Shown here in pieces: positions 1-64,000 of a DNA stretch of 64,000 nucleotides (position 1 is the first letter of the stretch; each line of letters begins with the position of its first letter). The stretch covers positions 1-64,000 of IMG/VR virus record IMGVR_UViG_3300022932_000017. One strand, written 5' to 3'. Below the pieces are notes generated by a model. The model searched no databases. It saw only the letters and a program-made list of their open reading frames with translations, and was not told the origin of the DNA. The position numbers were made by a program, and so were the translations under genes. The DNA is from a virus.

Positions 1-141
1 ATGTATCGATAACAAAGAATCCTTCGCCTCCTTTATGCTTGCTAATGGGCTTGTAGATAGGAATCCTTTTGGGGACAATCAGCCTTATGTATCAATTTTC
101 GACACCCACTTAGATTCAGCATGTAACGTAAGACGAACTGA

Positions 142-474
142 ATGGCAAGAAGCCGAATCCAAAGTAAAAAAATATTTAATCTTAATTGTAGAGTAATGGA
201 AAAAATTGATTACAGAAAATACACCAAAGGAGATGTATTTTGGATAACCTTCACTAATGCCAATGATACATCATTATTAAGGCAACACGCTTACGTAGAC
301 ACTGATCCTAAAACCACCGACAAAGGGAATATATCTTTATGTAACAGGTATCATGGATGGAACGGGAACGAGGATGCAGATAACGCCTCTGATTTATATA
401 GAGGTGAATTGATGGATAAACATTGCTGCAAAATATGCAGGAAGATTTTTGATAAACTAAAGGAGGCAGAGTAA
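142..474 (+). CDS. Hypothetical phage protein (start possibly ATG at 196), C-terminal CCxxC
   Basis: ORF; stop overlaps next start (TAATG). Confidence 0.6.
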   Translation: MARSRIQSKKIFNLNCRVMEKIDYRKYTKGDVFWITFTNANDTSLLRQHAYVDTDPKTTDKGNISLCNRYHGWNGNEDADNASDLYRGELMDKHCCKICRKIFDKLKEAE

Positions 475-815
475 TGGAAAACGAACCGAAAATAACAGAG
501 GAACAAAGGATGTTAGCTATCATCGAAAATCAAGCGGATATTACAGGTTGGCACATAGGGGGAAATTCTACTATGAAAGCCATGATTTTCGCCTGCATGG
601 AAATATATGCTGATTACCGCCTATCAGCTTTAGAAGCAGCGAACCAGAAGCTAAGAGAAGCGTTGCAAATCATCGCTAACCCGATAAAACACTTACAAGA
701 TGAAGCCAAACACCAACGTTACAATTTAAATGGCGTTAATGCGGTAAAAATAGCTAACAGCGCAGATTATTTGAAAAGCATAGCAGAACAAGCACTAAAA
801 AAGGATAAGCTATGA
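474..815 (+). CDS. Hypothetical phage protein
   Basis: Overlapping stop/start coupling on both sides. Confidence 0.7.
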   Translation: MENEPKITEEQRMLAIIENQADITGWHIGGNSTMKAMIFACMEIYADYRLSALEAANQKLREALQIIANPIKHLQDEAKHQRYNLNGVNAVKIANSADYLKSIAEQALKKDKL

Positions 816-1240
816 AAAAATACATACGCAAGTGGGTGAAGGATGAAAAAAGACTTGTAAAACTATTCTTTCAAAAAGGCTTTATGGATAAGAATTGCCC
901 GCCTATTTCAGAATTATATTGGGAGGAATTCAGGCACGGAAATCGACAACGAAGAAGAAACGGTAAAGTATATGTGTTCTATGACTATTTGCCAGAAATA
1001 CATTACGGTACTTGTGATTATTGGGGCGAATATGATGATCATGCTTTGATCCCCGAAATGATTGAAGGAATTAGATGGGCTAATTTAGTTACTGAGCCAG
1101 ACTATGAACTTAACGGCGGATGGGGCACTTCAAATTTTGACGGTAAAAGCCGAGCATGGTTCATTAAGTATCTTAAAACACTGCCAACAGTTAACCGTTC
1201 ATCTGCAATAAACAGAATACTAAAGAGAACGCACAATTAG
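812..1240 (+). CDS. Hypothetical phage protein
   Basis: ATGA overlap, operon packing. Confidence 0.7.
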   Translation: MKKYIRKWVKDEKRLVKLFFQKGFMDKNCPPISELYWEEFRHGNRQRRRNGKVYVFYDYLPEIHYGTCDYWGEYDDHALIPEMIEGIRWANLVTEPDYELNGGWGTSNFDGKSRAWFIKYLKTLPTVNRSSAINRILKRTHN

Positions 1241-1242
1241 CC

Positions 1243-1626
1243 ATGAAAGACCAAATACAATTTGAAACCAACGGCGTTACCGTGTTGTCGGTGAAAGTGC
1301 CGGAGGGAACAGATTTAAGCTCAATAATTGTTACCGATTGGAATGCTTTGAGTTTTTACACTGGCGTTTCTCCAAATCACTGTACAGAAGAAATTAAATT
1401 ACCAGAAGGTGATTGGTCTATCCATGCAGTTACACCAGAGATCACAGAAGAGCAGGCAAAGCTTTTGGTTGAGTACGATAACGACAAGAGACTATTCAAA
1501 TGCTACGAACTAAAAGGAAACCTCTTTTTGTTTTATTATGCTTTAACCTCAATTTCTGGTCTTCTCCGCTCCCACGGCATAGACCCTAAACAGAAGAATG
1601 TATTATTAATTAACCGGAAGAAATGA
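1243..1626 (+). CDS. Hypothetical phage protein
   Basis: Operon packing. Confidence 0.7.
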   Translation: MKDQIQFETNGVTVLSVKVPEGTDLSSIIVTDWNALSFYTGVSPNHCTEEIKLPEGDWSIHAVTPEITEEQAKLLVEYDNDKRLFKCYELKGNLFLFYYALTSISGLLRSHGIDPKQKNVLLINRKK

Positions 1627-1820
1627 AAACTAAAATAAAAAAAGACTACAAGGTGACCCGAATTGTTGAGGAGTGTTTTTACACTGAAGCCAGTAGCAAA
1701 GAAGAAGCTGAAAAGATTGCAAGAGAAAGCAATGATCCATACATAGCAACAATAAAAAAGGTAAAAGTAGAGGTATACAAAGGCGATTAACCCCCATCCT
1801 ATAAACGATTTAAAACAAGA

Positions 1821-2021
1821 TTGAAAAATATGACTATCAAAGAATTAAAAGCAAAAATTAAAGACCTGCCGGATAACATGGATGTTATGATTGTGAAGTC
1901 TAACGACGAGTTTAAGTACTCATTGTGTGAAACGGCTAATACAGAAGAAGTCAACTTTGGAGAAGAACACGGCGTAGTGATGGCTACTGATGCATGCTTA
2001 GTTATTTCAGATGAAATTTAA
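1821..2021 (+). CDS. Small phage protein (MTIKELKAKIKDLPDNMDV type N-terminus; start probably 1830)
   Basis: Common phage N-terminal pattern. Confidence 0.65.
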   Translation: MKNMTIKELKAKIKDLPDNMDVMIVKSNDEFKYSLCETANTEEVNFGEEHGVVMATDACLVISDEI

Positions 2022-2031
2022 ACATTAAGTC

Positions 2032-2226
2032 ATGAAAATCACAGAAATTTTGACAGAAAATAACTACGAACAGTTTATGTATCTTGTTGATACAGGATAT
2101 AAGTTCCAAATAAGGAATCACGATCAAATAAGCTCCACTATGGATAAATCTGAATGGATTCAGATATATGGTGGCTATACTGTTCAAGAAGTCATTGACA
2201 GCCTAAATGAAGAAAGTAAATATTAA
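2032..2226 (+). CDS. Hypothetical phage protein
   Basis: ORF with AT-rich leader. Confidence 0.6.
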   Translation: MKITEILTENNYEQFMYLVDTGYKFQIRNHDQISSTMDKSEWIQIYGGYTVQEVIDSLNEESKY

Positions 2227-2237
2227 TCACAAATAAT

Positions 2238-2573
2238 ATGGAAGTAGACGAAGAACTTTTCAACAGAGTTGTTGGAGCATTAATATGCTTATCTATAACA
2301 GAACAATATACAGGCTATTTAGCAGAGGTATATAAGGAACGTAAGTCAAACTATATGGTAAACAAAATAACTGCCGTAGAGAAGAGCTGTAGCGCCTTAA
2401 TGAAGACTTTAAACTTTCATTTGGATACAACCATTCCAGAAGTAAAAGCTTTGGTAGAATTTAAAATGGACTTGATATACGAGAGTACAACCCTGTCTTA
2501 TGAAGACCAACATAAAGTATTAAATTTTGTAAACGAACTTAAAAAAGGAGAATTATGCACCCTAGCTCATTAA
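2238..2573 (+). CDS. Hypothetical phage protein
   Basis: ORF, operon packing. Confidence 0.65.
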   Translation: MEVDEELFNRVVGALICLSITEQYTGYLAEVYKERKSNYMVNKITAVEKSCSALMKTLNFHLDTTIPEVKALVEFKMDLIYESTTLSYEDQHKVLNFVNELKKGELCTLAH

Positions 2574-2923
2574 ACGTATTTCCAAGTACATTCATTGGAT
2601 TACCTAAATCAGATCAAAAGAAAATCAAAAAGAACATTGAGGATTATACTGCCGAAGAGATTGCCTCTATTGTATGTGAATCATTGAATATCCCTTTAGA
2701 ACTTATTTATACCCCCACACGCAAAAGGGAGGTGTCAGAGGCACGAACTATTGTTATTGGACTCATACTACGGAATAACCCTACTTATGGCTTAAAACGT
2801 CTAGGAAAGGTATTTGGCCGTGACCATTCAACAATCATCTATCAAAAAGACCTATTTGAGGACTTGTACGAGAAAAACAAGCTATTTACAGACAAGGTTG
2901 AACGGGTATTAATAGATTTATAA
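2555..2923 (+). CDS. Stand-alone DnaA C-terminal (domain IV) HTH-like protein
   Basis: TRKREVSEAR...LKRLGKVFGRDHSTII matches the DnaA domain IV pattern (R..EI..AR...IG..FGRDHTTV). Confidence 0.85.
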   Translation: MHPSSLNVFPSTFIGLPKSDQKKIKKNIEDYTAEEIASIVCESLNIPLELIYTPTRKREVSEARTIVIGLILRNNPTYGLKRLGKVFGRDHSTIIYQKDLFEDLYEKNKLFTDKVERVLIDL

Positions 2924-3093
2924 TGAAATTAGAAGATTTAACTATCGCTGACTTAAAGGCAATCCTTGATGAAGCACAGAGCATGAGCGTTCAGATTGAG
3001 AACGAAGGAAGATTAGGAGATTTTGAATATTGGTTTGACTTAGTAAACCGTACAGAGGAAGTATTACATTTAAAAATAAAACAACTTATATAA
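2923..3093 (+). CDS. Small hypothetical protein, 56 aa (MKLEDLTIADLK...), not in ORF track
   Basis: TAATG overlaps on both sides. Confidence 0.65.
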   Translation: MKLEDLTIADLKAILDEAQSMSVQIENEGRLGDFEYWFDLVNRTEEVLHLKIKQLI

Positions 3094-3533
3094 TGCAGGT
3101 AAAAATTAAAAAGCTAGTGTCGGAAGCAGTGATTCCGCATTATTCTAAAAAAGGCGATGTTGGACTGGACATTACAGCCACATCAAAAACATTAGATGAA
3201 TATGGCAACATAGTATATGGAACAGGACTCGCTTTTGAAATTCCTGACGAACATTTTATGATGTTGGTTCCCCGTAGTAGTAATTTTAAAACAGACCTAT
3301 TGCTAACAAATCACTGCGGAATAGTTGACAGTGGGTATAGGGGCGAGGTAATGTTTAAATATGCTGATTACCGTAAACATGGAGAAAGTTGGAACCCTAC
3401 AGAGGAATACGAAATTGGAGACCGTATAGGGCAGGCAATTATACTTCCTTATCCAACTATCACCTTCGTAGAAGTAGACGAGCTAAGCGACTCTGAAAGG
3501 GGTGCCGGAGGATATGGCAGCACAGGTAAATGA
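3093..3533 (+). CDS. dut: Trimeric dUTPase
   Basis: Motifs GLDI, PRSS, GIVDSGYRGE, GDRIGQ, RGAGGYGSTG. Confidence 0.97.
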   Translation: MQVKIKKLVSEAVIPHYSKKGDVGLDITATSKTLDEYGNIVYGTGLAFEIPDEHFMMLVPRSSNFKTDLLLTNHCGIVDSGYRGEVMFKYADYRKHGESWNPTEEYEIGDRIGQAIILPYPTITFVEVDELSDSERGAGGYGSTGK

Positions 3534-3730
3534 GAACCTACTTTAACGAGTCAGGAATAGAGATAACAGAAAGAAGTTACACAGAATATAAAAAGAAAAG
3601 ACAAATGGAACTTACCTACACAAGATGCTCATGCTGCGGACAGATGAACGACTGCATGGCTGTATTAAATGGCTTTCTATGCCAAGAATGTTATGATGAA
3701 AACGTAGAAGACGAAGATGATGAAGATTAA
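3530..3730 (+). CDS. Small Zn-finger-like protein
   Basis: CSCCG...CQEC. Confidence 0.6.
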   Translation: MRTYFNESGIEITERSYTEYKKKRQMELTYTRCSCCGQMNDCMAVLNGFLCQECYDENVEDEDDED

Positions 3731-3865
3731 CGAAGTTGAACTCAAAGAACAAATAGAGGAAATAATCAGTCAAGGCGCTATGTACTGCGAAGAGATAGAT
3801 ATTACCACCCAAAAGGTAATGAATGCGTTAGAGCCTCTTATTTTAGCTGTAAAAGAACTTAAATC

Positions 3866-4141
3866 ATGAAGAAGATAAATTTAAACTGTCAGGGCTGTAA
3901 CACTGTTCATGCCCTAGACAAAACACCTGAAATTCCCGCACATATATTTTTTATGAAATGTAATTGGTGTCCTAATTGCGAGGATACAGCACAAGGTTAT
4001 TATGAAGAATGGTGGGACGAAGATGATAACGAAGCTAAAGTAAAAACAGTTGAACCAGACCCCGTAAATCAACTATGTATGCCGTTTATTATTGACGAGA
4101 TGGGAGTTGTACTTAAAGAGAGTGTAAATGAAGGACAATAG
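3866..4141 (+). CDS. Zn-ribbon-like protein
   Basis: CQGC...CNWCPNC. Confidence 0.6.
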   Translation: MKKINLNCQGCNTVHALDKTPEIPAHIFFMKCNWCPNCEDTAQGYYEEWWDEDDNEAKVKTVEPDPVNQLCMPFIIDEMGVVLKESVNEGQ

Positions 4142-4430
4142 CATTTTAGACGTTTACGAAACCGTTAGATTAATCGGCATTAACAAGCCAGACTATGACC
4201 CCGATAAGAGACCTTTTCTAGATGCCGTTTATCTCTTCGCTAATGGACTTAAATACTGTCCGGCAGTAAATAGTGCTGTAATCATTAGACGCTTAGAGAG
4301 AGAGATTAAAGAGGCTAAATTGTATAACGACGATTTAAAGGAAGATATGAAGGTGTTAAGGGGGAGAATAGCTAAATTTAAAAAACAACAAAATGAACAT
4401 ATTCAATTTATTCAGAAAGAAAAAGCCTAA
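4128..4430 (+). CDS. Hypothetical protein with C-terminal coiled coil
   Basis: ORF, operon packing. Confidence 0.6.
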   Translation: MKDNSILDVYETVRLIGINKPDYDPDKRPFLDAVYLFANGLKYCPAVNSAVIIRRLEREIKEAKLYNDDLKEDMKVLRGRIAKFKKQQNEHIQFIQKEKA

Positions 4431-4548
4431 AGAGGAACCAAAACCAAGGAAGCCTTTTTACCCAAACAATGCAAATAGGTATAGAGATAATCCTTATCCA
4501 CAATTAAGCGACAGTGGGAGTTCAGATTGCGGAAGCAGTTGTGATTAA
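4393..4548 (+). CDS. 51-aa peptide ending SDSGSSDCGSSCD, not in ORF track
   Basis: Manual translation; last + strand ORF before the hairpin at 4551. Confidence 0.5.
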   Translation: MNIFNLFRKKKPKEEPKPRKPFYPNNANRYRDNPYPQLSDSGSSDCGSSCD

Positions 4549-4550
4549 GC

Positions 4551-4583
4551 AAAAAAGCCCTGCTAGATTACTCCGGCAGGGCT
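4551..4583 (-). terminator. Intrinsic terminator at the convergence of the two arms
   Basis: AGCCCTGC/GCAGGGCT stem with A6 tract on the left. Confidence 0.75.
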
Positions 4584-4602
4584 ACATATTAGAAAAACAA
4601 TC

Positions 4603-5250
4603 TTACAAAAACGGAATCTTAATCCCGAACTTCAATATCAAATATACTATAATCAATCCACCTAATCCTAGAAGCCAATATAAGCGTGTCTGCGCTATTT
4701 CCTTCCACTTATCCCTATCAACCTTCATCTCGTTATAATCTTTCGTTACATAGGCTAATTTTAGCTCTAAACTCTTCACCTTAGCGGTATTCTCTCTGTA
4801 TACAGTATTAGTCACATACAACGTATCCGGTTCACATGGCTTATATGCCTTTCTTAAAGCATCTACCTGCACCTTTAACCTACCTATTTCACCTCTATAC
4901 TTCTTTCCTATCTCACTAGTATCTGCAATAGACCTGTTTTCAACCTCTTTTAAATCCTCTGATAGACTATCTATCTTTGAGGTGTAGTTTTGGTTGTTTG
5001 CAGGAAGATATTGGATTACAGGCTTTCCTATACTGTCTTTTGGAGGATAGACTTTAGCGCAAAAGTTTGCAAAGCTATCAGGATGCTCATAAGCAACTGC
5101 TTGTGCTTTCCTAATCTTACGCTCAACCGAACAACTTCCCATCATTGCAATCAAAATAATCAATAACAATATCACTCCATAGCCTAAGAACAAAGTCCAT
5201 ATTGGATTCCTGTGTTTAGGCTCTTCATCTTCTGTGTGATTAAATACCAT
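4603..5250 (-). CDS. Putative spanin with unimolecular topology
   Basis: Hydrophobic segment ending in lipobox-like MGS-C, coiled coil, C-terminal TM; follows endolysin and holin. Confidence 0.65.
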   Translation of the reverse strand: MVFNHTEDEEPKHRNPIWTLFLGYGVILLLIILIAMMGSCSVERKIRKAQAVAYEHPDSFANFCAKVYPPKDSIGKPVIQYLPANNQNYTSKIDSLSEDLKEVENRSIADTSEIGKKYRGEIGRLKVQVDALRKAYKPCEPDTLYVTNTVYRENTAKVKSLELKLAYVTKDYNEMKVDRDKWKEIAQTRLYWLLGLGGLIIVYLILKFGIKIPFL

Positions 5251-5530
5251 TGTCTGTTGATTTAGTTACATTAATATCTCCTGTAGTAGTAGTAGCTGTT
5301 GGTGTGCTCATACTAGCATTTATTGTATCATCTTTCTTAGCCGCTCCTGAACTATATCCGAAGTAATACCCCGTAGCTACACCAAATCCACTCGCTACAG
5401 CTATTAAAACCTGTGATACCGCATTACTATCCGTTTGGTATTTAAAAAGTATTATAATGAATATTGTGTATGTCATAGCGACTATTAAAAGTGCTAAGAT
5501 TGATTTTATGTTGTCTGTTATCTGTTTCAT
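5240..5530 (-). CDS. Putative holin (2 TM)
   Basis: Two hydrophobic helices, YYFGYSS motif, adjacent to endolysin. Confidence 0.7.
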   Translation of the reverse strand: MKQITDNIKSILALLIVAMTYTIFIIILFKYQTDSNAVSQVLIAVASGFGVATGYYFGYSSGAAKKDDTINASMSTPTATTTTGDINVTKSTDNGI

Positions 5531-5533
5531 GGT

Positions 5534-5953
5534 TTATTTTTTAAGTTCAAAATGTGGATAATCCTTGAATGTTTTCCATCCACCGCCCCAATCTACTTTA
5601 ATTCCCATACACTTTGCAGTAGCCAAAATATGAGCAGAGATGATTCTAAGGTTAGTTACATCGTTATACTGAACCTTACCATTTACATACGGATACAAAT
5701 CTACCGCCCAACCATATCCATCACTTTTTATTTGATGATTAGACTTGTTTTTAACCCCGTCAGCATTAGTCACTATCTCTCCGGCAGTAGTACGACCTTT
5801 AGCATATAATGATTGTTGATATGCCGTTGTACGAGTGCCCTGATCAATAGTGAAATCTACAGGAGTATCTATGATTGCTTTTTTAAGTACTTTGACTAGG
5901 TCAGGATGTACACCCTCTAATTTAGCTAAACTTGCTTTCCCAAATGCTGCCAT
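5534..5953 (-). CDS. Endolysin, M15 family L-Ala-D-Glu-type peptidase
   Basis: GVHPDL, QSLYAKGRT, SNH...AVD, DYPHFEL zinc-ligand motifs. Confidence 0.93.
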   Translation of the reverse strand: MAAFGKASLAKLEGVHPDLVKVLKKAIIDTPVDFTIDQGTRTTAYQQSLYAKGRTTAGEIVTNADGVKNKSNHQIKSDGYGWAVDLYPYVNGKVQYNDVTNLRIISAHILATAKCMGIKVDWGGGWKTFKDYPHFELKK

Positions 5954-5965
5954 GATGTTATTTAT

Positions 5966-6595
5966 TTAAATTAAACTTTCTAATTTTTGTCCTTTTTCTC
6001 TTATTTTTCTATGAAATGTTCTATATGACATACTGCCATTTTCACCAATACATTCATCAAACCATTTGTGTAATGATTGAGTTTTACCATTATAAGTTAG
6101 ATATACATTTGTAGTCATGTTATTCATCTGCTCCTTTGCATACGACCACCTGCAATTTGAAGGTTCATAGTCTCCGTTAACATCTATTCGATCTATGGAT
6201 GTTAAATTGTCGGGTCGTCTCCCCATATCTTTAAGAAAATTATCATAATTATCTAACCACCTGCTGCACACTTTTATTCCTCTCGCTCCATATCGATAAT
6301 ATTTATTACTATTTACATTATAACATCTATTTTTCATTGCAACCCAAGCCCTAAATTCTATAGTCTTGCAATCCCCATGTTTTGTTATAGATTTAAGTAA
6401 AGCATCTGCACGAGTACATCCGCAACTAAATGTATTTTTAATACCGCTCGCCTGTACCTCTATTGTATTCCCACACTCACATAAACAATTCCAATATGAT
6501 ACTTTTCTTTTTGAAACACTTCTAATTCTAGTCGGCGCTTTACTTATAACCGTCAGCTTCCCTGATACTAACCCTATCCTATTAATTTCTCTCAT
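5966..6595 (-). CDS. Free-standing HNH homing endonuclease
   Basis: WNCLCECG, SCGC, MKNRC, YGARGI, SIDRIDVNGDYEPSNCRW. Confidence 0.9.
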   Translation of the reverse strand: MREINRIGLVSGKLTVISKAPTRIRSVSKRKVSYWNCLCECGNTIEVQASGIKNTFSCGCTRADALLKSITKHGDCKTIEFRAWVAMKNRCYNVNSNKYYRYGARGIKVCSRWLDNYDNFLKDMGRRPDNLTSIDRIDVNGDYEPSNCRWSYAKEQMNNMTTNVYLTYNGKTQSLHKWFDECIGENGSMSYRTFHRKIREKGQKLESLI

Positions 6596-6600
6596 AATAT

Positions 6601-6666
6601 TTAGCTTGGTCTATACGTGACTTGCTTGCCGTCATTACCGTATAGAAAATGATTTATAACCTTCAT
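6601..6666 (-). pseudogene. 21-aa ORF MKVINHFLYGNDGKQVTYRPS, possible relic 5' end of an amidase endolysin
   Basis: First ATG after promoter at 6684; resembles recalled N-termini of Amidase_2 endolysins. Confidence 0.4.
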
Positions 6667-6683
6667 AATATCTTTTGTTTATT

Positions 6684-6691
6684 CAAAGGTA
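6684..6691 (-). promoter_or_regulatory. Bacteroidota -7 promoter element (TACCTTTG) for the HNH/lysis unit
   Basis: Matches TAnnTTTG, intergenic, just downstream of a terminator. Confidence 0.7.
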
Positions 6692-6719
6692 ATGACTATC
6701 AATCAATTTGCCTAGAAAC

Positions 6720-6750
6720 AAAAAAGGATGCACCATCCGGCAACATCCTT
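6720..6750 (-). terminator. Intrinsic terminator
   Basis: AAGGATG/CATCCTT stem with T tract on the minus strand. Confidence 0.7.
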
Positions 6751-6780
6751 TACTAAACTAAACGCTCTCACACGTATCTT

Positions 6781-7146
6781 TTATTCCTTTATATCGCTTA
6801 TTTTCTTAAATAACCACCTGTATGTATTGTATATAGCGAGCCATAAGGCAATATTAATAAAAAGTGATGCTTCTGGTCGTACAAACATTTTATTCTGTCT
6901 GAACGGCTCTATTAGAAGCAATATGGTAGGACACAATGACATTATCAATAAAATACACCAATGATATTCTTTATGCTCTCTAAGCCAATCTCTATAGCAT
7001 CTGTTACGCCTAAACCACGCATTAACAGTAATGTGATAAATGCCGTAACCATTAAATCTAACTTGAGAAACAAACCTTGTTGCCAAGTACACTAGCCCTA
7101 TCATTAGGCATATTAATACAAATCCTGAAAACTGCGCTAAACTCAT
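6781..7146 (-). CDS. Membrane protein (about 3 TM)
   Basis: Hydrophobic helices; ATGA overlap. Confidence 0.7.
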   Translation of the reverse strand: MSLAQFSGFVLICLMIGLVYLATRFVSQVRFNGYGIYHITVNAWFRRNRCYRDWLREHKEYHWCILLIMSLCPTILLLIEPFRQNKMFVRPEASLFINIALWLAIYNTYRWLFKKISDIKE

Positions 7147-7598
7147 AAAATATCCTCCGATTTAGGTTCCGGTGCCGTGGGTGGTGTCTGATTCACCGGA
7201 GCACTTTCAACCGCAATTAACTTGCCTAACTTTATTCTTAACCAAGATTTAAAGCCCACCTGAAATACTTCTTCAAATTGACTAACCATAAACACAGCAA
7301 AAAGTGAGTTAATAAATAGATATATCTCAAATCCTCGTGTGTAATTTAAAAATGTATTCCAAACTAGAATCATAAAAAAACTCCAAGATATAGTGTATAT
7401 AGATTGGTACAATAAAGCAGACCATGTAAGTTTATGCTTCTTATGCTCCATACCTAACCTTAAAACAAACGCTAAAGCAATACATAAAGAGTACCATGCC
7501 CACACCATAGGGTCTACATGAGCCGCCAATGGTAAAGCAATAACATTAAGTATGACAAATTCTCCGGTGGCTGTGACTATTTTCATTACTACATTCAT
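7143..7598 (-). CDS. Membrane protein (about 4 TM), holin-like
   Basis: Hydrophobic helices, hydrophilic tail. Confidence 0.7.
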   Translation of the reverse strand: MNVVMKIVTATGEFVILNVIALPLAAHVDPMVWAWYSLCIALAFVLRLGMEHKKHKLTWSALLYQSIYTISWSFFMILVWNTFLNYTRGFEIYLFINSLFAVFMVSQFEEVFQVGFKSWLRIKLGKLIAVESAPVNQTPPTAPEPKSEDIL

Positions 7599-7933
7599 GA
7601 TTTTGATAAAGCAAAGTGAACCATTAAAACTAAAAAGCCTATACCTGTCACGTAAGCGAAAATATCAGTATTGTAGATAGCAAATCCCTTGCCCCGAATC
7701 ATACAACATAAAATATACAAGCAATTAGCTAAAGAAAGCCATTTCACATAAACAAATAACAACCGCTCTATTTCTAAATTATCATATTTGTCCTCATTTA
7801 AGTAACACAGATAACAGATAAAAGCTGATTGGGTGATTAAGTTAACACCTCCCCAAAAGTAGCTAGAATCAGCTATTGGCGTTAAATAAAGCGTAGACAG
7901 AAAGACATAAAGAAATATAACGGTTGTCTTCAT
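7595..7933 (-). CDS. Membrane protein (about 4 TM)
   Basis: Hydrophobic helices. Confidence 0.7.
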   Translation of the reverse strand: MKTTVIFLYVFLSTLYLTPIADSSYFWGGVNLITQSAFICYLCYLNEDKYDNLEIERLLFVYVKWLSLANCLYILCCMIRGKGFAIYNTDIFAYVTGIGFLVLMVHFALSKS

Positions 7934-7934
7934 A

Positions 7935-8042
7935 CTACTTGGATTTTTTAGTAGATGGTTTTACAGGGTGTTCTTTTTTCGCAGGAGGCGCTTTCTGTTG
8001 CGGCTTGCGAGGGTCTGGCTTAATAGGCGAGTTGTCTGGCAT
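7935..8042 (-). CDS. 35-aa Pro/Lys-rich peptide MPDNSPIKPDPRKPQQKAPPAKKEHPVKPSTKKSK, not in ORF track
   Basis: Fills the gap; stop lies 1 nt before the next ATG. Confidence 0.55.
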   Translation of the reverse strand: MPDNSPIKPDPRKPQQKAPPAKKEHPVKPSTKKSK

Positions 8043-8076
8043 AATTCATATATATTAAGCAGTAAAAGTAATAAAA

Positions 8077-8775
8077 TTATAAACAAAATCTTTTATACAC
8101 ATCATCCATTGTGGCACCATCTCTCCTAATCATCCTATACAACTTACTGTAATCGCACCCTATTTTTACCGCCCACTGTTTTATACTCAATTTAAAACCT
8201 TTATATTCAATAATTACTGATTGTCTTTTGTTGTTGGTCTGTAACTCGTCATTAGCCCATCTAACATTCCCGGGCTCGTAATTACCATCCACATTTATTC
8301 TATCTATAGAGTTCATGTTTTCAGGTCTCCGTCCTATGTAATCTAAAAATTTAGTATAATCATCCTCCCATTCTTTAAATACCTTTATGCCTCTGCCTCC
8401 ATAAGATTCGTATTTACAATGATTTTTTCTATTACATCTAGCTTTTATAGAACACCACGTCCTATACTCTATACTTTTTGAATCATTATGAGTTCTATGG
8501 GAACCTAATAGTCGTATACAACCACAACTTTTTTGTTTCCCTATTCGTTGTGTAGGTATCTCTACGGTTTTACCACAGTCACATTCGCATAACCAATATA
8601 TTTTTTTCTCTTTGCACTTATCCTTGTCTAAGAATCCTATTTGGCTTATGACTGTTAATTTATTAAATTTCATGCCAATCCTATTATTATTAGGCACCAA
8701 ACCTTTGTTTACTCTAATGTATTTTCCTCGTTCTATCATAGTGTAAATATAGATTATTTTTATCTGTTCTGACAT
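8077..8775 (-). CDS. Free-standing HNH homing endonuclease, paralog of 5966-6595 (start probably 8739)
   Basis: WLCECDCG, SCGC, IKARC, YGGRGI, SIDRINVDGNYEPGNVRW. Confidence 0.9.
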   Translation of the reverse strand: MSEQIKIIYIYTMIERGKYIRVNKGLVPNNNRIGMKFNKLTVISQIGFLDKDKCKEKKIYWLCECDCGKTVEIPTQRIGKQKSCGCIRLLGSHRTHNDSKSIEYRTWCSIKARCNRKNHCKYESYGGRGIKVFKEWEDDYTKFLDYIGRRPENMNSIDRINVDGNYEPGNVRWANDELQTNNKRQSVIIEYKGFKLSIKQWAVKIGCDYSKLYRMIRRDGATMDDVYKRFCL

Positions 8776-8793
8776 TAAAGTTACACCGAAATC

Positions 8794-8824
8794 AAAAAAG
8801 CCTCACAACTTACGCTATGAGGCT
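8794..8824 (-). terminator. Intrinsic terminator ending the fibre block
   Basis: AGCCTCA/TGAGGCT stem plus T6. Confidence 0.7.
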
Positions 8825-8841
8825 AAACAATAGATAGAGGA

Positions 8842-9183
8842 TTACGCTTTTACCAATGTCGCTGTATAGGCAACAGAAGGCTTAACTCCAACGCTTTCTA
8901 GTAACAATTTAACACCGGACTCATAATCCACTGAATAAACAATACTAAAGCAAAAAGCATCATAAATAGATACAGGAGTTCCATTATTAAATCTAGGATT
9001 CAGTTCAGCATAATACGTGCCGGGGATAGTTTCTCCCGTAACTTGTCCGGGCAACTGAAAATTATCACCTAAGCGTTTCATAGCAATAGCTAAGCTGTTT
9101 GTCATGTTACTTCCTGTAGTCGATGCTGCAATATCAGCAAGAGTAACATTAATTGTAAGGGTAGTTGGTTCTGTAAAAGGCAT
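8842..9183 (-). CDS. Hypothetical protein, possibly structural
   Basis: Thr-rich ORF at end of tail block. Confidence 0.65.
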   Translation of the reverse strand: MPFTEPTTLTINVTLADIAASTTGSNMTNSLAIAMKRLGDNFQLPGQVTGETIPGTYYAELNPRFNNGTPVSIYDAFCFSIVYSVDYESGVKLLLESVGVKPSVAYTATLVKA

Positions 9184-9261
9184 GATTATTTAAATTAAAG
9201 GGTTTGATTTGTTTGATTTCCATTGTTTCCTAGTTAAAACCAGAAGTCAGCGGCATAATAG

Positions 9262-9840
9262 CTAAAAATCGGGTCTATAGTAGAATATTGACCTAATTGA
9301 AGCTGTGCCCAACACAATAAGTCCACTCCATTGAGCTGTAATATCCAACGCTTGAGGTTGAGTCATGTCAGTAGTTAAAGAAGAATAGAATGTTCCATTG
9401 GCATTCGTGAGGTTTAATATCGTCCCGTTAGGCTGTATTATATCAGTAAGAACAACTTGAGTAGATATCCCTGTAGCTAATATAGTGCCTCTAATCCTAA
9501 TACCTGCATTTGTAAGACCTGCTGTAACACCTGTAGCATTTACCATTGCCACAATATTACTCCCCAACCTGACTTTAAGAGCTAAGTTCGGAAGGGAAAG
9601 TGCAGGAGTAGTTACAATACAAGCCATTTCAAATCTATATGGACGGTACGGCACAAGAGTATTAGGTTTTATAGTATCCTTAACCGACCCTAATAAGCTA
9701 GTCTCGTCACCTGTATTGTTTAACAGGGTAATATTAGGAGAGAAAGATTTTACTGACCCTACAGGGGTTAATAATGGCTTTGTTATGCTTTGAGCATATA
9801 CCGAAGTCGAAAGCAACAATAGGAATAATAGTTTTTTCAT
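9262..9840 (-). CDS. Beta-rich protein with Sec signal peptide
   Basis: MKKLLFLLLLSTSVYA|Q. Confidence 0.75.
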   Translation of the reverse strand: MKKLLFLLLLSTSVYAQSITKPLLTPVGSVKSFSPNITLLNNTGDETSLLGSVKDTIKPNTLVPYRPYRFEMACIVTTPALSLPNLALKVRLGSNIVAMVNATGVTAGLTNAGIRIRGTILATGISTQVVLTDIIQPNGTILNLTNANGTFYSSLTTDMTQPQALDITAQWSGLIVLGTASIRSIFYYRPDF

Positions 9841-9849
9841 GATTGATTT

Positions 9850-11370
9850 TTATAAAGGTGATAAAGTCCCTTGTGAGGATGTAATTACAAAAGTATTTGC
9901 GGCAACAAGCCTAAGTGTTATCGTACAATACCTATCTGTACTGGAAATACTACCTCCGGACGATGTAGTGACACCTACTCCTTTAGCTGTATATCCGGCA
10001 GGGAAGTTTATACGCCAGCCTCCTGCCCCCTCGCCCACAACTTGAATTAATGAACCTATTATTGTTGCACTTGGTGCTGTAATAGTTGTTAATGCTGCAT
10101 TATGAGGGATATAAATCGTGTTAGCGTTAGCTGTTTGGGTTGTTCCTGTAATTTCGACTACTTGAGTTAAATCACTTGTATATGCCACCGTACCACTAAA
10201 AGGTCTCCATGTTGCAGTAACGTCACTAGTAAATGATGGAGTAGCAAAACTAAGAGGGAAATTACTATTAGCGTTTAATAAAGCAAAATTACCATTATAC
10301 TGCTGAATTGATAAGTCAGTAGCGGTAGAGCCTGTATACGTACTGGCATTTGGCCCAAATATCCAAGAAAAAGAAGTCCTTTTTGGACTTGTTAAATTCT
10401 GATAGGTATCCTTTGTTAGAAATTTACTTGAGTCTACAGCTATAGTAATAACCGGAGTTGTTGTTGGATTTGCTACACTAGCTGAAATACCATAGCCATT
10501 TACTCTTGAAACATTTGTTACAGTCCCCGTATTTGACGTATATCCATTAGGATTTGAGGCTAGATAATAAGTACTGTTATCATAACTTATTGTAGTTCCT
10601 GATGCCTTAACAAAGCCCGTACCGTTCAATTGAGGCTGTTTAGCTGTCCATGATGCTTGATCTGTAGTTGTTGGAATAGAATAACCAGATTGTAACGCTA
10701 CTGCTAACGTTCCAGATGTCGTAATAGGACTGCCTGTTACCGTTAAACCTGTAGGCGTTGTCATTGCCACACTAGTCACCGTCCCAGAGGAAGTAGCTGG
10801 CGTTGGTATATTTAAAGCGCCCGTACTTTGGTTAAACGTAGCTGCTCCTGAACCTGTAGTTGTTAGTGTTACTAAGTTTTGTTTTGACGCAATAGAGCTG
10901 ACATTAGCACTTATCTGACCTTGTAGCTTTTGAAATGCACCTAAATAGGTGTCCGTAGCTGCAAGTGACGTATTTGCCCCAATAGCGTACCCTGTAAGCA
11001 CGTAAAGCAAAGAACGAGCATTTGTAGCATACAAGTTAGTTCCTTCGGGTACAGCCGTTGTGTTCAGTGTCTGGAATGTTTTATCACCTCTGTAGTACTG
11101 TGTAGTTGTTCCGGCAGCAATTAAAGGATTATAAGTTGTAGTAGCTAACGTTTCAGTAAGCAAATTCTGCCATACCGTGCCATTATGAATTGCTAATTTA
11201 AATGTACTAGGTTGAAACCATAGACCCCCGGAAACAGCAATACTTGGTGCGCTTGCTCCGTTAGGCGTATAGAGTCCATTAGCAAACCTAAATGGTGTAT
11301 TATTAACTGACTGACCAAATGATATAAAACTCCATATGGTAATTATATATATTAATGTTATTCTTTTCAT
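9850..11370 (-). CDS. Tail-fibre-like protein with N-terminal signal peptide
   Basis: MKRITLIYIITIWSFISFG|Q; fibre shaft motifs QYYRGDKT, EGTNLY, GTVTSV..PTGLTVTGSPITTSGTL. Confidence 0.75.
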   Translation of the reverse strand: MKRITLIYIITIWSFISFGQSVNNTPFRFANGLYTPNGASAPSIAVSGGLWFQPSTFKLAIHNGTVWQNLLTETLATTTYNPLIAAGTTTQYYRGDKTFQTLNTTAVPEGTNLYATNARSLLYVLTGYAIGANTSLAATDTYLGAFQKLQGQISANVSSIASKQNLVTLTTTGSGAATFNQSTGALNIPTPATSSGTVTSVAMTTPTGLTVTGSPITTSGTLAVALQSGYSIPTTTDQASWTAKQPQLNGTGFVKASGTTISYDNSTYYLASNPNGYTSNTGTVTNVSRVNGYGISASVANPTTTPVITIAVDSSKFLTKDTYQNLTSPKRTSFSWIFGPNASTYTGSTATDLSIQQYNGNFALLNANSNFPLSFATPSFTSDVTATWRPFSGTVAYTSDLTQVVEITGTTQTANANTIYIPHNAALTTITAPSATIIGSLIQVVGEGAGGWRINFPAGYTAKGVGVTTSSGGSISSTDRYCTITLRLVAANTFVITSSQGTLSPL

Positions 11371-11373
11371 ATC

Positions 11374-14184
11374 CTATCCTATTTTTGATTTAATATTTCC
11401 TTCATACCTAAATCCCTCTCTATAATGGCCATTCGCGTTTAAATGATAACTGTCTGGTTGTCTTAATAAAGTTGTTTGAGCAGCATTATCCCAATCAAAT
11501 GTTGCTTCGCTAATATTATCCACTATGTAAATGCCATGATTTCTACAAGCTATCTTTGCAGCGTCAAAATATGATTGATAACCTATAGTTTGAGGTCTTG
11601 GGTATATGCCTATCCAAATTATTTTTATATCTGGAATTTGTGTTTGAATGTATTCAAGGCTATAATTCATAGCGCCATAAACCGTACTTTTATCAGTACT
11701 ATTTTCTGTACCTATAGGTTTGCCTTGTGCCGCATCATTCGTTAAAATATCTATTATTAGATATTTTGTATCCAATGGTATATCCGCTAATCTATTAACC
11801 ATAGGAATGCCAGAACCTCCAGTATTATCAGTTAGTAAATTACCATTTATACCTAAATTTAGATATGTCATACCATTTCTTTGCGCAATCTGATAACCAT
11901 ATACCTGATCGGCAGGTAATCCATTTCCTTTACCCATAGAATCACTAATAACCACCAACTTTTGACCAAACATGGGATTAAAACCAGATGTATTTTGATA
12001 TTCTCTTATAAAATCTATTAATTGTAATTTGTTATAGTATATAGGTTTTTGAGCACACACATATCCAACACCTAACTGTCCATTATTGACAATTGACGTT
12101 ACTAAAGACCCTGTGTTTTTCCCAGCTAATCGAGCTAACTGCTTACCTGTTTGCCCACTTCTATAGTAAAGAGAAGTGGATACATCTGACATGAATATTA
12201 AAAAATTACCAGCAGGGACAGGAATATTCACATTATAATCAAAAGTATTCGCTATTAAATTTAAACTGTACTCGGCTGTATATGTCAAAAAACTTGTACT
12301 CCCTATAAATGGATTTCTTGGATTTATTTCACCTACTACAATAGTCAGAATCGCATCTACCAAGGTTCTAATAGTCAACTGTTGAACTATCTCGTCCTCT
12401 TCAAAATACAACTCATTATCAGTCCAGTATTGATTCACAGCTACAAGAGAAGTAAAAGAGCTAGGAGTAATAGATCTAATATTTATCTCTGCATCGAGTG
12501 TTTTAGTTGTAATAGATATATCTTCTAAAGTCTCAATTTTTGAGTCTATTTCTGATTCTGAAACAGTATTATCTTCTACTAAATCTATTAACATCTCCTT
12601 TTTTAGATATTCATTAGATTCAGCCACAGTCCATCCTATACCTAATTCGGAATTAGCAACAATTTGACTTATAACCGTACCTGTTCCACTTAAAAGACGA
12701 GCTATAGTCTTTCCTGTCACTGGAACTCCATTCCTATACTTAAGTAATCCTGCTACAGTAGGCCTAAACAATAAAAATTGACCTGCACTTATGGGTATAT
12801 TTACGGCATACTTGTTAACCCCATTAACACATGGCACAGTATATGTGCCAGTAAACACTGCTATAGAACTATTAACTACAAGTGGTAAAGGAGATATATT
12901 CGCAACATATACCATCAAATCTCCTGAAACAGAAACTGGGATAGTTAATTCATTAATCACCCTTGTATTTTGAAATTGCATTAATGCACTAGTCCAAGTA
13001 ACATTTACAGTGGCATTTACGGTGTATAATTCTGGTATGATAACCCTATTATCTCCCTGACTGCTTGAGGCCGATAAAGTATCAACAGTTATTGCTTGTT
13101 GTTTGGTAACCAAAGAACTTGGTATAATTACAGGATCTCCACTCTGACTGTACAATACGCCTACATCCTCCGATGCTGATATACTTCTAGGAAAAGTATA
13201 AACACCAGTTCCCATATCAAACTGTACTATCTTAGGAGTTTCACTATTAACAGATGCAGATATGGCGTATTCCTGCCCCCCTACAGTTACAAACTTAGGA
13301 AACTGCCCCACCGAGGTTGAATCCGTAATAGTGTTTGTTCCATCAGCCACTAACCTTTTAAAAAGAGTTAGAGATTTATCAATATTTTGCTGTAAAATTG
13401 TCTCGGCAGATATAGCTCTATTAGTCTCAATGTATATAGAATCACTTAAATTTTGATCTTCTACTTCTCTATTTGAAGATTCTAAATCTAATGCATCATT
13501 AACCTCATTAATAGCAGGAACAACTTCTTTGGCCATTGTCTCTAAAGAAGCATCTTCGGATAATTGAATCGAGTATAATGGTTCTTCACCTGTTGCGTCA
13601 AATTTAAAAAATTTCAGTTTATTATCTGAATCAATGCCTATACCCCATGTATCTCCGCTTTGCAATCTTCCTCTTGTAAGATATATAATAGGTGCATCGA
13701 TATCATTATCTGTAACTGCTAATAAAGATCTTGAAATATTATCAGAAGCCATTGCTCCTTTATTACCTCCTGAAGCTACAAACCCCGGAGTAGAAACATT
13801 TGTAGCTGAAATATCACCAGTGAAATTCTGTCCAGATACAGCTGCTTTATCATCCAAAAGATCATTAGTCTGCTGTTGTGTATAATAATTTGATAGATCG
13901 GTCTCGATGAACTTTAAAACTAAGTCTTCGTCTGTAAGGCTATTTGGATCTGGCCACCAATATTCTCTAGCTCCATCTTCATCAACTAATACAGCCCCTA
14001 TAACGCCTTTTCTTTTGTTAGCAGTATCAAAGTAGCCTAATATCTCTGTAATTGAATTAAATGGTCTCTTTACGCCTGTAGTTTGATCATAGAACCAACT
14101 CTTAGCGGTATCTGGCTGTCCTGATGTAGCATACGGCTTATTAGAGCCTGTAAACATTGGATTTGATGGATTATACGTTGCCAT
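11374..14184 (-). CDS. Tail spike/fibre with internal domain duplication and C-terminal SGNH/GDSL hydrolase
   Basis: SDSM, GING, TND, DSYHLN blocks; position in tail module. Confidence 0.8.
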   Translation of the reverse strand: MATYNPSNPMFTGSNKPYATSGQPDTAKSWFYDQTTGVKRPFNSITEILGYFDTANKRKGVIGAVLVDEDGAREYWWPDPNSLTDEDLVLKFIETDLSNYYTQQQTNDLLDDKAAVSGQNFTGDISATNVSTPGFVASGGNKGAMASDNISRSLLAVTDNDIDAPIIYLTRGRLQSGDTWGIGIDSDNKLKFFKFDATGEEPLYSIQLSEDASLETMAKEVVPAINEVNDALDLESSNREVEDQNLSDSIYIETNRAISAETILQQNIDKSLTLFKRLVADGTNTITDSTSVGQFPKFVTVGGQEYAISASVNSETPKIVQFDMGTGVYTFPRSISASEDVGVLYSQSGDPVIIPSSLVTKQQAITVDTLSASSSQGDNRVIIPELYTVNATVNVTWTSALMQFQNTRVINELTIPVSVSGDLMVYVANISPLPLVVNSSIAVFTGTYTVPCVNGVNKYAVNIPISAGQFLLFRPTVAGLLKYRNGVPVTGKTIARLLSGTGTVISQIVANSELGIGWTVAESNEYLKKEMLIDLVEDNTVSESEIDSKIETLEDISITTKTLDAEINIRSITPSSFTSLVAVNQYWTDNELYFEEDEIVQQLTIRTLVDAILTIVVGEINPRNPFIGSTSFLTYTAEYSLNLIANTFDYNVNIPVPAGNFLIFMSDVSTSLYYRSGQTGKQLARLAGKNTGSLVTSIVNNGQLGVGYVCAQKPIYYNKLQLIDFIREYQNTSGFNPMFGQKLVVISDSMGKGNGLPADQVYGYQIAQRNGMTYLNLGINGNLLTDNTGGSGIPMVNRLADIPLDTKYLIIDILTNDAAQGKPIGTENSTDKSTVYGAMNYSLEYIQTQIPDIKIIWIGIYPRPQTIGYQSYFDAAKIACRNHGIYIVDNISEATFDWDNAAQTTLLRQPDSYHLNANGHYREGFRYEGNIKSKIG

Positions 14185-15037
14185 TTACTGATAATTTAAG
14201 TTTTCTATTATTTCCATCAAAGGTAAAAATCCCTGTTGAATTATATACCCCTCTTGAATTGACTATTATTCTGTCATTCATAATAAAATCAGTGCCTAAC
14301 TCCCCTTGATTTAAAGCTGTGTTATACCAGAAAAACTTTTCAGGTTCAGATTGAGGTTCGCTAATCGATATATACACATCTCCTGTCAAGACCTCTAAAG
14401 GGAACTCCACTTCATAACTTGTAGCTCCTGCAACGATACTTTTAGAACCTTGATAAGCAAATGTAGCAGGGTTGATAGGGGAAGAACTATATCCGAATAA
14501 TATTGTGATGTTGTTTGCTGTAACAGTAAGTTTAACTGTATCGCTCGCAGTTAGCCCATTACCATCTGTAACTGTAATCTTGAACTCGTATTGACCCAAA
14601 GGCATACCTCCAATAGTACCGCTTACTGTTAATTGAGAAGTGGTGGTTCCTGTCATTAGAACGCTACCACCACTTACTTTAGTCCACAAGTAAGATGTAA
14701 TAGGTGCCGAACCTTGAGTAGCTACAGCGTTGAATACTGCACTCTGACTAGCTTGTTTTGTTTGGTCGGCTCCTGCGTTAACTGTCGGAGGATACTTGAT
14801 AACAGCACTTCCAATAATTAACAACATCTCTGTGTATAGTTTTTCTGTAATGTCACTAGGTACAGTCTCTACCGTAACTCTATAATTTAAGCTATCAATG
14901 ATGTACGACAAGCAATCATAGTCTCTAGGTTTGCAACCACATCCGCTTTTAAGTTCTGCTACCCATTGATCTGTCAACACAAGGTAAACCCCTTCTGCCC
15001 GATCTAAATCCGTTATAATTTCTGCTATAGTACTCAT
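14171..15037 (-). CDS. Structural protein with PKD/Ig-like domain
   Basis: PTVNAGADQT...YLWTKVSG...GQYEFKITVTDGNGLTASDTVKLTV. Confidence 0.8.
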   Translation of the reverse strand: MSTIAEIITDLDRAEGVYLVLTDQWVAELKSGCGCKPRDYDCLSYIIDSLNYRVTVETVPSDITEKLYTEMLLIIGSAVIKYPPTVNAGADQTKQASQSAVFNAVATQGSAPITSYLWTKVSGGSVLMTGTTTSQLTVSGTIGGMPLGQYEFKITVTDGNGLTASDTVKLTVTANNITILFGYSSSPINPATFAYQGSKSIVAGATSYEVEFPLEVLTGDVYISISEPQSEPEKFFWYNTALNQGELGTDFIMNDRIIVNSRGVYNSTGIFTFDGNNRKLKLSVNGNV

Positions 15038-15291
15038 TGTGAAGCGTAATTATATAAAGTGTAGTACGTAGCCTGAACATATGATTTATATCTAGGTTCA
15101 TCACTAACTTTAGTCGCTATATCTGTAGCTCTCATTAGATTACTAGCGTCACTAAGAATATCCTTCATTCTGGCACTTGAACAGCAATGTTTTTGTTGTG
15201 ATACAAGGTCACTAAACATAGCGTTGTTTTCGTTCTCTACATCCCCGTAATCCAAATTTGGGTCGGAAAAGTCTATTTTTGCGTATATCAT
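15034..15291 (-). CDS. Small hypothetical protein leading the fibre operon
   Basis: Follows promoter; ATGA overlap. Confidence 0.65.
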   Translation of the reverse strand: MIYAKIDFSDPNLDYGDVENENNAMFSDLVSQQKHCCSSARMKDILSDASNLMRATDIATKVSDEPRYKSYVQATYYTLYNYASQ

Positions 15292-15307
15292 AATTTTGTT
15301 TTTTTAC

Positions 15308-15315
15308 CAAAGGTA
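15308..15315 (-). promoter_or_regulatory. -7 promoter element TACCTTTG (fibre operon)
   Basis: Consensus match, intergenic. Confidence 0.7.
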
Positions 15316-15328
15316 TTAGTTTTATCAT

Positions 15329-15356
15329 AAAAAAAGGTGCCGTTTCCGAACACCTT
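15329..15356 (-). terminator. Intrinsic terminator after the giant ORF
   Basis: AAGGTG/CACCTT stem plus T7. Confidence 0.7.
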
Positions 15357-15361
15357 GTATA

Positions 15362-18300
15362 TCAGTCTTTCTCTTGAAGCCCTTTTCTAGTTTCCTCTAT
15401 TTTCTGTTTGGCTTCTTTAATCTTTTCCTTCCTTTCTGCATCACTAAGTGGTTTATCACTTTCAGCATCGGGAGTAAGACCTAAGTAGTTTACAAACCCA
15501 TCCCTGTAGAAACTGTTCCAAAAGCTTTTAGTAGAATAGTCAGGAGAGATCTGCGGTTGTCCTGTAACGCCTCTATAAATATTTTGAACCTGTCTACCGA
15601 ATCTATAAGGTATAATAGGTAAAGAGGTTTTACTTCCTAATACATCTCCGGCATATCCTCCTGCTTTCTTTAAATCTCCTTCTGTAGCTGCTTCAATACT
15701 TTTCACCACCTTAGCCCCATCATCAAATGCTGCTACTTTCTGGTTTAGAATCTGTTGCATGAATTTACCCATCTTCTTGTCTTCTAAAGCAAGTAAGAAA
15801 CTTAAAGCAGGAGGTGAAATTACATTGAAGTACTTCTTAGCCCATTCGTTCTTTTTAAGCCAACCTGCGAGGTCTTTATCCTTTCCAGATGATATTGTCG
15901 CACCCGCAGCTAGTAAAGAGACTGTAGCCCCTATAAATACTCTTCCAGCTGTACTCTTAGCTTTAGCTTCACTCATTAAAGCATACTCCATGTCCTTAAT
16001 TCCTTTTTCAGTAGTCAAATCAAGCTTTCTTCTCTTTACAAAGTTCTCTAAAGGACTCCAAGCATCAACTCCTGCTTTTTGAAGCGTAAGTGTAACCCAA
16101 TTACTAGCACCACCGACAAAAGGATTTAGAATGTTCTTTGATAAGATTGAAGTGAACGTAAGCATTGCAGCCTCATTCCACCTTTTCTCTTTAATGGCAT
16201 CTTTCAATTTACCTTCATTGTACGAGTTTAACAATCCTACAGTCCTAGAAGCAAAGTTATTCGCCTCATGCCCCATACCTAGACCTGCAACCGTATATCC
16301 TGCCCTGTAAGAAGCTTCAATCTGATCTAAGGTTAACTTCTCTCCTACAACCAAAGCCTCCTTTACAATGTCCATAGCAAGCCTGTTCGTAAACTCTTTG
16401 TTCTCCGGCAGAGTCTTTTTACCTGACAGCCTGTTTACCTTTTCAATAATCTCGTTAGCCGTTACAAGTGCATCACTAAACTTCTGTCCTGTAAGATTCT
16501 CCGATACATACTGCACCGCTTCATCCTGCCCCATACGCTTAGGGTTGTTCTTGTCTGTAAGCACCTTTATAAGGTTTCTAGTGAAGTACTTTTCAGTTAG
16601 GTTAGCTTTATTCAAACCATCCATGCCCTCTAAATAGATACGTCCTAAGATGCCTGATACAACAGCATGATATTTTCTGCTTGTCGAAACATTGTTGATG
16701 TAGTTCTCTGTAGCACTTTTCACCAAGAACGGATTTGATATGTCTCCATAGTCTAGTCCGGCATTGTAGATAGCATCCTTTAACACATTTCTTCCGGCAT
16801 CCCTTCGTTGTTTCTCTAATGCCTTTGTATCGTTCTTTTCAAATGCAAACGTTAGTTTGTTAAACGTCCTTTCAATATATCCACTAAGCGTGTTATCTCC
16901 AAGCTGTTTTACTGTGGTTAAAATAGCACGTTGAGCCATACTCAAATACTCTTGAGTGATTTTAGCTGCTTTAAAAGCACCATTACTCTCATTCCAAGCT
17001 ACCTTACTCAATAACTGCTCTATCTGGTGGTTAATTTGATTTACTGCACTATTTAGCCCAAACTCGTTAATCACCCTACCATCGCTTCTTGACTGATACA
17101 ACTCTGATAAACTCTTAGCAAGTACTTTAGCTTGAAAGAATGCCTCCTGACCAATACCATTAAGTCCAATAGCATTATTCATCAGGTAATCATACGTATC
17201 ACTGTTCTTCTCAAACAAACCGTAGTTATACAATTCTGCTAATCTCTTTGCTGTAGTCTTAGTGTTTGTCTTAGGCTTCTCTGTATTGCGTGTTTCTAGC
17301 TCTTTTAAGCCCTTTTCTATTACAGAGGCACGTAAGTCATTGTATTCCTTTTCAAAGCTGTCCTGTAGCCTGTCAATCTCTACATCAGAATAGCCTTTAT
17401 CCTTTAAGACTTTAGCTACATTTTCCTTCATCCGGTCAATACTACCTTCTTCTCCGGCTAGTTTCTTCCAATCTAAAGTTTGTGTTTTCTCTTTACGCTC
17501 CACCACATTGCCATTGGCATCAGTCTCTTTACGTGTAACTGTAATCTCTCTGCCATAGCCCGACTCAATCAAGGCTTCTTTCACGAATATTTTAGGCGTA
17601 GGGTCTAATTGCTCAAGAACTTCTAATGCAGCTTTCCTTTCTCCTTTTAACCTATTGATTTCAGGACTCTCTATTGGGTCTTTCTTCGCTTCACGTTCCG
17701 CTTTCTCCCCTTTAGCAATCTGATCGTTTAAACGTTCCAAGTCATTCTGCAATTTCTTTACTGCCGTAGCCTTCATACGCTCGTCTACAATCGCTTTACT
17801 CTCCGAAGTAAGGTATTTCATCGCCTCACGTTTATAAGCGGATTCTTCGGCTTGTAATGACTGTAATTCAGGATCAGTTAATCTGCTGGTTGCTTTGAGT
17901 TCAACTTTCTTATCTGCTATCTGCTGTTTAAGGTCTTCAATGCGCTTTCTGATGTTCTCTTTAGCATCAGCTAACTTTTCAGCATCACTCTTAACTTTAC
18001 CTCGCTTAGTGCCGGATTCAGTATCAATGTTCTCTTCTTTGAAACCATCAAGCATATCCTTTCTAAAATCGTCTTCCTTAGCCCATTTCTTTTGAGTCTC
18101 CTTGATTTTATTTATACCAAGCTCAATAGCATCAGCAATGTTTACTCCGGCCTTTATAGCGGCTTTAATGGTAGTTATCCCTGCATCAATAATAGCAACC
18201 GGAACACCTATACTAGCATCGTAAGTTTTACTTCTAAGTTTCTTCTGAATCTTGTCTAGTGCCGCAATAGCTTTGTCTGCCGCTTCCCTACGCTTAGTAG

Positions 18301-21300
18301 GTAGTTTCTCGTAAAGACTGTTTACTTCCTTCTCTACTCCTTTAGCAATAGCATTTTCAATATCAGGACTCAACACATCTACAGCATCAGTTTCAATTGA
18401 TTGTGCTTCCTTATTAATCGCATCAGGACTAGCTTCAATGCTTTTTTCAATAGTAGCTTTCTCTTGCCTTTGAGCGGAACTAAAAAACTCCTTGGTAATT
18501 TGACCCATATCATAAGCCGCTCGCGCAGCCTGTCTGAATCTACCATAACCAATAGCAATAGCAGCAGACCTTTGAAACTTAGTAGATATATCCCTTACAT
18601 ACTTTAATTGCTTGTTTACAGCTACTTCATTCTCTGGTTCTGCTAATATCCTTCTCTCAAGCTCATTCTCTAGGGATACAGTAATTAAACTTCGCTTATC
18701 TACAGGAAGCTTATTCTCTTCAACATACTCCATAAGTTTAGTGGCATATTCGTCACCAAACTCTTTTTTAGCATTTTGAACAATATCATCCCCATGCTGA
18801 AAATCAATAAGGCTGTCTTTCCGCTTGTACTCTTTCTCCGAAGCATCTAAAGTCCTTCCTGTCTCACGCTCTACGTTGTTTAAAGTATTACGGATTTCAT
18901 CAGTCTCTAGGTTCTTATTAACCAACTCAACAAACTTGTTGCTTACTTTTCCTTTGGCGGGTTCTGCTTGCTCTGTTTTACTTCCTGTATTTTCTTTTGC
19001 ATTTGTTCCTCCGTCATTTCCGGTTGGTTGTATAGTTTCCGCAATAGGTTCAGCTTGTTGTTCGATTGCTCTTCTTTCATGTTCGATAAAATCATTTGTT
19101 GTTAATTCTTCGTTTTTAAATTCATTTTCAAATTGTGTAGTCTCTTCCGTTGTTAAATTCTCTGCTTTAATCTTAGAGGCGCTATCTGCCAATACATCAT
19201 CAAACCTAGTTTTAAGTTCATCAAATTGTTTGGTAGTAATCTCTCCCTTACTCTTAGCCTCCGTAAGTCTTTTTAATGATGCCTCTGCTTTAAGCGTTTT
19301 ATTAGCTACTTGTTTTAAGGCTTTAAGGTCATCCTCCGCTTTGTCTAAGACTTCTTTAGTTCTTTCCGGTGATACACTCTCTTGAGCCACATTCTCTTGT
19401 GCAGGTACAGGTTGTTCAACTTCATTTGTGCCTTGTTTTAATTTTTGGTCATTTTCTAAATTAACAGGATTCCTTATTTCAGTTTCTTTAGGTTTATATT
19501 CCGTTACTAATATATCTCTTGATCTTCCACCATCAAATGCACCAACAATACCTTCTGACTCCATCTGATCCATTATCTCTTTCGCCCTCTCGTAGCTTAT
19601 ATTCAATTTTTTACTTAAAACAGCTATAGAACTATCTTTAGATTCCACAACTGTTTTTGCTGCTTCATCAAATAATGGGTCTAGTGTTCTAGGCGTCTCT
19701 ACAGCAGATGAAGGCTTATCCTGCACAACTTCATTTTCTTTTTCAAAATCATAAACTTTAACATTAATACTAGTTTTACCGCTCTGTATGTCATTAGCTA
19801 TCCTATGATGCCCATCTAACACATAATATTTATCACCTTCTTTTAATAAAGCAACATCTTCTGTAGGATTATTTTGGTTTTTAGTTCCTCCTAATTTATC
19901 AGCTTGTAGCGATTCTTGAGTTGGCACTATATCATTAATATCAACTATCTGCTTCGATTCTTCATAACCTGAATTATCGCCCTCTTTTGACTTACTCCGT
20001 TGTTCTTTAATAAGTCTATTTGCTTTTAAAACCTTTTCACTAGTTGCTTGGCTTATTTTATTTTTAAAAATATTTTCAGAAGGTATTTTATTATCAACCT
20101 GTTTCTCTCTTACTGTAGTGTTACCGCCTACTTCTGTATTAATAACCTCTTGTGGAACTTCTGGCTTGCTTCTTTCAGTCTGTTCAAGATTGTATCTTTC
20201 CTCTGTAATTTCAACAGGTTTCTCTTTACCGATCTGTTTAGTGTAGGTTCCTTTCTCTTCATCAAAGCTATACTTGGTTTTAAGACCTGTAGCAAGCTCT
20301 CTAAGCTTATCATTAGACTGATCGATCTTATTCTCTAAAGCAATCTCTTCGGGTAGTTTAATCTCTCCTAATGCAGGGTCGGTAGGAGTCTTCGTAGATT
20401 TAACATTATCCAAAGCTTCCTGCATCTCATTACGCCCTGTAATCAAATCCACTCCTTCATCAAATTGTTTAGGGGTAAATTGTTCCGGTAACTTAGACAC
20501 AGCATCAGCAATAACCATAGCTTGCTTTTGAGTGTTTGCTATCTCTTCTGGTTTCCACCCTTGCTTAGCGCCTAACACACCAACATCTTCAATTACCTTG
20601 GCGACATTTTCAGGACTCCTGTCAGCTTTAACAGCATCAATAACCATATTCTTATACGGAGACTTGCTAAACATCATCCCTACATCTTGCCTCATGCCAA
20701 GACCCGCAAAGATTGGCGCATCTTCCGTAAGTATCTTTCCAATCGTATCACTCATTTCTTGAGGACTTTGCGCCTGAAAGGCTTCCGACTCATTTACATC
20801 ATTAGCTTTTTTCTTTAACTCATTATCCACATACGCTAGTGCCGTTAAATCAAGTGAGGTATTACGATAAGCCTTGGCGCCTTTATTTAAGAACTCTGGA
20901 ATCTTCTTAGCAATACTCACACTTTGCTGTTTCATGGCATTAGCGATACTCTCTGCTGTAATAGCCTCTCCTGAATCAACCAAACCCTTCATAGCATTAA
21001 CAGTAGCTTGTCCGGCTAAGTCGTCTCTAACCGCAGCAGGAAGCTTATTAAATAATACATGTGAGTTAAGCGCTTTCATCAACGTGTAATCAGTAATCAT
21101 TTTGCCAACTCTATACAGGTCATCAGCACCATTCTTAAACTCTACACCATTCTTTTTAGCCTCACGAATCTCTTTATCTGCTGTTCCCGCTCCATTCATA
21201 GCGAAACTCATTCCCCCTGTAGCCTCTGCGCTAAGCATAGCAGGAACAAACTCTGCAAGTGAACCTACAGCCCTATCTACAGGAGTGAAGCCCCTAAAAT

Positions 21301-21883
21301 TATCCTCAAGTCCCATAGATGTTTTTTCTTGAGCTTTATCAAAAAATTCATTGTTTATCTTTTCTTCTTCGGGAGTATAATCTTCACCACCTAATACTTT
21401 TCTTCTTAGAAGGTCTGCCGCAGACAATACGCCTTCTCCAAGATTTACAGCACCTCTAGCAAGTCCCCTTCCAATAATCTTAGTGATTCCCTCCATTCCG
21501 GTCTGTACACCGCCCCAATAAGTATCCCCGTATTTCTTTTTATAGGATTCTAACTTATCGTTAATGACCTTTTCTTCATCTACCGAAGTATCAGGATTTT
21601 CTATGCGCTGTTGAGCAGTTAATTTAGTAGGATCTACCCTATAGTTAGCAGCAGTCTGTTCTTGAACTGTTATAGGTTTGTATGCTCCTAAAGCAGTCAA
21701 GTCTAGTTTTACTTTAGGAGTCTTTACAGGTGTTTGTCTTAGTTCTTTTGGTTGAACTGAAAATGATTCGTCTTGCAGGTTATTAGCCGCCTGTAATATA
21801 TTAGTACTTTGGAAAGGCTTTGAGCCACTTCCAGATGTTTGAACACCACTCTTTGAAACGGCTGAACCCCCCCCCAGCCCCAT
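15362..21883 (-). CDS. Giant putative internal virion/ejection (polyvalent) protein with ParB/Srx-like and FtsK-gamma-like domains
   Basis: 2173 aa, helical and K/E/A-rich, third of three genes after the nozzle; YVLDGHHR; LDPLFDEAAK...ISYERAKEIMDQMESEGIVG. Confidence 0.8.
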   Translation of the reverse strand: MGLGGGSAVSKSGVQTSGSGSKPFQSTNILQAANNLQDESFSVQPKELRQTPVKTPKVKLDLTALGAYKPITVQEQTAANYRVDPTKLTAQQRIENPDTSVDEEKVINDKLESYKKKYGDTYWGGVQTGMEGITKIIGRGLARGAVNLGEGVLSAADLLRRKVLGGEDYTPEEEKINNEFFDKAQEKTSMGLEDNFRGFTPVDRAVGSLAEFVPAMLSAEATGGMSFAMNGAGTADKEIREAKKNGVEFKNGADDLYRVGKMITDYTLMKALNSHVLFNKLPAAVRDDLAGQATVNAMKGLVDSGEAITAESIANAMKQQSVSIAKKIPEFLNKGAKAYRNTSLDLTALAYVDNELKKKANDVNESEAFQAQSPQEMSDTIGKILTEDAPIFAGLGMRQDVGMMFSKSPYKNMVIDAVKADRSPENVAKVIEDVGVLGAKQGWKPEEIANTQKQAMVIADAVSKLPEQFTPKQFDEGVDLITGRNEMQEALDNVKSTKTPTDPALGEIKLPEEIALENKIDQSNDKLRELATGLKTKYSFDEEKGTYTKQIGKEKPVEITEERYNLEQTERSKPEVPQEVINTEVGGNTTVREKQVDNKIPSENIFKNKISQATSEKVLKANRLIKEQRSKSKEGDNSGYEESKQIVDINDIVPTQESLQADKLGGTKNQNNPTEDVALLKEGDKYYVLDGHHRIANDIQSGKTSINVKVYDFEKENEVVQDKPSSAVETPRTLDPLFDEAAKTVVESKDSSIAVLSKKLNISYERAKEIMDQMESEGIVGAFDGGRSRDILVTEYKPKETEIRNPVNLENDQKLKQGTNEVEQPVPAQENVAQESVSPERTKEVLDKAEDDLKALKQVANKTLKAEASLKRLTEAKSKGEITTKQFDELKTRFDDVLADSASKIKAENLTTEETTQFENEFKNEELTTNDFIEHERRAIEQQAEPIAETIQPTGNDGGTNAKENTGSKTEQAEPAKGKVSNKFVELVNKNLETDEIRNTLNNVERETGRTLDASEKEYKRKDSLIDFQHGDDIVQNAKKEFGDEYATKLMEYVEENKLPVDKRSLITVSLENELERRILAEPENEVAVNKQLKYVRDISTKFQRSAAIAIGYGRFRQAARAAYDMGQITKEFFSSAQRQEKATIEKSIEASPDAINKEAQSIETDAVDVLSPDIENAIAKGVEKEVNSLYEKLPTKRREAADKAIAALDKIQKKLRSKTYDASIGVPVAIIDAGITTIKAAIKAGVNIADAIELGINKIKETQKKWAKEDDFRKDMLDGFKEENIDTESGTKRGKVKSDAEKLADAKENIRKRIEDLKQQIADKKVELKATSRLTDPELQSLQAEESAYKREAMKYLTSESKAIVDERMKATAVKKLQNDLERLNDQIAKGEKAEREAKKDPIESPEINRLKGERKAALEVLEQLDPTPKIFVKEALIESGYGREITVTRKETDANGNVVERKEKTQTLDWKKLAGEEGSIDRMKENVAKVLKDKGYSDVEIDRLQDSFEKEYNDLRASVIEKGLKELETRNTEKPKTNTKTTAKRLAELYNYGLFEKNSDTYDYLMNNAIGLNGIGQEAFFQAKVLAKSLSELYQSRSDGRVINEFGLNSAVNQINHQIEQLLSKVAWNESNGAFKAAKITQEYLSMAQRAILTTVKQLGDNTLSGYIERTFNKLTFAFEKNDTKALEKQRRDAGRNVLKDAIYNAGLDYGDISNPFLVKSATENYINNVSTSRKYHAVVSGILGRIYLEGMDGLNKANLTEKYFTRNLIKVLTDKNNPKRMGQDEAVQYVSENLTGQKFSDALVTANEIIEKVNRLSGKKTLPENKEFTNRLAMDIVKEALVVGEKLTLDQIEASYRAGYTVAGLGMGHEANNFASRTVGLLNSYNEGKLKDAIKEKRWNEAAMLTFTSILSKNILNPFVGGASNWVTLTLQKAGVDAWSPLENFVKRRKLDLTTEKGIKDMEYALMSEAKAKSTAGRVFIGATVSLLAAGATISSGKDKDLAGWLKKNEWAKKYFNVISPPALSFLLALEDKKMGKFMQQILNQKVAAFDDGAKVVKSIEAATEGDLKKAGGYAGDVLGSKTSLPIIPYRFGRQVQNIYRGVTGQPQISPDYSTKSFWNSFYRDGFVNYLGLTPDAESDKPLSDAERKEKIKEAKQKIEETRKGLQEKD

Positions 21884-22019
21884 CGGTGATGGAGCTTTTA
21901 TATTCTGGATACTTTACTAACATCTTATCTGCTAACTCTGTATCGTCTACATCCTTGTACTCTGGATATTTCTCTTTTATTTTTTGAGCAAACTGTTGCT
22001 TGGTTACTTTATCAGGCAT
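21801..22019 (-). CDS. 72-aa ORF, probable true N-terminus of the giant protein via frameshift
   Basis: AT-rich leader 10 nt after upstream stop; KYPEYK twice; overlaps the giant ORF across G9. Confidence 0.7.
   Translation of the reverse strand: MPDKVTKQQFAQKIKEKYPEYKDVDDTELADKMLVKYPEYKSSITDGAGGGFSRFKEWCSNIWKWLKAFPKY
21867..21875 (-). repeat. G9 homopolymer, candidate slippage site
   Basis: C9 on + strand inside the ORF overlap. Confidence 0.85.
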
Positions 22020-22028
22020 AATTTATAT

Positions 22029-23348
22029 TTAGAAAAGACCTAATGGGTCATTTTTCGGTTTAACTGTTTTTTGTTTGTTTACTCTGTCACGTTCCGTTTG
22101 TATAGCACCTTTAACTTTCCCTGCGGCATTACCTGTCTGGAATTTACTTTCGGATACATTCTCTCCGGTAATGTCGCTTAACAAGCGGTTTAACTTCAAC
22201 TTCCCTTCCGGTGAACGCTTGTCTATAGTAACCGTATATGCAGGAGTCTCTTTCATCTTAACCTTACCCTCTGCATCATACGATTCAGTTACCTTTTTAG
22301 GAACCCTCACCTCAATGAAATTACCTTTAGAACCTATCATGTTTTTAACAGCATTCTGGTCATAACCCGGCATTGCGCTTACAATAGCTTTAAACCTTTC
22401 TCCTGAACCTGCAACTCCGCTAAGCATATCATTTACCGTCTTCTGCCTGTACAACGTAGCTTCATCTGCTGCTCCTTTATCATTCTTTCTTGCCCTTTGA
22501 AGCATATCAGAATAATTAGCTCTTTCTCTCCAATCGTCATTCTCTTTAAAGACAGGTTTAGCGGGCTCTTTCTTTACCCTATCCTTTACCAATTGACTAA
22601 TTAAAGTGTTTTTTAATTGAACGGGATCAGTTATACTTGCCGCTAGATCAGGATACAATTGTTTTGCCGCTAACTTGAAGTCTGTATCTGCATCCCATTT
22701 CGCTGAATACCTCTGCGCTTGCATTACAGGGTCTATTACCCTTTCTTGAGTAACTAATACCCCTGACTTATTTCCTTGCTTGTGAGGCACTTCTAATGGG
22801 TTGTTCCATTTAGAACTCTTTAATACTAATTCATCGTCTTTATCCAATTCGGAAAGAACCTTGTTAACGTCAATTTTTCTTTCAAACGTAGTTAAATCCC
22901 TGATGTATTTAGGATCGTTCCTTGACAAGTTTTTAGATTGCTGATATTTAGTAACAGCATCATCAGTGAAGTTATCTCTCTTAGCAGGATCCATAAAGAG
23001 AGCATTCAATGCAGTTTCTCCTTTAGCTAAATTCTTAGAGTCATATACCATATTCTGCAAGTCTAACTCTTTTTCATCAAACTGACGCTTTAACATAGCT
23101 TTCTTCTGCAAATCTTTTTCCGCTTGAATCTGTCCGTAAAGGTTTTTCCACTCGTTATACTTTGAGGTATATTCAGGAACATCACCCTGACGAACTCCAT
23201 CAATCTTAACCTTACCCATTTCTTCCTGCAAAGCTTTCTGTTCTGCCTGACGTCTAGCCTCATTCTGTTGAGCTTGTTTAAGGTAGTAGTTTACAGATCC
23301 ACTAGTGTCAAATACAACCGAATCATTAGCGTTTAGTCCTTCTCTCAT
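22029..23348 (-). CDS. Putative internal virion/ejection protein
   Basis: Position; helical charged sequence. Confidence 0.65.
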   Translation of the reverse strand: MREGLNANDSVVFDTSGSVNYYLKQAQQNEARRQAEQKALQEEMGKVKIDGVRQGDVPEYTSKYNEWKNLYGQIQAEKDLQKKAMLKRQFDEKELDLQNMVYDSKNLAKGETALNALFMDPAKRDNFTDDAVTKYQQSKNLSRNDPKYIRDLTTFERKIDVNKVLSELDKDDELVLKSSKWNNPLEVPHKQGNKSGVLVTQERVIDPVMQAQRYSAKWDADTDFKLAAKQLYPDLAASITDPVQLKNTLISQLVKDRVKKEPAKPVFKENDDWRERANYSDMLQRARKNDKGAADEATLYRQKTVNDMLSGVAGSGERFKAIVSAMPGYDQNAVKNMIGSKGNFIEVRVPKKVTESYDAEGKVKMKETPAYTVTIDKRSPEGKLKLNRLLSDITGENVSESKFQTGNAAGKVKGAIQTERDRVNKQKTVKPKNDPLGLF

Positions 23349-23974
23349 TAGAATCCTGCTGATGGTAAATAATTTCTAATATAACCGTTACTTCCTTGAG
23401 GTGGCATTTGAGAATTAGTACCGCCACCTTGTTGTCCACCATAGTAGCTTTGGGCTAATTGGCTAAGATCGGTTAAGGCTCCAAAACTGTTTCGCTTTCC
23501 ATCTGCAATAGTTTGAGAAGCTGCGTTCCCTTGTTGGATGTATTTTTGCTTTTTATTCCAATCCCATACCCTTTGTTCTTCATTAGCTAACACACCTCTC
23601 TGTCCCATAAGAACGCCCTGATTTCTTAATCTAGTATTAGCATCCTGAACATCAAGGCTTAATGTGGCATCATTAGAAGCTCTCACAAGAGACGCAAGCC
23701 CCGCACTCGGATTAGCACTTCTACCCAATTGAGTTAAAACCCCTTGTTGGTTCCTTTGAATGTTCTGTGCTGCTTGGTTATACTGTTGCTGTGGTAAACC
23801 TACTTGAGCCATTTGTTCCGCTTGCGCTACATTCTTTAAAATATTGTTGTTTACTTGAGCTGTTGGAAAGGGGTTATTTTTAGCCATTTTATTCCCTTTG
23901 AGAATTCCGGCTATTCCGGCTATTCCTTTTAAAACCGATGGTGCAACTGCTGCCGCTATTAATGGTAAAGGCAT
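23348..23974 (-). CDS. Putative ejection (pilot) protein
   Basis: Hydrophobic Ala/Gly N-terminus, Q/N-rich helices, follows nozzle. Confidence 0.7.
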   Translation of the reverse strand: MPLPLIAAAVAPSVLKGIAGIAGILKGNKMAKNNPFPTAQVNNNILKNVAQAEQMAQVGLPQQQYNQAAQNIQRNQQGVLTQLGRSANPSAGLASLVRASNDATLSLDVQDANTRLRNQGVLMGQRGVLANEEQRVWDWNKKQKYIQQGNAASQTIADGKRNSFGALTDLSQLAQSYYGGQQGGGTNSQMPPQGSNGYIRNYLPSAGF

Positions 23975-24023
23975 AATATTTATTTTTTTTATGTTATTTA
24001 CTTAAACAAAGTACGTCAATTAT

Positions 24024-24944
24024 TTAGCGTGTTCCAATTTTACTCGGTATACTGTTCACCGCAACGTTCTTCAACCGTAGTATTCCGTTCTCTGTAGTCA
24101 CAAGTTCGATTACAATATAAGTCCCTTTAAGGTCGTCTCCGTTAATAATATCTACATTCTTATCTTTCATAAACGAAGCACTAAACACACCTTCTACACT
24201 ATAAATATCCACTTGGTCAACTCCATCATCCATTACATCTTTCAGAAAGTCATATTCAATTAATTCTGATACCTGACCCAAACTTGTAGAAATACCATCA
24301 ACACTTGTTATCATCAGCATATTACCCTCGTAAGATAAGCTTTCAAATGTTTTAGGCTGTCCTTCATTTCCATTAGCAGTGAATTTTATCAGTGTTTTAT
24401 ATTGCATACCATAATATCTGTTTCTGCCTTCAATAGAAGCCTTGTGAGCGTATAACTGCCCAGACTTGAATGTATATAGGTTTGTGAACAACGAAAAGCC
24501 TGTATCGAAGTTTAACGGCTTAAAACAACTCCATTTATTGTTCTTTTCCGACCATGACAAAGTGTTCTTCTGTTTTAGGCTCGTATCCTCTACTGTATCG
24601 CTAATTGTAAAGGAAGTCAGTTTAAGGTTAGCGTTAGAATAAACCGTAAGTATAGGGTCACTACCTGTAGCTGTAATGGTTAGATTTACAAAACCCGGAG
24701 TGGTTCTATTTGCGGATGCCGCTGTTCCTGCATTAACCCTGAAAAATCCTGAATTTATATACTCCAAACTATAACTAATCTGATAAGTATGTCCAGAAAT
24801 CAAAGGATAATTTCTTAAAGTCATCTGCCCTGCATTACATACCTCATGTATAGCGTAATCCTCGAATATAGTCCAACCAAATGACTTGCCTAATGTGAGC
24901 AAGTCTAAAGTGATCGGTGTGTTCTGTAGTGTTGTAAAGCTCAT
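24024..24944 (-). CDS. Tail protein resembling the C-terminal part of a nozzle/stabilisation protein
   Basis: TLSWSEKNNKWSCF...LYTFKSGQLYAH...NRYYG...KTFESL. Confidence 0.6.
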   Translation of the reverse strand: MSFTTLQNTPITLDLLTLGKSFGWTIFEDYAIHEVCNAGQMTLRNYPLISGHTYQISYSLEYINSGFFRVNAGTAASANRTTPGFVNLTITATGSDPILTVYSNANLKLTSFTISDTVEDTSLKQKNTLSWSEKNNKWSCFKPLNFDTGFSLFTNLYTFKSGQLYAHKASIEGRNRYYGMQYKTLIKFTANGNEGQPKTFESLSYEGNMLMITSVDGISTSLGQVSELIEYDFLKDVMDDGVDQVDIYSVEGVFSASFMKDKNVDIINGDDLKGTYIVIELVTTENGILRLKNVAVNSIPSKIGTR

Positions 24945-24945
24945 A

Positions 24946-27900
24946 TTATGTAAAGATTACTTCTGCTGTTAATGTTGTTTTATTATACCGTATAACCCCT
25001 ACTTTATAAGAGTTTGCAGGTGTATGTGTGCTATTGTGTATAGTAGTGTTTAATAGCCTAGTATCGCTAGATACCGTAACACCACCTGTATTTACGATAT
25101 TCGTCCCTACCTTACTCATAGTCCCTCCTTTATAAGTAACAACCTCTAAAGTGAAGTCACCAGAAGCAACCGAACCATACCAGACACAATACAATCCAAC
25201 TTCAACGATATTAGGACTTGAAGGAAAGTCTGTCACAAACTTTAATATGTTAACCAAAGCTCCTTCTATACCTTGTGGAGCAGCGCTTGAATTGGTATCA
25301 TCTAAACCCCACCACAAGTAAGCATTTGATTCAGGAGTTGTGCCAGAAAGGACAGTATCATCAACATTCCCAAACCCAACAAATATATTATCAATAGTAG
25401 GCGTATCATTATTTTCAAATTGAACTTGAATATCTAAATCACTCCCCGCACTAGGGTAATCCCAAAGGAACCTAGCTACCAAGAAGTCAAAGTCAGGAAT
25501 TAAAATGGTTGTGCCTGTATTTACATTAAAGATTCCGTCTACACCACCTATCGTTAAAGTTGTAGAAGTAGTTGTATCTTCTGTTGCAGAACTTGTCTGT
25601 CTAACTTGTACAGTTTGTCCATTACTCACGTTTCCCGCAGCCGATGTATAAGCCCCTCCATTGATTCTATACTCGCCACCTGTAATAGTTGTTGGTGAAG
25701 GTGCCCCAAGCCCTGTAATAGTTACAATATTCGATTCATAAACCGTAGATAATTCAGCATCACTAATATCAATAAAATCAAAAGGATCGGGTTCTGTATC
25801 GGTCTTAGTTTTAGCATCAAAAGAATCTGAATAACCTCCTACGGTAAGAACAGAACTCGTTGTTGTATTATAAGAGGCACTTGTAGTTTGTCGAACCTCA
25901 ATCGTATCTCCTGCATTAACATTTCCCGCTATATTTGTCCATGCGCCTCCGTTAATCCTATATTCACCTCCTGTTATGCTTATTGGCGCCGGAATAGTAT
26001 TTCCTCCAATCAATATAGAGTTAGAAATTACAACAGTACTTAGCTCCTGATTAATCAAATCTATAAAGAAGAATGAATTTACATCAGTGCTTCCGGCAGT
26101 AATCGTTCCACATACATTGCTTTGAATAACGTTTTCTCCAATCTCAAAAGAGAAGATAAACCCTACTGACCCTGTATAGTCTGTTTCAGGAGTAAATACC
26201 GCTTGTCCTGTAGTTGTGTTGATAACTACGCTTCCATGATTGGAACTAACCAATAGTAATGTCGAAGGATCAATCCCAAAGTCAAACTGATATTGCCATG
26301 TAGAACTATTGAATTTAAAGCTCGTCACAATGCCACCTAACGTTTCAATGTGTATCGTATACTCTTCGTTGTAATTATCAAATAACCCATATATCTTTTT
26401 ACCATCCTTCTTAGCTTGTTGTAATACCCTCATAAAGAACTTGGACATTTTAACTGCTATTGGTGCCACACCATTATATCCATCCCGTATAGGCAATGAA
26501 TTATTTGGGTCAACAAAGTATATTGTTCCATTCCTAGACTTCACAAAGCTTTCCTTAGCGGTGCCTATCCCAAAGCTACCTGACTGCAAGTATCTGGCTT
26601 TATTCAAAAGCTTATCGGAGATTGCTACATTCTGATTCTCTGCCTGATCTTCTAAAATTGAAATGTTAACAGGAATATGAATTAATTTCAACTCTTGAAT
26701 ACATACTAAGTATGAATCTCTTTGGCTAAGCACTCCAATAGCTCCGAACTGTGAAGAGGTTTCTCCTGCTCCATCACCATAAATACGCTCTCCATAAAAC
26801 CTAGAAATGCCATTCACCCTGCTTCCGGTAATAAATGTATCAGAATATCTTATAGAAGCTTTCTTTCGTGTCTCTTCCTGTTCATCGTTATAGAGTCTTG
26901 GCCTTCCATAGGAGTAGTAATTAGATTTATAAAAGTCACTGAAATTAAAATCTTCAACAAGGAAAGTATAAGGGATGTTAACATCGATATTGCTTACAAG
27001 ATTTCTTGTTTTAAAATACGCATCAGCTTCTCTTATAACTCCTGACTTAACGGTATAGTCTCCATTCTGAATAAGTATCTGCTCTCCTATTTCATAAAAT
27101 AATGTAGAAGTTTCCGAAGTTACACCATCATTAGTTTCTGTTCTTTTCTTTGGTGAATATATCTCTAAAAGGACTTCTTTACCTGTTATGTCTGCAATAT
27201 TTATAGATGCTGACTTTCTAACCTTAAGATTATACTTGGTTGTATTAGGATCTACACTAGTATCTACCACAATATCTAACCCCACAACTTCAACGTCTAT
27301 AGCAGGTGCATCAAACCATTTTACAGGAGTAGATGTGCTCCCTGTAAACGTAAACATAAATGTACACCTATCTCCAACAGAATAGTCATAACTTAAAATT
27401 GAAGAAGAATTGACTTGGTTAAATCTTAAAAGCGAAGTTATATTAAAAACTAAATAATCATCATTGGATAGAAAAGCATCCAAGGCACCATTAATATATA
27501 AGTCCGTAGCGTGTGTATTATTAAAAGAAATCAACCACTGTGCACTTTCTGCTCCGGCAGGAGGTAGACTATTTATCTGCCAACTTATTTGAGGAATAAA
27601 ACCATGTGTCTGCGCGTACGATGGGGTCTTAATCATAAATCTCTTATCACTGACAATAGGAAAGTAATTCCCTGCACCTTTGTAATGTGCTAAAGCCAAT
27701 TGATAGGCCGAATTTAATTTTATACTATGTATAGATTTTGACACTCCCGTTCCGGCATTCTGTAAAGTAACTGTTGCATATGAAAGCTCAAAATAAGGGT
27801 CGGTCTTTATATATAATGCGAAAGGAGTGGTATTACTGTTGGGTATACCAATAGAAAATGAATTTATTGCGGATATGGTATCGTTGTTTTGAGTTATAGG

Positions 27901-29187
27901 GACTGTATAAGAATAGTTTTGAGTTACTGAAAAATCCCTTAAATCCCTCAATTGAACGTTAAAAACATCTCCCGTTTTAGCAATCCCATCATACCCTATA
28001 GTAACGTTTCTTCTGTGTCCTCCTGCATTACCATCATCATAAGCCTTAGTGACCCTTAAATAATCGTATACAGGAGGATCGTTTTCAATTTGAGGGTCAT
28101 ATACACTCACTGATAAATTAACATCAACTACAGGTCTATTTTCTCCTTCTGTAAGGTCTCCTAACGTAAGAATGCTACCATTGATTACTTCTAATGCTCC
28201 TGCTCTTTTAGGAACATAATCATAAGGTAAATCAGTTTCTAATACAGGTATGTTGTTGTATAACCCATCATTATAAAAAGCAAACGAATAAATATTTGTA
28301 GCAGGGTCATAAGCCTCGTAAATCTCTTGTGAAACATCTACCGTAGTATTAGGCAAACTAACAATATCTTTCCTGTCTACAGACTTCACCAAAAACCAAT
28401 CTAAGTTGTCATACCTAGCACCTACATTTATTGTTTTCACCCTGTCATTACCCGCATCTACAGAGACAATCAAGTTATTGGCTTTAGTTACATCCGTTCC
28501 TATTGCAGGAGTAGGTTCATCACTAGGAACATTTCTTTTTGAATATGTACTCCACGCACTATATTCATCATCTAACCTGATAAACTGCTCTGTGAATTGA
28601 AATAAACGCTTCTGGATAAGGTTTACCGATCTTCCGGCATCATCACCATACACATAAGTTGGAAGCTTTATTGGTTGACCTTTCAGTAGTGTAATATCCT
28701 CTTGCAGTAAAATCCCGTATCCCCCACTTTTAAGCCTTTCTAAGTTGATTATTCCCGGCTGTATATTGTCAGCATTAAAGATTAAATACTTGCCCTGTAA
28801 TAGCTTTATTTGATTTACCGAATATTTAGGGTCTAAAGGCAGAATATCTACATTACCGCTATCCGTAATATTCTCGAAAATGACTGTTTCAGTTTCAGTA
28901 TCATAATCAAACTCTGTAATTTGGTTTAGCTTAGATGAATTATAAACAAAAGAATAAGCTTTCCTTGCATCATCAAAACTTGCAGTGCCCAATGTTTTGT
29001 TTAACCCTGATGGTTTAGCGCCTGATATAAGCTCATTTGACTCCATACTAGTACCATCACCATCCTCTTGTTCTACAGTTCCGGTAACACGAAGGTTGAA
29101 TGCCTCTAGGTAATCGTTTGGCGCTATATCCTGAATAGCACTATCGCTATCCATACCGCCTCCTTTAAATTTCTTTATTTCCTGCAT
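24946..29187 (-). CDS. Tail nozzle/stabilisation protein (P22 gp10 / crAss muzzle-like) with C-terminal repeat domains
   Basis: GGMDSD..PNDYLEAFNLR N-terminus, IRYSD, FGAIG, YFVD; follows ring genes. Confidence 0.75.
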   Translation of the reverse strand: MQEIKKFKGGGMDSDSAIQDIAPNDYLEAFNLRVTGTVEQEDGDGTSMESNELISGAKPSGLNKTLGTASFDDARKAYSFVYNSSKLNQITEFDYDTETETVIFENITDSGNVDILPLDPKYSVNQIKLLQGKYLIFNADNIQPGIINLERLKSGGYGILLQEDITLLKGQPIKLPTYVYGDDAGRSVNLIQKRLFQFTEQFIRLDDEYSAWSTYSKRNVPSDEPTPAIGTDVTKANNLIVSVDAGNDRVKTINVGARYDNLDWFLVKSVDRKDIVSLPNTTVDVSQEIYEAYDPATNIYSFAFYNDGLYNNIPVLETDLPYDYVPKRAGALEVINGSILTLGDLTEGENRPVVDVNLSVSVYDPQIENDPPVYDYLRVTKAYDDGNAGGHRRNVTIGYDGIAKTGDVFNVQLRDLRDFSVTQNYSYTVPITQNNDTISAINSFSIGIPNSNTTPFALYIKTDPYFELSYATVTLQNAGTGVSKSIHSIKLNSAYQLALAHYKGAGNYFPIVSDKRFMIKTPSYAQTHGFIPQISWQINSLPPAGAESAQWLISFNNTHATDLYINGALDAFLSNDDYLVFNITSLLRFNQVNSSSILSYDYSVGDRCTFMFTFTGSTSTPVKWFDAPAIDVEVVGLDIVVDTSVDPNTTKYNLKVRKSASINIADITGKEVLLEIYSPKKRTETNDGVTSETSTLFYEIGEQILIQNGDYTVKSGVIREADAYFKTRNLVSNIDVNIPYTFLVEDFNFSDFYKSNYYSYGRPRLYNDEQEETRKKASIRYSDTFITGSRVNGISRFYGERIYGDGAGETSSQFGAIGVLSQRDSYLVCIQELKLIHIPVNISILEDQAENQNVAISDKLLNKARYLQSGSFGIGTAKESFVKSRNGTIYFVDPNNSLPIRDGYNGVAPIAVKMSKFFMRVLQQAKKDGKKIYGLFDNYNEEYTIHIETLGGIVTSFKFNSSTWQYQFDFGIDPSTLLLVSSNHGSVVINTTTGQAVFTPETDYTGSVGFIFSFEIGENVIQSNVCGTITAGSTDVNSFFFIDLINQELSTVVISNSILIGGNTIPAPISITGGEYRINGGAWTNIAGNVNAGDTIEVRQTTSASYNTTTSSVLTVGGYSDSFDAKTKTDTEPDPFDFIDISDAELSTVYESNIVTITGLGAPSPTTITGGEYRINGGAYTSAAGNVSNGQTVQVRQTSSATEDTTTSTTLTIGGVDGIFNVNTGTTILIPDFDFLVARFLWDYPSAGSDLDIQVQFENNDTPTIDNIFVGFGNVDDTVLSGTTPESNAYLWWGLDDTNSSAAPQGIEGALVNILKFVTDFPSSPNIVEVGLYCVWYGSVASGDFTLEVVTYKGGTMSKVGTNIVNTGGVTVSSDTRLLNTTIHNSTHTPANSYKVGVIRYNKTTLTAEVIFT

Positions 29188-29190
29188 AAT

Positions 29191-29952
29191 TTAGCTCTTG
29201 GCAACAAGTTTATTTCCTGATCTGGCAACGTCCTGTAATTCGTTCAAAATAAAAGGGTTCATTCGCATCTTAGTTAATCTTTTGGCGTTGTAATACTCTG
29301 ACCTCATAGACATAACTTCATTCCTTCCGTATTTCTTTCTTTGTCCGGCAGCATCTTTCCACTTCATATAAAGAGACATTGCCTCTGCGGCTCTAATGTC
29401 AATAACAAAATCTCCATCTTCTTCTACGTATCCATTAGACAAGTACTCAAGTAATATCTCCTGTTGGCTGTTTCGAGGGTCTAGGAAGATTAATTTCTGA
29501 CCATTATCTACTTTATACTCACCGTATGTTGCAGTGCCGCTATCAGCTCCAAACAACCTGTAAGAAGCACCATTGAAATAATAGTTGTGGTAATAGTCAT
29601 TATCGTAAGGATACCCATACCCGTCCACCGTAGTAGAAGATATAATTCCCTTAGTCCTGTTAAAAGGATTTGTATTTAATGTAGATAGTTGTGAGTTCCT
29701 TTTATACGTCAAAACTTCCCCTCTACTATTAATCTGTCCTATCTTAGAATACTGAATGTAGTCACAAGGCAGTTCAACTGTTTTGTTAGGTAGTATCGGT
29801 AGTAACACTGTTTTAAATGTGCCAGTAACATCTAAGTTAAACTCTGTCTCTAGTCCCCATTTAGCGATATTATATAGCCTTAAAAACTGATGTGAAGACA
29901 AATCATCAGTGTTCAAATGGTTAGCTACGATTTTTTTAAGTCCAATATTCAT
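29191..29952 (-). CDS. Tail ring/adaptor protein
   Basis: ELPCDYIQYSKIG, ILLEYLSNG; position. Confidence 0.7.
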   Translation of the reverse strand: MNIGLKKIVANHLNTDDLSSHQFLRLYNIAKWGLETEFNLDVTGTFKTVLLPILPNKTVELPCDYIQYSKIGQINSRGEVLTYKRNSQLSTLNTNPFNRTKGIISSTTVDGYGYPYDNDYYHNYYFNGASYRLFGADSGTATYGEYKVDNGQKLIFLDPRNSQQEILLEYLSNGYVEEDGDFVIDIRAAEAMSLYMKWKDAAGQRKKYGRNEVMSMRSEYYNAKRLTKMRMNPFILNELQDVARSGNKLVAKS

Positions 29953-29954
29953 GA

Positions 29955-30581
29955 TTATGCAGGGTTAGAAACGCCATTATTTAAATTATCTTGAGGAATT
30001 TGTTTTAAAGGAAGCAACTTAGCCATTATTTTATCCAATACATAAGCCTCGTAGTTCTTTGGAATATTAACATTGGACGTTAACAAGTCGTCTCCGCTTA
30101 CAGAACCTATCATTTTGATAGTTGCGGTGCCTTCTAAGAGATTATTATCGCTTACATATACAATCTTACCATCTTCAACTTTATATAGCACCATGCCTTT
30201 AGGAATGCCTATTAAATCTTGAGCAAAAGAACTTTGATTTTTCATAGGTATGCAATCCGAACAAGTATTTCCTGTAATCCTTACCGATACAATCTCCTGT
30301 CCATTAGGAAGCGCCGTAGGTGTCTGCGGAAGTACCGTATATTTTTCACCTCCAACCGATAAAATAGGTTGATTTTTAAATACGCTGATAAACTGATTAT
30401 TTGCGTAAGCACTTTCACCTTGGTTAGAATTGGTAAATGAATCAAAAGTAGATGCTTCTGCTATATAAATCGCACATAATTCAGCAAAATAACGCAAGCT
30501 GTGATTCTTATCATCTGAACTTTTACCGTTGTAATACATTTCTAACGCCAATTGCGCTAACTTTTTATATGTTGTTGCCAT
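29955..30581 (-). CDS. Tail ring/adaptor protein
   Basis: Position and size. Confidence 0.6.
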   Translation of the reverse strand: MATTYKKLAQLALEMYYNGKSSDDKNHSLRYFAELCAIYIAEASTFDSFTNSNQGESAYANNQFISVFKNQPILSVGGEKYTVLPQTPTALPNGQEIVSVRITGNTCSDCIPMKNQSSFAQDLIGIPKGMVLYKVEDGKIVYVSDNNLLEGTATIKMIGSVSGDDLLTSNVNIPKNYEAYVLDKIMAKLLPLKQIPQDNLNNGVSNPA

Positions 30582-31213
30582 TATGCTTGTGTTTGAATGT
30601 CTCTAGTTACTACCTGTTCCGCTTGAAAGTCCCTCATATTAAATAAAAGCATATCGCAAGCCATTAATATAATCTTGTCAATATCATCATCCTTCCATTT
30701 AGGTTGTACCGAGGTAGCGGAATTATATACCGGACGGTTATTAACCAACGTATATCCCCATACAGAAGGAACCAACTCTTGCAAGTAAATGAATATTGCC
30801 TCACCTAAATCTATAGGGTAAAACTGCAAATAACTAGCGTATTCTGTGTATACAGGGAACTCTGCTGTAGGATAATCATATTCACTCTTTAAATGACTTG
30901 AAAGCCTATCCTTCTCTACTCTCTGTATTTCATCGTTATTAACGCTCATTAGCGTGTCTATATGCAATAAATTATCTGGCTTAACATATCTGCCTGTATC
31001 AAGTATATCAATCGATATAGGGTCTGATAAGTATACACTCAAAGACTCTGTGTTGTTCTGGTCTACACCGTATCCGGCATAAAGCTTATTGTAGTACTTC
31101 TGTTCGGCTGAACCAAAAACAAGATTGAACTGACTAGGACTTATATTCCCGTTAAACCCCGATTTATTAGCTAAGTATTGAAGTAATTTCTTGCAATCAT
31201 CTATTGATCTCAT
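30581..31213 (-). CDS. Tail ring/adaptor protein
   Basis: NKSGFNGNISPSQFN, PSVWGY; position after capsid genes. Confidence 0.7.
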   Translation of the reverse strand: MRSIDDCKKLLQYLANKSGFNGNISPSQFNLVFGSAEQKYYNKLYAGYGVDQNNTESLSVYLSDPISIDILDTGRYVKPDNLLHIDTLMSVNNDEIQRVEKDRLSSHLKSEYDYPTAEFPVYTEYASYLQFYPIDLGEAIFIYLQELVPSVWGYTLVNNRPVYNSATSVQPKWKDDDIDKIILMACDMLLFNMRDFQAEQVVTRDIQTQA

Positions 31214-31237
31214 ATCGCATTGTTAATTAACATAAAA

Positions 31238-31245
31238 CAAAGGTA
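31238..31245 (-). promoter_or_regulatory. -7 promoter element TACCTTTG (tail operon)
   Basis: Consensus match directly after terminator. Confidence 0.7.
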
Positions 31246-31249
31246 AAAT

Positions 31250-31285
31250 AAAAAAGGGTTAGTAGTTTATTAGACCACCAACCCT
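31250..31285 (-). terminator. Intrinsic terminator
   Basis: AGGGTTGGTGGT/ACTACTAACCCT stem (with GU pairs) plus T6. Confidence 0.7.
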
Positions 31286-31312
31286 CAAGCAAAGCAACAT
31301 ATGGAAAAAACT

Positions 31313-32194
31313 TTAAGGCGCTGTAATCTGCAATTGTTCGTAAAATCCTAAAGCTTCTTTATTCCTAGACATAACTAGGCGTGCTACCTGTTCTGCAACG
31401 TCTCCTTGTGGGTTTACGTCACAAATAACGTTAAGTGTATCTACATAGACCAACTTGCCTTCAATCAAAGTGAAGGATACTATATTGTTCATTAGCGCCT
31501 GTGAAATCAGGTACTTAATTTTATTTTTCGGATTAACAAACTCCCTCATAAATACATTAGGAAGCTCAATAGCCTTCAAGATTAGTTTCTTACGAATAAT
31601 AACCTCGTCATCAATACCTCCTGATACATCAATACCAAATACAGCAGCGACCGGAGCCATTTCTTCAAATGTAGCCTCTCTAACCGCAGATTGAGCTTGG
31701 AAGCTAATATCACTGTCTTCAAATAATTTGTTGAGGTCTTCATCAGGATTAACTAACTTATATGCTGTAGGCACAGGACGTACTTGGTTTTTATTTCCTT
31801 CAAACTCGTCTTGAACCTCTACCGCCATAACTTTAGCTTTGTCAGCAGAATCAACCTTCAATAAGCCGTTTTTGAATACAATTTCGTTTTGTGGAGATTC
31901 TAACTCTGTTTTAGTTGGCTTAGGCTTCTCCTGATCATCTAACCAAATACTAGGGTAACCGTACACATATCTCCATCTGCGCATCTCTCCGGTCTTAGGG
32001 TCTTTAGCGACACCTTCTGTAGGAAAAAATCTGATTGGAGGATAAGGAGCATGATCGGATTCTCTTGTTTCGTTATTAACAGGCTTCATTCTTTCAAAAG
32101 TCTGTGTTAAAATATAACGGTACTCTTTTGGAGTTTCCTTTGTCTTCGCTTTACCTAAGTTTGGATTCCCTCTTTTTGTTGTTACTGTTTCCAT
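31313..32194 (-). CDS. Conserved head-module protein downstream of the major capsid gene
   Basis: RY...PSIW.DDQ, IVFKNGLLKV; position. Confidence 0.65.
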   Translation of the reverse strand: METVTTKRGNPNLGKAKTKETPKEYRYILTQTFERMKPVNNETRESDHAPYPPIRFFPTEGVAKDPKTGEMRRWRYVYGYPSIWLDDQEKPKPTKTELESPQNEIVFKNGLLKVDSADKAKVMAVEVQDEFEGNKNQVRPVPTAYKLVNPDEDLNKLFEDSDISFQAQSAVREATFEEMAPVAAVFGIDVSGGIDDEVIIRKKLILKAIELPNVFMREFVNPKNKIKYLISQALMNNIVSFTLIEGKLVYVDTLNVICDVNPQGDVAEQVARLVMSRNKEALGFYEQLQITAP

Positions 32195-32218
32195 ATATTA
32201 TTTATTGTTAAATTAAGA

Positions 32219-32248
32219 AACCTCCATATCAATTAAGACATGGAGGTT
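32219..32248 (-). terminator. Hairpin/terminator after capsid gene
   Basis: AACCTCCAT/ATGGAGGTT. Confidence 0.6.
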
Positions 32249-32255
32249 AGTGATT

Positions 32256-33608
32256 TTATTGACCTTTGAATATCGCATACTGTTGGCATCCAATGACTCT
32301 AGCCCCAAAATAACCGATGGTAGTGTTTACCAATTCAGCTTTAGTTGAAGTCGGAGTATCCGCAAATAATCCGTTTTGAGCTACGTGCCATTTATTACCT
32401 CCTTTTGGAGTTTGGTACATAACAGTGAAACGAGGTACAGTTACAGTTGAACCTGATTCAGTGTTAGAAGAAGTCTTACCAACAGGCATAAACAAACTAA
32501 AGTTTGAACGTGCACCTAAGCCGCTTGAACCATAAGTTGTTTGTTCGTCAAATAAACCGTAGTTCGTAAAGTTGTATTTACGTCCGTAGATGTTTAACGA
32601 TTTGAAGTTCCTGTTGATATCAATTCCACCACGAGTTCCTGCATTGTCTGCATATATCACCGCACCGTTATTAACCTCGGTAAACAAAGCGTTTTGTTGC
32701 GCTTGGAAAGCTAAACCATCTGAAAGGATGTCATATTCTTTTGGTGCGCCTACTGCATTTAACGCTCTGTCTAAAGTAGCAAACTGTGCAGTACTCCAAA
32801 CTCCGCTACCGTTAATACCGTTAGCCTGAACTTGTTTAATAACACCGTTGGAACCTTCCTCAACATAAGGCAAGTTGTTGGTTTGTGTACCCTCGAACAA
32901 CAGCAAGTCCAATTCACGCATTAAACGCATATCAGTGTCTTTTTGTTGTTTAGTAACATACGAGTATTGTCCGTTCACTTGGAACTCAATTTTCTCTGCC
33001 ATTGCTAAGTCACCGAAGGTATCATCAGCACGAATCTCTGTACAGTAGTTGGTATACAAGTCAGTATTACGGATGATTGTATCAGTTTTATCAGATTGCT
33101 CACCCAAGTACTTGTAACCACGTCCCAACAGTTCGTCTCCTGCGATAACCGAAGCATTCTCACCTGTGTTAACCGGAGTTAATACCATAGTGTGTGCATT
33201 TGGAGTAGCCTTGTTAGGAACAGCAGATACACGGGATTCTACACCTGTACGTGAGTTATAGAAAATGAATCCTAAGCCTCCAAGAGATTTAGTTCCTGAT
33301 TGTGAGTAAGAACCTGTACCCAAAGTGATTGTTGCAGGTGCACCATTAGCAACAGTTACAGCGCCATTTGCAGTAATAAAACCTAAAGGGCGACCATGTG
33401 ATTGATACCATTTGAATTGTTTGTTTGTCGATTTCTCTTCATTACCCATGATTTGGGATAATGCACCGTAAGGTACGAAACCGTAAAAGTCGAAATACTG
33501 ATTGAACGCATGTACGTTTACAATATTCAATCCTGAAATTAGTCCGTATCTGGTGATCGACGGATCAGTGTAATTTGCAGGGGTGGTATTTGGAGTGGTA
33601 ATTGGCAT
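32256..33608 (-). CDS. Major capsid protein
   Basis: 450 aa after portal and scaffold; FKWYQ, YTNYCTEIR, LLLFEG, GVIKQV; biased codon use. Confidence 0.85.
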   Translation of the reverse strand: MPITTPNTTPANYTDPSITRYGLISGLNIVNVHAFNQYFDFYGFVPYGALSQIMGNEEKSTNKQFKWYQSHGRPLGFITANGAVTVANGAPATITLGTGSYSQSGTKSLGGLGFIFYNSRTGVESRVSAVPNKATPNAHTMVLTPVNTGENASVIAGDELLGRGYKYLGEQSDKTDTIIRNTDLYTNYCTEIRADDTFGDLAMAEKIEFQVNGQYSYVTKQQKDTDMRLMRELDLLLFEGTQTNNLPYVEEGSNGVIKQVQANGINGSGVWSTAQFATLDRALNAVGAPKEYDILSDGLAFQAQQNALFTEVNNGAVIYADNAGTRGGIDINRNFKSLNIYGRKYNFTNYGLFDEQTTYGSSGLGARSNFSLFMPVGKTSSNTESGSTVTVPRFTVMYQTPKGGNKWHVAQNGLFADTPTSTKAELVNTTIGYFGARVIGCQQYAIFKGQ

Positions 33609-33639
33609 TTTTTCTTTAATTTAAAAGGTTAAAACTTAG

Positions 33640-34704
33640 TTAAGCATTACCCCATATCATACTTGGAACATCGGCACTCAATTCAGGACTTCCTTGTGGC
33701 GTAGTAAGGTCAAGGTTTTTGATCTCCGCTACAACCTTCTTAGTTGCCTCTGTTTTCATTTGAGTTGCTGTAGATGCAATGATCTTCTTAATGTTTTCAA
33801 GCTTATACACATCCTCGGTAATCGCTTTAACATTAGGGTTTCCTTCTGCATCAAACCATCCTCTTTTAGTAAGATAGTCTTTCACTTCAAACTGCTTCAT
33901 GTATTCAGTCATAACCCCTTTCTCCTGATCCGTTATCTTATAGCTGACTTCCTCGCCGTCTATGTCAAACTTGAAATCCGATACTGTAGGTATTCCTGCT
34001 ACAACCTTAGCCTCCCACTCACGATTTGATTCGTCAATCTGCTCTTGAGTTAATGCGGGTGTTTGAGGTGTTGCCTCTGCTGTTGGTATTTTGGGTAATT
34101 CTATTGCTTTTTTCTGTTCATTGTTCCATAACCTAGCATCTCTGCCGTCACGCTCTAGCATAAGCTCTCTGCGTTCCACATCTTCATTGTGGGCTATAGC
34201 TCTCTGATATTTTTCGGGTTCTAAATCCGCATCAATTGAATCTGTATCAATTCTGTCGAATGTTTTACCGTATTTGAATTTAATCTCCGACTCAATGTCT
34301 TTCTGACTCCAAGAAGGGTTTTCCTTTTTAAGCTTGTACTCAATGTTCTCTCTATCGGAGATTACTGTGTAGTCCCTAAACTTCTCATCGAAGTAACTTT
34401 TTAACTCTTCTTCTTTGCCGTCTAAGATAGCTTGGTAGATTTGCTTAGAATAGTCATCCTTAAATTCAGGGTGCTTCTCAATAATCTTTTCTACCTCTAC
34501 AATCTTTTCTTGGATAGTCGGTTCTACGACTTCTGCCGCAGGAGTAACTACAGGCACATCTACAGTTGCCGGAGGTTCAGGTGTACCTACTACAGGAGGA
34601 GTCTCTTCTACTTTATGAGCTACTTCCGGTGTAGTTCCACCCCATACATCAGGTGCTACGTTTTGTACTTGCTCTACTTGTGTTTCTACTTGTTGATTTT
34701 CCAT
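33640..34704 (-). CDS. Putative scaffolding protein
   Basis: Acidic disordered N-terminus; between portal and capsid. Confidence 0.7.
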   Translation of the reverse strand: MENQQVETQVEQVQNVAPDVWGGTTPEVAHKVEETPPVVGTPEPPATVDVPVVTPAAEVVEPTIQEKIVEVEKIIEKHPEFKDDYSKQIYQAILDGKEEELKSYFDEKFRDYTVISDRENIEYKLKKENPSWSQKDIESEIKFKYGKTFDRIDTDSIDADLEPEKYQRAIAHNEDVERRELMLERDGRDARLWNNEQKKAIELPKIPTAEATPQTPALTQEQIDESNREWEAKVVAGIPTVSDFKFDIDGEEVSYKITDQEKGVMTEYMKQFEVKDYLTKRGWFDAEGNPNVKAITEDVYKLENIKKIIASTATQMKTEATKKVVAEIKNLDLTTPQGSPELSADVPSMIWGNA

Positions 34705-34755
34705 AATCGTTTACAAATCTTGTGTTATTTATTCACTATTCCAAATTAGTTCTTT

Positions 34756-37245
34756 TTATGCCACCATTTGAGGCTGTTCAGGAGCTTCTTCTTGCATCGG
34801 CTGACCCATCGCCTCACCTTGCGGTAATTGTCCTTCCTGTGTAGCCATTTGCTGTTGTTCCATCTGTTGTTGTTCGGCTTGCTGATCTTCCTGTTCCTGC
34901 CTTATTTGTTCCATTAAAATTTGCTTGTTGGAAATGTCGATCAATCCCACGCCTTCAAAAATAAATCCGGGCAAATCTTTCATTGAACTACCTTCTTTAG
35001 AAAGTATTGATTTCATTAGCTCAACTTTTAGTATAGAGGTATACTTAACAAGTTCGTTTTCTTTCAATGCCTCTGTTTCTTCTACAACACCTTGTGATTT
35101 AAGTTGCGCCTTCAATACTTCTAGCTCTTTGTCTTGAGTTCCTTTTTCTTGTGCCGCAGCAACAGCAGCTTGTGTATTCTCTTGTGAGGCTCGTGAGGCT
35201 TGTTCCTGCGCTTCTTTAAGACGTTTCTTCATCCTTGATGATAGCATATAGCTTGCATATTTAAGATTGTTCTTAGCAAGCAACCTTACGTCAATAGCAT
35301 CTTCCAAAGTAATCTCTTTCTGTGATAATGCCACCTGAATGTTTTGCTCTAAGTATTGAGCTTCCTTGTCATCTATTACCGCCTGTATCTTAACATCAAA
35401 GTTGCACTTCTCAAAATCATCCGTAGCCTCTAACCTGATATATTCAATTCTTTCAGAACCTAATGCCATTCTGTACCCATCGTAATATCTTTCTCCTTTC
35501 TTCTTATGAACGAGTATGTCCCATAACCTCTGCCCTGCAATCTTAGCAGTTCTTTCGTCTATATCAAGGAAAGCGTCATAAATGTAATTTGAAGCGCTCT
35601 CACCGATTTGTTTTGCGTCCTGTAATGTTTTATTCCCTACAGCTTGATTGGTAATGTTACCTGCCGCTAGGTTATTGTCCCCAATGATCTTTTGAAGTTT
35701 ATCGTATTCAGCATTCCATACCCCCATCAACTGTTCTAATTTAGCAGAGAAAGGAACGTTTGCCGGAGTAATAGGAGGTTGATTGTCCCTAGAGTTAATT
35801 CCTTCATCAGAAACTCTCTTGTAATACTGAATACCCGTTTGTTTGTAGATTTTGTAAAGTTCAAATGGACTTACACTCTCCATTCCCTCTCCCAAAGTAA
35901 TATCACTCATTTGAGAAATATCTACCATGTATCCATCCGGTGCGGCAGCAGCAATGATTTTCTGTTGTTGCAGTTGAACCAATTGCATCATCTTAATAGA
36001 TGGAATCATAGTTTCAATAAGCGGAGTATTTACCATCTTATTGTTCCCATACATGTGAGTGACATACGGAAGAGTTACCTCTAAAAGATTTTTGTCATTC
36101 TTAACTTGGTTCTTTGCTAATCCCCACTCTAAAACAAATTGGCTTTTAGTCAACATAACCCCGACATATTCTACTTCGTATGGTGGAGACTGAATATTTG
36201 GTTTTTCAGGGTTTAACTTTTCTTTTCTGTCTAAAACCTCCTTGCCGAACCTATCTGTGTTAACCTGATATTTTAAGTTGTTTACCGCTTTAAAGGATAG
36301 TTGTATTACCTCAACACTAAACCCATCGTAAGGTCTGTCAATAGCCTGATTGTATTCAGGTGTCCATCCCCAACCAAAGTTAGTATCGTTGCCGTTAAGA
36401 CCCTTATTTGATATTGCCAGTTCAAATAGCTTTTCTTCACCACCAAGTCTAGTAACTGCTTTAGGGTACTTCATCCTTATCTCTGATATTTTCATCAGAT
36501 TCACCCCCCCCTTGTAAGTAGCGTCTCTAAAGTCATCCCACTCACTGTAAGAAGATACAATATTCTCCGGCTTAGTTACTCCAATTTTAATCTTGCCGTT
36601 ACCATCTAGGTAAGTATATGTTTGGGCGATACCTGCGGTAATCAAATCATATAGAATGCGTTTCTTAATGATCTTATCCCAATTGTTATCGTAAAATATT
36701 AAGTCAATGCCCTGTTCTAAAATAACCTCTTCACGCTCCTTATAGTTGAATCCGAAGTGAATGTCAATCTCCCGTTCGTCTTTAGGATCATCATCACTAA
36801 ATTCTTCCAGTTCTAATCCAGACTCCTGTTGTATAGCTTGAATCTTTTCTTTATTCTTCATCTTGAACAAAGCATCCATCTTCGCTTTATCTTTTTTGCT
36901 TTGCGTAAAGGGGTCAATAGCATTTGCCTGAATCTTCTCTATACGCTGCATGTAACGGTCTATAAGACGGTTTACAAAGGGAATAGCAATGGGCGTAGGG
37001 GAATAGTCTAGGTTTATCATAGACATATCTCCATCAAGGTCTAATATATCTTTATACTCTTGCATGGGTTGTTTACCCATAGCAAATAACCTGTTGTAAT
37101 CATATCGGTTCCTTCGTCCTGATGCACCTTCCGTAGTACCGTTCGTCCACTTCTCATAAGCAGAGATTAACAGTCTTTTTCCAAATTCTAAACTATCCTT
37201 TGTAGTGTCCGGTGCTATAGGTGAAAGGTTTACTGCATCATTCAT
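34756..37245 (-). CDS. Portal protein
   Basis: 829 aa after terminase; RLFAMGKQ..EYKD, PIAIPFVN, APDGYMVD, YKQTG; Q-rich tail. Confidence 0.88.
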   Translation of the reverse strand: MNDAVNLSPIAPDTTKDSLEFGKRLLISAYEKWTNGTTEGASGRRNRYDYNRLFAMGKQPMQEYKDILDLDGDMSMINLDYSPTPIAIPFVNRLIDRYMQRIEKIQANAIDPFTQSKKDKAKMDALFKMKNKEKIQAIQQESGLELEEFSDDDPKDEREIDIHFGFNYKEREEVILEQGIDLIFYDNNWDKIIKKRILYDLITAGIAQTYTYLDGNGKIKIGVTKPENIVSSYSEWDDFRDATYKGGVNLMKISEIRMKYPKAVTRLGGEEKLFELAISNKGLNGNDTNFGWGWTPEYNQAIDRPYDGFSVEVIQLSFKAVNNLKYQVNTDRFGKEVLDRKEKLNPEKPNIQSPPYEVEYVGVMLTKSQFVLEWGLAKNQVKNDKNLLEVTLPYVTHMYGNNKMVNTPLIETMIPSIKMMQLVQLQQQKIIAAAAPDGYMVDISQMSDITLGEGMESVSPFELYKIYKQTGIQYYKRVSDEGINSRDNQPPITPANVPFSAKLEQLMGVWNAEYDKLQKIIGDNNLAAGNITNQAVGNKTLQDAKQIGESASNYIYDAFLDIDERTAKIAGQRLWDILVHKKKGERYYDGYRMALGSERIEYIRLEATDDFEKCNFDVKIQAVIDDKEAQYLEQNIQVALSQKEITLEDAIDVRLLAKNNLKYASYMLSSRMKKRLKEAQEQASRASQENTQAAVAAAQEKGTQDKELEVLKAQLKSQGVVEETEALKENELVKYTSILKVELMKSILSKEGSSMKDLPGFIFEGVGLIDISNKQILMEQIRQEQEDQQAEQQQMEQQQMATQEGQLPQGEAMGQPMQEEAPEQPQMVA

Positions 37246-37260
37246 AATTTAATTTTTTAT

Positions 37261-37268
37261 CAAATGTA
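37261..37268 (-). promoter_or_regulatory. -7 promoter element TACATTTG (portal/capsid operon)
   Basis: Consensus match in the terminase-portal gap. Confidence 0.6.
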
Positions 37269-37272
37269 GATA

Positions 37273-39456
37273 TTATACGTTATATTTCTTTGATTTACGG
37301 ATTTTCATGAACGTTACGACCTTGTTTACTGTTGTTTGTTTGCCTGTAGCTTCTTTCAATCCCATCAGCGCATATCCCCACGCCATACAAGCATCATAGT
37401 CTCCACGATCGTTAATATCAAAGTCCCTCATATCTTTTAGAAGTCTAAGAAACTTGATTTTCTTCATGTTGTTTATGGAGTATTCAATCATTTCCGTTAA
37501 ATGCTGCTCTCTGGCTTCTTTATTCTGTGGAGGTACACCATACGTCTCTCTCTTATCAGAAAGTCTTGTAGTCATCAGATAACCAAACTTGTGATCGTGG
37601 TTTAATGGAGAGGCTAAACGTCTTGTGGGTGAAGTAGCATAATCTTCCCAATCTGTAGGGGCACGCTCTGCGAGCATTTTTATGCCGTAGTATTCTAATC
37701 CCCAAAATACCTGATCGTGAAACGCTTCTTTTGTTTTAGGTCTTCCAATAAACATTGCTATAGGCATTCCTGATTTTTCAGGGTTTAACGCATCGTATCT
37801 CTTATGAACGATCAAACAAGCATCAGATCCTTTATCTACAGCCGCCTTAGCATTAGCAAATGTATCTAGTCCGGCAGCACCATATATTGTGTTTTCAGGG
37901 CATTTAATGTTTCCCCTATACGTAGATCGATTAGAACCTTCATCTAACAGTTCAATGATATACCACATTCCTTTAGGGTCATCTACAGGTATCTTCTTTC
38001 CATCATGCCCATTTTTAAAGCTCATGCGCCTACCGAACTCTTGCTTCCCACCCATACGGACTAATTCATCTTCAATGTACTGGATCTGTTCGTTTAAAGC
38101 ATCTAAATCAAAATTACACCTGTTGTTAGCACCCTTAAATACTTCTTTCCATTCAAAAGGGTATTTACGAACCTGCTCTGCATATTGTTCAGGATCATTA
38201 GCTTTCATGTTCCTAGCTTCCTGTAAGAATGCCTTTGCTCCAATTGTAGGGTCAAGACAAGCCAAGTCCCCTGTAGAAGGGTCAATTACCGTAGCCATGA
38301 ATGCGGATTGTTCAGGAGTAGGAGTTTCCACTACAGAATTACCGTATTTATCAATATATCCTAATAAACCTCTATACCCTGCAATAAAGAATCTTTTTAA
38401 GCACGTCTCTGTTCTACCGAACCTGTCTTTCTTTCCGTCAATATGATTTGAACCATCCCATATCTTTCTAAAGTTCTCTCCCCCTTTATCTCCTTTGTTT
38501 ACCGTACTGAACACCGACACGTGACCTCCAATAGAGGAACCTACAACAAGCGTATCACTGATTTTATTTAAAAGGGTTTGTACGTTGACCTTCTCAAACT
38601 TACCCGCTTCATCAATGATAATCCTTCTTGCACGTCTACCATCATAAGCATTCTCCGCAGTATCTAGGTAATTAATCCTATTGTTCAACCCTTTATCAGA
38701 GGTAACCATTTTGTTATTGCTGCTGATCTTCTTTTGAGGCTTTGCGATATGGATTTCAGATTCAGTTACCTTGTTTAGTTCCGGCATAAAGAACGGAGGT
38801 AAGTTTTCCAACCCATTCTTTATCATCAAGTACATCTCATAAGCATCCGTACCCGTCTTAGATACAATACCTTGTAAAGTATTGTTTTCTATTATGCCTA
38901 TCTGTAAGTGAATAGATGATGCCATAGAGGACAATCCTAAACGTCTACCCTTTATCCCGCAATCCCCTAATGTTCCCCGATCTTTTTCACATAATTCATA
39001 GAACCTGTAGTACTCTAGCGAAGTATCCTTATAAGATGGGAATATCTGTTCAATTAATAAAACAAACCATTGGTGGAAAAATAAACAGTATTTATTAAAG
39101 TAGGTTGGCACTCCGTTTATCATTATCCATTCTCCGGTATGCAAACGTTCAATAGCAGACTCGTACCAAGTCATCTGTTCTTCCCACTTCTTGTACTCTC
39201 TTTTCTCTGCGGCATTTAAAGTATTCTGTCTCTTTTCGTAATTAGGGATAGGGTTAGTAAACCATAAACGTCCTAATAAAGGGTCAGTATTCCATTCCCA
39301 TCTTTCGTATTCAGTATCCCGAACCCATACCTGATCTTCTATGTTCTCTTCCCAATTACGAATAGACCTTAATGGAGGGATAGGAGGATCTGTATAAATT
39401 AAACCCTGAACTTCATGTTCTACAACCGCTCCTACATTAATCTTACTTTGCGCCAT
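37273..39456 (-). CDS. terL: Terminase large subunit
   Basis: KGRRLGLS Walker A variant, IIIDEAGK Walker B, nuclease GLD and YDACMA. Confidence 0.93.
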   Translation of the reverse strand: MAQSKINVGAVVEHEVQGLIYTDPPIPPLRSIRNWEENIEDQVWVRDTEYERWEWNTDPLLGRLWFTNPIPNYEKRQNTLNAAEKREYKKWEEQMTWYESAIERLHTGEWIMINGVPTYFNKYCLFFHQWFVLLIEQIFPSYKDTSLEYYRFYELCEKDRGTLGDCGIKGRRLGLSSMASSIHLQIGIIENNTLQGIVSKTGTDAYEMYLMIKNGLENLPPFFMPELNKVTESEIHIAKPQKKISSNNKMVTSDKGLNNRINYLDTAENAYDGRRARRIIIDEAGKFEKVNVQTLLNKISDTLVVGSSIGGHVSVFSTVNKGDKGGENFRKIWDGSNHIDGKKDRFGRTETCLKRFFIAGYRGLLGYIDKYGNSVVETPTPEQSAFMATVIDPSTGDLACLDPTIGAKAFLQEARNMKANDPEQYAEQVRKYPFEWKEVFKGANNRCNFDLDALNEQIQYIEDELVRMGGKQEFGRRMSFKNGHDGKKIPVDDPKGMWYIIELLDEGSNRSTYRGNIKCPENTIYGAAGLDTFANAKAAVDKGSDACLIVHKRYDALNPEKSGMPIAMFIGRPKTKEAFHDQVFWGLEYYGIKMLAERAPTDWEDYATSPTRRLASPLNHDHKFGYLMTTRLSDKRETYGVPPQNKEAREQHLTEMIEYSINNMKKIKFLRLLKDMRDFDINDRGDYDACMAWGYALMGLKEATGKQTTVNKVVTFMKIRKSKKYNV

Positions 39457-39877
39457 TCAATTTTAGTTTAATCTTTTCTGTTGCTTCTTCAAAGACATTC
39501 CTATGCTCCCCTTTAAACTCTGGTTCATCTTCTTCCTCTTTTTTAGGCTTAGCATCTTCCTTAGTTAAAGTAGTGACCATTTCCTGCTTAGCGAAGTCTG
39601 ACAATGCTTTGAAGTTTTTCATATTCCCAATCAAAGATAAGAACCGTTCATAGATTTTATTCTTCTTGGAGCCTAGCATCAACAGTTGATTGTCTAATTC
39701 ATCATCAGCAAGCGTGCTACTAGCGATTCTAACTACATCATCAGCTATTACCCCTGCTACATCATTACATGCCTGTACAAGCCTCTGTATATTATCCCCG
39801 TTGAACTTCTCTAGCTCGACAATATAATCATCAACCTCTTTTTTTCCGCTCCTTATATACGACTTTATGGTTTTCAT
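39443..39877 (-). CDS. Putative terminase small subunit
   Basis: Helical 144 aa overlapping terL start; position only. Confidence 0.45.
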   Translation of the reverse strand: MKTIKSYIRSGKKEVDDYIVELEKFNGDNIQRLVQACNDVAGVIADDVVRIASSTLADDELDNQLLMLGSKKNKIYERFLSLIGNMKNFKALSDFAKQEMVTTLTKEDAKPKKEEEDEPEFKGEHRNVFEEATEKIKLKLNGAK

Positions 39878-40616
39878 CTATTTTAGGTATTCTAATCTTA
39901 GTTTTTGCTTTCTTGGAGTCGTCAATAACTAATCTTGGTTTAACATTATGGTTTTTAAAGGTTTTATCAAATCCCTCAAACATTGTTGATATTTTAGCTT
40001 TGAACTCTTTCTGGAACAACTCAAATAACTTCTGTCCCTGTAGAGTAGCGGAGTAAACAAACCCAAATCCTGCACCTCCTTTGTACTTAGCGGCTAACCC
40101 TCTTGCAACAACCCTATTTAGGGACGTTCTAAGCAACGATAAACTGTATGGCAGGAATAACACTAGGTCTTTAACATTAATCCACTCATGGCAGCATAAC
40201 ACCACTAGAATTGCAAATTCTCTTTCAGCAAGATCATTGTCTTTTGTAAACTTCTGAATAACCGGAAAGGCAATAACCCCATCCACATAGTTTGACTTCT
40301 CTAATAAGTCCCTTTTTATTTTAAGGTAGTATACATCTGTAGCACGCTCTGAAATCTTTCTTTGGTTTATAGCAGACTTCTTTAGGTACTTCTTGAATCG
40401 GTCTGTCTGAATCCTTCCTACAGTTTTTTTGTTTATGGTTTTACGGTCATCAACCTTGGCCTTCATCTTTACAATCTGCCGCCTTAAATCAGCTATGATC
40501 TTCCGGTAACGGATAGGAGCGACTCTAGGGTCATTCTGCTCAACCAAAGTCTGAAATTCCCTAGCGGTAATGTCTCCTAGTAATTCGTCTTTGTATAATG
40601 ATTGATTTTCTGTCAT
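39831..40616 (-). CDS. MarR-like winged-helix DNA-binding protein
   Basis: LAEREFAILVVL...LRTSLNRVVARGL...YSATLQGQKL. Confidence 0.65.
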   Translation of the reverse strand: MTENQSLYKDELLGDITAREFQTLVEQNDPRVAPIRYRKIIADLRRQIVKMKAKVDDRKTINKKTVGRIQTDRFKKYLKKSAINQRKISERATDVYYLKIKRDLLEKSNYVDGVIAFPVIQKFTKDNDLAEREFAILVVLCCHEWINVKDLVLFLPYSLSLLRTSLNRVVARGLAAKYKGGAGFGFVYSATLQGQKLFELFQKEFKAKISTMFEGFDKTFKNHNVKPRLVIDDSKKAKTKIRIPKIDENHKVVYKERKKRG

Positions 40617-41272
40617 GACTTAACCCCTATAATCTCCCTGTCTTTAAGTACAACGTATTCTTTGCCTTCGTATTGAATGACGTAATTGTTCTTGTCCATT
40701 GGCAATACGGTATCACCCACTTTAACATGCCTGTACTCCCTCGCACATTTATCAGGTACATGAGTAATTACAATAGCAAGGTCGTTCTTTATCTTTTCAT
40801 CAGACGAGGTAAGGAAGATGCCACTTTCTGTCTTAGGTGCATCTTCTAATTCCCATGTTCCAAGGAATACTCCATCATTCATTATGAATTTATCTCCTTC
40901 TATTTTGAATAGTACATGTTGAGCACCTACCAATGAAAACTCTTCTCCGGCAAACTCTACTTTGTCTTCCCATTCTTTAGCCATGTAATGCAGGAATACC
41001 ACTTCTCCTTTTGCGTATCCTTTCTCAATATACTTCTCGGAGCCGTCAGGATTAAAACCATCTCTTAGCTTACATATCGCATTGCGTTTAACTGTGGCTA
41101 CCTGTGGGTGTGTAAGGAGTTTGTTTACATTACTCTCAAATGTTCTTGCTCCCTGCTCGTCTTCACTCATTTCCCACATATCAGGACGTATAAGGTCTAC
41201 TCCGGCTAAATTAAATACCTTGTTGTGGGATACATCAAATTCTACGAATAAATTGTTGTTTATGGTCACCAT
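40613..41272 (-). CDS. Co-chaperonin GroES-like protein with two tandem domains
   Basis: KTESGIFL, VKVGDTVL, YEGKEYVVLKDREIIGV; N-half echoes the same pattern. Confidence 0.8.
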   Translation of the reverse strand: MVTINNNLFVEFDVSHNKVFNLAGVDLIRPDMWEMSEDEQGARTFESNVNKLLTHPQVATVKRNAICKLRDGFNPDGSEKYIEKGYAKGEVVFLHYMAKEWEDKVEFAGEEFSLVGAQHVLFKIEGDKFIMNDGVFLGTWELEDAPKTESGIFLTSSDEKIKNDLAIVITHVPDKCAREYRHVKVGDTVLPMDKNNYVIQYEGKEYVVLKDREIIGVKS

Positions 41273-41274
41273 AC

Positions 41275-41406
41275 CTAGCCTAATTTTATGATGTTGTTTT
41301 TAACCATGACTTTTAATTTCTTGTAGATGATGTTGTAATTTCCACCTGTATCAAGAGAGATTTTACGTGCCTGTAGTCTTAATTTCCGTGCTGCTGAACT
41401 ATTCAT
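41275..41406 (-). CDS. 43-aa basic peptide (MNSSAARKLRLQARK...), not in ORF track
   Basis: Manual translation; first ORF of the packaging operon. Confidence 0.6.
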   Translation of the reverse strand: MNSSAARKLRLQARKISLDTGGNYNIIYKKLKVMVKNNIIKLG

Positions 41407-41419
41407 AATGTTAAATTAA

Positions 41420-41510
41420 CCCCACCAAAAGGATGCTTATTCAAACTGCTGTTCGATTCCTAATGGTGAGGTGTGTCTAAAATATGTGATTCCATACGTT
41501 TGAATAAGCA
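41420..41510 (-). promoter_or_regulatory. Structured 5' leader of the packaging operon
   Basis: 13-bp perfect inverted repeat 41434-41446/41498-41510 plus crossing pairing CCTCACCA/TGGTGGGG. Confidence 0.6.
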
Positions 41511-41513
41511 ATA

Positions 41514-41541
41514 CAAACTTAGTTATTTTTATATACTTTTG
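41514..41541. promoter_or_regulatory. Back-to-back -7 elements: TAAGTTTG (-, 41514-41521) and TACTTTTG (+, 41534-41541)
   Basis: Two consensus matches pointing to divergent ORFs. Confidence 0.6.
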
Positions 41542-41579
41542 TCCTAGTCCATTTATTTACTCACTTAAATCAATACAAA

Positions 41580-41840
41580 TTGGCAAATTTAATCCCCATC
41601 ACAAGCTTTAGTAAACTCGCTAACCAAGAGGTTAGTGGAACTACTACCACGCCATTAGTCATTAATGTGGCTAATATTATTGCTATTAGCACAAGGGTTA
41701 CTCCATTCTCAACTACTGGAATTACTGATGTGCTCTACTCACTTCCGGTTAACAATACTAGTTACCAAATCACACTTGTCTGTACCGAAACAAGAGCAGC
41801 ATTATTAGCACTTGCAAACGCTAATGCAGTGGCAACTTAA
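41580..41840 (+). CDS. Lone plus-strand 86-aa Thr/Ala-rich protein (TTG start)
   Basis: Own promoter and terminator; no competing minus-strand ORF. Confidence 0.65.
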   Translation: MANLIPITSFSKLANQEVSGTTTTPLVINVANIIAISTRVTPFSTTGITDVLYSLPVNNTSYQITLVCTETRAALLALANANAVAT

Positions 41841-41861
41841 ACAGTTTATGCTTAAAAAAGC

Positions 41862-41898
41862 AAAACCCCTTACTTCTTTTCGAGGCAAGGGGTTTTTT
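41862..41898. terminator. Bidirectional intrinsic terminator
   Basis: AAAACCCCTT/AAGGGGTTTT between convergent ORFs. Confidence 0.8.
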
Positions 41899-41916
41899 AA
41901 TGGATTAACTTTTTTA

Positions 41917-42306
41917 CTATTCCGAAGCAGGGGTAACAAGCTTTCCTGCGGCACTTAATGCAGCCATTGCCTGTTCATTAGTTTCGTACTTAGGCTGACC
42001 AGATTGAGGATCAGCAACAAGTGGTTTCTGTAAAATAGATGCTGTGTGTGCATTTACAGACAAACTACCATCTTCAAGTTTATCTTTTACTTCTTGATCG
42101 GCTTCAATGACCTCTTTTGCTTTATCATCATCTGCCATTTCAACTAGAGGTGCGTCAACTGAACTGGATTCTGCTTTAGCCGACTCTAGTGTTTCATCAA
42201 CGGTTTCATCTACAGGTGTAGTTTCCGGAGTTTCTTTTACTGTTTCTTTAGTTTCAGGAGCTACAGTTTTAGCTTCTTCTTTGGTTGTTTCTTTTTTTGC
42301 TGTCAT
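41917..42306 (-). CDS. Acidic low-complexity protein with own promoter (TACTTTTG at 42343-42350)
   Basis: E/T/A/K-rich monocistronic ORF. Confidence 0.7.
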   Translation of the reverse strand: MTAKKETTKEEAKTVAPETKETVKETPETTPVDETVDETLESAKAESSSVDAPLVEMADDDKAKEVIEADQEVKDKLEDGSLSVNAHTASILQKPLVADPQSGQPKYETNEQAMAALSAAGKLVTPASE

Positions 42307-42698
42307 GACTTTTAGTTTTTAAAGTTTCTACAATTGTGAGTCCAAAAGTATGAATTTTATGAGAATAGTTCTAGTTGTTCCACCGTTGGCAGTTTAAATC
42401 CTATTTCCTTCCACCTCTTTCTCATGTGGGACTTGCTGTATAGCTTAGCTACATAAAATTCTCTCTCAAAAGTCTTATCCTTTTCATCTACAGAACGTCC
42501 AAGGTATTTTTCAAAGAGACTCATAACGTCATGTTTTTAAAGTCTCCCCAACATTCTAATACCTCATAAGAGATAATCCCTTTTATTCCGTATATCCATC
42601 TAGTGAATCCTCCTGTGTACATACCTCTTGATAATCCTGCTTTACCCCAATGAGTATGCTTAGCTTTCTTTCCTATTTTTATTTTTCTCTGTTTCATC

Positions 42699-43088
42699 TT
42701 ATTTTAATTTAAGTTCCTCTCCGTTTAAAGCATAATATAAATTCTGCAATTGATGTACTTGGATAATATCAGGTGTATGAGTACTTATCTTTGCGTAATC
42801 ATTTTTAAAATATAAATATGGTTTACCCTCAAAAGCTAATGTTCCATCATGCAATGTATTTACTTTTTTAAATCCAAAATTAACTATCCACTCTTCTGTT
42901 AATAGAATGCCAGACACACTATCAGCACTTGTTTCAAAAAAATATCCATCAGTAAATAATTCCAATTCTGATTCCTCAAGTCTTGAATTACCTTCCTCTA
43001 TAAACTTTTTTGATGTAATGCACTCTACTGTACAAATTGAACCATTGTGATCTACTAAATTTCCAATCCTTAATTCTTCTGCTTTCAT
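42699..43088 (-). CDS. Conserved phage protein (ELRIGNLV...VHQLQNLYYAL type)
   Basis: Recognisable terminal motifs. Confidence 0.7.
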   Translation of the reverse strand: MKAEELRIGNLVDHNGSICTVECITSKKFIEEGNSRLEESELELFTDGYFFETSADSVSGILLTEEWIVNFGFKKVNTLHDGTLAFEGKPYLYFKNDYAKISTHTPDIIQVHQLQNLYYALNGEELKLK

Positions 43089-43089
43089 C

Positions 43090-43437
43090 CTATTTTTTAG
43101 TTAATTGTTCCACAATGTAATTTCCTAAGTCATCTTGTATGTCTGCTGCTTCCGTATCGCTTATTTTTAAGCCACCAGATCCAGTTAAATAACCCCATCC
43201 ACGTATTTCTATCAGTTGTGTATTTGAGTGTCTTATAAAGCCTAATTCGTAGCTTATATCTGAAAACTTAGTCTGAACGTATGATGTGTTTATTGCAATT
43301 AATAATTCCTGCCTGTCTTTAGGGTCTGAAATACGAAACTGCATACACATCTCTCCTTTACTGTCTTCTATCCAACTACCATACTTTACAGTTTTGAATG
43401 GAGGGGTAAATGCTTTTTCAAATAATCTTTTCATCAT
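43090..43437 (-). CDS. Hypothetical phage protein (IRGWGYLTGSGGL motif)
   Basis: ORF, operon packing. Confidence 0.7.
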   Translation of the reverse strand: MMKRLFEKAFTPPFKTVKYGSWIEDSKGEMCMQFRISDPKDRQELLIAINTSYVQTKFSDISYELGFIRHSNTQLIEIRGWGYLTGSGGLKISDTEAADIQDDLGNYIVEQLTKK

Positions 43438-44027
43438 TTTAGTTCTTTAATTATGTTTTCAGCGAATGCCATTACTTGATTTATAAACTCGTCACGCCTT
43501 TTAATGCTTTCTTGAAGTGGAACCTGATTACCTAATTGATTTTGCTTAATGGCATATCCCCCAATTTCATAATCGTTAGATGGAAACGACTGCAACATTG
43601 CTATGATATCAAATGCTGTACGGCTTTCGGTTAAATCATTTTTAGTTAATGAATGTTCTTGGTGATGTTCAAATTCTTGTCTAATCCAAGTCATAAATTC
43701 ATTTAATGGTCTACCGCACCTATAGCATGAATCTATGCTATCATGATCTCCGTTATTATCCATATACCATTCTTTTATTTTATACTCTGGATATTTTTGT
43801 TGCAGTTCCGAAAGAGTGGCTAATACACATGAATCATTATTGCAAGTATCGTATTCTATCAAATCCAAATCATCACTTTTATCCCCATCTGTATCTACAG
43901 ACTCGAAATAGGCTATCTCATGTGATACCTCTTCTTTGTTGTATGGCCTTAATAACTCAATAGCTTGTTCGAGAATAGCTTCTTGGTGCTCTGTCAATAT
44001 TATCCTGTAGTCGTATGCTGTTTTCAT
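43434..44027 (-). CDS. Hypothetical protein with CxxC
   Basis: ORF, ATGA overlap. Confidence 0.65.
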   Translation of the reverse strand: MKTAYDYRIILTEHQEAILEQAIELLRPYNKEEVSHEIAYFESVDTDGDKSDDLDLIEYDTCNNDSCVLATLSELQQKYPEYKIKEWYMDNNGDHDSIDSCYRCGRPLNEFMTWIRQEFEHHQEHSLTKNDLTESRTAFDIIAMLQSFPSNDYEIGGYAIKQNQLGNQVPLQESIKRRDEFINQVMAFAENIIKELK

Positions 44028-44051
44028 TACTTCTGTCTCCCTAATTTCTTT

Positions 44052-45635
44052 TTAAAATAACTGTGTTTGAATTTTAAATGGTTTTATCTTTTTATCTGCA
44101 ATCTTACAGTAGTCACTACTCATTTCTGAACCTACATAGTTTCTTCCTGTTCTTAATGCCATGATAGCGGTATTACCTGAACCCATAAAAGGGTCGTAAA
44201 TTAATCCTCCTTTCGGACAACCTGCGATAATTGGTTTCTTTATGAGTTCATCGTTGTAAGCAGCATAATGGGCATCCGTAGATGGTTTAGTTGGTATATC
44301 AAAAAAATCAAATTCTCTATTTAACTCTTGAGGAAATCTAAGCCTCTTTCTGTCAAGCGATCTGGTATACCCACTATAAGCATAATCATAAAAAATAGCA
44401 GCATCATTATCAACATATGATAATCTATAAGTTCCTTTTATTTTTTTTGGTGTTTGATTGTACATTCCCGTTTTATATAATCTATCAGAAACCCAAATCA
44501 ATAGTTTTTCTTTTCCAAGAAGTTCTAACCAATAACGCTCTGACCCTTTATAACCCGAATATACACCAACAGAACCGTCACCATCAAATAGTCCTCTAAT
44601 AAAAGCATATTCAAAATCATGTGATATATTAGGAACTTCCTTTGATTTATATCCCAATGACTTTAGATCCGAAACCAATTTTTGGCTGCCCAAAGTTAAT
44701 CTTACTGAACTTGTCTTATTCCTTTGCCTCTCATATATAAGATGATTATCCATTAAATCCTCTTGAAAAGATAACAAATGCTCTTTATCCTTAGTATGAA
44801 TTTCTAATTCTAGTGAGTTCTTATTAAGATACGCATCTGCCCATATAAACCCTAACCAATAAGCCTTATCATCGCTGTCTATAGTTTCAAAATAATTTTC
44901 TCTAAAAAAATATTTTCTGTTTGGATAGCTTTTTCCAGTATCCCAAAAATCAGATACAGAGCCAGGGTTCTTTCCCTTATCTTCATCACCCCAAACCCTA
45001 AAACCCTCTGAAAATTGTGATGAACCAGAACCTCTGCCATATATTTCACTTGCTTTATTCCGAATAGAAACATTGTTTTTAAGTTTATCCCTTATACCAT
45101 CCAAATCAAAATAATATTTATTGGATTTAGTCATTAAGAAAAAATACTCATGCTTCTTACTGAACCTATCTGTTACACTCTCTGGCATAGCATTCCTTTT
45201 AGCCCACACAATATCATTCCTAACCATTAAACCTCTGTCAATACATCCTATAGCGAATCTATGAGGCAATAATAACAGTGATTTGTGAATGCTTTTACTT
45301 TGCTGAACTTTAGCGCCTGAACCTGCGTGTTTTGATTCCTTTGATGAATAATCAACTGAACTTGCCATACCTCCTGATTTTGTACCATAAGTGTCTCCAA
45401 GGTTTATCCACATTGTTCCATTAGATTTTAATTTTGGTATTAATGCTTCTATCATAGACCAAAGATGCTCTAGGTATAATTCAAATGTTGGCTCTAATCC
45501 CCATTGTCCATCGTAGCCATAATCTCTAAGCTGCCAATATGGAGGCGAAGTAATTACACAATCAATAGAATCATCGTCAAACCTTTTTATGGTTTCTAAA
45601 CATGGTTCTTGGTATATTTTATTTAATTCTATCAT
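44052..45635 (-). CDS. Beta-class N4-C/N6-A DNA methyltransferase with in-frame LAGLIDADG insertion
   Basis: TSPPY catalytic motif N-terminal, DPFMGSG SAM motif C-terminal; inserted AYWLGFIWADA and FIRGLFDGDGSV. Confidence 0.92.
   Translation of the reverse strand: MIELNKIYQEPCLETIKRFDDDSIDCVITSPPYWQLRDYGYDGQWGLEPTFELYLEHLWSMIEALIPKLKSNGTMWINLGDTYGTKSGGMASSVDYSSKESKHAGSGAKVQQSKSIHKSLLLLPHRFAIGCIDRGLMVRNDIVWAKRNAMPESVTDRFSKKHEYFFLMTKSNKYYFDLDGIRDKLKNNVSIRNKASEIYGRGSGSSQFSEGFRVWGDEDKGKNPGSVSDFWDTGKSYPNRKYFFRENYFETIDSDDKAYWLGFIWADAYLNKNSLELEIHTKDKEHLLSFQEDLMDNHLIYERQRNKTSSVRLTLGSQKLVSDLKSLGYKSKEVPNISHDFEYAFIRGLFDGDGSVGVYSGYKGSERYWLELLGKEKLLIWVSDRLYKTGMYNQTPKKIKGTYRLSYVDNDAAIFYDYAYSGYTRSLDRKRLRFPQELNREFDFFDIPTKPSTDAHYAAYNDELIKKPIIAGCPKGGLIYDPFMGSGNTAIMALRTGRNYVGSEMSSDYCKIADKKIKPFKIQTQLF
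44311..44938 (-). mobile_element. LAGLIDADG homing endonuclease insertion without intein motifs
   Basis: Two LAGLIDADG helices between degenerate 14-bp direct repeats. Confidence 0.75.
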
Positions 45636-45982
45636 TTTTGTCTTCCTACCTTTCGTTTAAACTCTTTCGAGTCGTATGTTTTAATCTTTACTTCTAAATG
45701 GCTGTAGTCCCAAACCGTATACCTATTTGATTCATCCCATTCTATTCTTGCACTTATGCCATTAGGGTTCTCCACTCCCTTTATAAATTCAGAGTAAGGT
45801 TCTATCCTTCGGAATTTAGTGTAGTCGTTACTGAACTCAAAGTCTCCATACATGTCTATTCTTGTTTTAATAGCTTCTACGAAGTCTTCTCTGTCGGGTC
45901 TTTCTACTGAATACCATTTATTAAATTCAGTTTTATTTTCTAAGTTATAGAACAATTCTTTTAAATACATATCAGTGACCAT
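45632..45982 (-). CDS. Hypothetical protein
   Basis: ORF, overlaps neighbours. Confidence 0.65.
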   Translation of the reverse strand: MVTDMYLKELFYNLENKTEFNKWYSVERPDREDFVEAIKTRIDMYGDFEFSNDYTKFRRIEPYSEFIKGVENPNGISARIEWDESNRYTVWDYSHLEVKIKTYDSKEFKRKVGRQK

Positions 45983-46424
45983 CTTCCAAATCCTTTTTTA
46001 AAATTAATTCCTCAATAGAGGCTTTCAAAATTTCTATTTCCTTTTTCAACCCTTCATTCTCTCTATGGAAGTCTCCTAGTAACCTATTTATTTGCCAATT
46101 GAAAGAATGTATATCTGCAAATTCTCCTACTACCTTACGAAGAATATTCAATCTATGTATTTGCGCATCTGACTTTTCAGTCCTTGGTCTGTCCAAATGA
46201 AAAAATGCTAGATCACTTTCCATTTCAACTATTACTCCTTTTGCTAACATTATTTGGATATTCCTATAAGACATATCTTCATACCTAGATAAATAAACTT
46301 CTGCTAGTTTAAGATACTTGGCTTCTAATGGTGTTAATTTTGGTTTTTTAATCATTTTAAAAGGGCGGTAAGTTATTATCAGTTTCGCTATCTTCTGGAA
46401 ATTTTTCATATTGGAATGCTCCAC
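45972..46424 (-). CDS. Hypothetical coiled-coil protein (start probably 46355)
   Basis: ORF downstream of helicase. Confidence 0.6.
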   Translation of the reverse strand: MEHSNMKNFQKIAKLIITYRPFKMIKKPKLTPLEAKYLKLAEVYLSRYEDMSYRNIQIMLAKGVIVEMESDLAFFHLDRPRTEKSDAQIHRLNILRKVVGEFADIHSFNWQINRLLGDFHRENEGLKKEIEILKASIEELILKKDLEDGH

Positions 46425-47304
46425 ATTTGTTATTCCCTATCATTTCATAATACCTACTTCTAAAGAAATCGTAATACAAACTTCCCATGCCTTTGTTCGC
46501 AACACCTTTTGGTTTCGCTTTCTCTATCATATAAACCATTTCATTAGCTTCATAAGGTTTGTCGTGATACCCTTTTAAACCTACTGGTGGTCTCCACACA
46601 TTAATCCATGTCATAGCCTTCCTGAATAGAGATTGTCCGCCAGAAGCTTCCCTAGCAAGAGGTATCGGGTAATATCTAACTGATTGTCCGTTTATCTTTT
46701 CTTCTTTCAAATGTTGAGCAGCAGGATGAAGTGTAATAATCATGTGAGTATCCATTTTTTTATTGGCTCTACGAACATCTCCCATTAAGTCTTCAATGTA
46801 CAAATCCTGTCTAGCGCCATATAAAGACATATCGTGTTTATGTTCATTGTACGGATCGGCTAATATTATTTTTTCGTCAGTCCTCATTTCAAATATCTCA
46901 CCGAATGAATAAGACTTTTCTTCTGTATCTATGATGGAAAACCAATTATCAACATAAGCTACAGCTTTTTTGAAAGTCTCGTAATCTATTGCCATAGGAT
47001 GTGAGGGATAAATTGACCTATTGAAAACCTTATGAATTATTTCCGCATAGATGTCAGCCACAGAGCCCGTCTCCGAAGAACTTATTATTGCTCTTTTTTT
47101 GTATTTACGGACTTGATTTAAAGCTAACTCAAAGCTTAATTCGGATTTACCTTGATGTGGCGCTCCTAATATGAATGTATAACTGCCCTGTTTTAGTGTA
47201 AATAGCTTATCTAAGCTCCTAAATCCGGTAGAGTCACCTAATGGACTTCCTAATTTTTTTAATGCCTCTAATTGATCTTGTACGTCTTTATATTTTTTTA
47301 TCAT
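46357..47304 (-). CDS. DnaB/RecA-like SF4 replicative helicase
   Basis: STGFRSLD, Walker A GAPHQGKS, ILADPYN, ITLHP. Confidence 0.85.
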   Translation of the reverse strand: MIKKYKDVQDQLEALKKLGSPLGDSTGFRSLDKLFTLKQGSYTFILGAPHQGKSELSFELALNQVRKYKKRAIISSSETGSVADIYAEIIHKVFNRSIYPSHPMAIDYETFKKAVAYVDNWFSIIDTEEKSYSFGEIFEMRTDEKIILADPYNEHKHDMSLYGARQDLYIEDLMGDVRRANKKMDTHMIITLHPAAQHLKEEKINGQSVRYYPIPLAREASGGQSLFRKAMTWINVWRPPVGLKGYHDKPYEANEMVYMIEKAKPKGVANKGMGSLYYDFFRSRYYEMIGNNKCGAFQYEKFPEDSETDNNLPPF

Positions 47305-47308
47305 GATA

Positions 47309-47983
47309 TTAGTTCAATGGCATTAATGAATAATTCTGTTCTTCCTGAATCTCAATTATAGTTTCAAATTCATCTAACCATCTTTTCTGATTAATATACT
47401 TAGACGGATACATTTGCTTCAACCAACTCTGCTCTGGCTTTTTTAGGTAATTCAAATAATTAGGCGTTAATCTAATGCAATCTTGCTTTTGTTTTGTGGT
47501 AAGCTTTGACCATGATTTTTCACTAGAATCCCGTTCTTTTTTTAGTCCGTATAAATTCCAAAAAATTTCAAAAGAAGGTTCTTCTATGTTATTTCTTAAA
47601 GTGTTATTCTTAGGGTCAACGTCCTTTACTACCCCTAGTAAATCTAGTTGACTAGGGTAGTCAATCTCCTTTACTACCTCAACTTCTTCAATTAGATATA
47701 AAGGCTCATAAACATTGTTACCGTAATCCCCTTGTTTAGTTATCTTTTTTTGAACTACAACCAAGCAGTTATTTTTAAGTTCGTTTATAGATTTTATTAT
47801 AGTTGGTTTAGATAATTTTAAGTTTTTGCAAATTGTATTTATAGAAGGATAGCATGTAGCCTTATCTCCTGCGTAGCTAACTAAAAGTGCATATAAAGCT
47901 TTTGCATTGGCGCTAATTGCATCGCTTGTCATTATATCTCTCTGTATCATACCAAATCCCTCTTTTATTCTTGCTGTCCTCAT
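47309..47983 (-). CDS. Replication initiator with N-terminal HTH
   Basis: AKALYALL...CYPSINTICKNL..SKPTIIKSINEL; FEIFWNLY...YPSKYINQKRWLDE. Confidence 0.85.
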   Translation of the reverse strand: MRTARIKEGFGMIQRDIMTSDAISANAKALYALLVSYAGDKATCYPSINTICKNLKLSKPTIIKSINELKNNCLVVVQKKITKQGDYGNNVYEPLYLIEEVEVVKEIDYPSQLDLLGVVKDVDPKNNTLRNNIEEPSFEIFWNLYGLKKERDSSEKSWSKLTTKQKQDCIRLTPNYLNYLKKPEQSWLKQMYPSKYINQKRWLDEFETIIEIQEEQNYSLMPLN

Positions 47984-48642
47984 ACGTATTGTGGGTTTTT
48001 AAGGTTATTTAAATCATCTGCCCCATAAACAAGGTCTCCATGAGTTATTATGGTATTTCTTTGCTCTAGTAGATCGTTTAAAGCATCTAATCTAAATTGC
48101 CTCCATTCTTTTAATGGATAATATTTATTCATATAATCTTCTTTATATTCAAGATCGCTCATGTTTTTATATTTTAAAAAATTTAAATAATACCATTGAA
48201 CATCACCAAATATCAATTTAGGTTCTAAAGAAGAGCAATTACATGAAATTACATATTCATGAGTTACGATAGTAGGCATAGTATTATGACCATTTTTATA
48301 TATTGATGGGAACTCTATACTTGACCTTGTGTATTTCTCCTTTCCTAGGTTGTCATATTTATCTGGATATACTTCCCAAACCGGAGAATGATTTTCGTGT
48401 TCATAAGTAAATTCAGGTTCTTCTTTTTGGTGTTCTTTTGCATGGCAACTTGCGCATATTGTTTCTAATTCTTCCAATTTAACATCCCAAGGATTTCCTT
48501 TATAGGAATTATGGTGTACATGTAGAGTGCTTTTATCGTCTCCGCATCTTAAACATGTGAAACTATCTCTACTAAGAACCTCTAATCTTTTTTTCTGCCA
48601 CCTAGGATCAAGTAATTTTTCTTTATATGTAGTCTTTGTCAT
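47980..48642 (-). CDS. HNH endonuclease-domain protein
   Basis: DPRWQKKRLEVLSRDSFTCLRCG..LHVHH..ICASCH. Confidence 0.85.
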   Translation of the reverse strand: MTKTTYKEKLLDPRWQKKRLEVLSRDSFTCLRCGDDKSTLHVHHNSYKGNPWDVKLEELETICASCHAKEHQKEEPEFTYEHENHSPVWEVYPDKYDNLGKEKYTRSSIEFPSIYKNGHNTMPTIVTHEYVISCNCSSLEPKLIFGDVQWYYLNFLKYKNMSDLEYKEDYMNKYYPLKEWRQFRLDALNDLLEQRNTIITHGDLVYGADDLNNLKNPQYV

Positions 48643-48690
48643 TTGTTTGTTGTTTAAAAGTGTTATAAAAAAGTCGACAGCAAAGCCTAG

Positions 48691-48840
48691 CTATGCTATT
48701 TTGACGAATTTTACTCCATCTATTTGAACTAGAGTAATTAGTTTAGCTTTTGCTTGATCGTACACCCATGTAGTGCTTTTGTTTTTCTGTCTGGCGAAGG
48801 TGCTTACCTTGACGAGATCTGTTCTTATTTGTGTTTCCAT
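48691..48840 (-). CDS. 49-aa Xis/HTH-like small DNA-binding protein, near-leaderless, not in ORF track
   Basis: METQIRTDLVKVSTFARQKNKSTTWVYDQAKAKLITLVQIDGVKFVKIA; TACCTTTG at 48846-48853 lies 5 nt upstream. Confidence 0.65.
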   Translation of the reverse strand: METQIRTDLVKVSTFARQKNKSTTWVYDQAKAKLITLVQIDGVKFVKIA

Positions 48841-48906
48841 ATAAACAAAGGTATAAGGTTATTTGGAAGTTTCAAAGTATTCGGTAATATTTATTTTTTA
48901 CCCAAT

Positions 48907-48935
48907 AAAAAACCCACAGTATCACTACGTGGGTT
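48907..48935 (-). terminator. Intrinsic terminator
   Basis: AACCCAC/GTGGGTT plus T tract. Confidence 0.7.
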
Positions 48936-48982
48936 AACCTCTATCTCACGACAAGGCTTGACTATTTAACAGGTCTTAAATG

Positions 48983-49231
48983 CTATGGATTTTGCACCTT
49001 TTTTATGTCTTCTGCCGGACTGAAAGTAATATAGTACTCTTCCCCTGCTTCAAAGAAGCCTAGTGCATCAGGGTTCGTTATATGAAGCTTAATTGAGCCA
49101 CTAGGAGTATACATACTGAAAGATTTGTTTTCTTCACTTCCTGATACAACCGGAGAAAGGTTTGCTTCGTGATTGTTGTTTCCGTAGTCTACGACAGAGC
49201 CTACTTTGAATTTTGCTTGTAATGTTCTCAT
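48983..49231 (-). CDS. Conserved small phage protein (AKF...ENxxFxxxTPSG...EYY), monocistronic
   Basis: Recognisable motif; promoter TACTTTTG at 49258-49265. Confidence 0.75.
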   Translation of the reverse strand: MRTLQAKFKVGSVVDYGNNNHEANLSPVVSGSEENKSFSMYTPSGSIKLHITNPDALGFFEAGEEYYITFSPAEDIKKVQNP

Positions 49232-49282
49232 TGCTTATGTTTTTAAATTGTAAGTCTCAAAAGTACAGAAAATAGCAGACAT

Positions 49283-49308
49283 AAAAAAAGAGGGACATAA
49301 CCCCTCTT
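49283..49308 (-). terminator. Intrinsic terminator
   Basis: AAGAGGG/CCCTCTT plus T7. Confidence 0.7.
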
Positions 49309-49377
49309 CCTTGATAAACAGAATAATATATTTTTTTTAAATGTTTATAAATCTATTAATTGTTATTTTGTTGCTGA

Positions 49378-49974
49378 CTAAGCGATTTTAAGTTGTCTGC
49401 CTTTTAGTTCTTTTCCCTTAGCTAACCAAGAGTCAATAGCCTCAATCATTTCGTATACTTGAGCATCTAACAGGCTTACCAAGGGGTAGTACATGTCATC
49501 TGTCTTATTCAGATTGATAACTCCACTTTTAAATGAGTTTTTAAATGGTTTTGAGCGCTTTACAGCCACTTTATGTCCGGTGATGTTGATTCCTGCCAGT
49601 TGACCATCTTTGTTCTCTATAAACTGTATTTTGTCGATGTCAACATTGTCAAACCTTACGTCTTGTTGAAGACCTTCCTTCTGCCATTCAAATTCCTTGA
49701 ACCATTTTTCGTAGTCCATGTCTTTATCAAGGTTGATAGAATTGTCAATAAACTCCGAACTAAATAAAAGATGGGGAATCATTTTTTCTATGCAGTCTGA
49801 CAGTTCTTTGTTTAGAGGTTGATTGCTGCTCTTAGTCCATTTAACGTCGTACACCTCTTGAGTATTGGATACTTCGGCATCAGGAAACACTACAGTGCAG
49901 AACACCTGATTCTTTTTACGTTGGATTGTTAGTTCTTTGTACTTTACCATTTTTGTTTTTCTAATTGTTTTCAA
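49378..49974 (-). CDS. Hypothetical protein (start probably ATG at 49950)
   Basis: ORF. Confidence 0.7.
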   Translation of the reverse strand: MKTIRKTKMVKYKELTIQRKKNQVFCTVVFPDAEVSNTQEVYDVKWTKSSNQPLNKELSDCIEKMIPHLLFSSEFIDNSINLDKDMDYEKWFKEFEWQKEGLQQDVRFDNVDIDKIQFIENKDGQLAGINITGHKVAVKRSKPFKNSFKSGVINLNKTDDMYYPLVSLLDAQVYEMIEAIDSWLAKGKELKGRQLKIA

Positions 49975-49983
49975 ATATATTAA

Positions 49984-50334
49984 TTATTGTTTTATTAGCT
50001 TTCCGTCTCTAACTATATTCATTTTAGCCCACGAGTTTACATCTTCATCAGAAGCATTTAAAAACTCATAAGGTAGACGTTTAAGGTAAATAGTCCAAGG
50101 TGTTCCTGTGCTATCGGAATAAATCTCTGAAATATTTTCATTTCCAATAATATCCCTAAGCCACCCTCTTATCATTTCAATGTCTTGTTCTTCTTGTTTA
50201 GTGCCTTTGTCGTAGAGCGACGGATTAGCTACCACGATACGGATAAAAGGTGATGATTGGTCTGTTTTTCCAAGTGTTACTACCGCTCTGCTTGGCAAGG
50301 CTTCCCTTACTCTGTTTAAATCAATTGTTTTCAT
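49984..50334 (-). CDS. Hypothetical protein
   Basis: ORF. Confidence 0.65.
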   Translation of the reverse strand: MKTIDLNRVREALPSRAVVTLGKTDQSSPFIRIVVANPSLYDKGTKQEEQDIEMIRGWLRDIIGNENISEIYSDSTGTPWTIYLKRLPYEFLNASDEDVNSWAKMNIVRDGKLIKQ

Positions 50335-50345
50335 AATTCTTTGTT

Positions 50346-50903
50346 TTATTCGGGTACTTCAATGTCTCCTAGTGGAGTGCTTTCTATTCTGGTTTTAGGT
50401 TTTGGATTAGCTTTATCAGCTATTTTGTAATTAGTCCATGCGCAACCTATCTCAAACATATCTCTGTTGCCAAGGATTAAGGTTCTGCAACCATCCATTC
50501 TCTGCCATTCAATATCTTGTTTGACTAACCATGAACGAAATAGAGATGAACATTCCATTACAGGCACTCCTTCTTTGATAGGTTCTAAGTCTACAGGACG
50601 ACCTACAGAAGTGAATTGCAAAGGTTGCCTATCAAAATCATGAAGCATCTTAACAAGTTGGTCTTGCTGTTCTTTCTGCCACTCTTTATCTATCTCAACT
50701 ATCTGCCAGTCTTCACGTAGAACTGTTGCTTCTAGCCAAGGTGTTGTAGATACAGTGCCATCATGCTTCATTACATTGATCTTTCCGGCCTCTAGAAACC
50801 AATAGCCCGACCATTCGGGACACCTTACCCACTTTCTCTCTTTGAGAGCTTGTAGAGCCTCGGAGAAGGTTAAATTACGCTGTACAATTGTTAGTTTTTT
50901 CAT
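50346..50903 (-). CDS. DUF2829/Tad2-like domain protein with C-terminal extension
   Basis: LTFSEALQALKERKWVRCPEWSG...PWL..TVLREDWQIV. Confidence 0.7.
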   Translation of the reverse strand: MKKLTIVQRNLTFSEALQALKERKWVRCPEWSGYWFLEAGKINVMKHDGTVSTTPWLEATVLREDWQIVEIDKEWQKEQQDQLVKMLHDFDRQPLQFTSVGRPVDLEPIKEGVPVMECSSLFRSWLVKQDIEWQRMDGCRTLILGNRDMFEIGCAWTNYKIADKANPKPKTRIESTPLGDIEVPE

Positions 50904-50905
50904 CT

Positions 50906-51184
50906 CTATAGTTTATTAGGTGAACATACTAAATCAAACTCTTCTGCATACTCGGTTGCCGACTCTTCGGAAAAGTCTCTAATAAACCTTCTGCAAGCAT
51001 CTGCATTGTGAAACCTAACTAGTTCGAAGGCTATTTCTTCATCACTGTCTTTGTTGTATCCATAGCATTGTATGGTTACAATTTGATTTCCATCGTCATC
51101 TGTGTCTCTGAAAAGTAGAACATCAGGTAGTGGATTTTTTAATTCAATAGTTTTAAATTCCATGTTGTTTTCTATTTGTTTCAT
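50906..51184 (-). CDS. Hypothetical protein
   Basis: ORF. Confidence 0.6.
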   Translation of the reverse strand: MKQIENNMEFKTIELKNPLPDVLLFRDTDDDGNQIVTIQCYGYNKDSDEEIAFELVRFHNADACRRFIRDFSEESATEYAEEFDLVCSPNKL

Positions 51185-51645
51185 AATAAATCTATTTCTT
51201 TTTGCTCATTGGGAGAGGGAATGTAGTGGTTCAAAAACTCCATGCTCCACTTTTGGATTGCATCTATGTAACTCATAAACTCTGTAGTGGTTAATTCAGT
51301 AGTTGATTTGGTTATACTGATGTATTCCCCGCTAAATTCAGGTGATGGTAAGTCCTCTGTAAGGAATTTATGCCTAAGCATATCGTGTACTACCTCAAGA
51401 TTAAGTGAACTAGCTTCGAATCCTGCCTCTATAAGCCCGTCTAATACTTCCGGCACACAGCAACTCCAATAATACGAGTTCTGTAGCGTAGAGCGCATCT
51501 TACGTGGCTTCCTGAACACTCCAATGACAGTCATGCTTTTGAATAAGTTTTTCATGTCATTTTCGAAGGCTTTACGATTTACAATCTTGATTTCTTTGCC
51601 ATCTTCGGAGACTTTAAATTGATATTTAAGTTCTTTAGTTGCCAT
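51181..51645 (-). CDS. NinB/YbcN-like recombination protein
   Basis: RSTLQNSYYW...VHDMLRHKFL...STTELTTTEFMSYIDAI...IPSP; start moved to MATKELK. Confidence 0.75.
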   Translation of the reverse strand: MATKELKYQFKVSEDGKEIKIVNRKAFENDMKNLFKSMTVIGVFRKPRKMRSTLQNSYYWSCCVPEVLDGLIEAGFEASSLNLEVVHDMLRHKFLTEDLPSPEFSGEYISITKSTTELTTTEFMSYIDAIQKWSMEFLNHYIPSPNEQKEIDLL

Positions 51646-51772
51646 TATCCTAATATTATCCAATACATGCCACAAATCTTTTTTTCACGAATCCACATCG
51701 TATGTAATCCGTACATGTGAAAAGCTAATATCCCCGCTCCTACATGAATTATTTTAAGTGTTGTTAGTCTAC

Positions 51773-52042
51773 TCATTTCAATTGGTCTTTAATTTTAAGT
51801 ATTGATTCTTGGTCTACTTCAACATGATCCATGTCATCTGCAAAGTATGCGTAATTGCCTTTCATAATATGTTTGTTATGTCTTTCTATTTTTAAGTATG
51901 CTTTATCTGCTGCGGCATCTATAGCTTGTTCAGCGTATAACTTCATGAAATTGATAACATCTTTATACGTATATAATTCATCAAATTGACTTACGTCATC
52001 GGCTTGCCAATATTCTTGTAAAATTTCTAGTCCTGTTTTCAT
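51773..52042 (-). CDS. Hypothetical phage protein
   Basis: ORF, operon packing. Confidence 0.65.
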   Translation of the reverse strand: MKTGLEILQEYWQADDVSQFDELYTYKDVINFMKLYAEQAIDAAADKAYLKIERHNKHIMKGNYAYFADDMDHVEVDQESILKIKDQLK

Positions 52043-52045
52043 GGT

Positions 52046-52288
52046 TTAATCTTCAATTATAAGTTCAAATTCTCTAACATACCAATCTTGAAACCTGCCA
52101 AATTCAAATGGAATATAATCTTCATGTTTATAGCATTCATCCCATTCTGACTTTTCCTGCGCTTTGTGTTTATTCATTGCCGCTATTGCTCCTTCTTCTG
52201 TTCTGTGGTAAGATTCAATATAAGATGCGCTTTCCTCTGTCATTGGGTTGTAATAGAATGCCCAAAGTTTAATTGTTTCGTTTTCCAT
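52046..52288 (-). CDS. Hypothetical phage protein
   Basis: ORF, operon packing. Confidence 0.65.
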   Translation of the reverse strand: MENETIKLWAFYYNPMTEESASYIESYHRTEEGAIAAMNKHKAQEKSEWDECYKHEDYIPFEFGRFQDWYVREFELIIED

Positions 52289-52292
52289 GTTT

Positions 52293-52550
52293 TTAAATTA
52301 AAGCCGTTACAGCCGTTTTAAGCTCTTCATAAGTTAATTCCGATATATATTCATCTCCACCAGAACAAATGCATCCAAAGACCTTATTTGACCAATTAAA
52401 TGAATATCCTGATATGTTATCTATAGTAAAGAACATACATTCCCTAGTTTCAGGTCTTTCATCGCTTATTTCTATGCCTAAGTCTAGCAGTTGTGTTGCC
52501 TCCGGTGTATTCCAGAATATGTTTAGGGCTAGTGGGGTTTTAAGATTCAT
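52293..52550 (-). CDS. Hypothetical phage protein
   Basis: ORF, operon packing. Confidence 0.65.
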   Translation of the reverse strand: MNLKTPLALNIFWNTPEATQLLDLGIEISDERPETRECMFFTIDNISGYSFNWSNKVFGCICSGGDEYISELTYEELKTAVTALI

Positions 52551-52857
52551 GTGTTTCTTGTTTTTCTTTTTCAGCTATATTCAAGAGTGTTCTCCTGATT
52601 CCTCGCTTTGTAAATTCTATAGACAATAATCTATAGCACTCGTCACGATAACTTTCTTTATCTTCCGTCGCCATTTTACCATAATAAGGCCCTGTGCCTA
52701 GTCTATACATTAACTTATCACTTCCTGTATACAAACAAACTGTAGCGGTTTCATCTGTTATTTCTTCTTTGAAATACATAGACGTACCTTCTTCCATATT
52801 TATTTCGTCAATTAGCTTTCTAAAAAAGCCTCTGCTTAAATTCTTTCTGTATGCCAT
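52540..52857 (-). CDS. Hypothetical phage protein
   Basis: ORF, operon packing. Confidence 0.6.
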   Translation of the reverse strand: MAYRKNLSRGFFRKLIDEINMEEGTSMYFKEEITDETATVCLYTGSDKLMYRLGTGPYYGKMATEDKESYRDECYRLLSIEFTKRGIRRTLLNIAEKEKQETHES

Positions 52858-53074
52858 TTCTATTTATTTTTAAACCTTCAACCTGCATTAATAGATCTTC
52901 TTCTCTCTCTTTAATTCTAACACTTCCGTTTCTTAAATTGGGAGCAGTAAACATTATAATCCCATCCTCATTTATATCGAAAGCCCCCTTACATCTATCG
53001 AGAAACAAATTAATTTTAGTTCCGTCAGTAGTATCATCCGATGATACAGTAATCGTTATTCTTTTATCTTCCAT
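52820..53074 (-). CDS. Hypothetical phage protein
   Basis: TAATG coupling. Confidence 0.55.
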   Translation of the reverse strand: MEDKRITITVSSDDTTDGTKINLFLDRCKGAFDINEDGIIMFTAPNLRNGSVRIKEREEDLLMQVEGLKINRNGIQKEFKQRLF

Positions 53075-53304
53075 TATTTGAATATTATAGCACCCCTTAC
53101 TTTTGTTTTTGTATGAGGCAGTTTAACCCATCCTATTTGTTGCCTCCCATCTTTAGCTCGTGAGAAGTCGTTGAACTTCATAAATTGAAAAACTATAATA
53201 TTATCACAATCAGATTTGAAAGATGCAATTTTTGACTTACCCGCTAATGACAGCAATGAACATGAATATCTAGTATTCTCATGAACTATATACCACCTTC
53301 TCAT
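53074..53304 (-). CDS. Hypothetical phage protein
   Basis: Coupled on both sides. Confidence 0.55.
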   Translation of the reverse strand: MRRWYIVHENTRYSCSLLSLAGKSKIASFKSDCDNIIVFQFMKFNDFSRAKDGRQQIGWVKLPHTKTKVRGAIIFK

Positions 53305-53786
53305 TTTACCTCCCTAGTTAATGTTGTTTCTACTCCATGCTTAAATTCCATAATATACTTTATAGATGAAATCCTTTTTGAATCATCCTCTACAAAGTAG
53401 TATAATGGGTTTATCTTGTAAACTCCCTTAATCATAGATACTAAAAACCCAACATCAGAAAGCTGCCTGAAAGCTTTATTAATAGCATCATCACCATAAC
53501 TCTTGTTTGCCTTCCCTTTATGTTTAGAATGAAAGTCCGCAAACGTCTTTCTTGTTATAGCGTTGTTATTAATAAAACCATTTTCTGTCATATTACCAGA
53601 CAACCATTCCATCAAATGCATTCCACACCCTGTTATACCCATTATAAGGCATACAACCGAATTATACCTTCTAGTGAATTTAACATCCGCACTAATAAAG
53701 TCGTACTCATAAGTCTTATCACCATCAGCATCTTTAAGAACCTTCTTTCGATACTTAATCTCTACTATATCTGTTTGTTTTTTCAT
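53301..53786 (-). CDS. RepL-like winged-helix protein, near-leaderless
   Basis: AINKAFRQLSDVGFL..IKGVYKINPLYYF; TATATTTG at 53791-53798 lies 4 nt before ATG 53786. Confidence 0.7.
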   Translation of the reverse strand: MKKQTDIVEIKYRKKVLKDADGDKTYEYDFISADVKFTRRYNSVVCLIMGITGCGMHLMEWLSGNMTENGFINNNAITRKTFADFHSKHKGKANKSYGDDAINKAFRQLSDVGFLVSMIKGVYKINPLYYFVEDDSKRISSIKYIMEFKHGVETTLTREVK

Positions 53787-53813
53787 ACAGCAAATATACA
53801 TATAGTATTTTAA

Positions 53814-54920
53814 AATCCTAATCTTATGTATAAATAAATATCATTATAGCATACGCCTCATCCTATACAACTGTACGCCACGTACGACAAGTACCCCAAA
53901 AATCGGTGTGCCAAACTATTAAAATCACTACTCAACACACATTAAACATCGATTTTCAACATTCCAAGATTCCCTATTACATTTACGGGTGTACTAAACA
54001 AATAACGTAAACTATATACAATAAAAAATCTCCAAAATTTTTCTAGATATTCGATGAGGACATACTATCCACCCCATTATCACCCCGCCCCACCCCAAAA
54101 TGAATCAATCCCTACAAACGGGGGTGGGCTAACAATCAAAATCAATCCATCTTGTTTATCCCTCTCCCTGTCATGTATTAATCAAAAGCGAATCAATCTA
54201 AGGATATCTCCTTGTTAGCTTATCATACTAAAGCAAGGCATACCAATAGATATATCTATTAGACCTTGTAATGGATTAACTTTAGTCATTAGTGTTATTG
54301 GTTATCCATCTATAATCACAGGCTTAAAGCTAATTGTTTGAATTTCATAGTAAAGTCTCCCAGTTTACGGGGTTTATACTATAATGTTGTTTGAATTTCA
54401 TAAGGAATAAGTTTTGACTATTTAATTCATTCATTTGAATAGTTTTGTTAGTCATTTGAATGAAAATGAGGTATAAAAACCCCTTAAAAAACAGTAAAAA
54501 TACCTTAAATCCCCACTTAGTCTAATCTTGATTAATATGTAAGTATCTAATAAATAAAGTGTTGTTGTTATCTAAGATGGTTTATAATAGCTTGATAGAC
54601 GTATTTGTTATGGAGTCATAGTTGTTATTATATATAATAGATAGTTGTTTGTGCGGTGTTATAATGGTTTATAGGGTTATTATGGGAATAAGGTTAATAT
54701 AATGGCATATATAGTAGTTGTTGGTATAAAAATAGTTTACATTGATTTGTGGGTTTAAAGTACATTAAAGACTGATTAGCATGTTTTATATTAAAATATA
54801 TCAAATATTATTTGGTAATAATAAATATAATGTGTTATCTTTGTTGAAGACAAACGGGAAGAAATAAGGGTCATTTCGGGTTTGTACTAAATAAAGGACA
54901 TTAATTTAAAACTTGCAATT
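53814..54920. other. Non-coding divergence region; candidate origin or packaging/terminus region
   Basis: No ORFs, C-rich left half and G/T-rich right half, short direct repeats, C4 runs. Confidence 0.6.
54811..54843 (+). promoter_or_regulatory. Full Bacteroidota primary-sigma promoter for the early arm
   Basis: TTTG (54811-54814), 21-nt spacer, TATCTTTG (54836-54843). Confidence 0.85.
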
Positions 54921-55211
54921 ATGAATACTACAGACAAAATCAATCAACTACTTAATGAAGGTGTAACGGCTAGCTTTGCTAAGTTCCATGGAATGGAACA
55001 GGATGATGTTAACGATTATACTAGAGGTGCTATACAAACGGCAAATGCTTTAATGCCTGTTATAGCTCAAATGATATTATTAATGGAGCAGGATGCTATT
55101 AAATTTAGGGATTGGTGTACTAATGTACAGGCACCATATTTAAGAAATGGTTGGCAAGATATGAGCACAGAAGAACTATATATATTCTATAAAAACACAA
55201 AGTCACTGTAA
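54921..55211 (+). CDS. Hypothetical early protein
   Basis: First ORF after promoter. Confidence 0.7.
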   Translation: MNTTDKINQLLNEGVTASFAKFHGMEQDDVNDYTRGAIQTANALMPVIAQMILLMEQDAIKFRDWCTNVQAPYLRNGWQDMSTEELYIFYKNTKSL

Positions 55212-55480
55212 AGTTCCGCAAGTCTTTGCGGTCTGTCTGCCTCGCCTCCTTAATTGGTTGCGGGGATTAGGCAGTAGTAAGACAATGTAGTTTTACATTT
55301 TAGCTTTATCTCACATGAACACATTACAATCACTTCAACCGTTTAGCCTTGTTAGAATATCTCATGGAAAGTGGCAAGTATTAGACTGCAACGGTATAGA
55401 TTACATTGGGGAGTATGTAACATTGAAAGATGCTAAACGTACTACTGGAAATAAATATATAATAATTAAATAACTAAACT

Positions 55481-55738
55481 ATGAAATTCATTCTCACACT
55501 AGCTTTATGTTTGTCTATGACAGGTGTATTAAGCGCACAAACGATTAAAAAAGACTTATCCGGTAACTATATTCAAGTATCTAAAGATAGTGTATCTAAA
55601 GCCTTAAAAACAGGCAATACGTTTACAGACTCTAAAGGGGTTGTGTATCCATTGTATAAAGGTTCTAAAGGAGGTCTGTTTTACAATAGAGTATCTAAAG
55701 CGGGTAAAGAGTATAAAGTTTATATTAAGGGGGTTTAG
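55481..55738 (+). CDS. Small exported basic protein
   Basis: MKFILTLALCLSMTGVLSA|Q. Confidence 0.75.
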   Translation: MKFILTLALCLSMTGVLSAQTIKKDLSGNYIQVSKDSVSKALKTGNTFTDSKGVVYPLYKGSKGGLFYNRVSKAGKEYKVYIKGV

Positions 55739-55741
55739 GTT

Positions 55742-55951
55742 ATGAAATACTACGTTGTAAAACTTAAAGACGATAAAGCAACACAATTTATTAAAACGTG
55801 CGCTTTGAATGATGACGGACTAAGAAACATTATCATGAATGCTTATAACTGTCCCGAATATGCAATAGAGTTTAAAGAGGTGCCATTTAGTTCATGGAGT
55901 ATGGGCGCAAAGTTCTTATTTAACAACACGCCAAGCAATGAAAAATATTAA
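55742..55951 (+). CDS. Hypothetical protein
   Basis: ORF. Confidence 0.6.
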   Translation: MKYYVVKLKDDKATQFIKTCALNDDGLRNIIMNAYNCPEYAIEFKEVPFSSWSMGAKFLFNNTPSNEKY

Positions 55952-56088
55952 AGCACCATCGCAACGATTTACATACGCATTAGCGGCATTATTAGTTATC
56001 GCAGCAGTATTTGTATACCTAATCTTTTAAATGCCTTAAAAGGGCTTAAAATCAATCAAATTATTAACAGTATTTAAAACATATTAAA

Positions 56089-56502
56089 ATGAACAATTCA
56101 GAAACACAAACCGGAGCAATTGACCTACGTAAAAAAACAGAACTACCTTCATTCCATTACACGTTCCAAATAACAAAAAGTATAATGTTTAATGTTTCAT
56201 ATTATAGATTAGGTAATAATAAAAATAAATACTTTGCTACATCTGCCGATTTATTTAATAAACCTAAAAGCGATTGGAGCGAATGCGGTCAAGCTCAAAG
56301 CAACTTGCTAAGTGGGCTATCTATGAAATTCTATAAAAAATGGGATAACTACCACACTCTTGATTTAAGCAAAATTGAATACGATGCACTATTAATAGAT
56401 ATAGAAGCTTTAAAAAACGCTTATAATTTTCTACACACAGACACCGACAATGATTTTAATTTTTCAGATATAAGGACTTTTTCAAAACAAAAAACTAAAT
56501 AA
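56089..56502 (+). CDS. Hypothetical protein
   Basis: ORF. Confidence 0.7.
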   Translation: MNNSETQTGAIDLRKKTELPSFHYTFQITKSIMFNVSYYRLGNNKNKYFATSADLFNKPKSDWSECGQAQSNLLSGLSMKFYKKWDNYHTLDLSKIEYDALLIDIEALKNAYNFLHTDTDNDFNFSDIRTFSKQKTK

Positions 56503-56506
56503 GGGA

Positions 56507-56800
56507 ATGAAATCTAAACTAACCTGCCTTATACTGTTAATGAGTTTATCGGGATTTAGCCAACGTTATAAAAGCATATTAGTAGCTGATGAAACAACAA
56601 TAAAACAATTAAAGTATTCATTCATAGTAAACACTTGCAATGACAGCATTTTTAATCTCATACAGACACGATTTAATGTTAATGTCACTGATTACTACAG
56701 AAAGAAAAGAAAGTCCTTTAAAACGCCTTATTTCGATTACACGATTAGGTTTAGACAAACACAATTAACAGAGGTAGAACAATATTTAAAATCACTATGA
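56507..56800 (+). CDS. Small exported protein
   Basis: MKSKLTCLILLMSLSGFS|Q. Confidence 0.7.
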   Translation: MKSKLTCLILLMSLSGFSQRYKSILVADETTIKQLKYSFIVNTCNDSIFNLIQTRFNVNVTDYYRKKRKSFKTPYFDYTIRFRQTQLTEVEQYLKSL

Positions 56801-57051
56801 AAACTGAATGGCATAATGCATATATAACTGACAAAACAGGGGCAAAACTATTTTGCGCAAACGCAACCGGATTTGGCATACAATCAGAGTTAAAGAATTT
56901 ACAGCGCCACATTAATAATGCAAAAAGTAATCCAGAGCATTACAGATTTTTAGATTTAGAAACGGCACATATAATTTTAGATGGTGAAAGATACGGCACC
57001 GCACTTAATGACATTTTAGATGATGACCTTCTTAATCAATTGCTAGGATAA
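56797..57051 (+). CDS. Hypothetical protein
   Basis: ATGA overlap. Confidence 0.65.
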   Translation: MKTEWHNAYITDKTGAKLFCANATGFGIQSELKNLQRHINNAKSNPEHYRFLDLETAHIILDGERYGTALNDILDDDLLNQLLG

Positions 57052-57057
57052 AACATA

Positions 57058-57376
57058 TTCCCTAATTGCGCTTAATCCGTCATCGCACCGGATAGGGAAC
57101 CAACACAAAACATATAGTGTATAAATGTATGTCGTATTGCAATGTTACGTCATTGCACGTGTGCTAACGAAAAAGCTAGGGATATGATGCACTAAACCCA
57201 AATCAAAACTATGTGCCGTTAAAACGTCTGTAATGGACAGTATCCTAAAGAGAAATAAGGAGAAAGCGCAACACTCGGAATCGTGTCTAAGGTAATACCG
57301 TAACACCCGTAAAAATATGTAATGATACTACGCTATGCGTAAAGGTTGCAAGTCCTTGTAAAATTCAGAGCACATA
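57058..57376 (+). ncRNA. Candidate structured ncRNA(s)
   Basis: ~340-nt gap lacking long ORFs, dense in hairpins, with a minihelix-like element and a long-range closing stem. Confidence 0.45.
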
Positions 57377-57394
57377 AATGGAAACATAAAACAA

Positions 57395-57604
57395 ATGAAT
57401 ATGGAAGGAATCAATTTAAATACTGTGTATATGGTTTATTGTTTAAAAAATGAATCAATTGCATTAATTACCGAATCAGAGACAACAGCAAAATCAATGG
57501 TTTTTAATGATAATGGTTTAGAGTATTCAATCTACCCTCCATTTACATTTGTCTCTAACAAAGTGCAACCGCAGCTTTACGAAACTACATTATTAGAATA
57601 TTAA
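57395..57604 (+). CDS. Hypothetical protein
   Basis: ORF. Confidence 0.55.
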   Translation: MNMEGINLNTVYMVYCLKNESIALITESETTAKSMVFNDNGLEYSIYPPFTFVSNKVQPQLYETTLLEY

Positions 57605-57617
57605 CAAACGTTGTATT

Positions 57618-58289
57618 ATGAGTTATAAATCATATTGGTTTTTTACAGCCGGAATAAATAAGACTTTAATAGTAAAAAAAGGAACAAAACAATGGATAGA
57701 ATACAATATCCAAGAAACAGAGGAGACTCTAAACATTGAGAGGGAGAAATATATGGACAATCCTGTACGGTGGAAATGGAGCGATTACAAGGACATTAAA
57801 AATGAAATTCTATGTGAAGTAGCTGAAAGGCATAATAATTTCACTAAGAGGCTATACGATCGCATAAATGAATGTCAAAAAAATATACCTACTGAATTTG
57901 AAGAGATAACACCATCCGATTTTGCTGAATACCTACCTGCACTATCCACAATAACAGTGCCCCCTGAAAGATGGACAGGAGATTATTATACTGAACAAAT
58001 GAATGTTATGTATAGGGTAATGCGAGGCCAAGGAGAGGACGATGGAATTTATTTAGATGCTCCTAAATTATCCATCAAACAAGCTGCGGGAGTTATAAGA
58101 CTTTTTAGTGAATACCTAGATAAGGATGATAGGCGCTTAGATGTACCTAAAGGACATGATTATTTAGCATCAAGTTATGATGGTGGCTATGAATGGTGTG
58201 AAAAATGTGGTGCCATAACTTATGATGACTCGTTATCATGTAGAACTAGAAAATGTCCACTAATTAAAGAGTATAACCGAAACGATTAA
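57618..58289 (+). CDS. Hypothetical protein with C-terminal Cys cluster
   Basis: WCEKCG...C...CP. Confidence 0.7.
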   Translation: MSYKSYWFFTAGINKTLIVKKGTKQWIEYNIQETEETLNIEREKYMDNPVRWKWSDYKDIKNEILCEVAERHNNFTKRLYDRINECQKNIPTEFEEITPSDFAEYLPALSTITVPPERWTGDYYTEQMNVMYRVMRGQGEDDGIYLDAPKLSIKQAAGVIRLFSEYLDKDDRRLDVPKGHDYLASSYDGGYEWCEKCGAITYDDSLSCRTRKCPLIKEYNRND

Positions 58290-58561
58290 TCAAATGGAAA
58301 CTATACTATTCCTTACCCTCCCTATCATTCTATTAATACTAATTGCTTTGTTTGCTGATTGGCTGACAGAATGGCTTCCTAAATGGTGGGCTAAACATTT
58401 TAACGATTAAAAATTAGAACAAATGAAAAACACAAAATTCAGAGAAACACAACTAAAGCTAATTGAAAAATACCTCAAACAACCTAAACCGCCTATGATA
58501 AAGATTCATTCCGGCTCTATGGCGCTGCGGTATTCTATGAAAGTATTACTTCACCCCAATA

Positions 58562-58969
58562 TTGACCAATTATATTTATAAGGATATGGAAAACACATTA
58601 GAAAATAAAGCGAAGTTCTTTGCTCAATATTGGAATCAAGATTGCTTTTTTTGTGGCAGACCAGAACAAAAAGAACCTTACAAAGTGTATCACTATCAAG
58701 GTATTCTTGAAAAATATCCGGACATATCTTATTTGCATCTTAAACCACTATCATCAATTACAGATGAAGATGCTAATGCAATAACGATTTATGGTCTATA
58801 TTCAAAAGGTAGATTTAATGAGGTAGGATATGATACCCCATCAGGTTTTCAGCGCTATTCTAGCGATAGCATAGACTTTATTCGTTCACGTGGATATGCA
58901 ATTAGATACTTAGGCTTATCAGTAGAAAAAATGATTGAGTATGGATGGATTAAGCTTCAAGAAGTATGA
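58562..58969 (+). CDS. Conserved phage protein (ENKAKFFAQYW...LKPLSSITDEDA; start probably 58586)
   Basis: Recognisable motif pattern. Confidence 0.7.
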   Translation: MTNYIYKDMENTLENKAKFFAQYWNQDCFFCGRPEQKEPYKVYHYQGILEKYPDISYLHLKPLSSITDEDANAITIYGLYSKGRFNEVGYDTPSGFQRYSSDSIDFIRSRGYAIRYLGLSVEKMIEYGWIKLQEV

Positions 58970-59067
58970 TAACCCTATTAATATGCTTATATATCTGCCT
59001 ATTGGATATACTAAGCGACTGCGAAGAACTAGACCCTAACGATACTAACTTTTAAACTTAAAAATAA

Positions 59068-59412
59068 ATGAAAAGCATAAAACAAATAATAGAACAATTA
59101 GAGTTCTGTAAATTCACAGATGAACATGGACATCCGTTAGAGAATAATGTTGCATTCATGTCTTTAAAAACACTTGAAAACAGAACTTTACTACCTGAAT
59201 ATGCTGCCGGAGATATTGTGTACTTTATGCACAAAGAAAAAATAACTAAAGCTAAAATCACTAGCTCACAAATTTTCAATTGCAATTCTAATCAAGCTAA
59301 GATACAATATACGGCAGAAGATTTTAACAATCCTGTAACGTGGATTGACTATCAATACTTAAATCCAAATCAATTGTTCAGTTCTAAAACGGCATTAATT
59401 GAATCACTATAA
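59068..59412 (+). CDS. Hypothetical protein
   Basis: ORF. Confidence 0.65.
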   Translation: MKSIKQIIEQLEFCKFTDEHGHPLENNVAFMSLKTLENRTLLPEYAAGDIVYFMHKEKITKAKITSSQIFNCNSNQAKIQYTAEDFNNPVTWIDYQYLNPNQLFSSKTALIESL

Positions 59413-59689
59413 CATGGAAAAAGATTTATTACCCGAACACTACACTTACAAAAATCAACCTTACTACAAAGGTGATGGAGTGTTAAACGTTACACAGCTT
59501 GAAACATTAGCTAAGGATTTTACAGAATATGTACATCAGCAAGCAATTATAAAAGACAAGTTGATAAAAGCGTTGAATGAGATTAACGATATTGATACAT
59601 CTTATGAAAAGTCAATTAATGACACATGGATTAGAGGCAGATCTAGCGGAGTATTAAAATGTCAAAAAATAGCACAAGAAGTACTTTAA
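59399..59689 (+). CDS. Hypothetical protein (start probably 59414)
   Basis: ORF. Confidence 0.6.
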   Translation: MNHYNMEKDLLPEHYTYKNQPYYKGDGVLNVTQLETLAKDFTEYVHQQAIIKDKLIKALNEINDIDTSYEKSINDTWIRGRSSGVLKCQKIAQEVL

Positions 59690-59892
59690 ATAAAAACAAC
59701 ATGGAAACTAACACACGTATAAGCCTCACTAAGGCATTAAAAAACAACAACAGCATAATTGACTTGCTTACTAAAGATAAGACCAGAGAGCAAGGCATTG
59801 CGCTTCTAAGCGAGAAATCAAATGTATCTGTTAACTTTCTTACTATTCACTTTGCAGAGGTAAGGAGAATGGTATTTGAATTAAGTATGTAG
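59659..59892 (+). CDS. Hypothetical protein (start probably 59701)
   Basis: ORF. Confidence 0.6.
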   Translation: MSKNSTRSTLNKNNMETNTRISLTKALKNNNSIIDLLTKDKTREQGIALLSEKSNVSVNFLTIHFAEVRRMVFELSM

Positions 59893-59897
59893 GGATT

Positions 59898-60116
59898 ATG
59901 GGAAAATTAAGTGAAATGCCAGAAATTGTAGATGTAGCGAAAGACTTATTAGCACACAGACCAGATTGTCACGAGACAGCACAAGTAATTTACAACAAAC
60001 TAATGAGCATGTCTCAAAATATGTGCGTATACGTAATGCTTGCTGCGTATGAAGCTCAAAAAGAAGAAGCGGAACGGCATAAAAAAGCATTAGAAGTTTA
60101 TTTAAACAACAGATAA
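59898..60116 (+). CDS. Hypothetical protein
   Basis: ORF. Confidence 0.6.
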   Translation: MGKLSEMPEIVDVAKDLLAHRPDCHETAQVIYNKLMSMSQNMCVYVMLAAYEAQKEEAERHKKALEVYLNNR

Positions 60117-60120
60117 GAAG

Positions 60121-60468
60121 ATGAAGGATTTTGTAGAACAGGAGATTGCAATCAGAATTGCTCAAAACATAAGGTCAGAAAGATTAAAGCAGGGGATTAA
60201 AGCCGTAGATATGGCAGACCTTTTAGGTATTAGTGCCCCAAGCTATTCTCAACTTGAAACAGGTAACATTCTATTTAGCGTAGAACGTATTCTTAAAGTA
60301 TGTCAGGCATTACAAGTGCCATTACATGCAATAATTGAACATGAGCTAGTACCTAAGATAGATGAAGAGATTGAAAGGCTTAAACAGCAAGCGGTAAGGG
60401 ATAAGGAATTGATTATTGATTTACAGAACAGACTTTTGAAAGAGAGTCGAAAAAAGAAACTATTATGA
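60121..60468 (+). CDS. XRE-family HTH transcriptional regulator
   Basis: NIRSERLKQGI..DMADLLGIS..SYSQLETG...VCQALQV. Confidence 0.9.
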   Translation: MKDFVEQEIAIRIAQNIRSERLKQGIKAVDMADLLGISAPSYSQLETGNILFSVERILKVCQALQVPLHAIIEHELVPKIDEEIERLKQQAVRDKELIIDLQNRLLKESRKKKLL

Positions 60469-60722
60469 ATATAGCAGAAGCACAAGCGTTACGATATGGC
60501 GCACAAATAGTGAAGACATATCCAGATTGGATACCAACATCTGAAAGATTGCCAGAAAGTAATACTACGGTGTTAGTAGTAGCCAATAAAGGCTCTATTT
60601 TTATGATGTATTTTGGATTAGGGAATAGCGGTGTTGATGAATGGTTTCACAACGATTGTGAGATTAGGCCTTATATGATTCCTAAATATTGGATGCCATT
60701 ACCCGAATTGCCCAAAGAATAG
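60465..60722 (+). CDS. DUF551-like protein
   Basis: WIPTSERLPE...YWMPLPELP. Confidence 0.85.
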   Translation: MNIAEAQALRYGAQIVKTYPDWIPTSERLPESNTTVLVVANKGSIFMMYFGLGNSGVDEWFHNDCEIRPYMIPKYWMPLPELPKE

Positions 60723-60725
60723 AAT

Positions 60726-60893
60726 ATGTCAAAGCATGATAAACAAACCGCTCAATTCGGCAAGTACAAAGGCAAGCTAATTTCATGGATATTAGAAAAT
60801 GACCCTGCTTATGCTGAATGGTTAGCTAAAAGATCTAACTCCAAAACTAAATCTAAAAGAGCAGCACAATCATTATTAGATAAATCAAAATGA
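60726..60893 (+). CDS. 55-aa FGKYKG-motif protein (DUF3820/ExoX C-terminal-like), not in ORF track
   Basis: QFGKYKGKLISWILENDPAYAEWL. Confidence 0.7.
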   Translation: MSKHDKQTAQFGKYKGKLISWILENDPAYAEWLAKRSNSKTKSKRAAQSLLDKSK

Positions 60894-61009
60894 GTAAACA
60901 GAAATACTACCCCATAAGCGAAATAGTACTCGCTATATTAGGTTTATTAGCTTTGATCGTACTACTAGACTACTTTAAAATTATTCACCTCACACATTAA
61001 AATTATGAA

Positions 61010-61627
61010 ATGAGAACAAGAAGAAGATTTCAAGAAGATAGCCCAGAAGAAGTCAAGGCTGCTTTTATTAGCAAGTTCAACTACAATCCAATAAGCGGAG
61101 AGATAACAAATACTTTAAGCGGTAGATTTTATTTGAAATTGAACAAAAAGAAGTATAGACAGGAATTATCTGTTGGACTTAACAAAGTCGAACACTGCGT
61201 TAACTATCATAGATTATGTTGGTTCTTACATTACAATCAAATTGTACCTGATGACATGCAAATAGACCACATAAATAACGTTAAGGATGATAACAGGATA
61301 GTCAATCTACGTATTTGCTCGAATCAAGATAATGCAAAGAAGCAACTACTAAGAATGGACAATAAAACCGGATACAAAGGTGTATCATATTGCTATGATG
61401 TAAATCAACAAGGCAAAATTTATTACTATTATACTGCCGCTATCGGACTAGATAAAAAACCAACTAAAATTGGAAGATTTAAAGATCCTATAGAAGCAGC
61501 AAAGTTTTACGATTCAGCAGCTAGATATTATTTCGAAACATTCTCTAAGTGCAACTTTGAAGAAGAGTTTATACCGCCAATGTCAGTTGAGGAACTAAGA
61601 ATCCTAAAGAAACAAAAGAAATTATAA
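61010..61627 (+). CDS. HNH homing endonuclease with AP2 domain
   Basis: HRLCW, IDHINNVKDDNRIVNLR, NKTGYKGV, IGRF..PIEAAKFYD. Confidence 0.9.
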   Translation: MRTRRRFQEDSPEEVKAAFISKFNYNPISGEITNTLSGRFYLKLNKKKYRQELSVGLNKVEHCVNYHRLCWFLHYNQIVPDDMQIDHINNVKDDNRIVNLRICSNQDNAKKQLLRMDNKTGYKGVSYCYDVNQQGKIYYYYTAAIGLDKKPTKIGRFKDPIEAAKFYDSAARYYFETFSKCNFEEEFIPPMSVEELRILKKQKKL

Positions 61628-61802
61628 CAGACATGGAAGACAACCTAAAAGTATTAAGAGGCAAAATAGAAGCACTTATTGTCGATTTAGATGCCGATGA
61701 AAAGGCTGAACTCAACAAACCTAATTCTGACTTTACAGAACTAGTTAGTATCACTTCTAAAATAAATGCCTACCGAACAGTAATCAACTTATTATACGAG
61801 CT

Positions 61803-62132
61803 ATGAAAGGAAAACCAATAACCTTCACCCGTAATATTAACGGAGAGGACGTAGAAATAGACGATGGATATGAGACTACTTGGGATGATTTTGATGAAGA
61901 CTATCCTGATGATACAGAAAGTCGCTTAGAACTGCTTAAAATCATTAATACATGTCATTTATTCTACAGTACAACAATAACAGAACACTTTCCTCTTAGA
62001 AGTCAATTTAAAGATATGTTGATATGTCATTGCGAACAGAAGCTGTTCGATGTTGAGTTTAGTGAACAAGCTAAAAGAGAGATTAGCACAGTAGGAGAAT
62101 TAATTGATTACCTTATAGAACAAGGAGTATGA
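61803..62132 (+). CDS. Acyl-carrier-protein-like domain protein with acidic N-terminus
   Basis: EQKLFDVEFSEQAKREISTVGELIDYL resembles ACP helices II-IV. Confidence 0.6.
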   Translation: MKGKPITFTRNINGEDVEIDDGYETTWDDFDEDYPDDTESRLELLKIINTCHLFYSTTITEHFPLRSQFKDMLICHCEQKLFDVEFSEQAKREISTVGELIDYLIEQGV

Positions 62133-62398
62133 AAAAGACACAATATAAATGGACGGTACAACCAGATAGTCCACACACAATTGCCGTAACAGATGGAGAA
62201 CGGGATATATGTATTGTAGAATGCAAAGGCGATGTATTGAGCGAAGAAGATTGAAATATTGCACGATTAATAAGCGCTGATCCCGATTTATTTAAAGCAG
62301 CGTATGAATTTGTAGCAAAGGTTGATAATGGGCAAGCAAAGTCCGTAGACAGCTACAGTAAATTTAAAGCAGCTATTAAAAAAGCGATGTTAACATGA
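62129..62398 (+). pseudogene. Phage NARLIAAAPDL-type gene interrupted by in-frame TGA (62252-62254)
   Basis: ...LSEED*NIARLISADPDLFKAA...; ATGA coupling at both outer ends. Confidence 0.7.
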
Positions 62399-62540
62399 CA
62401 CCAATGTTTAGGCAACCCCGATCAAAGTTTGTCCGCAAACTACCAATGCAACAGAAACTAGTCACCCAAGACGGAGAAGTATATAACTATAGCTTTAAGG
62501 GCGGACTACACTTTATATTTTCACACTTTATTAAATAACA

Positions 62541-63266
62541 ATGGAAACTAACAAAGAATATTTACAACGATTATTGCCCCTTCTAAAGAAGGAGATACCT
62601 TCACAATGGAGGGTACAAAGCTACTCTAAGAACAAGCCTATTGCTACGGTAATGAGTTACATCGACCAAAGAGATTTAATGGATGTACTAGACGCTTATT
62701 GCGATTATGGATGGGAAAAGAGATACGAAGAGGTTGCCGGAAATGTATTCTGCTCGATTGGCATACACATGCCTGATGGTACAACTCATTGGAGAAGTGA
62801 TTGCGGAGTAGAAAGCCAGTCAGATGCCGAAAAAGGGCGTGCAAGTGATGCAGCTAAAAGGGCAGGTGTTAATTGGGGTGTTGGGAGGTTCTTATATGAC
62901 AAGAAAATACAATATGTACCAACTAATGTTAAAAAAGAAGGAAATAACTATCCGTATTGCATAGACGAACAAGGTAAACAGATTTGGGACTTGACTACCT
63001 ACATTAACAACAAGAATCCGAATGCTCCTAAAGCACCTGTTAGCGTAGCAGAACCTACAATTGACCAAAAGGTTCAACAAATGAATCCTGCTAAGTCACC
63101 ATTAACCGAAGAAAAATTAAAGCAATACAAAGAGGCTATTGATAAAATAGTATCAGCTACAGGCTTAACAGGGTATTACAACTCACTTGCCGCAGATGTA
63201 CAGGCAAATAAAACAGTACAACAGTATTTAAAAGACAAACGTGATTCACTTAAAGCTAAAGCATAA
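62541..63266 (+). CDS. Rad52/Sak-like single-strand annealing protein
   Basis: QWRVQS, YIDQRDLMDVLD, RSDCG, EKGRASDAAKRAGVNWGVGRFLY. Confidence 0.9.
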   Translation: METNKEYLQRLLPLLKKEIPSQWRVQSYSKNKPIATVMSYIDQRDLMDVLDAYCDYGWEKRYEEVAGNVFCSIGIHMPDGTTHWRSDCGVESQSDAEKGRASDAAKRAGVNWGVGRFLYDKKIQYVPTNVKKEGNNYPYCIDEQGKQIWDLTTYINNKNPNAPKAPVSVAEPTIDQKVQQMNPAKSPLTEEKLKQYKEAIDKIVSATGLTGYYNSLAADVQANKTVQQYLKDKRDSLKAKA

Positions 63267-63757
63267 TGGAAGAGAACATTGAACACAAACTACAGAATGA
63301 GCTACAGGTAAATACCGTAGGCTTATTAAAAGCAAGTAAATCGGATATAGCCAATATCGTTAAAGACGTAATGTATAACGTTAATGAAGGCTACGTAGAT
63401 AAATTAGATTCTTACATCTTCGCTAAGAAGCTAGAAACATTAGCAAAAGACTTAGTTAAGAAGCTAAAGCCTCTAGCGGAAGAAACACCAATCAATAAAG
63501 GATTCGTAAAGCATAACGTTGCCATTACAGAGGGTAATAAAGGCGTATCATGGGATTATTCAGAAACAGGAGACGTTGTACTGCCGGAACTATTAAGAAA
63601 GCAGGAAGAGCTTAAAAAGGAGATTGAGAACAGGCATAAGTTCTTACAGACTATAACCAAACCTACTCCTTTAATTGATCCTGATTCAGGAGAGGTATAT
63701 ACGGTAAATCCTCCTATTAAATCTGGTTCATTGGGATTCACTCTAAATATTCAGTAA
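63266..63757 (+). CDS. Conserved phage protein coupled to the recombinase
   Basis: TAATG coupling; WDYSETGD, IDPDSGEV..VNPP. Confidence 0.7.
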   Translation: MEENIEHKLQNELQVNTVGLLKASKSDIANIVKDVMYNVNEGYVDKLDSYIFAKKLETLAKDLVKKLKPLAEETPINKGFVKHNVAITEGNKGVSWDYSETGDVVLPELLRKQEELKKEIENRHKFLQTITKPTPLIDPDSGEVYTVNPPIKSGSLGFTLNIQ

Positions 63758-63937
63758 ATGAAATTCAGCAAAATAATAGCAACTAACAAAGGCACTCAAG
63801 AGAATTTAACGTTCTACTTCATCCTTGTAGGTAACAGTGTAAATCTTCTACCTATACATACCGATACAGAGCCTTTTAAATATGAGAGCATACATTATAT
63901 GCTTGAAGAGTGGATTAACATAACTAAATTTTAGATC

Positions 63938-64000
63938 ATGGACAAAATAAGATTATTAGCTATTGACCAAGCAAGTGCTTGTGGATGGGCTACAGCGAAT
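63938..64000 (+). CDS. RuvC-like resolvase, truncated by window end
   Basis: MDKIRLLAIDQASACGWA fits the first RNase H-fold strand with catalytic Asp. Confidence 0.55.
   Translation, partial: MDKIRLLAIDQASACGWATAN

Follow-up and report, generated by a model that had tools for sequence, protein, structure and literature searches.

The accepted view is that tailed phages build their particles, with the fibres, inside the cytoplasm. Tail fibres with a downstream assembly or tip gene form cassettes such as Stf/Tfa of lambda, S/U of Mu and gp37/gp38 of T4 and T2. Some phages also export proteins whose genes adjoin those for receptor binding, e.g., Lom and Bor of lambda. T5 Llp, a Sec-dependent protein adjoining host-recognition genes, occupies a position comparable to that described here (PMC9586334). 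The absence of a signal peptide was taken in one study as a mark of phage origin (PMC6199706), and our literature search returned no paper on an export-signal-bearing tail fibre and partner.

In Bacteroidota, Gln at +1 is a documented feature of signal peptidase I (SPI) substrates (Bochtler 2018, PMC5837995; PMC10653852). Five prophage genes of unknown function in Porphyromonas gingivalis are substrates of this Q-rule (PMC10367356), i.e., phages of the phylum use the rule of their hosts. Such known phage examples are small genes deemed host-modifying, whereas the present locus has a protein of fibre architecture and its partner within a structural unit. The MAT fibres of Bdellovibrio bacteriovorus are tail-fibre-like trimers with a signal peptide and an adjoining conserved beta-rich domain (Caulton 2024, PMC10769870); they fold outside the cytoplasm, thus such fibres can mature there (PMC10769870). 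They are cellular, from a predatory bacterium, and are likened by architecture only to the phage-encoded protein considered below.

Two Flavobacteriia phages of ~72 kb belonging to the Pachyviridae, Cellulophaga phage phi18:3 (gp085, gp086 and gp087; KC821620.1) and phi46:3 (gp079-gp083; NC_021792.1), offer a further comparison, their terminase being ~25% identical to that of the source phage. As in the latter, consecutive genes in fibre/spike position lie directly upstream of the lysis genes, each has an n-h-c leader before Gln, and a conserved module after the leader is common to proteins with differing distal parts. The leaders of phi18:3 end in GYS|Q, VSA|Q and LNA|Q, and the three proteins are annotated in GenBank as 'structural protein, experimental MS/MS proteomics', while none of the nine further structural proteins verified by MS and examined here has a leader; the terminase was unflagged. 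It must be noted that only phi18:3, and not phi46:3, has an experimental annotation of virion presence, and that MS detection of gp085-gp087 in virions could reflect co-purification. Their leaders are unremarked in the phi18:3 GenBank record and in the literature found. The proteins of phi18:3 and phi46:3 have no sequence similarity to ours, belong to another family and lack a partner of the 192-aa family.

The window analysed here is the whole stretch of 64,000 nt at positions 1 to 64,000 of IMG/VR record IMGVR_UViG_3300022932_000017. The source is an uncultured 74-kb phage (73.8-kb genome) whose host phylum is Bacteroidota, Flavobacteriia being its likely hosts. Its fibre unit comprises, in order of transcription:

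15334..15356, minus strand: terminator-like hairpin upstream of the unit (consensus scan; not functional evidence)
14171..15037, minus strand: first gene of the unit, 288-aa PKD/Ig-domain protein (Pfam PF22352)
11374..14184, minus strand: 936-aa canonical fibre without leader, C-terminal SGNH/GDSL esterase (Pfam PF13472; phrog_5240 'tail fiber protein')
9850..11370, minus strand: 506-aa fibre-like protein with N-terminal Sec/SPI-type leader (ORF, relatives, AF2 model)
11314..11370, minus strand: leader of the 506-aa protein, codons 1-19 (MKRITLIYIITIWSFISFG), predicted cut before Q20 (heuristic and alignment A3)
9262..9840, minus strand: 192-aa partner, leader and jelly-roll mature part (29-member family A1, AF2)
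9793-9840, minus strand: leader of the 192-aa partner, codons 1-16
8842..9183, minus strand: last gene of the unit, 113-aa ORF without leader (ORF; kept in the sibling phage L002)
8799..8824, minus strand: terminator-like hairpin with 11-bp stem, downstream of the unit (consensus scan; not functional evidence)

The 506-aa gene begins 3 nt past the stop of the SGNH-esterase fibre gene and is separated by 9 nt from the 192-aa gene; both are thus within a tightly packed late fibre unit bracketed by the two hairpins. The first 90 aa of the 936-aa fibre are 74% identical in L002. No family match was found for the 113-aa ORF in Pfam or PHROGs. The Bacteroidota -7 promoter box TAnnTTTG occurs 86 times in the window for 82 expected, i.e., not above chance.

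The original prediction of two adjacent genes of the fibre operon beginning with leaders followed by Gln is confirmed as regards the ORFs, their coordinates on the minus strand and both cleavage motifs. The 506-aa protein begins with MKRITLIYIITIWSFISFG|QSVNN (SFG|Q) and the 192-aa protein with MKKLLFLLLLSTSVYA|QSITK (VYA|Q). Their n- and h-regions, MKR followed by ITLIYIITIWSFI and MKK followed by LLFLLLLS, respectively, have the anatomy of Sec/SPI leaders, with a best 9-residue hydropathy of 2.62 (506-aa) and 2.68 (192-aa). Both have small residues at -3 and -1 and Gln at +1, as Q-rule substrates do. The leaders were called by our own n-h-c/-3,-1 heuristic plus conservation rather than by SignalP. 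With this heuristic, only 4 of the 133 ATG ORFs of the whole 73.8-kb genome combine a leader with Gln, namely both proteins and two small early ORFs. In both AF2 models, the leader forms a helix set apart from the rest of the protein by a linker of low confidence. Both leaders are free of Cys, and +1 is Gln; a lipobox with Cys at +1, of the T5 Llp or Cor type, is thus absent.

A translation start past the leader, which would have spoken against export, is excluded by the positions of the start codons. In the 506-aa gene the next in-frame ATG, GTG or TTG is codon 70. In the 192-aa gene the later in-frame starts are codons 8 and 9 (TTG, within the hydrophobic core) and then codon 63. The use of codon 70 or codon 63 would remove conserved sequence.

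Conservation of the signal in homologues, which had been proposed as a check, is found in every group of Bacteroidota-type relatives. Among the 25 full-length members of the 192-aa family, residue -1 is Ala (15) or Gly (10), residue -3 is Ser, Ala, Val, Leu, Thr or Cys, and residue +1 is Gln in 25/25; the charged n-region and hydrophobic core are present throughout, with a best 8-residue hydropathy of at least 2.96. The pairwise identity of the family is 0.47 for the leader vs. 0.67 for the mature part. In the fibre alignment A3 (34 sequences), M1 and Q20 are at least 90% conserved. Leaders are also present on 15/15 database proteins having the C-terminal module of the fibre, though their mature N-termini are unrelated. 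A HMMER search of 1.84 billion representatives gave a leader plus Gln at +1 ahead of the N-domain in 10/10 representatives. Single-stretch matches to the N-domain start at residues 10-28, nine of them at 19-28 and that of P0162 at 10, the leader of the latter being probably clipped by the gene call. The cassette is kept in six further distinct contigs, with fibres of 228-1275 aa followed within 0-18 nt by a member of the 192-aa family. Moreover, the 1127-aa fibre of contig L006 corresponds to two genes in contig L024, with a separate leader on each piece. Judged from these sequences, the leaders are conserved as a property, not as a sequence, in all Bacteroidota-type phage relatives. The core drifts while the n-region, a core of at least 8 residues, the -3/-1 residues and Gln at +1 persist, which argues for selection on recognition by Sec and signal peptidase and not on a structural role. 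Export of both proteins is strongly supported by this pattern of conservation.

Homologues without leaders also exist. A 50%-GC phage contig (L011) contains both parts without leaders (hhalign probabilities of 99.4% and 98.3%), the two genes overlapping by 8 nt. A Microcoleus phage fibre has the C-module and no leader. P0004, a 760-aa relative known from its protein sequence alone, starts with MQSNTT..., i.e., with the N-domain and no leader. Since both parts have leaderless homologues in phages that infect other hosts, the leader would seem to be peculiar to the Bacteroidota-phage lineage, gained by both partners. These homologues also show that the fold has no need of the periplasm.

The 506-aa protein is divided past its leader as follows:

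11131..11313, minus strand: N-domain right after the cleavage site, residues 20-80, Q-x-x-N-x-P-x-[RK]-F-x-NGL ... NG-x-x-WQ-x-LLTE (HMMER)
10174..11130, minus strand: shaft, helical segment (residues 142-163) and threonine/glycine-rich fibre repeats (tblastn, shared repeats)
9853..10173, minus strand: C-terminal module, residues 400-506, T4 gp9/gp10-like beta-sandwich (AF2, VIA, alignment A2)

In the AF2 monomer model, pLDDT is 80-88 for the N-domain, below 50 for the shaft (i.e., low confidence) and 87-96 for the C-module. Residues 63-187 match annotated tail-fibre and minor-tail proteins of Acinetobacter and Arthrobacter phages (tblastn), so that the description of this protein as built from fibre shaft motifs is borne out by these matches and by the shared repeats. 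Its 1036 database relatives have mostly the shaft repeats in common. The C-terminal 107 residues superpose on residues 78-185 of CBA120 TSP4 (PDB 7REJ) with a sequence identity of ~16% (VIA: Z 12.8, rmsd 2.0 A, 98 residues). Further fold matches are the KP1 baseplate, the Pa223 capsid spike, the Solidus tailspike and T4 gp9 and gp10; the range of Z for TSP4 and gp9/gp10, 9.6-12.8, points to a relationship with fibre, spike or baseplate proteins. In TSP4 and gp10 this domain is near the N-terminus, as a baseplate docking platform, whereas it is C-terminal in the 506-aa protein, a position shared with the Pa223 capsid spike and the Solidus tailspike. The gene itself is within the late structural/fibre block. 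The fibre architecture of the 506-aa protein is thus shown by its conserved N-domain, its shaft repeats and the gp9/gp10-like beta-sandwich at its C-terminus. The N-domain, common to many fibres with differing distal parts, behaves like a shared anchor module. In L002, the partner and the C-module are near-identical, yet the post-leader domain is quite different, which is unusual for a virion-docking end.

Neither the 506-aa nor the 192-aa protein belongs to a family of Pfam, PHROGs or NCBIfam at the thresholds used. The AF2 model of the 192-aa protein (pLDDT 81.6) is a soluble jelly-roll sandwich, and its fold matches, generic lectin/TNF/C1q-like folds and phage fibre-heads, have Z values of 6.4-7.8; all of these matches are middling (below 8) and indicate a fold class, not a family. 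Its family A1 has 29 members. Its relatives in the ESM Atlas form virus-only clusters, and no tblastn match was found in 50,697 phage records. In all further contigs examined, and likewise in the leaderless pair of L011, the 192-aa gene comes after a gene that has the C-module at its end. This is the arrangement of Stf/Tfa-type cassettes, in which a small gene straight after the fibre gene is co-inherited and exchanged with the C-terminal module; here too the small gene directly downstream co-varies with the fibre C-terminus. The partner differs from Tfa and gp38 by the lack of any sequence match (no membership of their families in Pfam, PHROG or NCBIfam at the thresholds used), by its jelly roll of ~175 residues and by the export signals on both members of the pair. 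An outer-membrane beta-barrel of the Lom type had been suggested by its invariant C-terminal ...YYRPDF and was ruled out by the soluble jelly-roll AF2 model. Unlike Llp, Lom and Bor, which are host-acting lipoproteins or outer-membrane barrels without fibre architecture, the present proteins have neither lipobox nor barrel.

The lysis genes are separate from the fibre unit:

4603..7933, minus strand: lysis cassette, split by an HNH endonuclease gene (ORFs, phrog match)
6781-7933: three multi-TM holin-like ORFs
5534-5953: endolysin (phrog_465)
5240-5530: 2-TM ORF
4603-5250: 215-aa u-spanin-like protein beside the endolysin, with lipobox and C-terminal TMD

A spanin or lysis role of the pair was ruled out by this full cassette with its u-spanin-like gene downstream, also present in L005; past the leader, both proteins are beta-rich and soluble (AF2).

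The periplasm is very probably where the host-recognition pair matures, as opposed to the cytoplasm, in which the particles of tailed phages are made. The reading that we prefer, with a probability of about 0.5, is that both proteins are exported by the Sec/SPI route, mature in the periplasm and then dock onto particles at lysis. Both chains would be late products, like those of the other fibre genes, and Sec would translocate them unfolded. Signal peptidase I would cut both and the host glutaminyl cyclase would cyclise the new N-terminal Gln. Both proteins would then fold and trimerise in the periplasm, where the partner would bind the C-module, either to form a distal knob or to act in assembly. 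Upon opening of the inner membrane by the holin, the particles built in the cytoplasm would reach the periplasmic fibres while the outer membrane is still closed, and the fibres would dock onto them via the conserved N-domain, the putative docking end. A tentative generalization is that several Bacteroidota phage lineages complete their virions outside the cytoplasm, Sec-secreted, SPI-trimmed and pyroglutamate-capped fibres and their partners being stored in the periplasm and docked onto fibreless particles only during the brief period that follows holin action on the inner membrane.

The same evidence for export would be explained equally if the pair never joined the virion, an envelope-binding fibre-plus-knob masking receptors on the cell or on debris, excluding superinfecting phages or aiding the dismantling of the envelope at lysis. 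Exported proteins beside receptor-binding genes are indeed known, T5 Llp being one (PMC9586334); the leaderless esterase fibre is already present, so that adsorption may not need the 506-aa protein; and the varying post-leader domain of sibling phages and the lectin-like fold of the partner are in keeping with such a role. We nevertheless consider it rather unlikely, because the genes are packed in the late fibre unit, where an early exclusion gene would look otherwise, and because a plain SPI substrate remains periplasmic while receptors face outward, neither a T9SS C-terminal domain nor a lipobox being found. Moreover, many fibres whose distal parts differ share the anchor-like N-domain, the u-spanin-like gene already serves the outer membrane at lysis, and analogous leader-bearing proteins are present in phi18:3 virions. 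The export claimed in the original prediction is therefore retained on comparative evidence; of its two proposed fates, joining virions at lysis is the likelier, with indirect support by analogy with phi18:3, and also from the place of the genes in the late fibre unit and the anchor-like N-domain, and acting as receptor-masking decoys is the less likely.

It is improbable that the hydrophobic N-termini are uncleaved membrane tethers or buried parts of the fibre base, the proteins being added to particles in the cytoplasm. Tailed phages do as a rule assemble there, and so presumably do the leaderless homologues; however, the n-region, core, -3/-1 residues and invariant Gln at +1 are kept while the core sequence drifts, the leader is modelled by AF2 as a detached helix, and, the positive n-region being inside, most of the protein would come to lie in the periplasm even if the leader were not cut. 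Flavobacteriia, the likely hosts, possess a T9SS. Display on the outside of infected cells through this or another route, as an adhesin or coat, would recall the MAT fibres with their signal peptide, adjoining conserved domain and variable fibre (PMC10769870). This is very improbable, since neither protein matches a model of the T9SS sorting domain (type A TIGR04183/PF18962, type B TIGR04131; Pfam E <= 0.01, NCBIfam E <= 10), the C-module is a phage gp9/gp10-type domain, and pattern scans of 185,579 species genomes detected, at their sensitivity, neither part in a cellular genome or a prophage.

If docking of periplasmic fibres at lysis is true, tailed phages would have a two-compartment morphogenesis pathway; the export signal, if real, would mean that adsorption gear is held in another compartment until lysis. 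Intracellular particles would then be non-adsorbing, the fibres would meet periplasmic folding conditions and N-terminal pyroglutamate capping, and their attachment would be coupled to holin timing. The expression of recombinant receptor-binding proteins, the prediction of host range and the annotation pipelines that drop signal-bearing genes as 'morons' would need adjusting.

Each of the two chains contains one Cys only, thus disulfide bridges provide no argument for export. The O-glycosylation sequon D-[ST]-[AILVMT] is not enriched either: 0 in the 506-aa protein vs. 1.4 in shuffles, and 1 in the 192-aa protein vs. 0.65 in shuffles; export is thus taken as independent of that feature. The sole sequon of the 192-aa protein, D55-T56-I57, is invariant across its family.

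The original prediction gave two adjacent proteins of the fibre operon a leader, i.e., an N-terminal n-h-c signal of Sec/SPI type ahead of Gln at +1. Both N-termini bear this out: the 506-aa protein begins with MKRITLIYIITIWSFISFG/QSVNN and its 192-aa partner with MKKLLFLLLLSTSVYA/QSITK (slash, predicted cleavage site). A downstream start skipping the leader is not credible for either gene, as judged from the in-frame start codons. The next one after the leader of the 506-aa gene is codon 70; the 192-aa gene has TTG at codons 8/9, within the hydrophobic core, followed by codon 63. An n-h-c/-3,-1 scan, custom-written as a simple heuristic and distinct from SignalP, finds a leader plus Gln in 4 of 133 ATG ORFs genome-wide, i.e., the pair itself and two short ORFs of the early region. 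The latter encode 85 aa (55481-55738 (+), VLSA/QTI; match to phrog_16207, function unknown) and 97 aa (56507-56800 (+), GFS/QRY), and appear to be unexceptional candidates for exported proteins that modify the host or act in exclusion.

The virus record (73.8 kb, rated complete) is covered by the window for its initial 64 kb and has a GC content of ~36%. The host very probably belongs to Flavobacteriia, since the large terminase is ~25% identical to podophage terminases of Flavobacterium, Cellulophaga, Tenacibaculum and Maribacter. The fibre unit is packed on the minus strand, with spacings of -14, 3, 9 and 78 nt, in the following order:

14171-15037 (-), PKD-domain protein
11374-14184 (-), 936-aa fibre with C-terminal SGNH esterase
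9850-11370 (-), 506-aa protein, leader-bearing
9262-9840 (-), 192-aa protein, leader-bearing
8842-9183 (-), 113-aa ORF

Terminator-like hairpins flank the unit closely on both sides (consensus scan, in which the number of matches is about that of chance).

The homologue survey that the original prediction proposed comes out in favour of signal conservation. The 192-aa protein has 28 relatives (168-207 aa). All 25 with a complete N-terminus have a strongly hydrophobic leader core, Ala or Gly at -1, S/A/V/L/T/C at -3 and Gln at +1. Mean identity in the family is 47% for the leader vs. 67% for the mature part. At the level of sequence, this pattern is the one expected from selection on a signal peptide, not on a structural segment. 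Leader conservation of the long protein was followed with two independent probes, its C-terminal 107 residues and the 61-residue stretch that follows the cleavage site. The first alone retrieves 15 proteins (278-886 aa), all 15 with a leader at their start; their mature N-termini are unrelated despite this shared trait. The second alone (HMMER, 1.84 billion representatives) gives 10 single-domain matches, and a leader with Gln at +1 precedes the N-domain in 10/10. The N-domain starts at residues 10-28, i.e., at 19-28 in nine of them and at 10 in P0162, a database protein whose leader was probably cut off by the gene call. Just three columns of a 34-sequence fibre alignment are at least 90% conserved, M1 and Q20 among them.

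Six further distinct contigs contain a leader-bearing fibre (228-1275 aa) ending in the C-module (residues 400-506 of the long protein), then a leader-bearing partner-family gene within 0-18 nt; in two additional contigs the sequence ends before the fibre start. In the sibling phage L002, partner and C-module are 99% and 94% identical, respectively, to their counterparts in the window. The leader-bearing fibre of L002 is 1275 aa long vs. 506 aa in the window, and a different domain follows the leader. Its leaderless SGNH fibre retains the N-terminal 216 aa alone (first 90 aa 74% identical). Between these two phages, fibre bodies are swapped wholesale between fixed ends (L002 3517-7991). A single 1127-aa leader-bearing fibre in contig L006 (4584-7967) has its equivalent in L024 (1342-4967) as two tandem genes, one of 649 aa and one of 559 aa, both with a leader of their own; thus each chain in the system has its own signal for one common destination compartment.

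Leaderless homologues exist in other phages. L011, a viral contig with a GC content of 50%, encodes the C-module as a separate 120-aa protein with a GTG start and no leader, and the partner homologue (169 aa) has no leader either (hhalign probabilities 99.4% and 98.3%, respectively). Their genes (5953-6817) overlap by 8 nt, an arrangement suggestive of translational coupling. Microcoleus phage My-WqHQDG has a 480-aa fibre with the C-module and without leader, and a 760-aa database relative (P0004) starts MQSNTT..., i.e., with the N-domain, Met replacing the leader. The cassette is therefore an ordinary phage fibre part. Judging from these sequences, the leader is an addition found in Bacteroidota-type phages, on both fibre and partner. 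Leaders are absent from the fibres of Cellulophaga phage phi38:1 and Flavobacterium elemoviruses, thus the trait is lineage-specific within flavobacterial phages.

SPI cleavage before Gln is established for Bacteroidota (PMC5837995, PMC10653852), and five genes of unknown function following this rule have been noted in Porphyromonas prophages (PMC10367356). One paper treats the absence of signal peptides as the phage norm (PMC6199706), and no description of signal peptides on tailed-phage fibres was found in the literature searched. The MAT fibres of Bdellovibrio, phage-like and exported, are a cellular precedent (PMC10769870).

The fibres were modelled as monomers (AF2). The long-protein model is confident solely in the N-domain (pLDDT 80-88) and in the last 107 residues (pLDDT 87-96). 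The C-module is a gp9/gp10-type beta-sandwich, best matched by CBA120 TSP4 (Z 12.8, rmsd 2.0 A over 98 residues); other matches are KP1 baseplate, Pa223 capsid spike, Solidus tailspike, T4 gp9 and T4 gp10. Domains of this type serve protein-protein docking in baseplates and also occur at spike C-termini; we infer that the C-module holds the partner. In the partner model (pLDDT 81.6), the N-terminal helix stands apart, followed by a linker without order and then by a sandwich of jelly-roll type. Its top fold matches are legume lectins, ERGIC-53, TNF/C1q-like domains and carbohydrate-binding heads of cyanophage short fibres; their Z of 6.4-7.8 is in a commonly reached range, thus the fold class is claimed and nothing narrower. 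Its ESM Atlas neighbours form virus-only clusters, in one of which collagen repeats precede the domain.

The Bacteroidota O-glycosylation sequon occurs 0 times in the 506-aa protein and once in the 192-aa protein (D55-T56-I57, 9676-9684 (-)), where it is invariant in 29/29 family members. The leaderless L011 homologue apparently has Q-T-I there, beside an hhalign gap that makes the register uncertain. One invariant sequon in the partner proves nothing.

Concerning the fate of such proteins, gp085, gp086 and gp087 of Cellulophaga phage phi18:3 have leaders ending GYS/Q, VSA/Q and LNA/Q, directly upstream of the lysis genes. GenBank describes them as 'structural protein; annotation based on experimental MS/MS proteomics analysis'. 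Among the 12 proteins so noted in the 43 kb examined, which do not include the terminase, only these three have a leader. In a flavobacterial podophage, proteins that are encoded at the fibre position and bear leaders are thus shown to end up with the virions. In Cellulophaga phage phi46:3 leaders are found on five consecutive genes, some of which are named pectate lyase or tail fiber protein, and in PHROG matches the leader plus the next ~40 residues is a module common to different distal parts. It must be noted that gp081 'pectate lyase' and gp082 'tail fiber protein' (contig L014, 34513-37690) have the same leader and the same start of the mature chain, MKHTFNIVLFFILSLGLNA/QT, as if the N-terminal module had been duplicated before different distal parts.

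The leader-bearing proteins of phi18:3 and phi46:3 have no homology to the window's two, so the phi18:3 evidence is an analogy. A non-virion role of the pair (masking, exclusion or envelope action) would fit a phage that already encodes a leaderless esterase fibre, and an N-domain swapped between sibling phages; it is considered the less likely reading. Three points, i.e., the place of the genes in the late unit, an N-domain that behaves like an anchor and the phi18:3 analogy, make Sec export, periplasmic maturation and docking at lysis onto particles built in the cytoplasm the best-supported reading (probability about 0.5).

Downstream of the fibre unit, the lysis cassette comprises three holin-like membrane proteins, an endolysin (phrog_465) and a protein whose predicted architecture resembles that of a unimolecular spanin:

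4603-5250 (-), spanin-like 215-aa protein adjoining the endolysin, with lipobox-like AMMGSC, central coiled-coil-like stretch and C-terminal TMD

A 174-aa protein of contig L005 (9217-9741) has the same build. Two paralogous HNH-endonuclease-like genes (phrog_374) are also present, one between the fibre unit and the holin-like genes (8077-8775 (-)) and the other interrupting the lysis cassette (5966-6595 (-)).

Follow-up and report, generated by a model that had tools for sequence, protein, structure and literature searches.

Gene context and conserved modules of the giant protein

We analyzed a window of 64,000 nt (positions 1 to 64,000 of the IMG/VR record IMGVR_UViG_3300022932_000017) and, where stated, the whole 73.8-kb genome of this uncultured marine-type phage. 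The virion-building gene block contains a giant open reading frame (ORF) of 2173 amino acids (15362..21883, minus strand; P0001), taken from the ORF list and its translation. Annotation with PHROGs and Pfam placed the portal (34756-37245), TerL (37273-39456), virion structural proteins (24946-29187 and 29191-29952), a tail fiber (11374-14184), and the giant ORF in a single co-oriented block, in which the giant ORF is flanked by the gene for a 1413-aa "virion structural protein" and by tail-fiber genes. The portal, TerL, structural, and tail-fiber neighbors thus bear out the virion-structure setting given in the preliminary description. The position of the gene in this block suggests that the giant protein probably becomes part of the virion and enters the host along with the DNA; the label "ejection protein" reflects gene position, not observation.

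The giant protein consists of two conserved carrier modules around a variable center. In a BLASTP map of the homologues, the N-terminal module (aa 11 to 595; 20099..21853, minus strand) was 92% identical to P0002 and 36 to 54% identical to P0003, P0005, P0006, and P0021-23, and it had no match in Pfam, PHROG, or PDB. The C-terminal module (aa 820 to 2173; 15362..19426, minus strand; same map) was most strongly conserved at about aa 1000 to 2135, with GHE(A)NN at aa 1871 to 1876 invariant in the homologue alignment. The clusters closest to this module in the ESM Atlas were viral hypothetical proteins; the closest named cluster, LPD38 (0.93), is a weak lead only. A profile of the carrier scaffold found no meaningful relative in the PDB.

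The 24 homologous proteins, 1233 to 3166 aa long, have in common the C-terminal module, over up to ∼1,350 residues, and only a subset has the N-terminal module. Giant ORFs at 21 related IMG/VR loci span 1262 to 3183 aa (1944 to 3183 aa in 19 of the 21). Among the INPHARED cultured phages the giant protein had no homologue, gamma-only matches aside. By TerL, at ∼26%, the nearest phages are podophages of Cellulophaga, Flavobacterium, Tenacibaculum, or Maribacter. A crAss-type virion RNA polymerase was ruled out, as there was no DxDxD motif and no similarity to cultured crAss-like phages. Scanning P0001 against Pfam at an E value of ≤1 returned FtsK_gamma alone, with no LPD, MuF, peptidase, or ART domain.

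A 664-nt cassette in the central slot

Both peptides quoted in the preliminary description, one ParB/sulfiredoxin (Srx)-like and one FtsK-gamma-like, are in frame in the giant ORF. The low-complexity linker to which they had been assigned gives way to a discrete unit that also includes an NKIPSENIF motif: an in-frame cargo cassette of 664 nt (19427..20090, minus strand; aa 598 to 819, a 221-residue insert), delimited by blastn, the junction sequences, and the BLASTP map. Compared by blastn with a sister phage (L014), homology ends at nt 1793 of the gene and restarts at nt 2458. The sister has a 100-nt acidic/proline linker where the cassette phage has 664 nt, and the DNA on either side is 89% identical between the two phages. 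The cassette is an insertion/deletion unit that carries both domains. Its GC content is 32.1%, versus 38 to 40% in the flanks, and its reading frame runs without stops within the 6.5-kb ORF. A repeat search at the borders gave short two-copy matches only, none of which brackets both junctions.

The gamma domain was found in none of the 24 homologous proteins and at none of the 21 related viral loci. The ParB module was confined among them to one lineage (P0017 and L022), where it occurs without gamma, and another homologue (P0006) has an ART-PolyVal domain in the corresponding central region. The central slot of the carrier is swappable between phages. Searching viral contigs with the cassette gave no relative, and a word-index search for longer proteins with the phage gamma gave none. 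A scan of genome contigs returned only FtsK gamma from Lachnospiraceae and Alphaproteobacteria, with the ParB part in none of them, and the ParB-plus-gamma tandem was seen in none of 174 other proteins compared. Only one contig is known to carry the allele with the cassette; the identical protein is recorded from two sources, JGI/IMG and Logan. Neither the 89%-identical sister nor any other relative has the cassette, which therefore is not core to genome delivery, circularization, or integration.

The ParB/Srx domain

The upstream half of the cassette encodes a minimal ParB/sulfiredoxin-fold domain (aa 646 to 713; 19745..19948, minus strand), delimited from its relatives, motifs, a profile comparison with the PDB, an AlphaFold2 model, and fold searches. 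It contains a PTQ motif (19916-19924, minus strand) and a DGHHR motif (aa 690 to 694; 19802-19816, minus strand). Upstream lies NKIPSENIFKN (aa 598 to 608; 20060..20092, minus strand), an N-terminal signature of the ParB-like module that fits the consensus "PKIP..VF.N" of stand-alone small proteins in the alignment and also matches LPKVPTKNVFVN in homologue P0017. An exhaustive search with the domain gave 189 representative relatives (E ≤ 1e-3), which include PHROG ParB-like families. In a 64-sequence alignment of the relatives, the DGHHR motif has an invariant G and an invariant R, with T, Q, D, H, and H at least 90% conserved. The phage copy keeps all of the near-invariant family residues (PTQ, DGHHR, and KIP..NIF).

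The ParBc check that the preliminary description had proposed came out differently by profile and by fold. ParBc_2 (PF08857) scored the phage copy at 16 to 17 bits, below its 23.6 cut-off; ParB_N (PF02195) had no match at E ≤ 10, nor did ddrB-ParB (PF18763) in the cassette hmmscan and the six-frame genome search. The ParB/Srx fold, in contrast, was recovered from the relatives and from structure. The family profile matched ParB (4umk), the serine kinase SerK, sulfiredoxin, 1vk1, and SbnI in the PDB. A single-sequence AlphaFold prediction of the cassette was unusable (pLDDT 42), and we used instead an AlphaFold2 model built from the 64-sequence alignment (pLDDT 81). Its best Foldseek matches, at least 30, were all sulfiredoxin, ParB, Noc, SerK, SbnI, or KorB (probability 1.00; E ∼1e-4). 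VIA-align ranks 1 to 11 were all of ParB/Srx type, with sulfiredoxin, SerK, PadC, SbnI, Atu1540, KorB, and pNOB8 ParB at Z values of 9.6 to 6.7. On the strength of the alignment, the AlphaFold model, and the two fold searches, we assign aa 646 to 713 to the ParB/Srx superfamily.

The predicted fold is like that of the minimal members of the superfamily (sulfiredoxin 3cyi and 6ky4, SerK 5x0b, SbnI 5ujd, and 1vk1/ParBc_2), from which the phage module differs by its family-specific upstream PKIP..NVF motif. DGHHR corresponds to the phosphate-binding loop common to SerK, SbnI, and sulfiredoxin and is identical to the SerK and 1vk1 loops in the profile alignment. PTQ sits at the position of the SerK catalytic residue E30, which is also the place of the catalytic Gln in ParB. 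The ParB/KorB/Noc CTPases (7bnk, 6sdk, 8qa8, and 7nfu) resemble the cassette in their order of parts, with the ParB/Srx head ahead of a helix-turn-helix-type DNA-binding domain, whereas the phage domain is ∼70 residues long and lacks the CTP-pocket helices, a ParA partner in the genome, and a dimerization domain. Because it is this short and has no C-terminal helices to complete the ParB CTP pocket, its nucleotide binding is no more than putative. The domain is not a canonical partition ParB: it is embedded in a 2173-aa protein without a dimerization domain, and the genome had no AAA_31 ParA-type ATPase at E ≤ 1.

The module also lies centrally in 41 giants of at least 1000 aa that are unrelated by HMM to the scaffold of this phage; N-terminal, middle, and C-terminal scaffold HMMs had no matches among 149 other ParB-module proteins. 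Some carriers bear further domains (P0027, LPD38+LPD5+LPD3+LPD1+ART-PolyVal; P0057, ART-PolyVal). The Pfam model PF23719 ("Antitoxin VapB-like") matched 40 of the 64 aligned relatives, most of them under its cut-off, and one giant, P0057, exceeded it (30.2 versus 27 bits). The phage copy had no match to this model, and its predicted fold is ParB/Srx. Our literature search found no paper mentioning the PF23719 accession.

The FtsK gamma domain

The second domain of the cassette is an FtsK gamma winged helix (aa 734 to 794; 19502..19684, minus strand), with the recognition helix ISYERAKEIMDQME at 19559-19600 (minus strand), as placed by Pfam PF09397, PDB matches, and a residue table. The FtsK_gamma assignment of the preliminary description was upheld by PF09397 at 66.1 bits in the whole protein, 70.3 bits in the excised piece, and 71.9 bits in a six-frame search of the genome, against a cut-off of 30.6. 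With phmmer, the domain matched the FtsK gamma structures 2j5p, 2j5o, 2ve8, 5dcf, and 2ius over ∼60 residues (E, 4e-9 to 5e-8). By these sequence matches it is a true member of the FtsK_gamma family. It is 36 to 52% identical to cellular FtsK/SpoIIIE gamma domains (2j5p, 2ve8/2ve9, and 5dcf) and has in common with them the hydrophobic core, the wing arginine, and the E1303/E1306 equivalents. Unlike cellular FtsK, in which gamma is C-terminal, the phage protein carries it in the middle and lacks the alpha/beta motor, membrane domain, and linker. The FtsK_SpoIIIE motor (PF01580) was absent from the protein and from the 73.8-kb genome at E ≤ 1; thus there is nothing to pull DNA, and the suggestion that the protein might pull the genome falls away.

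In Escherichia coli FtsK, N1296 and R1300 are required for KOPS reading (PMC2533119, PMC2680272), and Q1288, R1289, G1294, and N1296 contact XerD (PMC5052618, Table 1). With residue roles drawn from these three papers, we scored N1296, R1300, E1303, and E1306 for KOPS and Q1288, R1289, R1292, I1293, G1294, and N1296 for XerD. At positions 1288, 1289, 1292, 1293, 1294, and 1296 the phage residues are S, K, N, I, S, and E, with E again at 1300; the phage retains D1303 and E1306. The comparators were 14 cellular or other gamma domains that include four named Bacteroidota FtsK and no Flavobacteriia FtsK, with Bacteroidia FtsK genes taken from PLSDB records. Among these 14, Q1288, R1289, and G1294 are invariant, N1296 is present in 12, and R or K occupies 1300 in all. 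In the phage, substitutions fall on five of the eight conserved KOPS/XerD contact positions (Q1288S, R1289K, G1294S, N1296E, and R1300E) and on 1 of the remaining 13 conserved columns (Fisher P = 0.014). The domain retains 15 of the 21 conserved gamma columns, the hydrophobic core included, and the otherwise invariant LQR...IGYNRAxR reads LSK...ISYERAKE.

Measured against comparators that hold no Flavobacteriia FtsK, the phage gamma, as judged from its residues, lacks what KOPS reading and XerD activation require, contrary to the role first proposed for it. The recognition helix is net acidic, and with R1300 and N1296 lost, DNA binding by gamma may be weakened. In tblastn searches against cellular gamma domains, the highest bit scores (67 to 62) came from FtsK of Bacteroidota, the presumed host phylum.

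Gamma domains freed from the FtsK motor are reused by phages elsewhere, in single-domain ORFs and in PHROGs 13700, 22882, and 6152. The Bacillus phages Sam46 and Sam112 encode a TerS-gamma fusion whose DNA-binding residues are reported to be highly conserved with host FtsK (PMC8190038). There, gamma is joined to a small terminase; the phage described here has altered contact residues and pairs gamma with a ParB/Srx domain within a giant virion-block protein.

Genome-wide sequence signals

No 7- or 8-mer in the genome was strand polarized after Bonferroni correction, and the polarized octamers that a KOPS-like reader would use did not emerge; skewed 6-mers reversed with gene orientation. No dif-like site was found with up to 3 mismatches to a consensus that is proteobacterial only, reportedly that of Carnoy and Roten of 2009. 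The absence of an integrase, noted earlier for the window, extends to the whole 73.8-kb genome.

A polyvalent protein with an exchangeable cargo

Polyvalent phage proteins have genes that adjoin virion genes, and their listed components include ParB/Srx-superfamily domains (ParB-like DNase/NTPase) and "infrequently occurring" FtsK wHTH domains (Iyer, Burroughs, Anand, de Souza, and Aravind, 2017, J Bacteriol 199:e00245-17; PMC5512222). The giant protein is a new example of these already described proteins and not a new kind of system. Like them, it is a giant multidomain product beside virion genes, and its domain content differs among homologues. Two unrelated domains, ParB/Srx and FtsK gamma, share a large phage polypeptide, and modular shuffling is evident from the absence of the cassette in relatives, the ART-PolyVal domain of P0006, the occurrence of the ParB module by itself in P0017 and L022, and the length range of the homologues. 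P0001 differs from them in having no Pfam-detectable LPD, MuF, MPTase, or ART; its ParB domain falls outside the DdrB-like ParB family of Iyer et al. (2017), and HMM comparison shows no relationship between its scaffold and the 149 other module-bearing proteins. Because such signature domains occur in P0006, P0027, and P0057 and not in P0001 itself, what ties P0001 to polyvalent proteins comes from its homologues and from other module carriers.

The reading that we favor, and consider reasonably probable, is that of a polyvalent protein in which conserved carrier modules hold a cassette slot, and which probably is delivered to act as a DNA-anchored, NTP-dependent effector. The N- and C-terminal carrier modules would flank a central slot for differing early-acting effector domains, and the protein would be packaged and delivered with the DNA into the host. 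The cargo here would be a ParB/Srx nucleotide-binding domain, a tether of ∼20 residues, and a motorless FtsK-gamma winged helix, a two-domain cassette most likely acquired horizontally. In the cytoplasm, gamma may serve as a general or respecified DNA-binding (or partner-binding) anchor that places an NTP-dependent ParB/Srx activity on DNA at the start of infection; candidate activities are DNA nicking, NTP-gated DNA binding, and phosphotransfer. The cassette would then be an accessory in fitness or host conflict and stand outside the delivery machine. If the acidic recognition helix does weaken DNA binding, the role of gamma as a DNA anchor would be wrong. A related reading, which we think unlikely, treats the cassette as a virion-delivered "mini-ParB" in which the gamma winged helix replaces the ParB helix-turn-helix to form an NTP-gated DNA-binding or clamping unit. 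Such a unit would be silent in the nucleotide-free capsid and would be switched on by cytoplasmic NTP, to take hold of or tag the incoming genome or host DNA; a new DNA specificity would reside in the gamma recognition helix, which has SYERAKE instead of GYNRAxR.

The role envisaged in the preliminary description was that the injected gamma reads polarized KOPS-like motifs and/or activates host XerCD and so orients, circularizes, or integrates the genome. The gamma fold is genuine, its closest tblastn scores point to FtsK of the presumed host phylum, and the phage K is a conservative replacement for R1289, which forms the key salt bridge with XerD; E. coli XerD can be activated by isolated gamma (PMC3130261). 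Against this stand Q1288S, G1294S, N1296E, and R1300E on the common KOPS/XerD surface, the concentration of changes in contact columns, and a genome with no polar 7- or 8-mers, no dif-like site by the proteobacterial consensus, no integrase, and no FtsK motor. The sister phage and all 21 related loci also lack the cassette. We regard this role as very improbable.

A kept fold core with a rewritten functional surface is also the pattern of repurposed domains, and the altered gamma could be a decoy that passes for host FtsK gamma and so sequesters XerD, TopoIV, or another factor that binds gamma; a variant of the same reading has gamma blocking a defense that uses FtsK-like translocases, with ParB/Srx modifying that partner. 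DGHHR is identical in the kinases SerK and SbnI and near the sulfiredoxin GCHR, and the substrates of these enzymes are small molecules or proteins, not DNA. However, the changes at XerD-contact residues argue against canonical XerD binding, the genome context indicates no specific target, and we give this reading a slim chance. It is doubtful, too, that the cassette is a passenger or spacer, that is, a recent acquisition, functionally neutral or in decay, that sits in a tolerant linker and whose domains are remnants without a part in infection. The sister phage dispenses with it, its allele comes from one contig only, the functional surface of gamma is degraded relative to cellular gamma domains, and the ParB copy is under threshold for every Pfam ParB model. 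Yet PTQ, DGHHR, and KIP..NIF are all intact, most conserved gamma columns are kept along with the hydrophobic core, and the insert holds its frame without stops across 664 nt of a 6.5-kb ORF.

The locus offers a clean natural case of phages exchanging early-acting effector domains within a giant carrier protein. The two phages, ∼89% identical and differing by one in-frame 664-nt cassette, amount to a knock-in/knock-out pair made by nature. What is known of polyvalent proteins stays as it was, with one more well-delimited case. Since the phage gamma has kept its fold while its KOPS/XerD surface is rewritten, gamma domains in phages are not automatically KOPS readers or Xer activators. The analysis also defines a compact, widespread ParB/Srx module, recognizable by PKIP..NVF, PTQ, and DGHHR and missed by current Pfam ParB models, which forms the C-terminus of small stand-alone proteins and also occurs inside many unrelated giants.

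Identification of the FtsK gamma and ParB/Srx domains

The cassette is a 664-nt in-frame insert in the gene of the giant protein P0001 (2,173 aa), and both domain calls made for it in the preliminary description were upheld. The peptide LDPLFDEA...GGRSRDILV lies in frame at aa 734-793. Pfam FtsK_gamma matched at 66 to 72 bits (cut-off, 30.6) and was the sole Pfam domain in the whole of P0001 at E ≤ 1; phmmer with the phage gamma recovered the solved E. coli and P. aeruginosa FtsK gamma domains and a XerD-gamma fusion (E, 4e-9 to 5e-8). No FtsK_SpoIIIE motor was found anywhere in the genome. A separate 323-aa ORF on a human gut "Bacteriophage sp." contig (MT839334.1; L005:2671-3639) has an internal FtsK gamma (aa 111-170), a hydrophobic N-terminal segment, and a C-terminal region that resembles, by eye only, an Mrr-type restriction-endonuclease core; it would be a further case of gamma deployed without a motor.

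We consider the ParB/Srx domain to be real on the basis of family-level evidence, from sequence and predicted structure. The peptide IVDINDIVPTQ...DGHHR is in frame at aa 646-694, and the single P0001 copy scored below threshold in Pfam: ParBc_2 reached only 16 to 17 bits (cut-off, 23.6), and ParB_N, ddrB-ParB, and PF23719 gave zero matches. With aa 640-734 as the query, exhaustive HMMER searching returned 189 cluster representatives at E ≤ 1e-3, and we aligned the query with 63 small relatives drawn from these matches (alignment A1). G and R were invariant, T, Q, D, H, and H were at least 90% conserved (motifs PTQ and DGHHR), and a "PKIP..VF.N" motif lay upstream. In the PDB, the A1 profile matched H. 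pylori ParB, SerK, sulfiredoxin, 1vk1, and SbnI; no convincing match fell outside the ParB/Srx superfamily. Foldseek with the AlphaFold2 model built from A1 (pLDDT 81) matched sulfiredoxin, ParB, Noc, SerK, SbnI, and KorB, all at probability 1.0, and the top 11 chains of a second, independent all-against-representatives structural search were of ParB/Srx type (Z up to 9.6). Relatives of the module matched PHROG "ParB-like" families. Within the superfamily, DGHHR forms the phosphate-binding loop. The phage PTQ aligned with the catalytic residue E30 of SerK (replaced by Q in the mutant chain that was compared) and also resembles ParB box I, in which a Gln is needed for CTP hydrolysis.

The 189 representatives define a compact family (PKIP..NVF motif, PTQ, and DGHHR). 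Among the best 150 of the 189, 79 proteins were shorter than 300 aa, most with the module at the extreme C-terminus and most stopping 1 to 5 residues past the domain, and 41 were at least 1,000 aa with the module in the interior. HMM comparison indicated no relationship between these giant carriers and the P0001 scaffold. Pfam covers the module only in part, through PF23719, whose name, "VapB-like," is at odds with the predicted ParB/Srx fold.

Boundaries and distribution of the cassette

The closest homologue of P0001 is P0002, from a sister phage (L014, IMGVR_UViG_3300022918_000001); it is 91 to 92% identical and lacks query residues 596-809. The DNA alignment (89%) ends at gene nt 1793 and restarts at nt 2458. 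At the cassette position (window 19427-20090, 664 nt), the sister phage has 100 nt encoding a Glu/Pro/Val-rich linker. The GC content of the cassette is 32.1%, versus 38 to 40% for its flanks, and we found no bracketing repeats at its borders. The cassette starts exactly at NKIPSENIFKN, the upstream motif of the ParB family (which reads LPKVPTKNVFVN in the homologue P0017); therefore, the insert is a complete ParB-type module plus gamma, forming one mobile cassette.

The search for the cassette in homologues, which the preliminary description had called for, recovered the ParB module alone, in P0017 and locus L022, and gamma in none. With a 15-sequence gamma HMM (E ≤ 1), gamma was found in 0 of 24 scaffold homologues and in 0 of the best 150 of the 189 ParB-module carriers. 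All 21 related IMG/VR loci encode a giant ORF (1,262 to 3,183 aa; 1,944 to 3,183 aa in 19 of them); L022 was the only one with the ParB module, and none had gamma. The cassette-bearing allele is represented by one contig, with an identical protein recorded from JGI/IMG and Logan; the two remaining members of the P0001 cluster span only aa 1370-2173.

Contact residues of the gamma domain

KOPS recognition requires N1296, R1300, and E1303 (and E1306) of E. coli FtsK (PMC2533119, PMC2680272), and XerD is contacted by Q1288, R1289, R1292, I1293, G1294, and N1296, with R1289-E184 critical (PMC5052618). We aligned the phage gamma with 14 comparators: E. coli FtsK, four named Bacteroidota FtsK (PLSDB records), Lachnospiraceae and Alphaproteobacteria FtsK, and, from "Bacteriophage sp." contigs, two FtsK-like ORFs and one gamma-nuclease-like ORF. 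Conservation among the comparators reached 85% or more at 21 columns, of which the phage gamma keeps 15; its six changes are S1285A, Q1288S, R1289K, G1294S, N1296E, and R1300E. These affect 5 of the 8 conserved contact columns versus 1 of the 13 other conserved columns (Fisher p 0.014, with several near-identical comparators included and Flavobacteriia FtsK absent). The recognition helix, SYERAKEIMDQME, is net acidic.

No integrase was found in the genome, as had been noted for the window, nor was ParA. Looking for the dif-like sites and polarized octamers named in the preliminary description, we found no dif site of the proteobacterial-type consensus and, after correction, no 7- or 8-mer with strand polarity. 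The changed contact residues, these negative results, and the absence of the cassette from the sister phage argue against KOPS reading, canonical Xer activation, or a core delivery role for the cassette, in contrast to the genome orienting and XerCD recruitment first suggested.

Protein type and possible function of the cassette

ART-PolyVal (PF18760) occupies the same central region in the scaffold homologue P0006 as the cassette does in P0001. Of the ParB-module giants, P0057 carries ART-PolyVal and P0027 carries LPD38, LPD5, LPD3, LPD1, and ART-PolyVal. LPD and ART-PolyVal are signature domains of polyvalent proteins, whose genes adjoin virion genes, whose ParB/Srx domains are probably NTP-regulated DNases with no partitioning role, and in which FtsK wHTH domains are infrequent (Iyer et al. 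2017, PMC5512222). The label "ejection protein" is one that we infer from position and analogy, since the P0001 scaffold has no relative in Pfam, PHROG, or PDB; in the ESM Atlas it matched viral hypothetical clusters only, with LPD38 as a weak lead. Across 13 homologues, the conserved C-terminal carrier module (window 15362-19426(-)) shows numerous invariant residues at aa 1000-2135, including GHE-NN (aa 1871-1876) and NPFVGG (1920-1925). It has no Pfam or PDB relative and is a dark, strongly constrained domain set.

On the most likely reading, P0001 is a polyvalent protein, probably injected, and the cassette is accessory cargo within it. The domain order of the cassette, ParB/Srx and then a helix-turn-helix-type domain, is also that of canonical ParB, KorB, and Noc; by analogy, this suggests an NTP-gated DNA-binding or nicking unit, in which a nucleotide-dependent ParB/Srx head would be joined to a re-specified winged-helix anchor. 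Rival explanations are a decoy for a partner of FtsK gamma, a phosphotransferase with protein as its substrate, and a neutral passenger cassette.

Phage and gene neighborhood

The source virus record is 73,820 bp long (CheckV completeness, 100%). Its TerL is only ∼26% identical to terminases of Flavobacterium, Cellulophaga, Tenacibaculum, and Maribacter podophages; therefore, the phage is distant and uncultured and probably infects marine Flavobacteriia. The giant gene (15362..21883(-)) lies within a long co-oriented late block with the large terminase (37273-39456), the portal (34756-37245), two "virion structural proteins" (29191-29952 and, 1,413 aa, 24946-29187), and a PKD-domain protein (14171-15037). 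Also in the block, a 306-aa protein (24024-24944(-)) had a sub-threshold match to the Crassvirus muzzle C-terminal domain (22.8 bits; cut-off, 27), a hint that this 74-kb podovirus of Flavobacteriia type may have a tail built like that of crAss-like phages. The 936-aa tail fibre of the block (11374-14184(-)) ends in a GDSL/SGNH lipase-acylhydrolase domain (35.9 bits, above cut-off), probably a receptor-deacetylating esterase.

Immediately upstream of the giant ORF, a 72-aa ORF (MPDKVTKQQF...ITDGAGGG; window 21884-22019(-)) terminates in a G9 run, at which a +1/-2 shift would join the two. At the equivalent junction of the sister phage (L014, ∼6740-6830) there is an A9 run; the short ORF before it (MEEEDLLLPPPPKK...) is not homologous to the 72-aa ORF and occupies the same relative frame. 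More distant P0001 homologues have N-termini 30 to 85 aa longer. Slippage, either programmed or transcriptional, could explain the junction, as could phase variation or a homopolymer sequencing error.

Elsewhere in the genome, aa 239-433 of a 527-aa DNA methyltransferase (window 44052-45635(-)) match a PHROG endonuclease family. An adenylosuccinate-synthetase-like phage protein (L002:4574-5656; genome 67573-68655, outside the window) matched Pfam Adenylsucc_synt at 122.7 bits, spanning only profile positions 1-275 of 416, and a NinG-like protein lies at L002:9853-10452.
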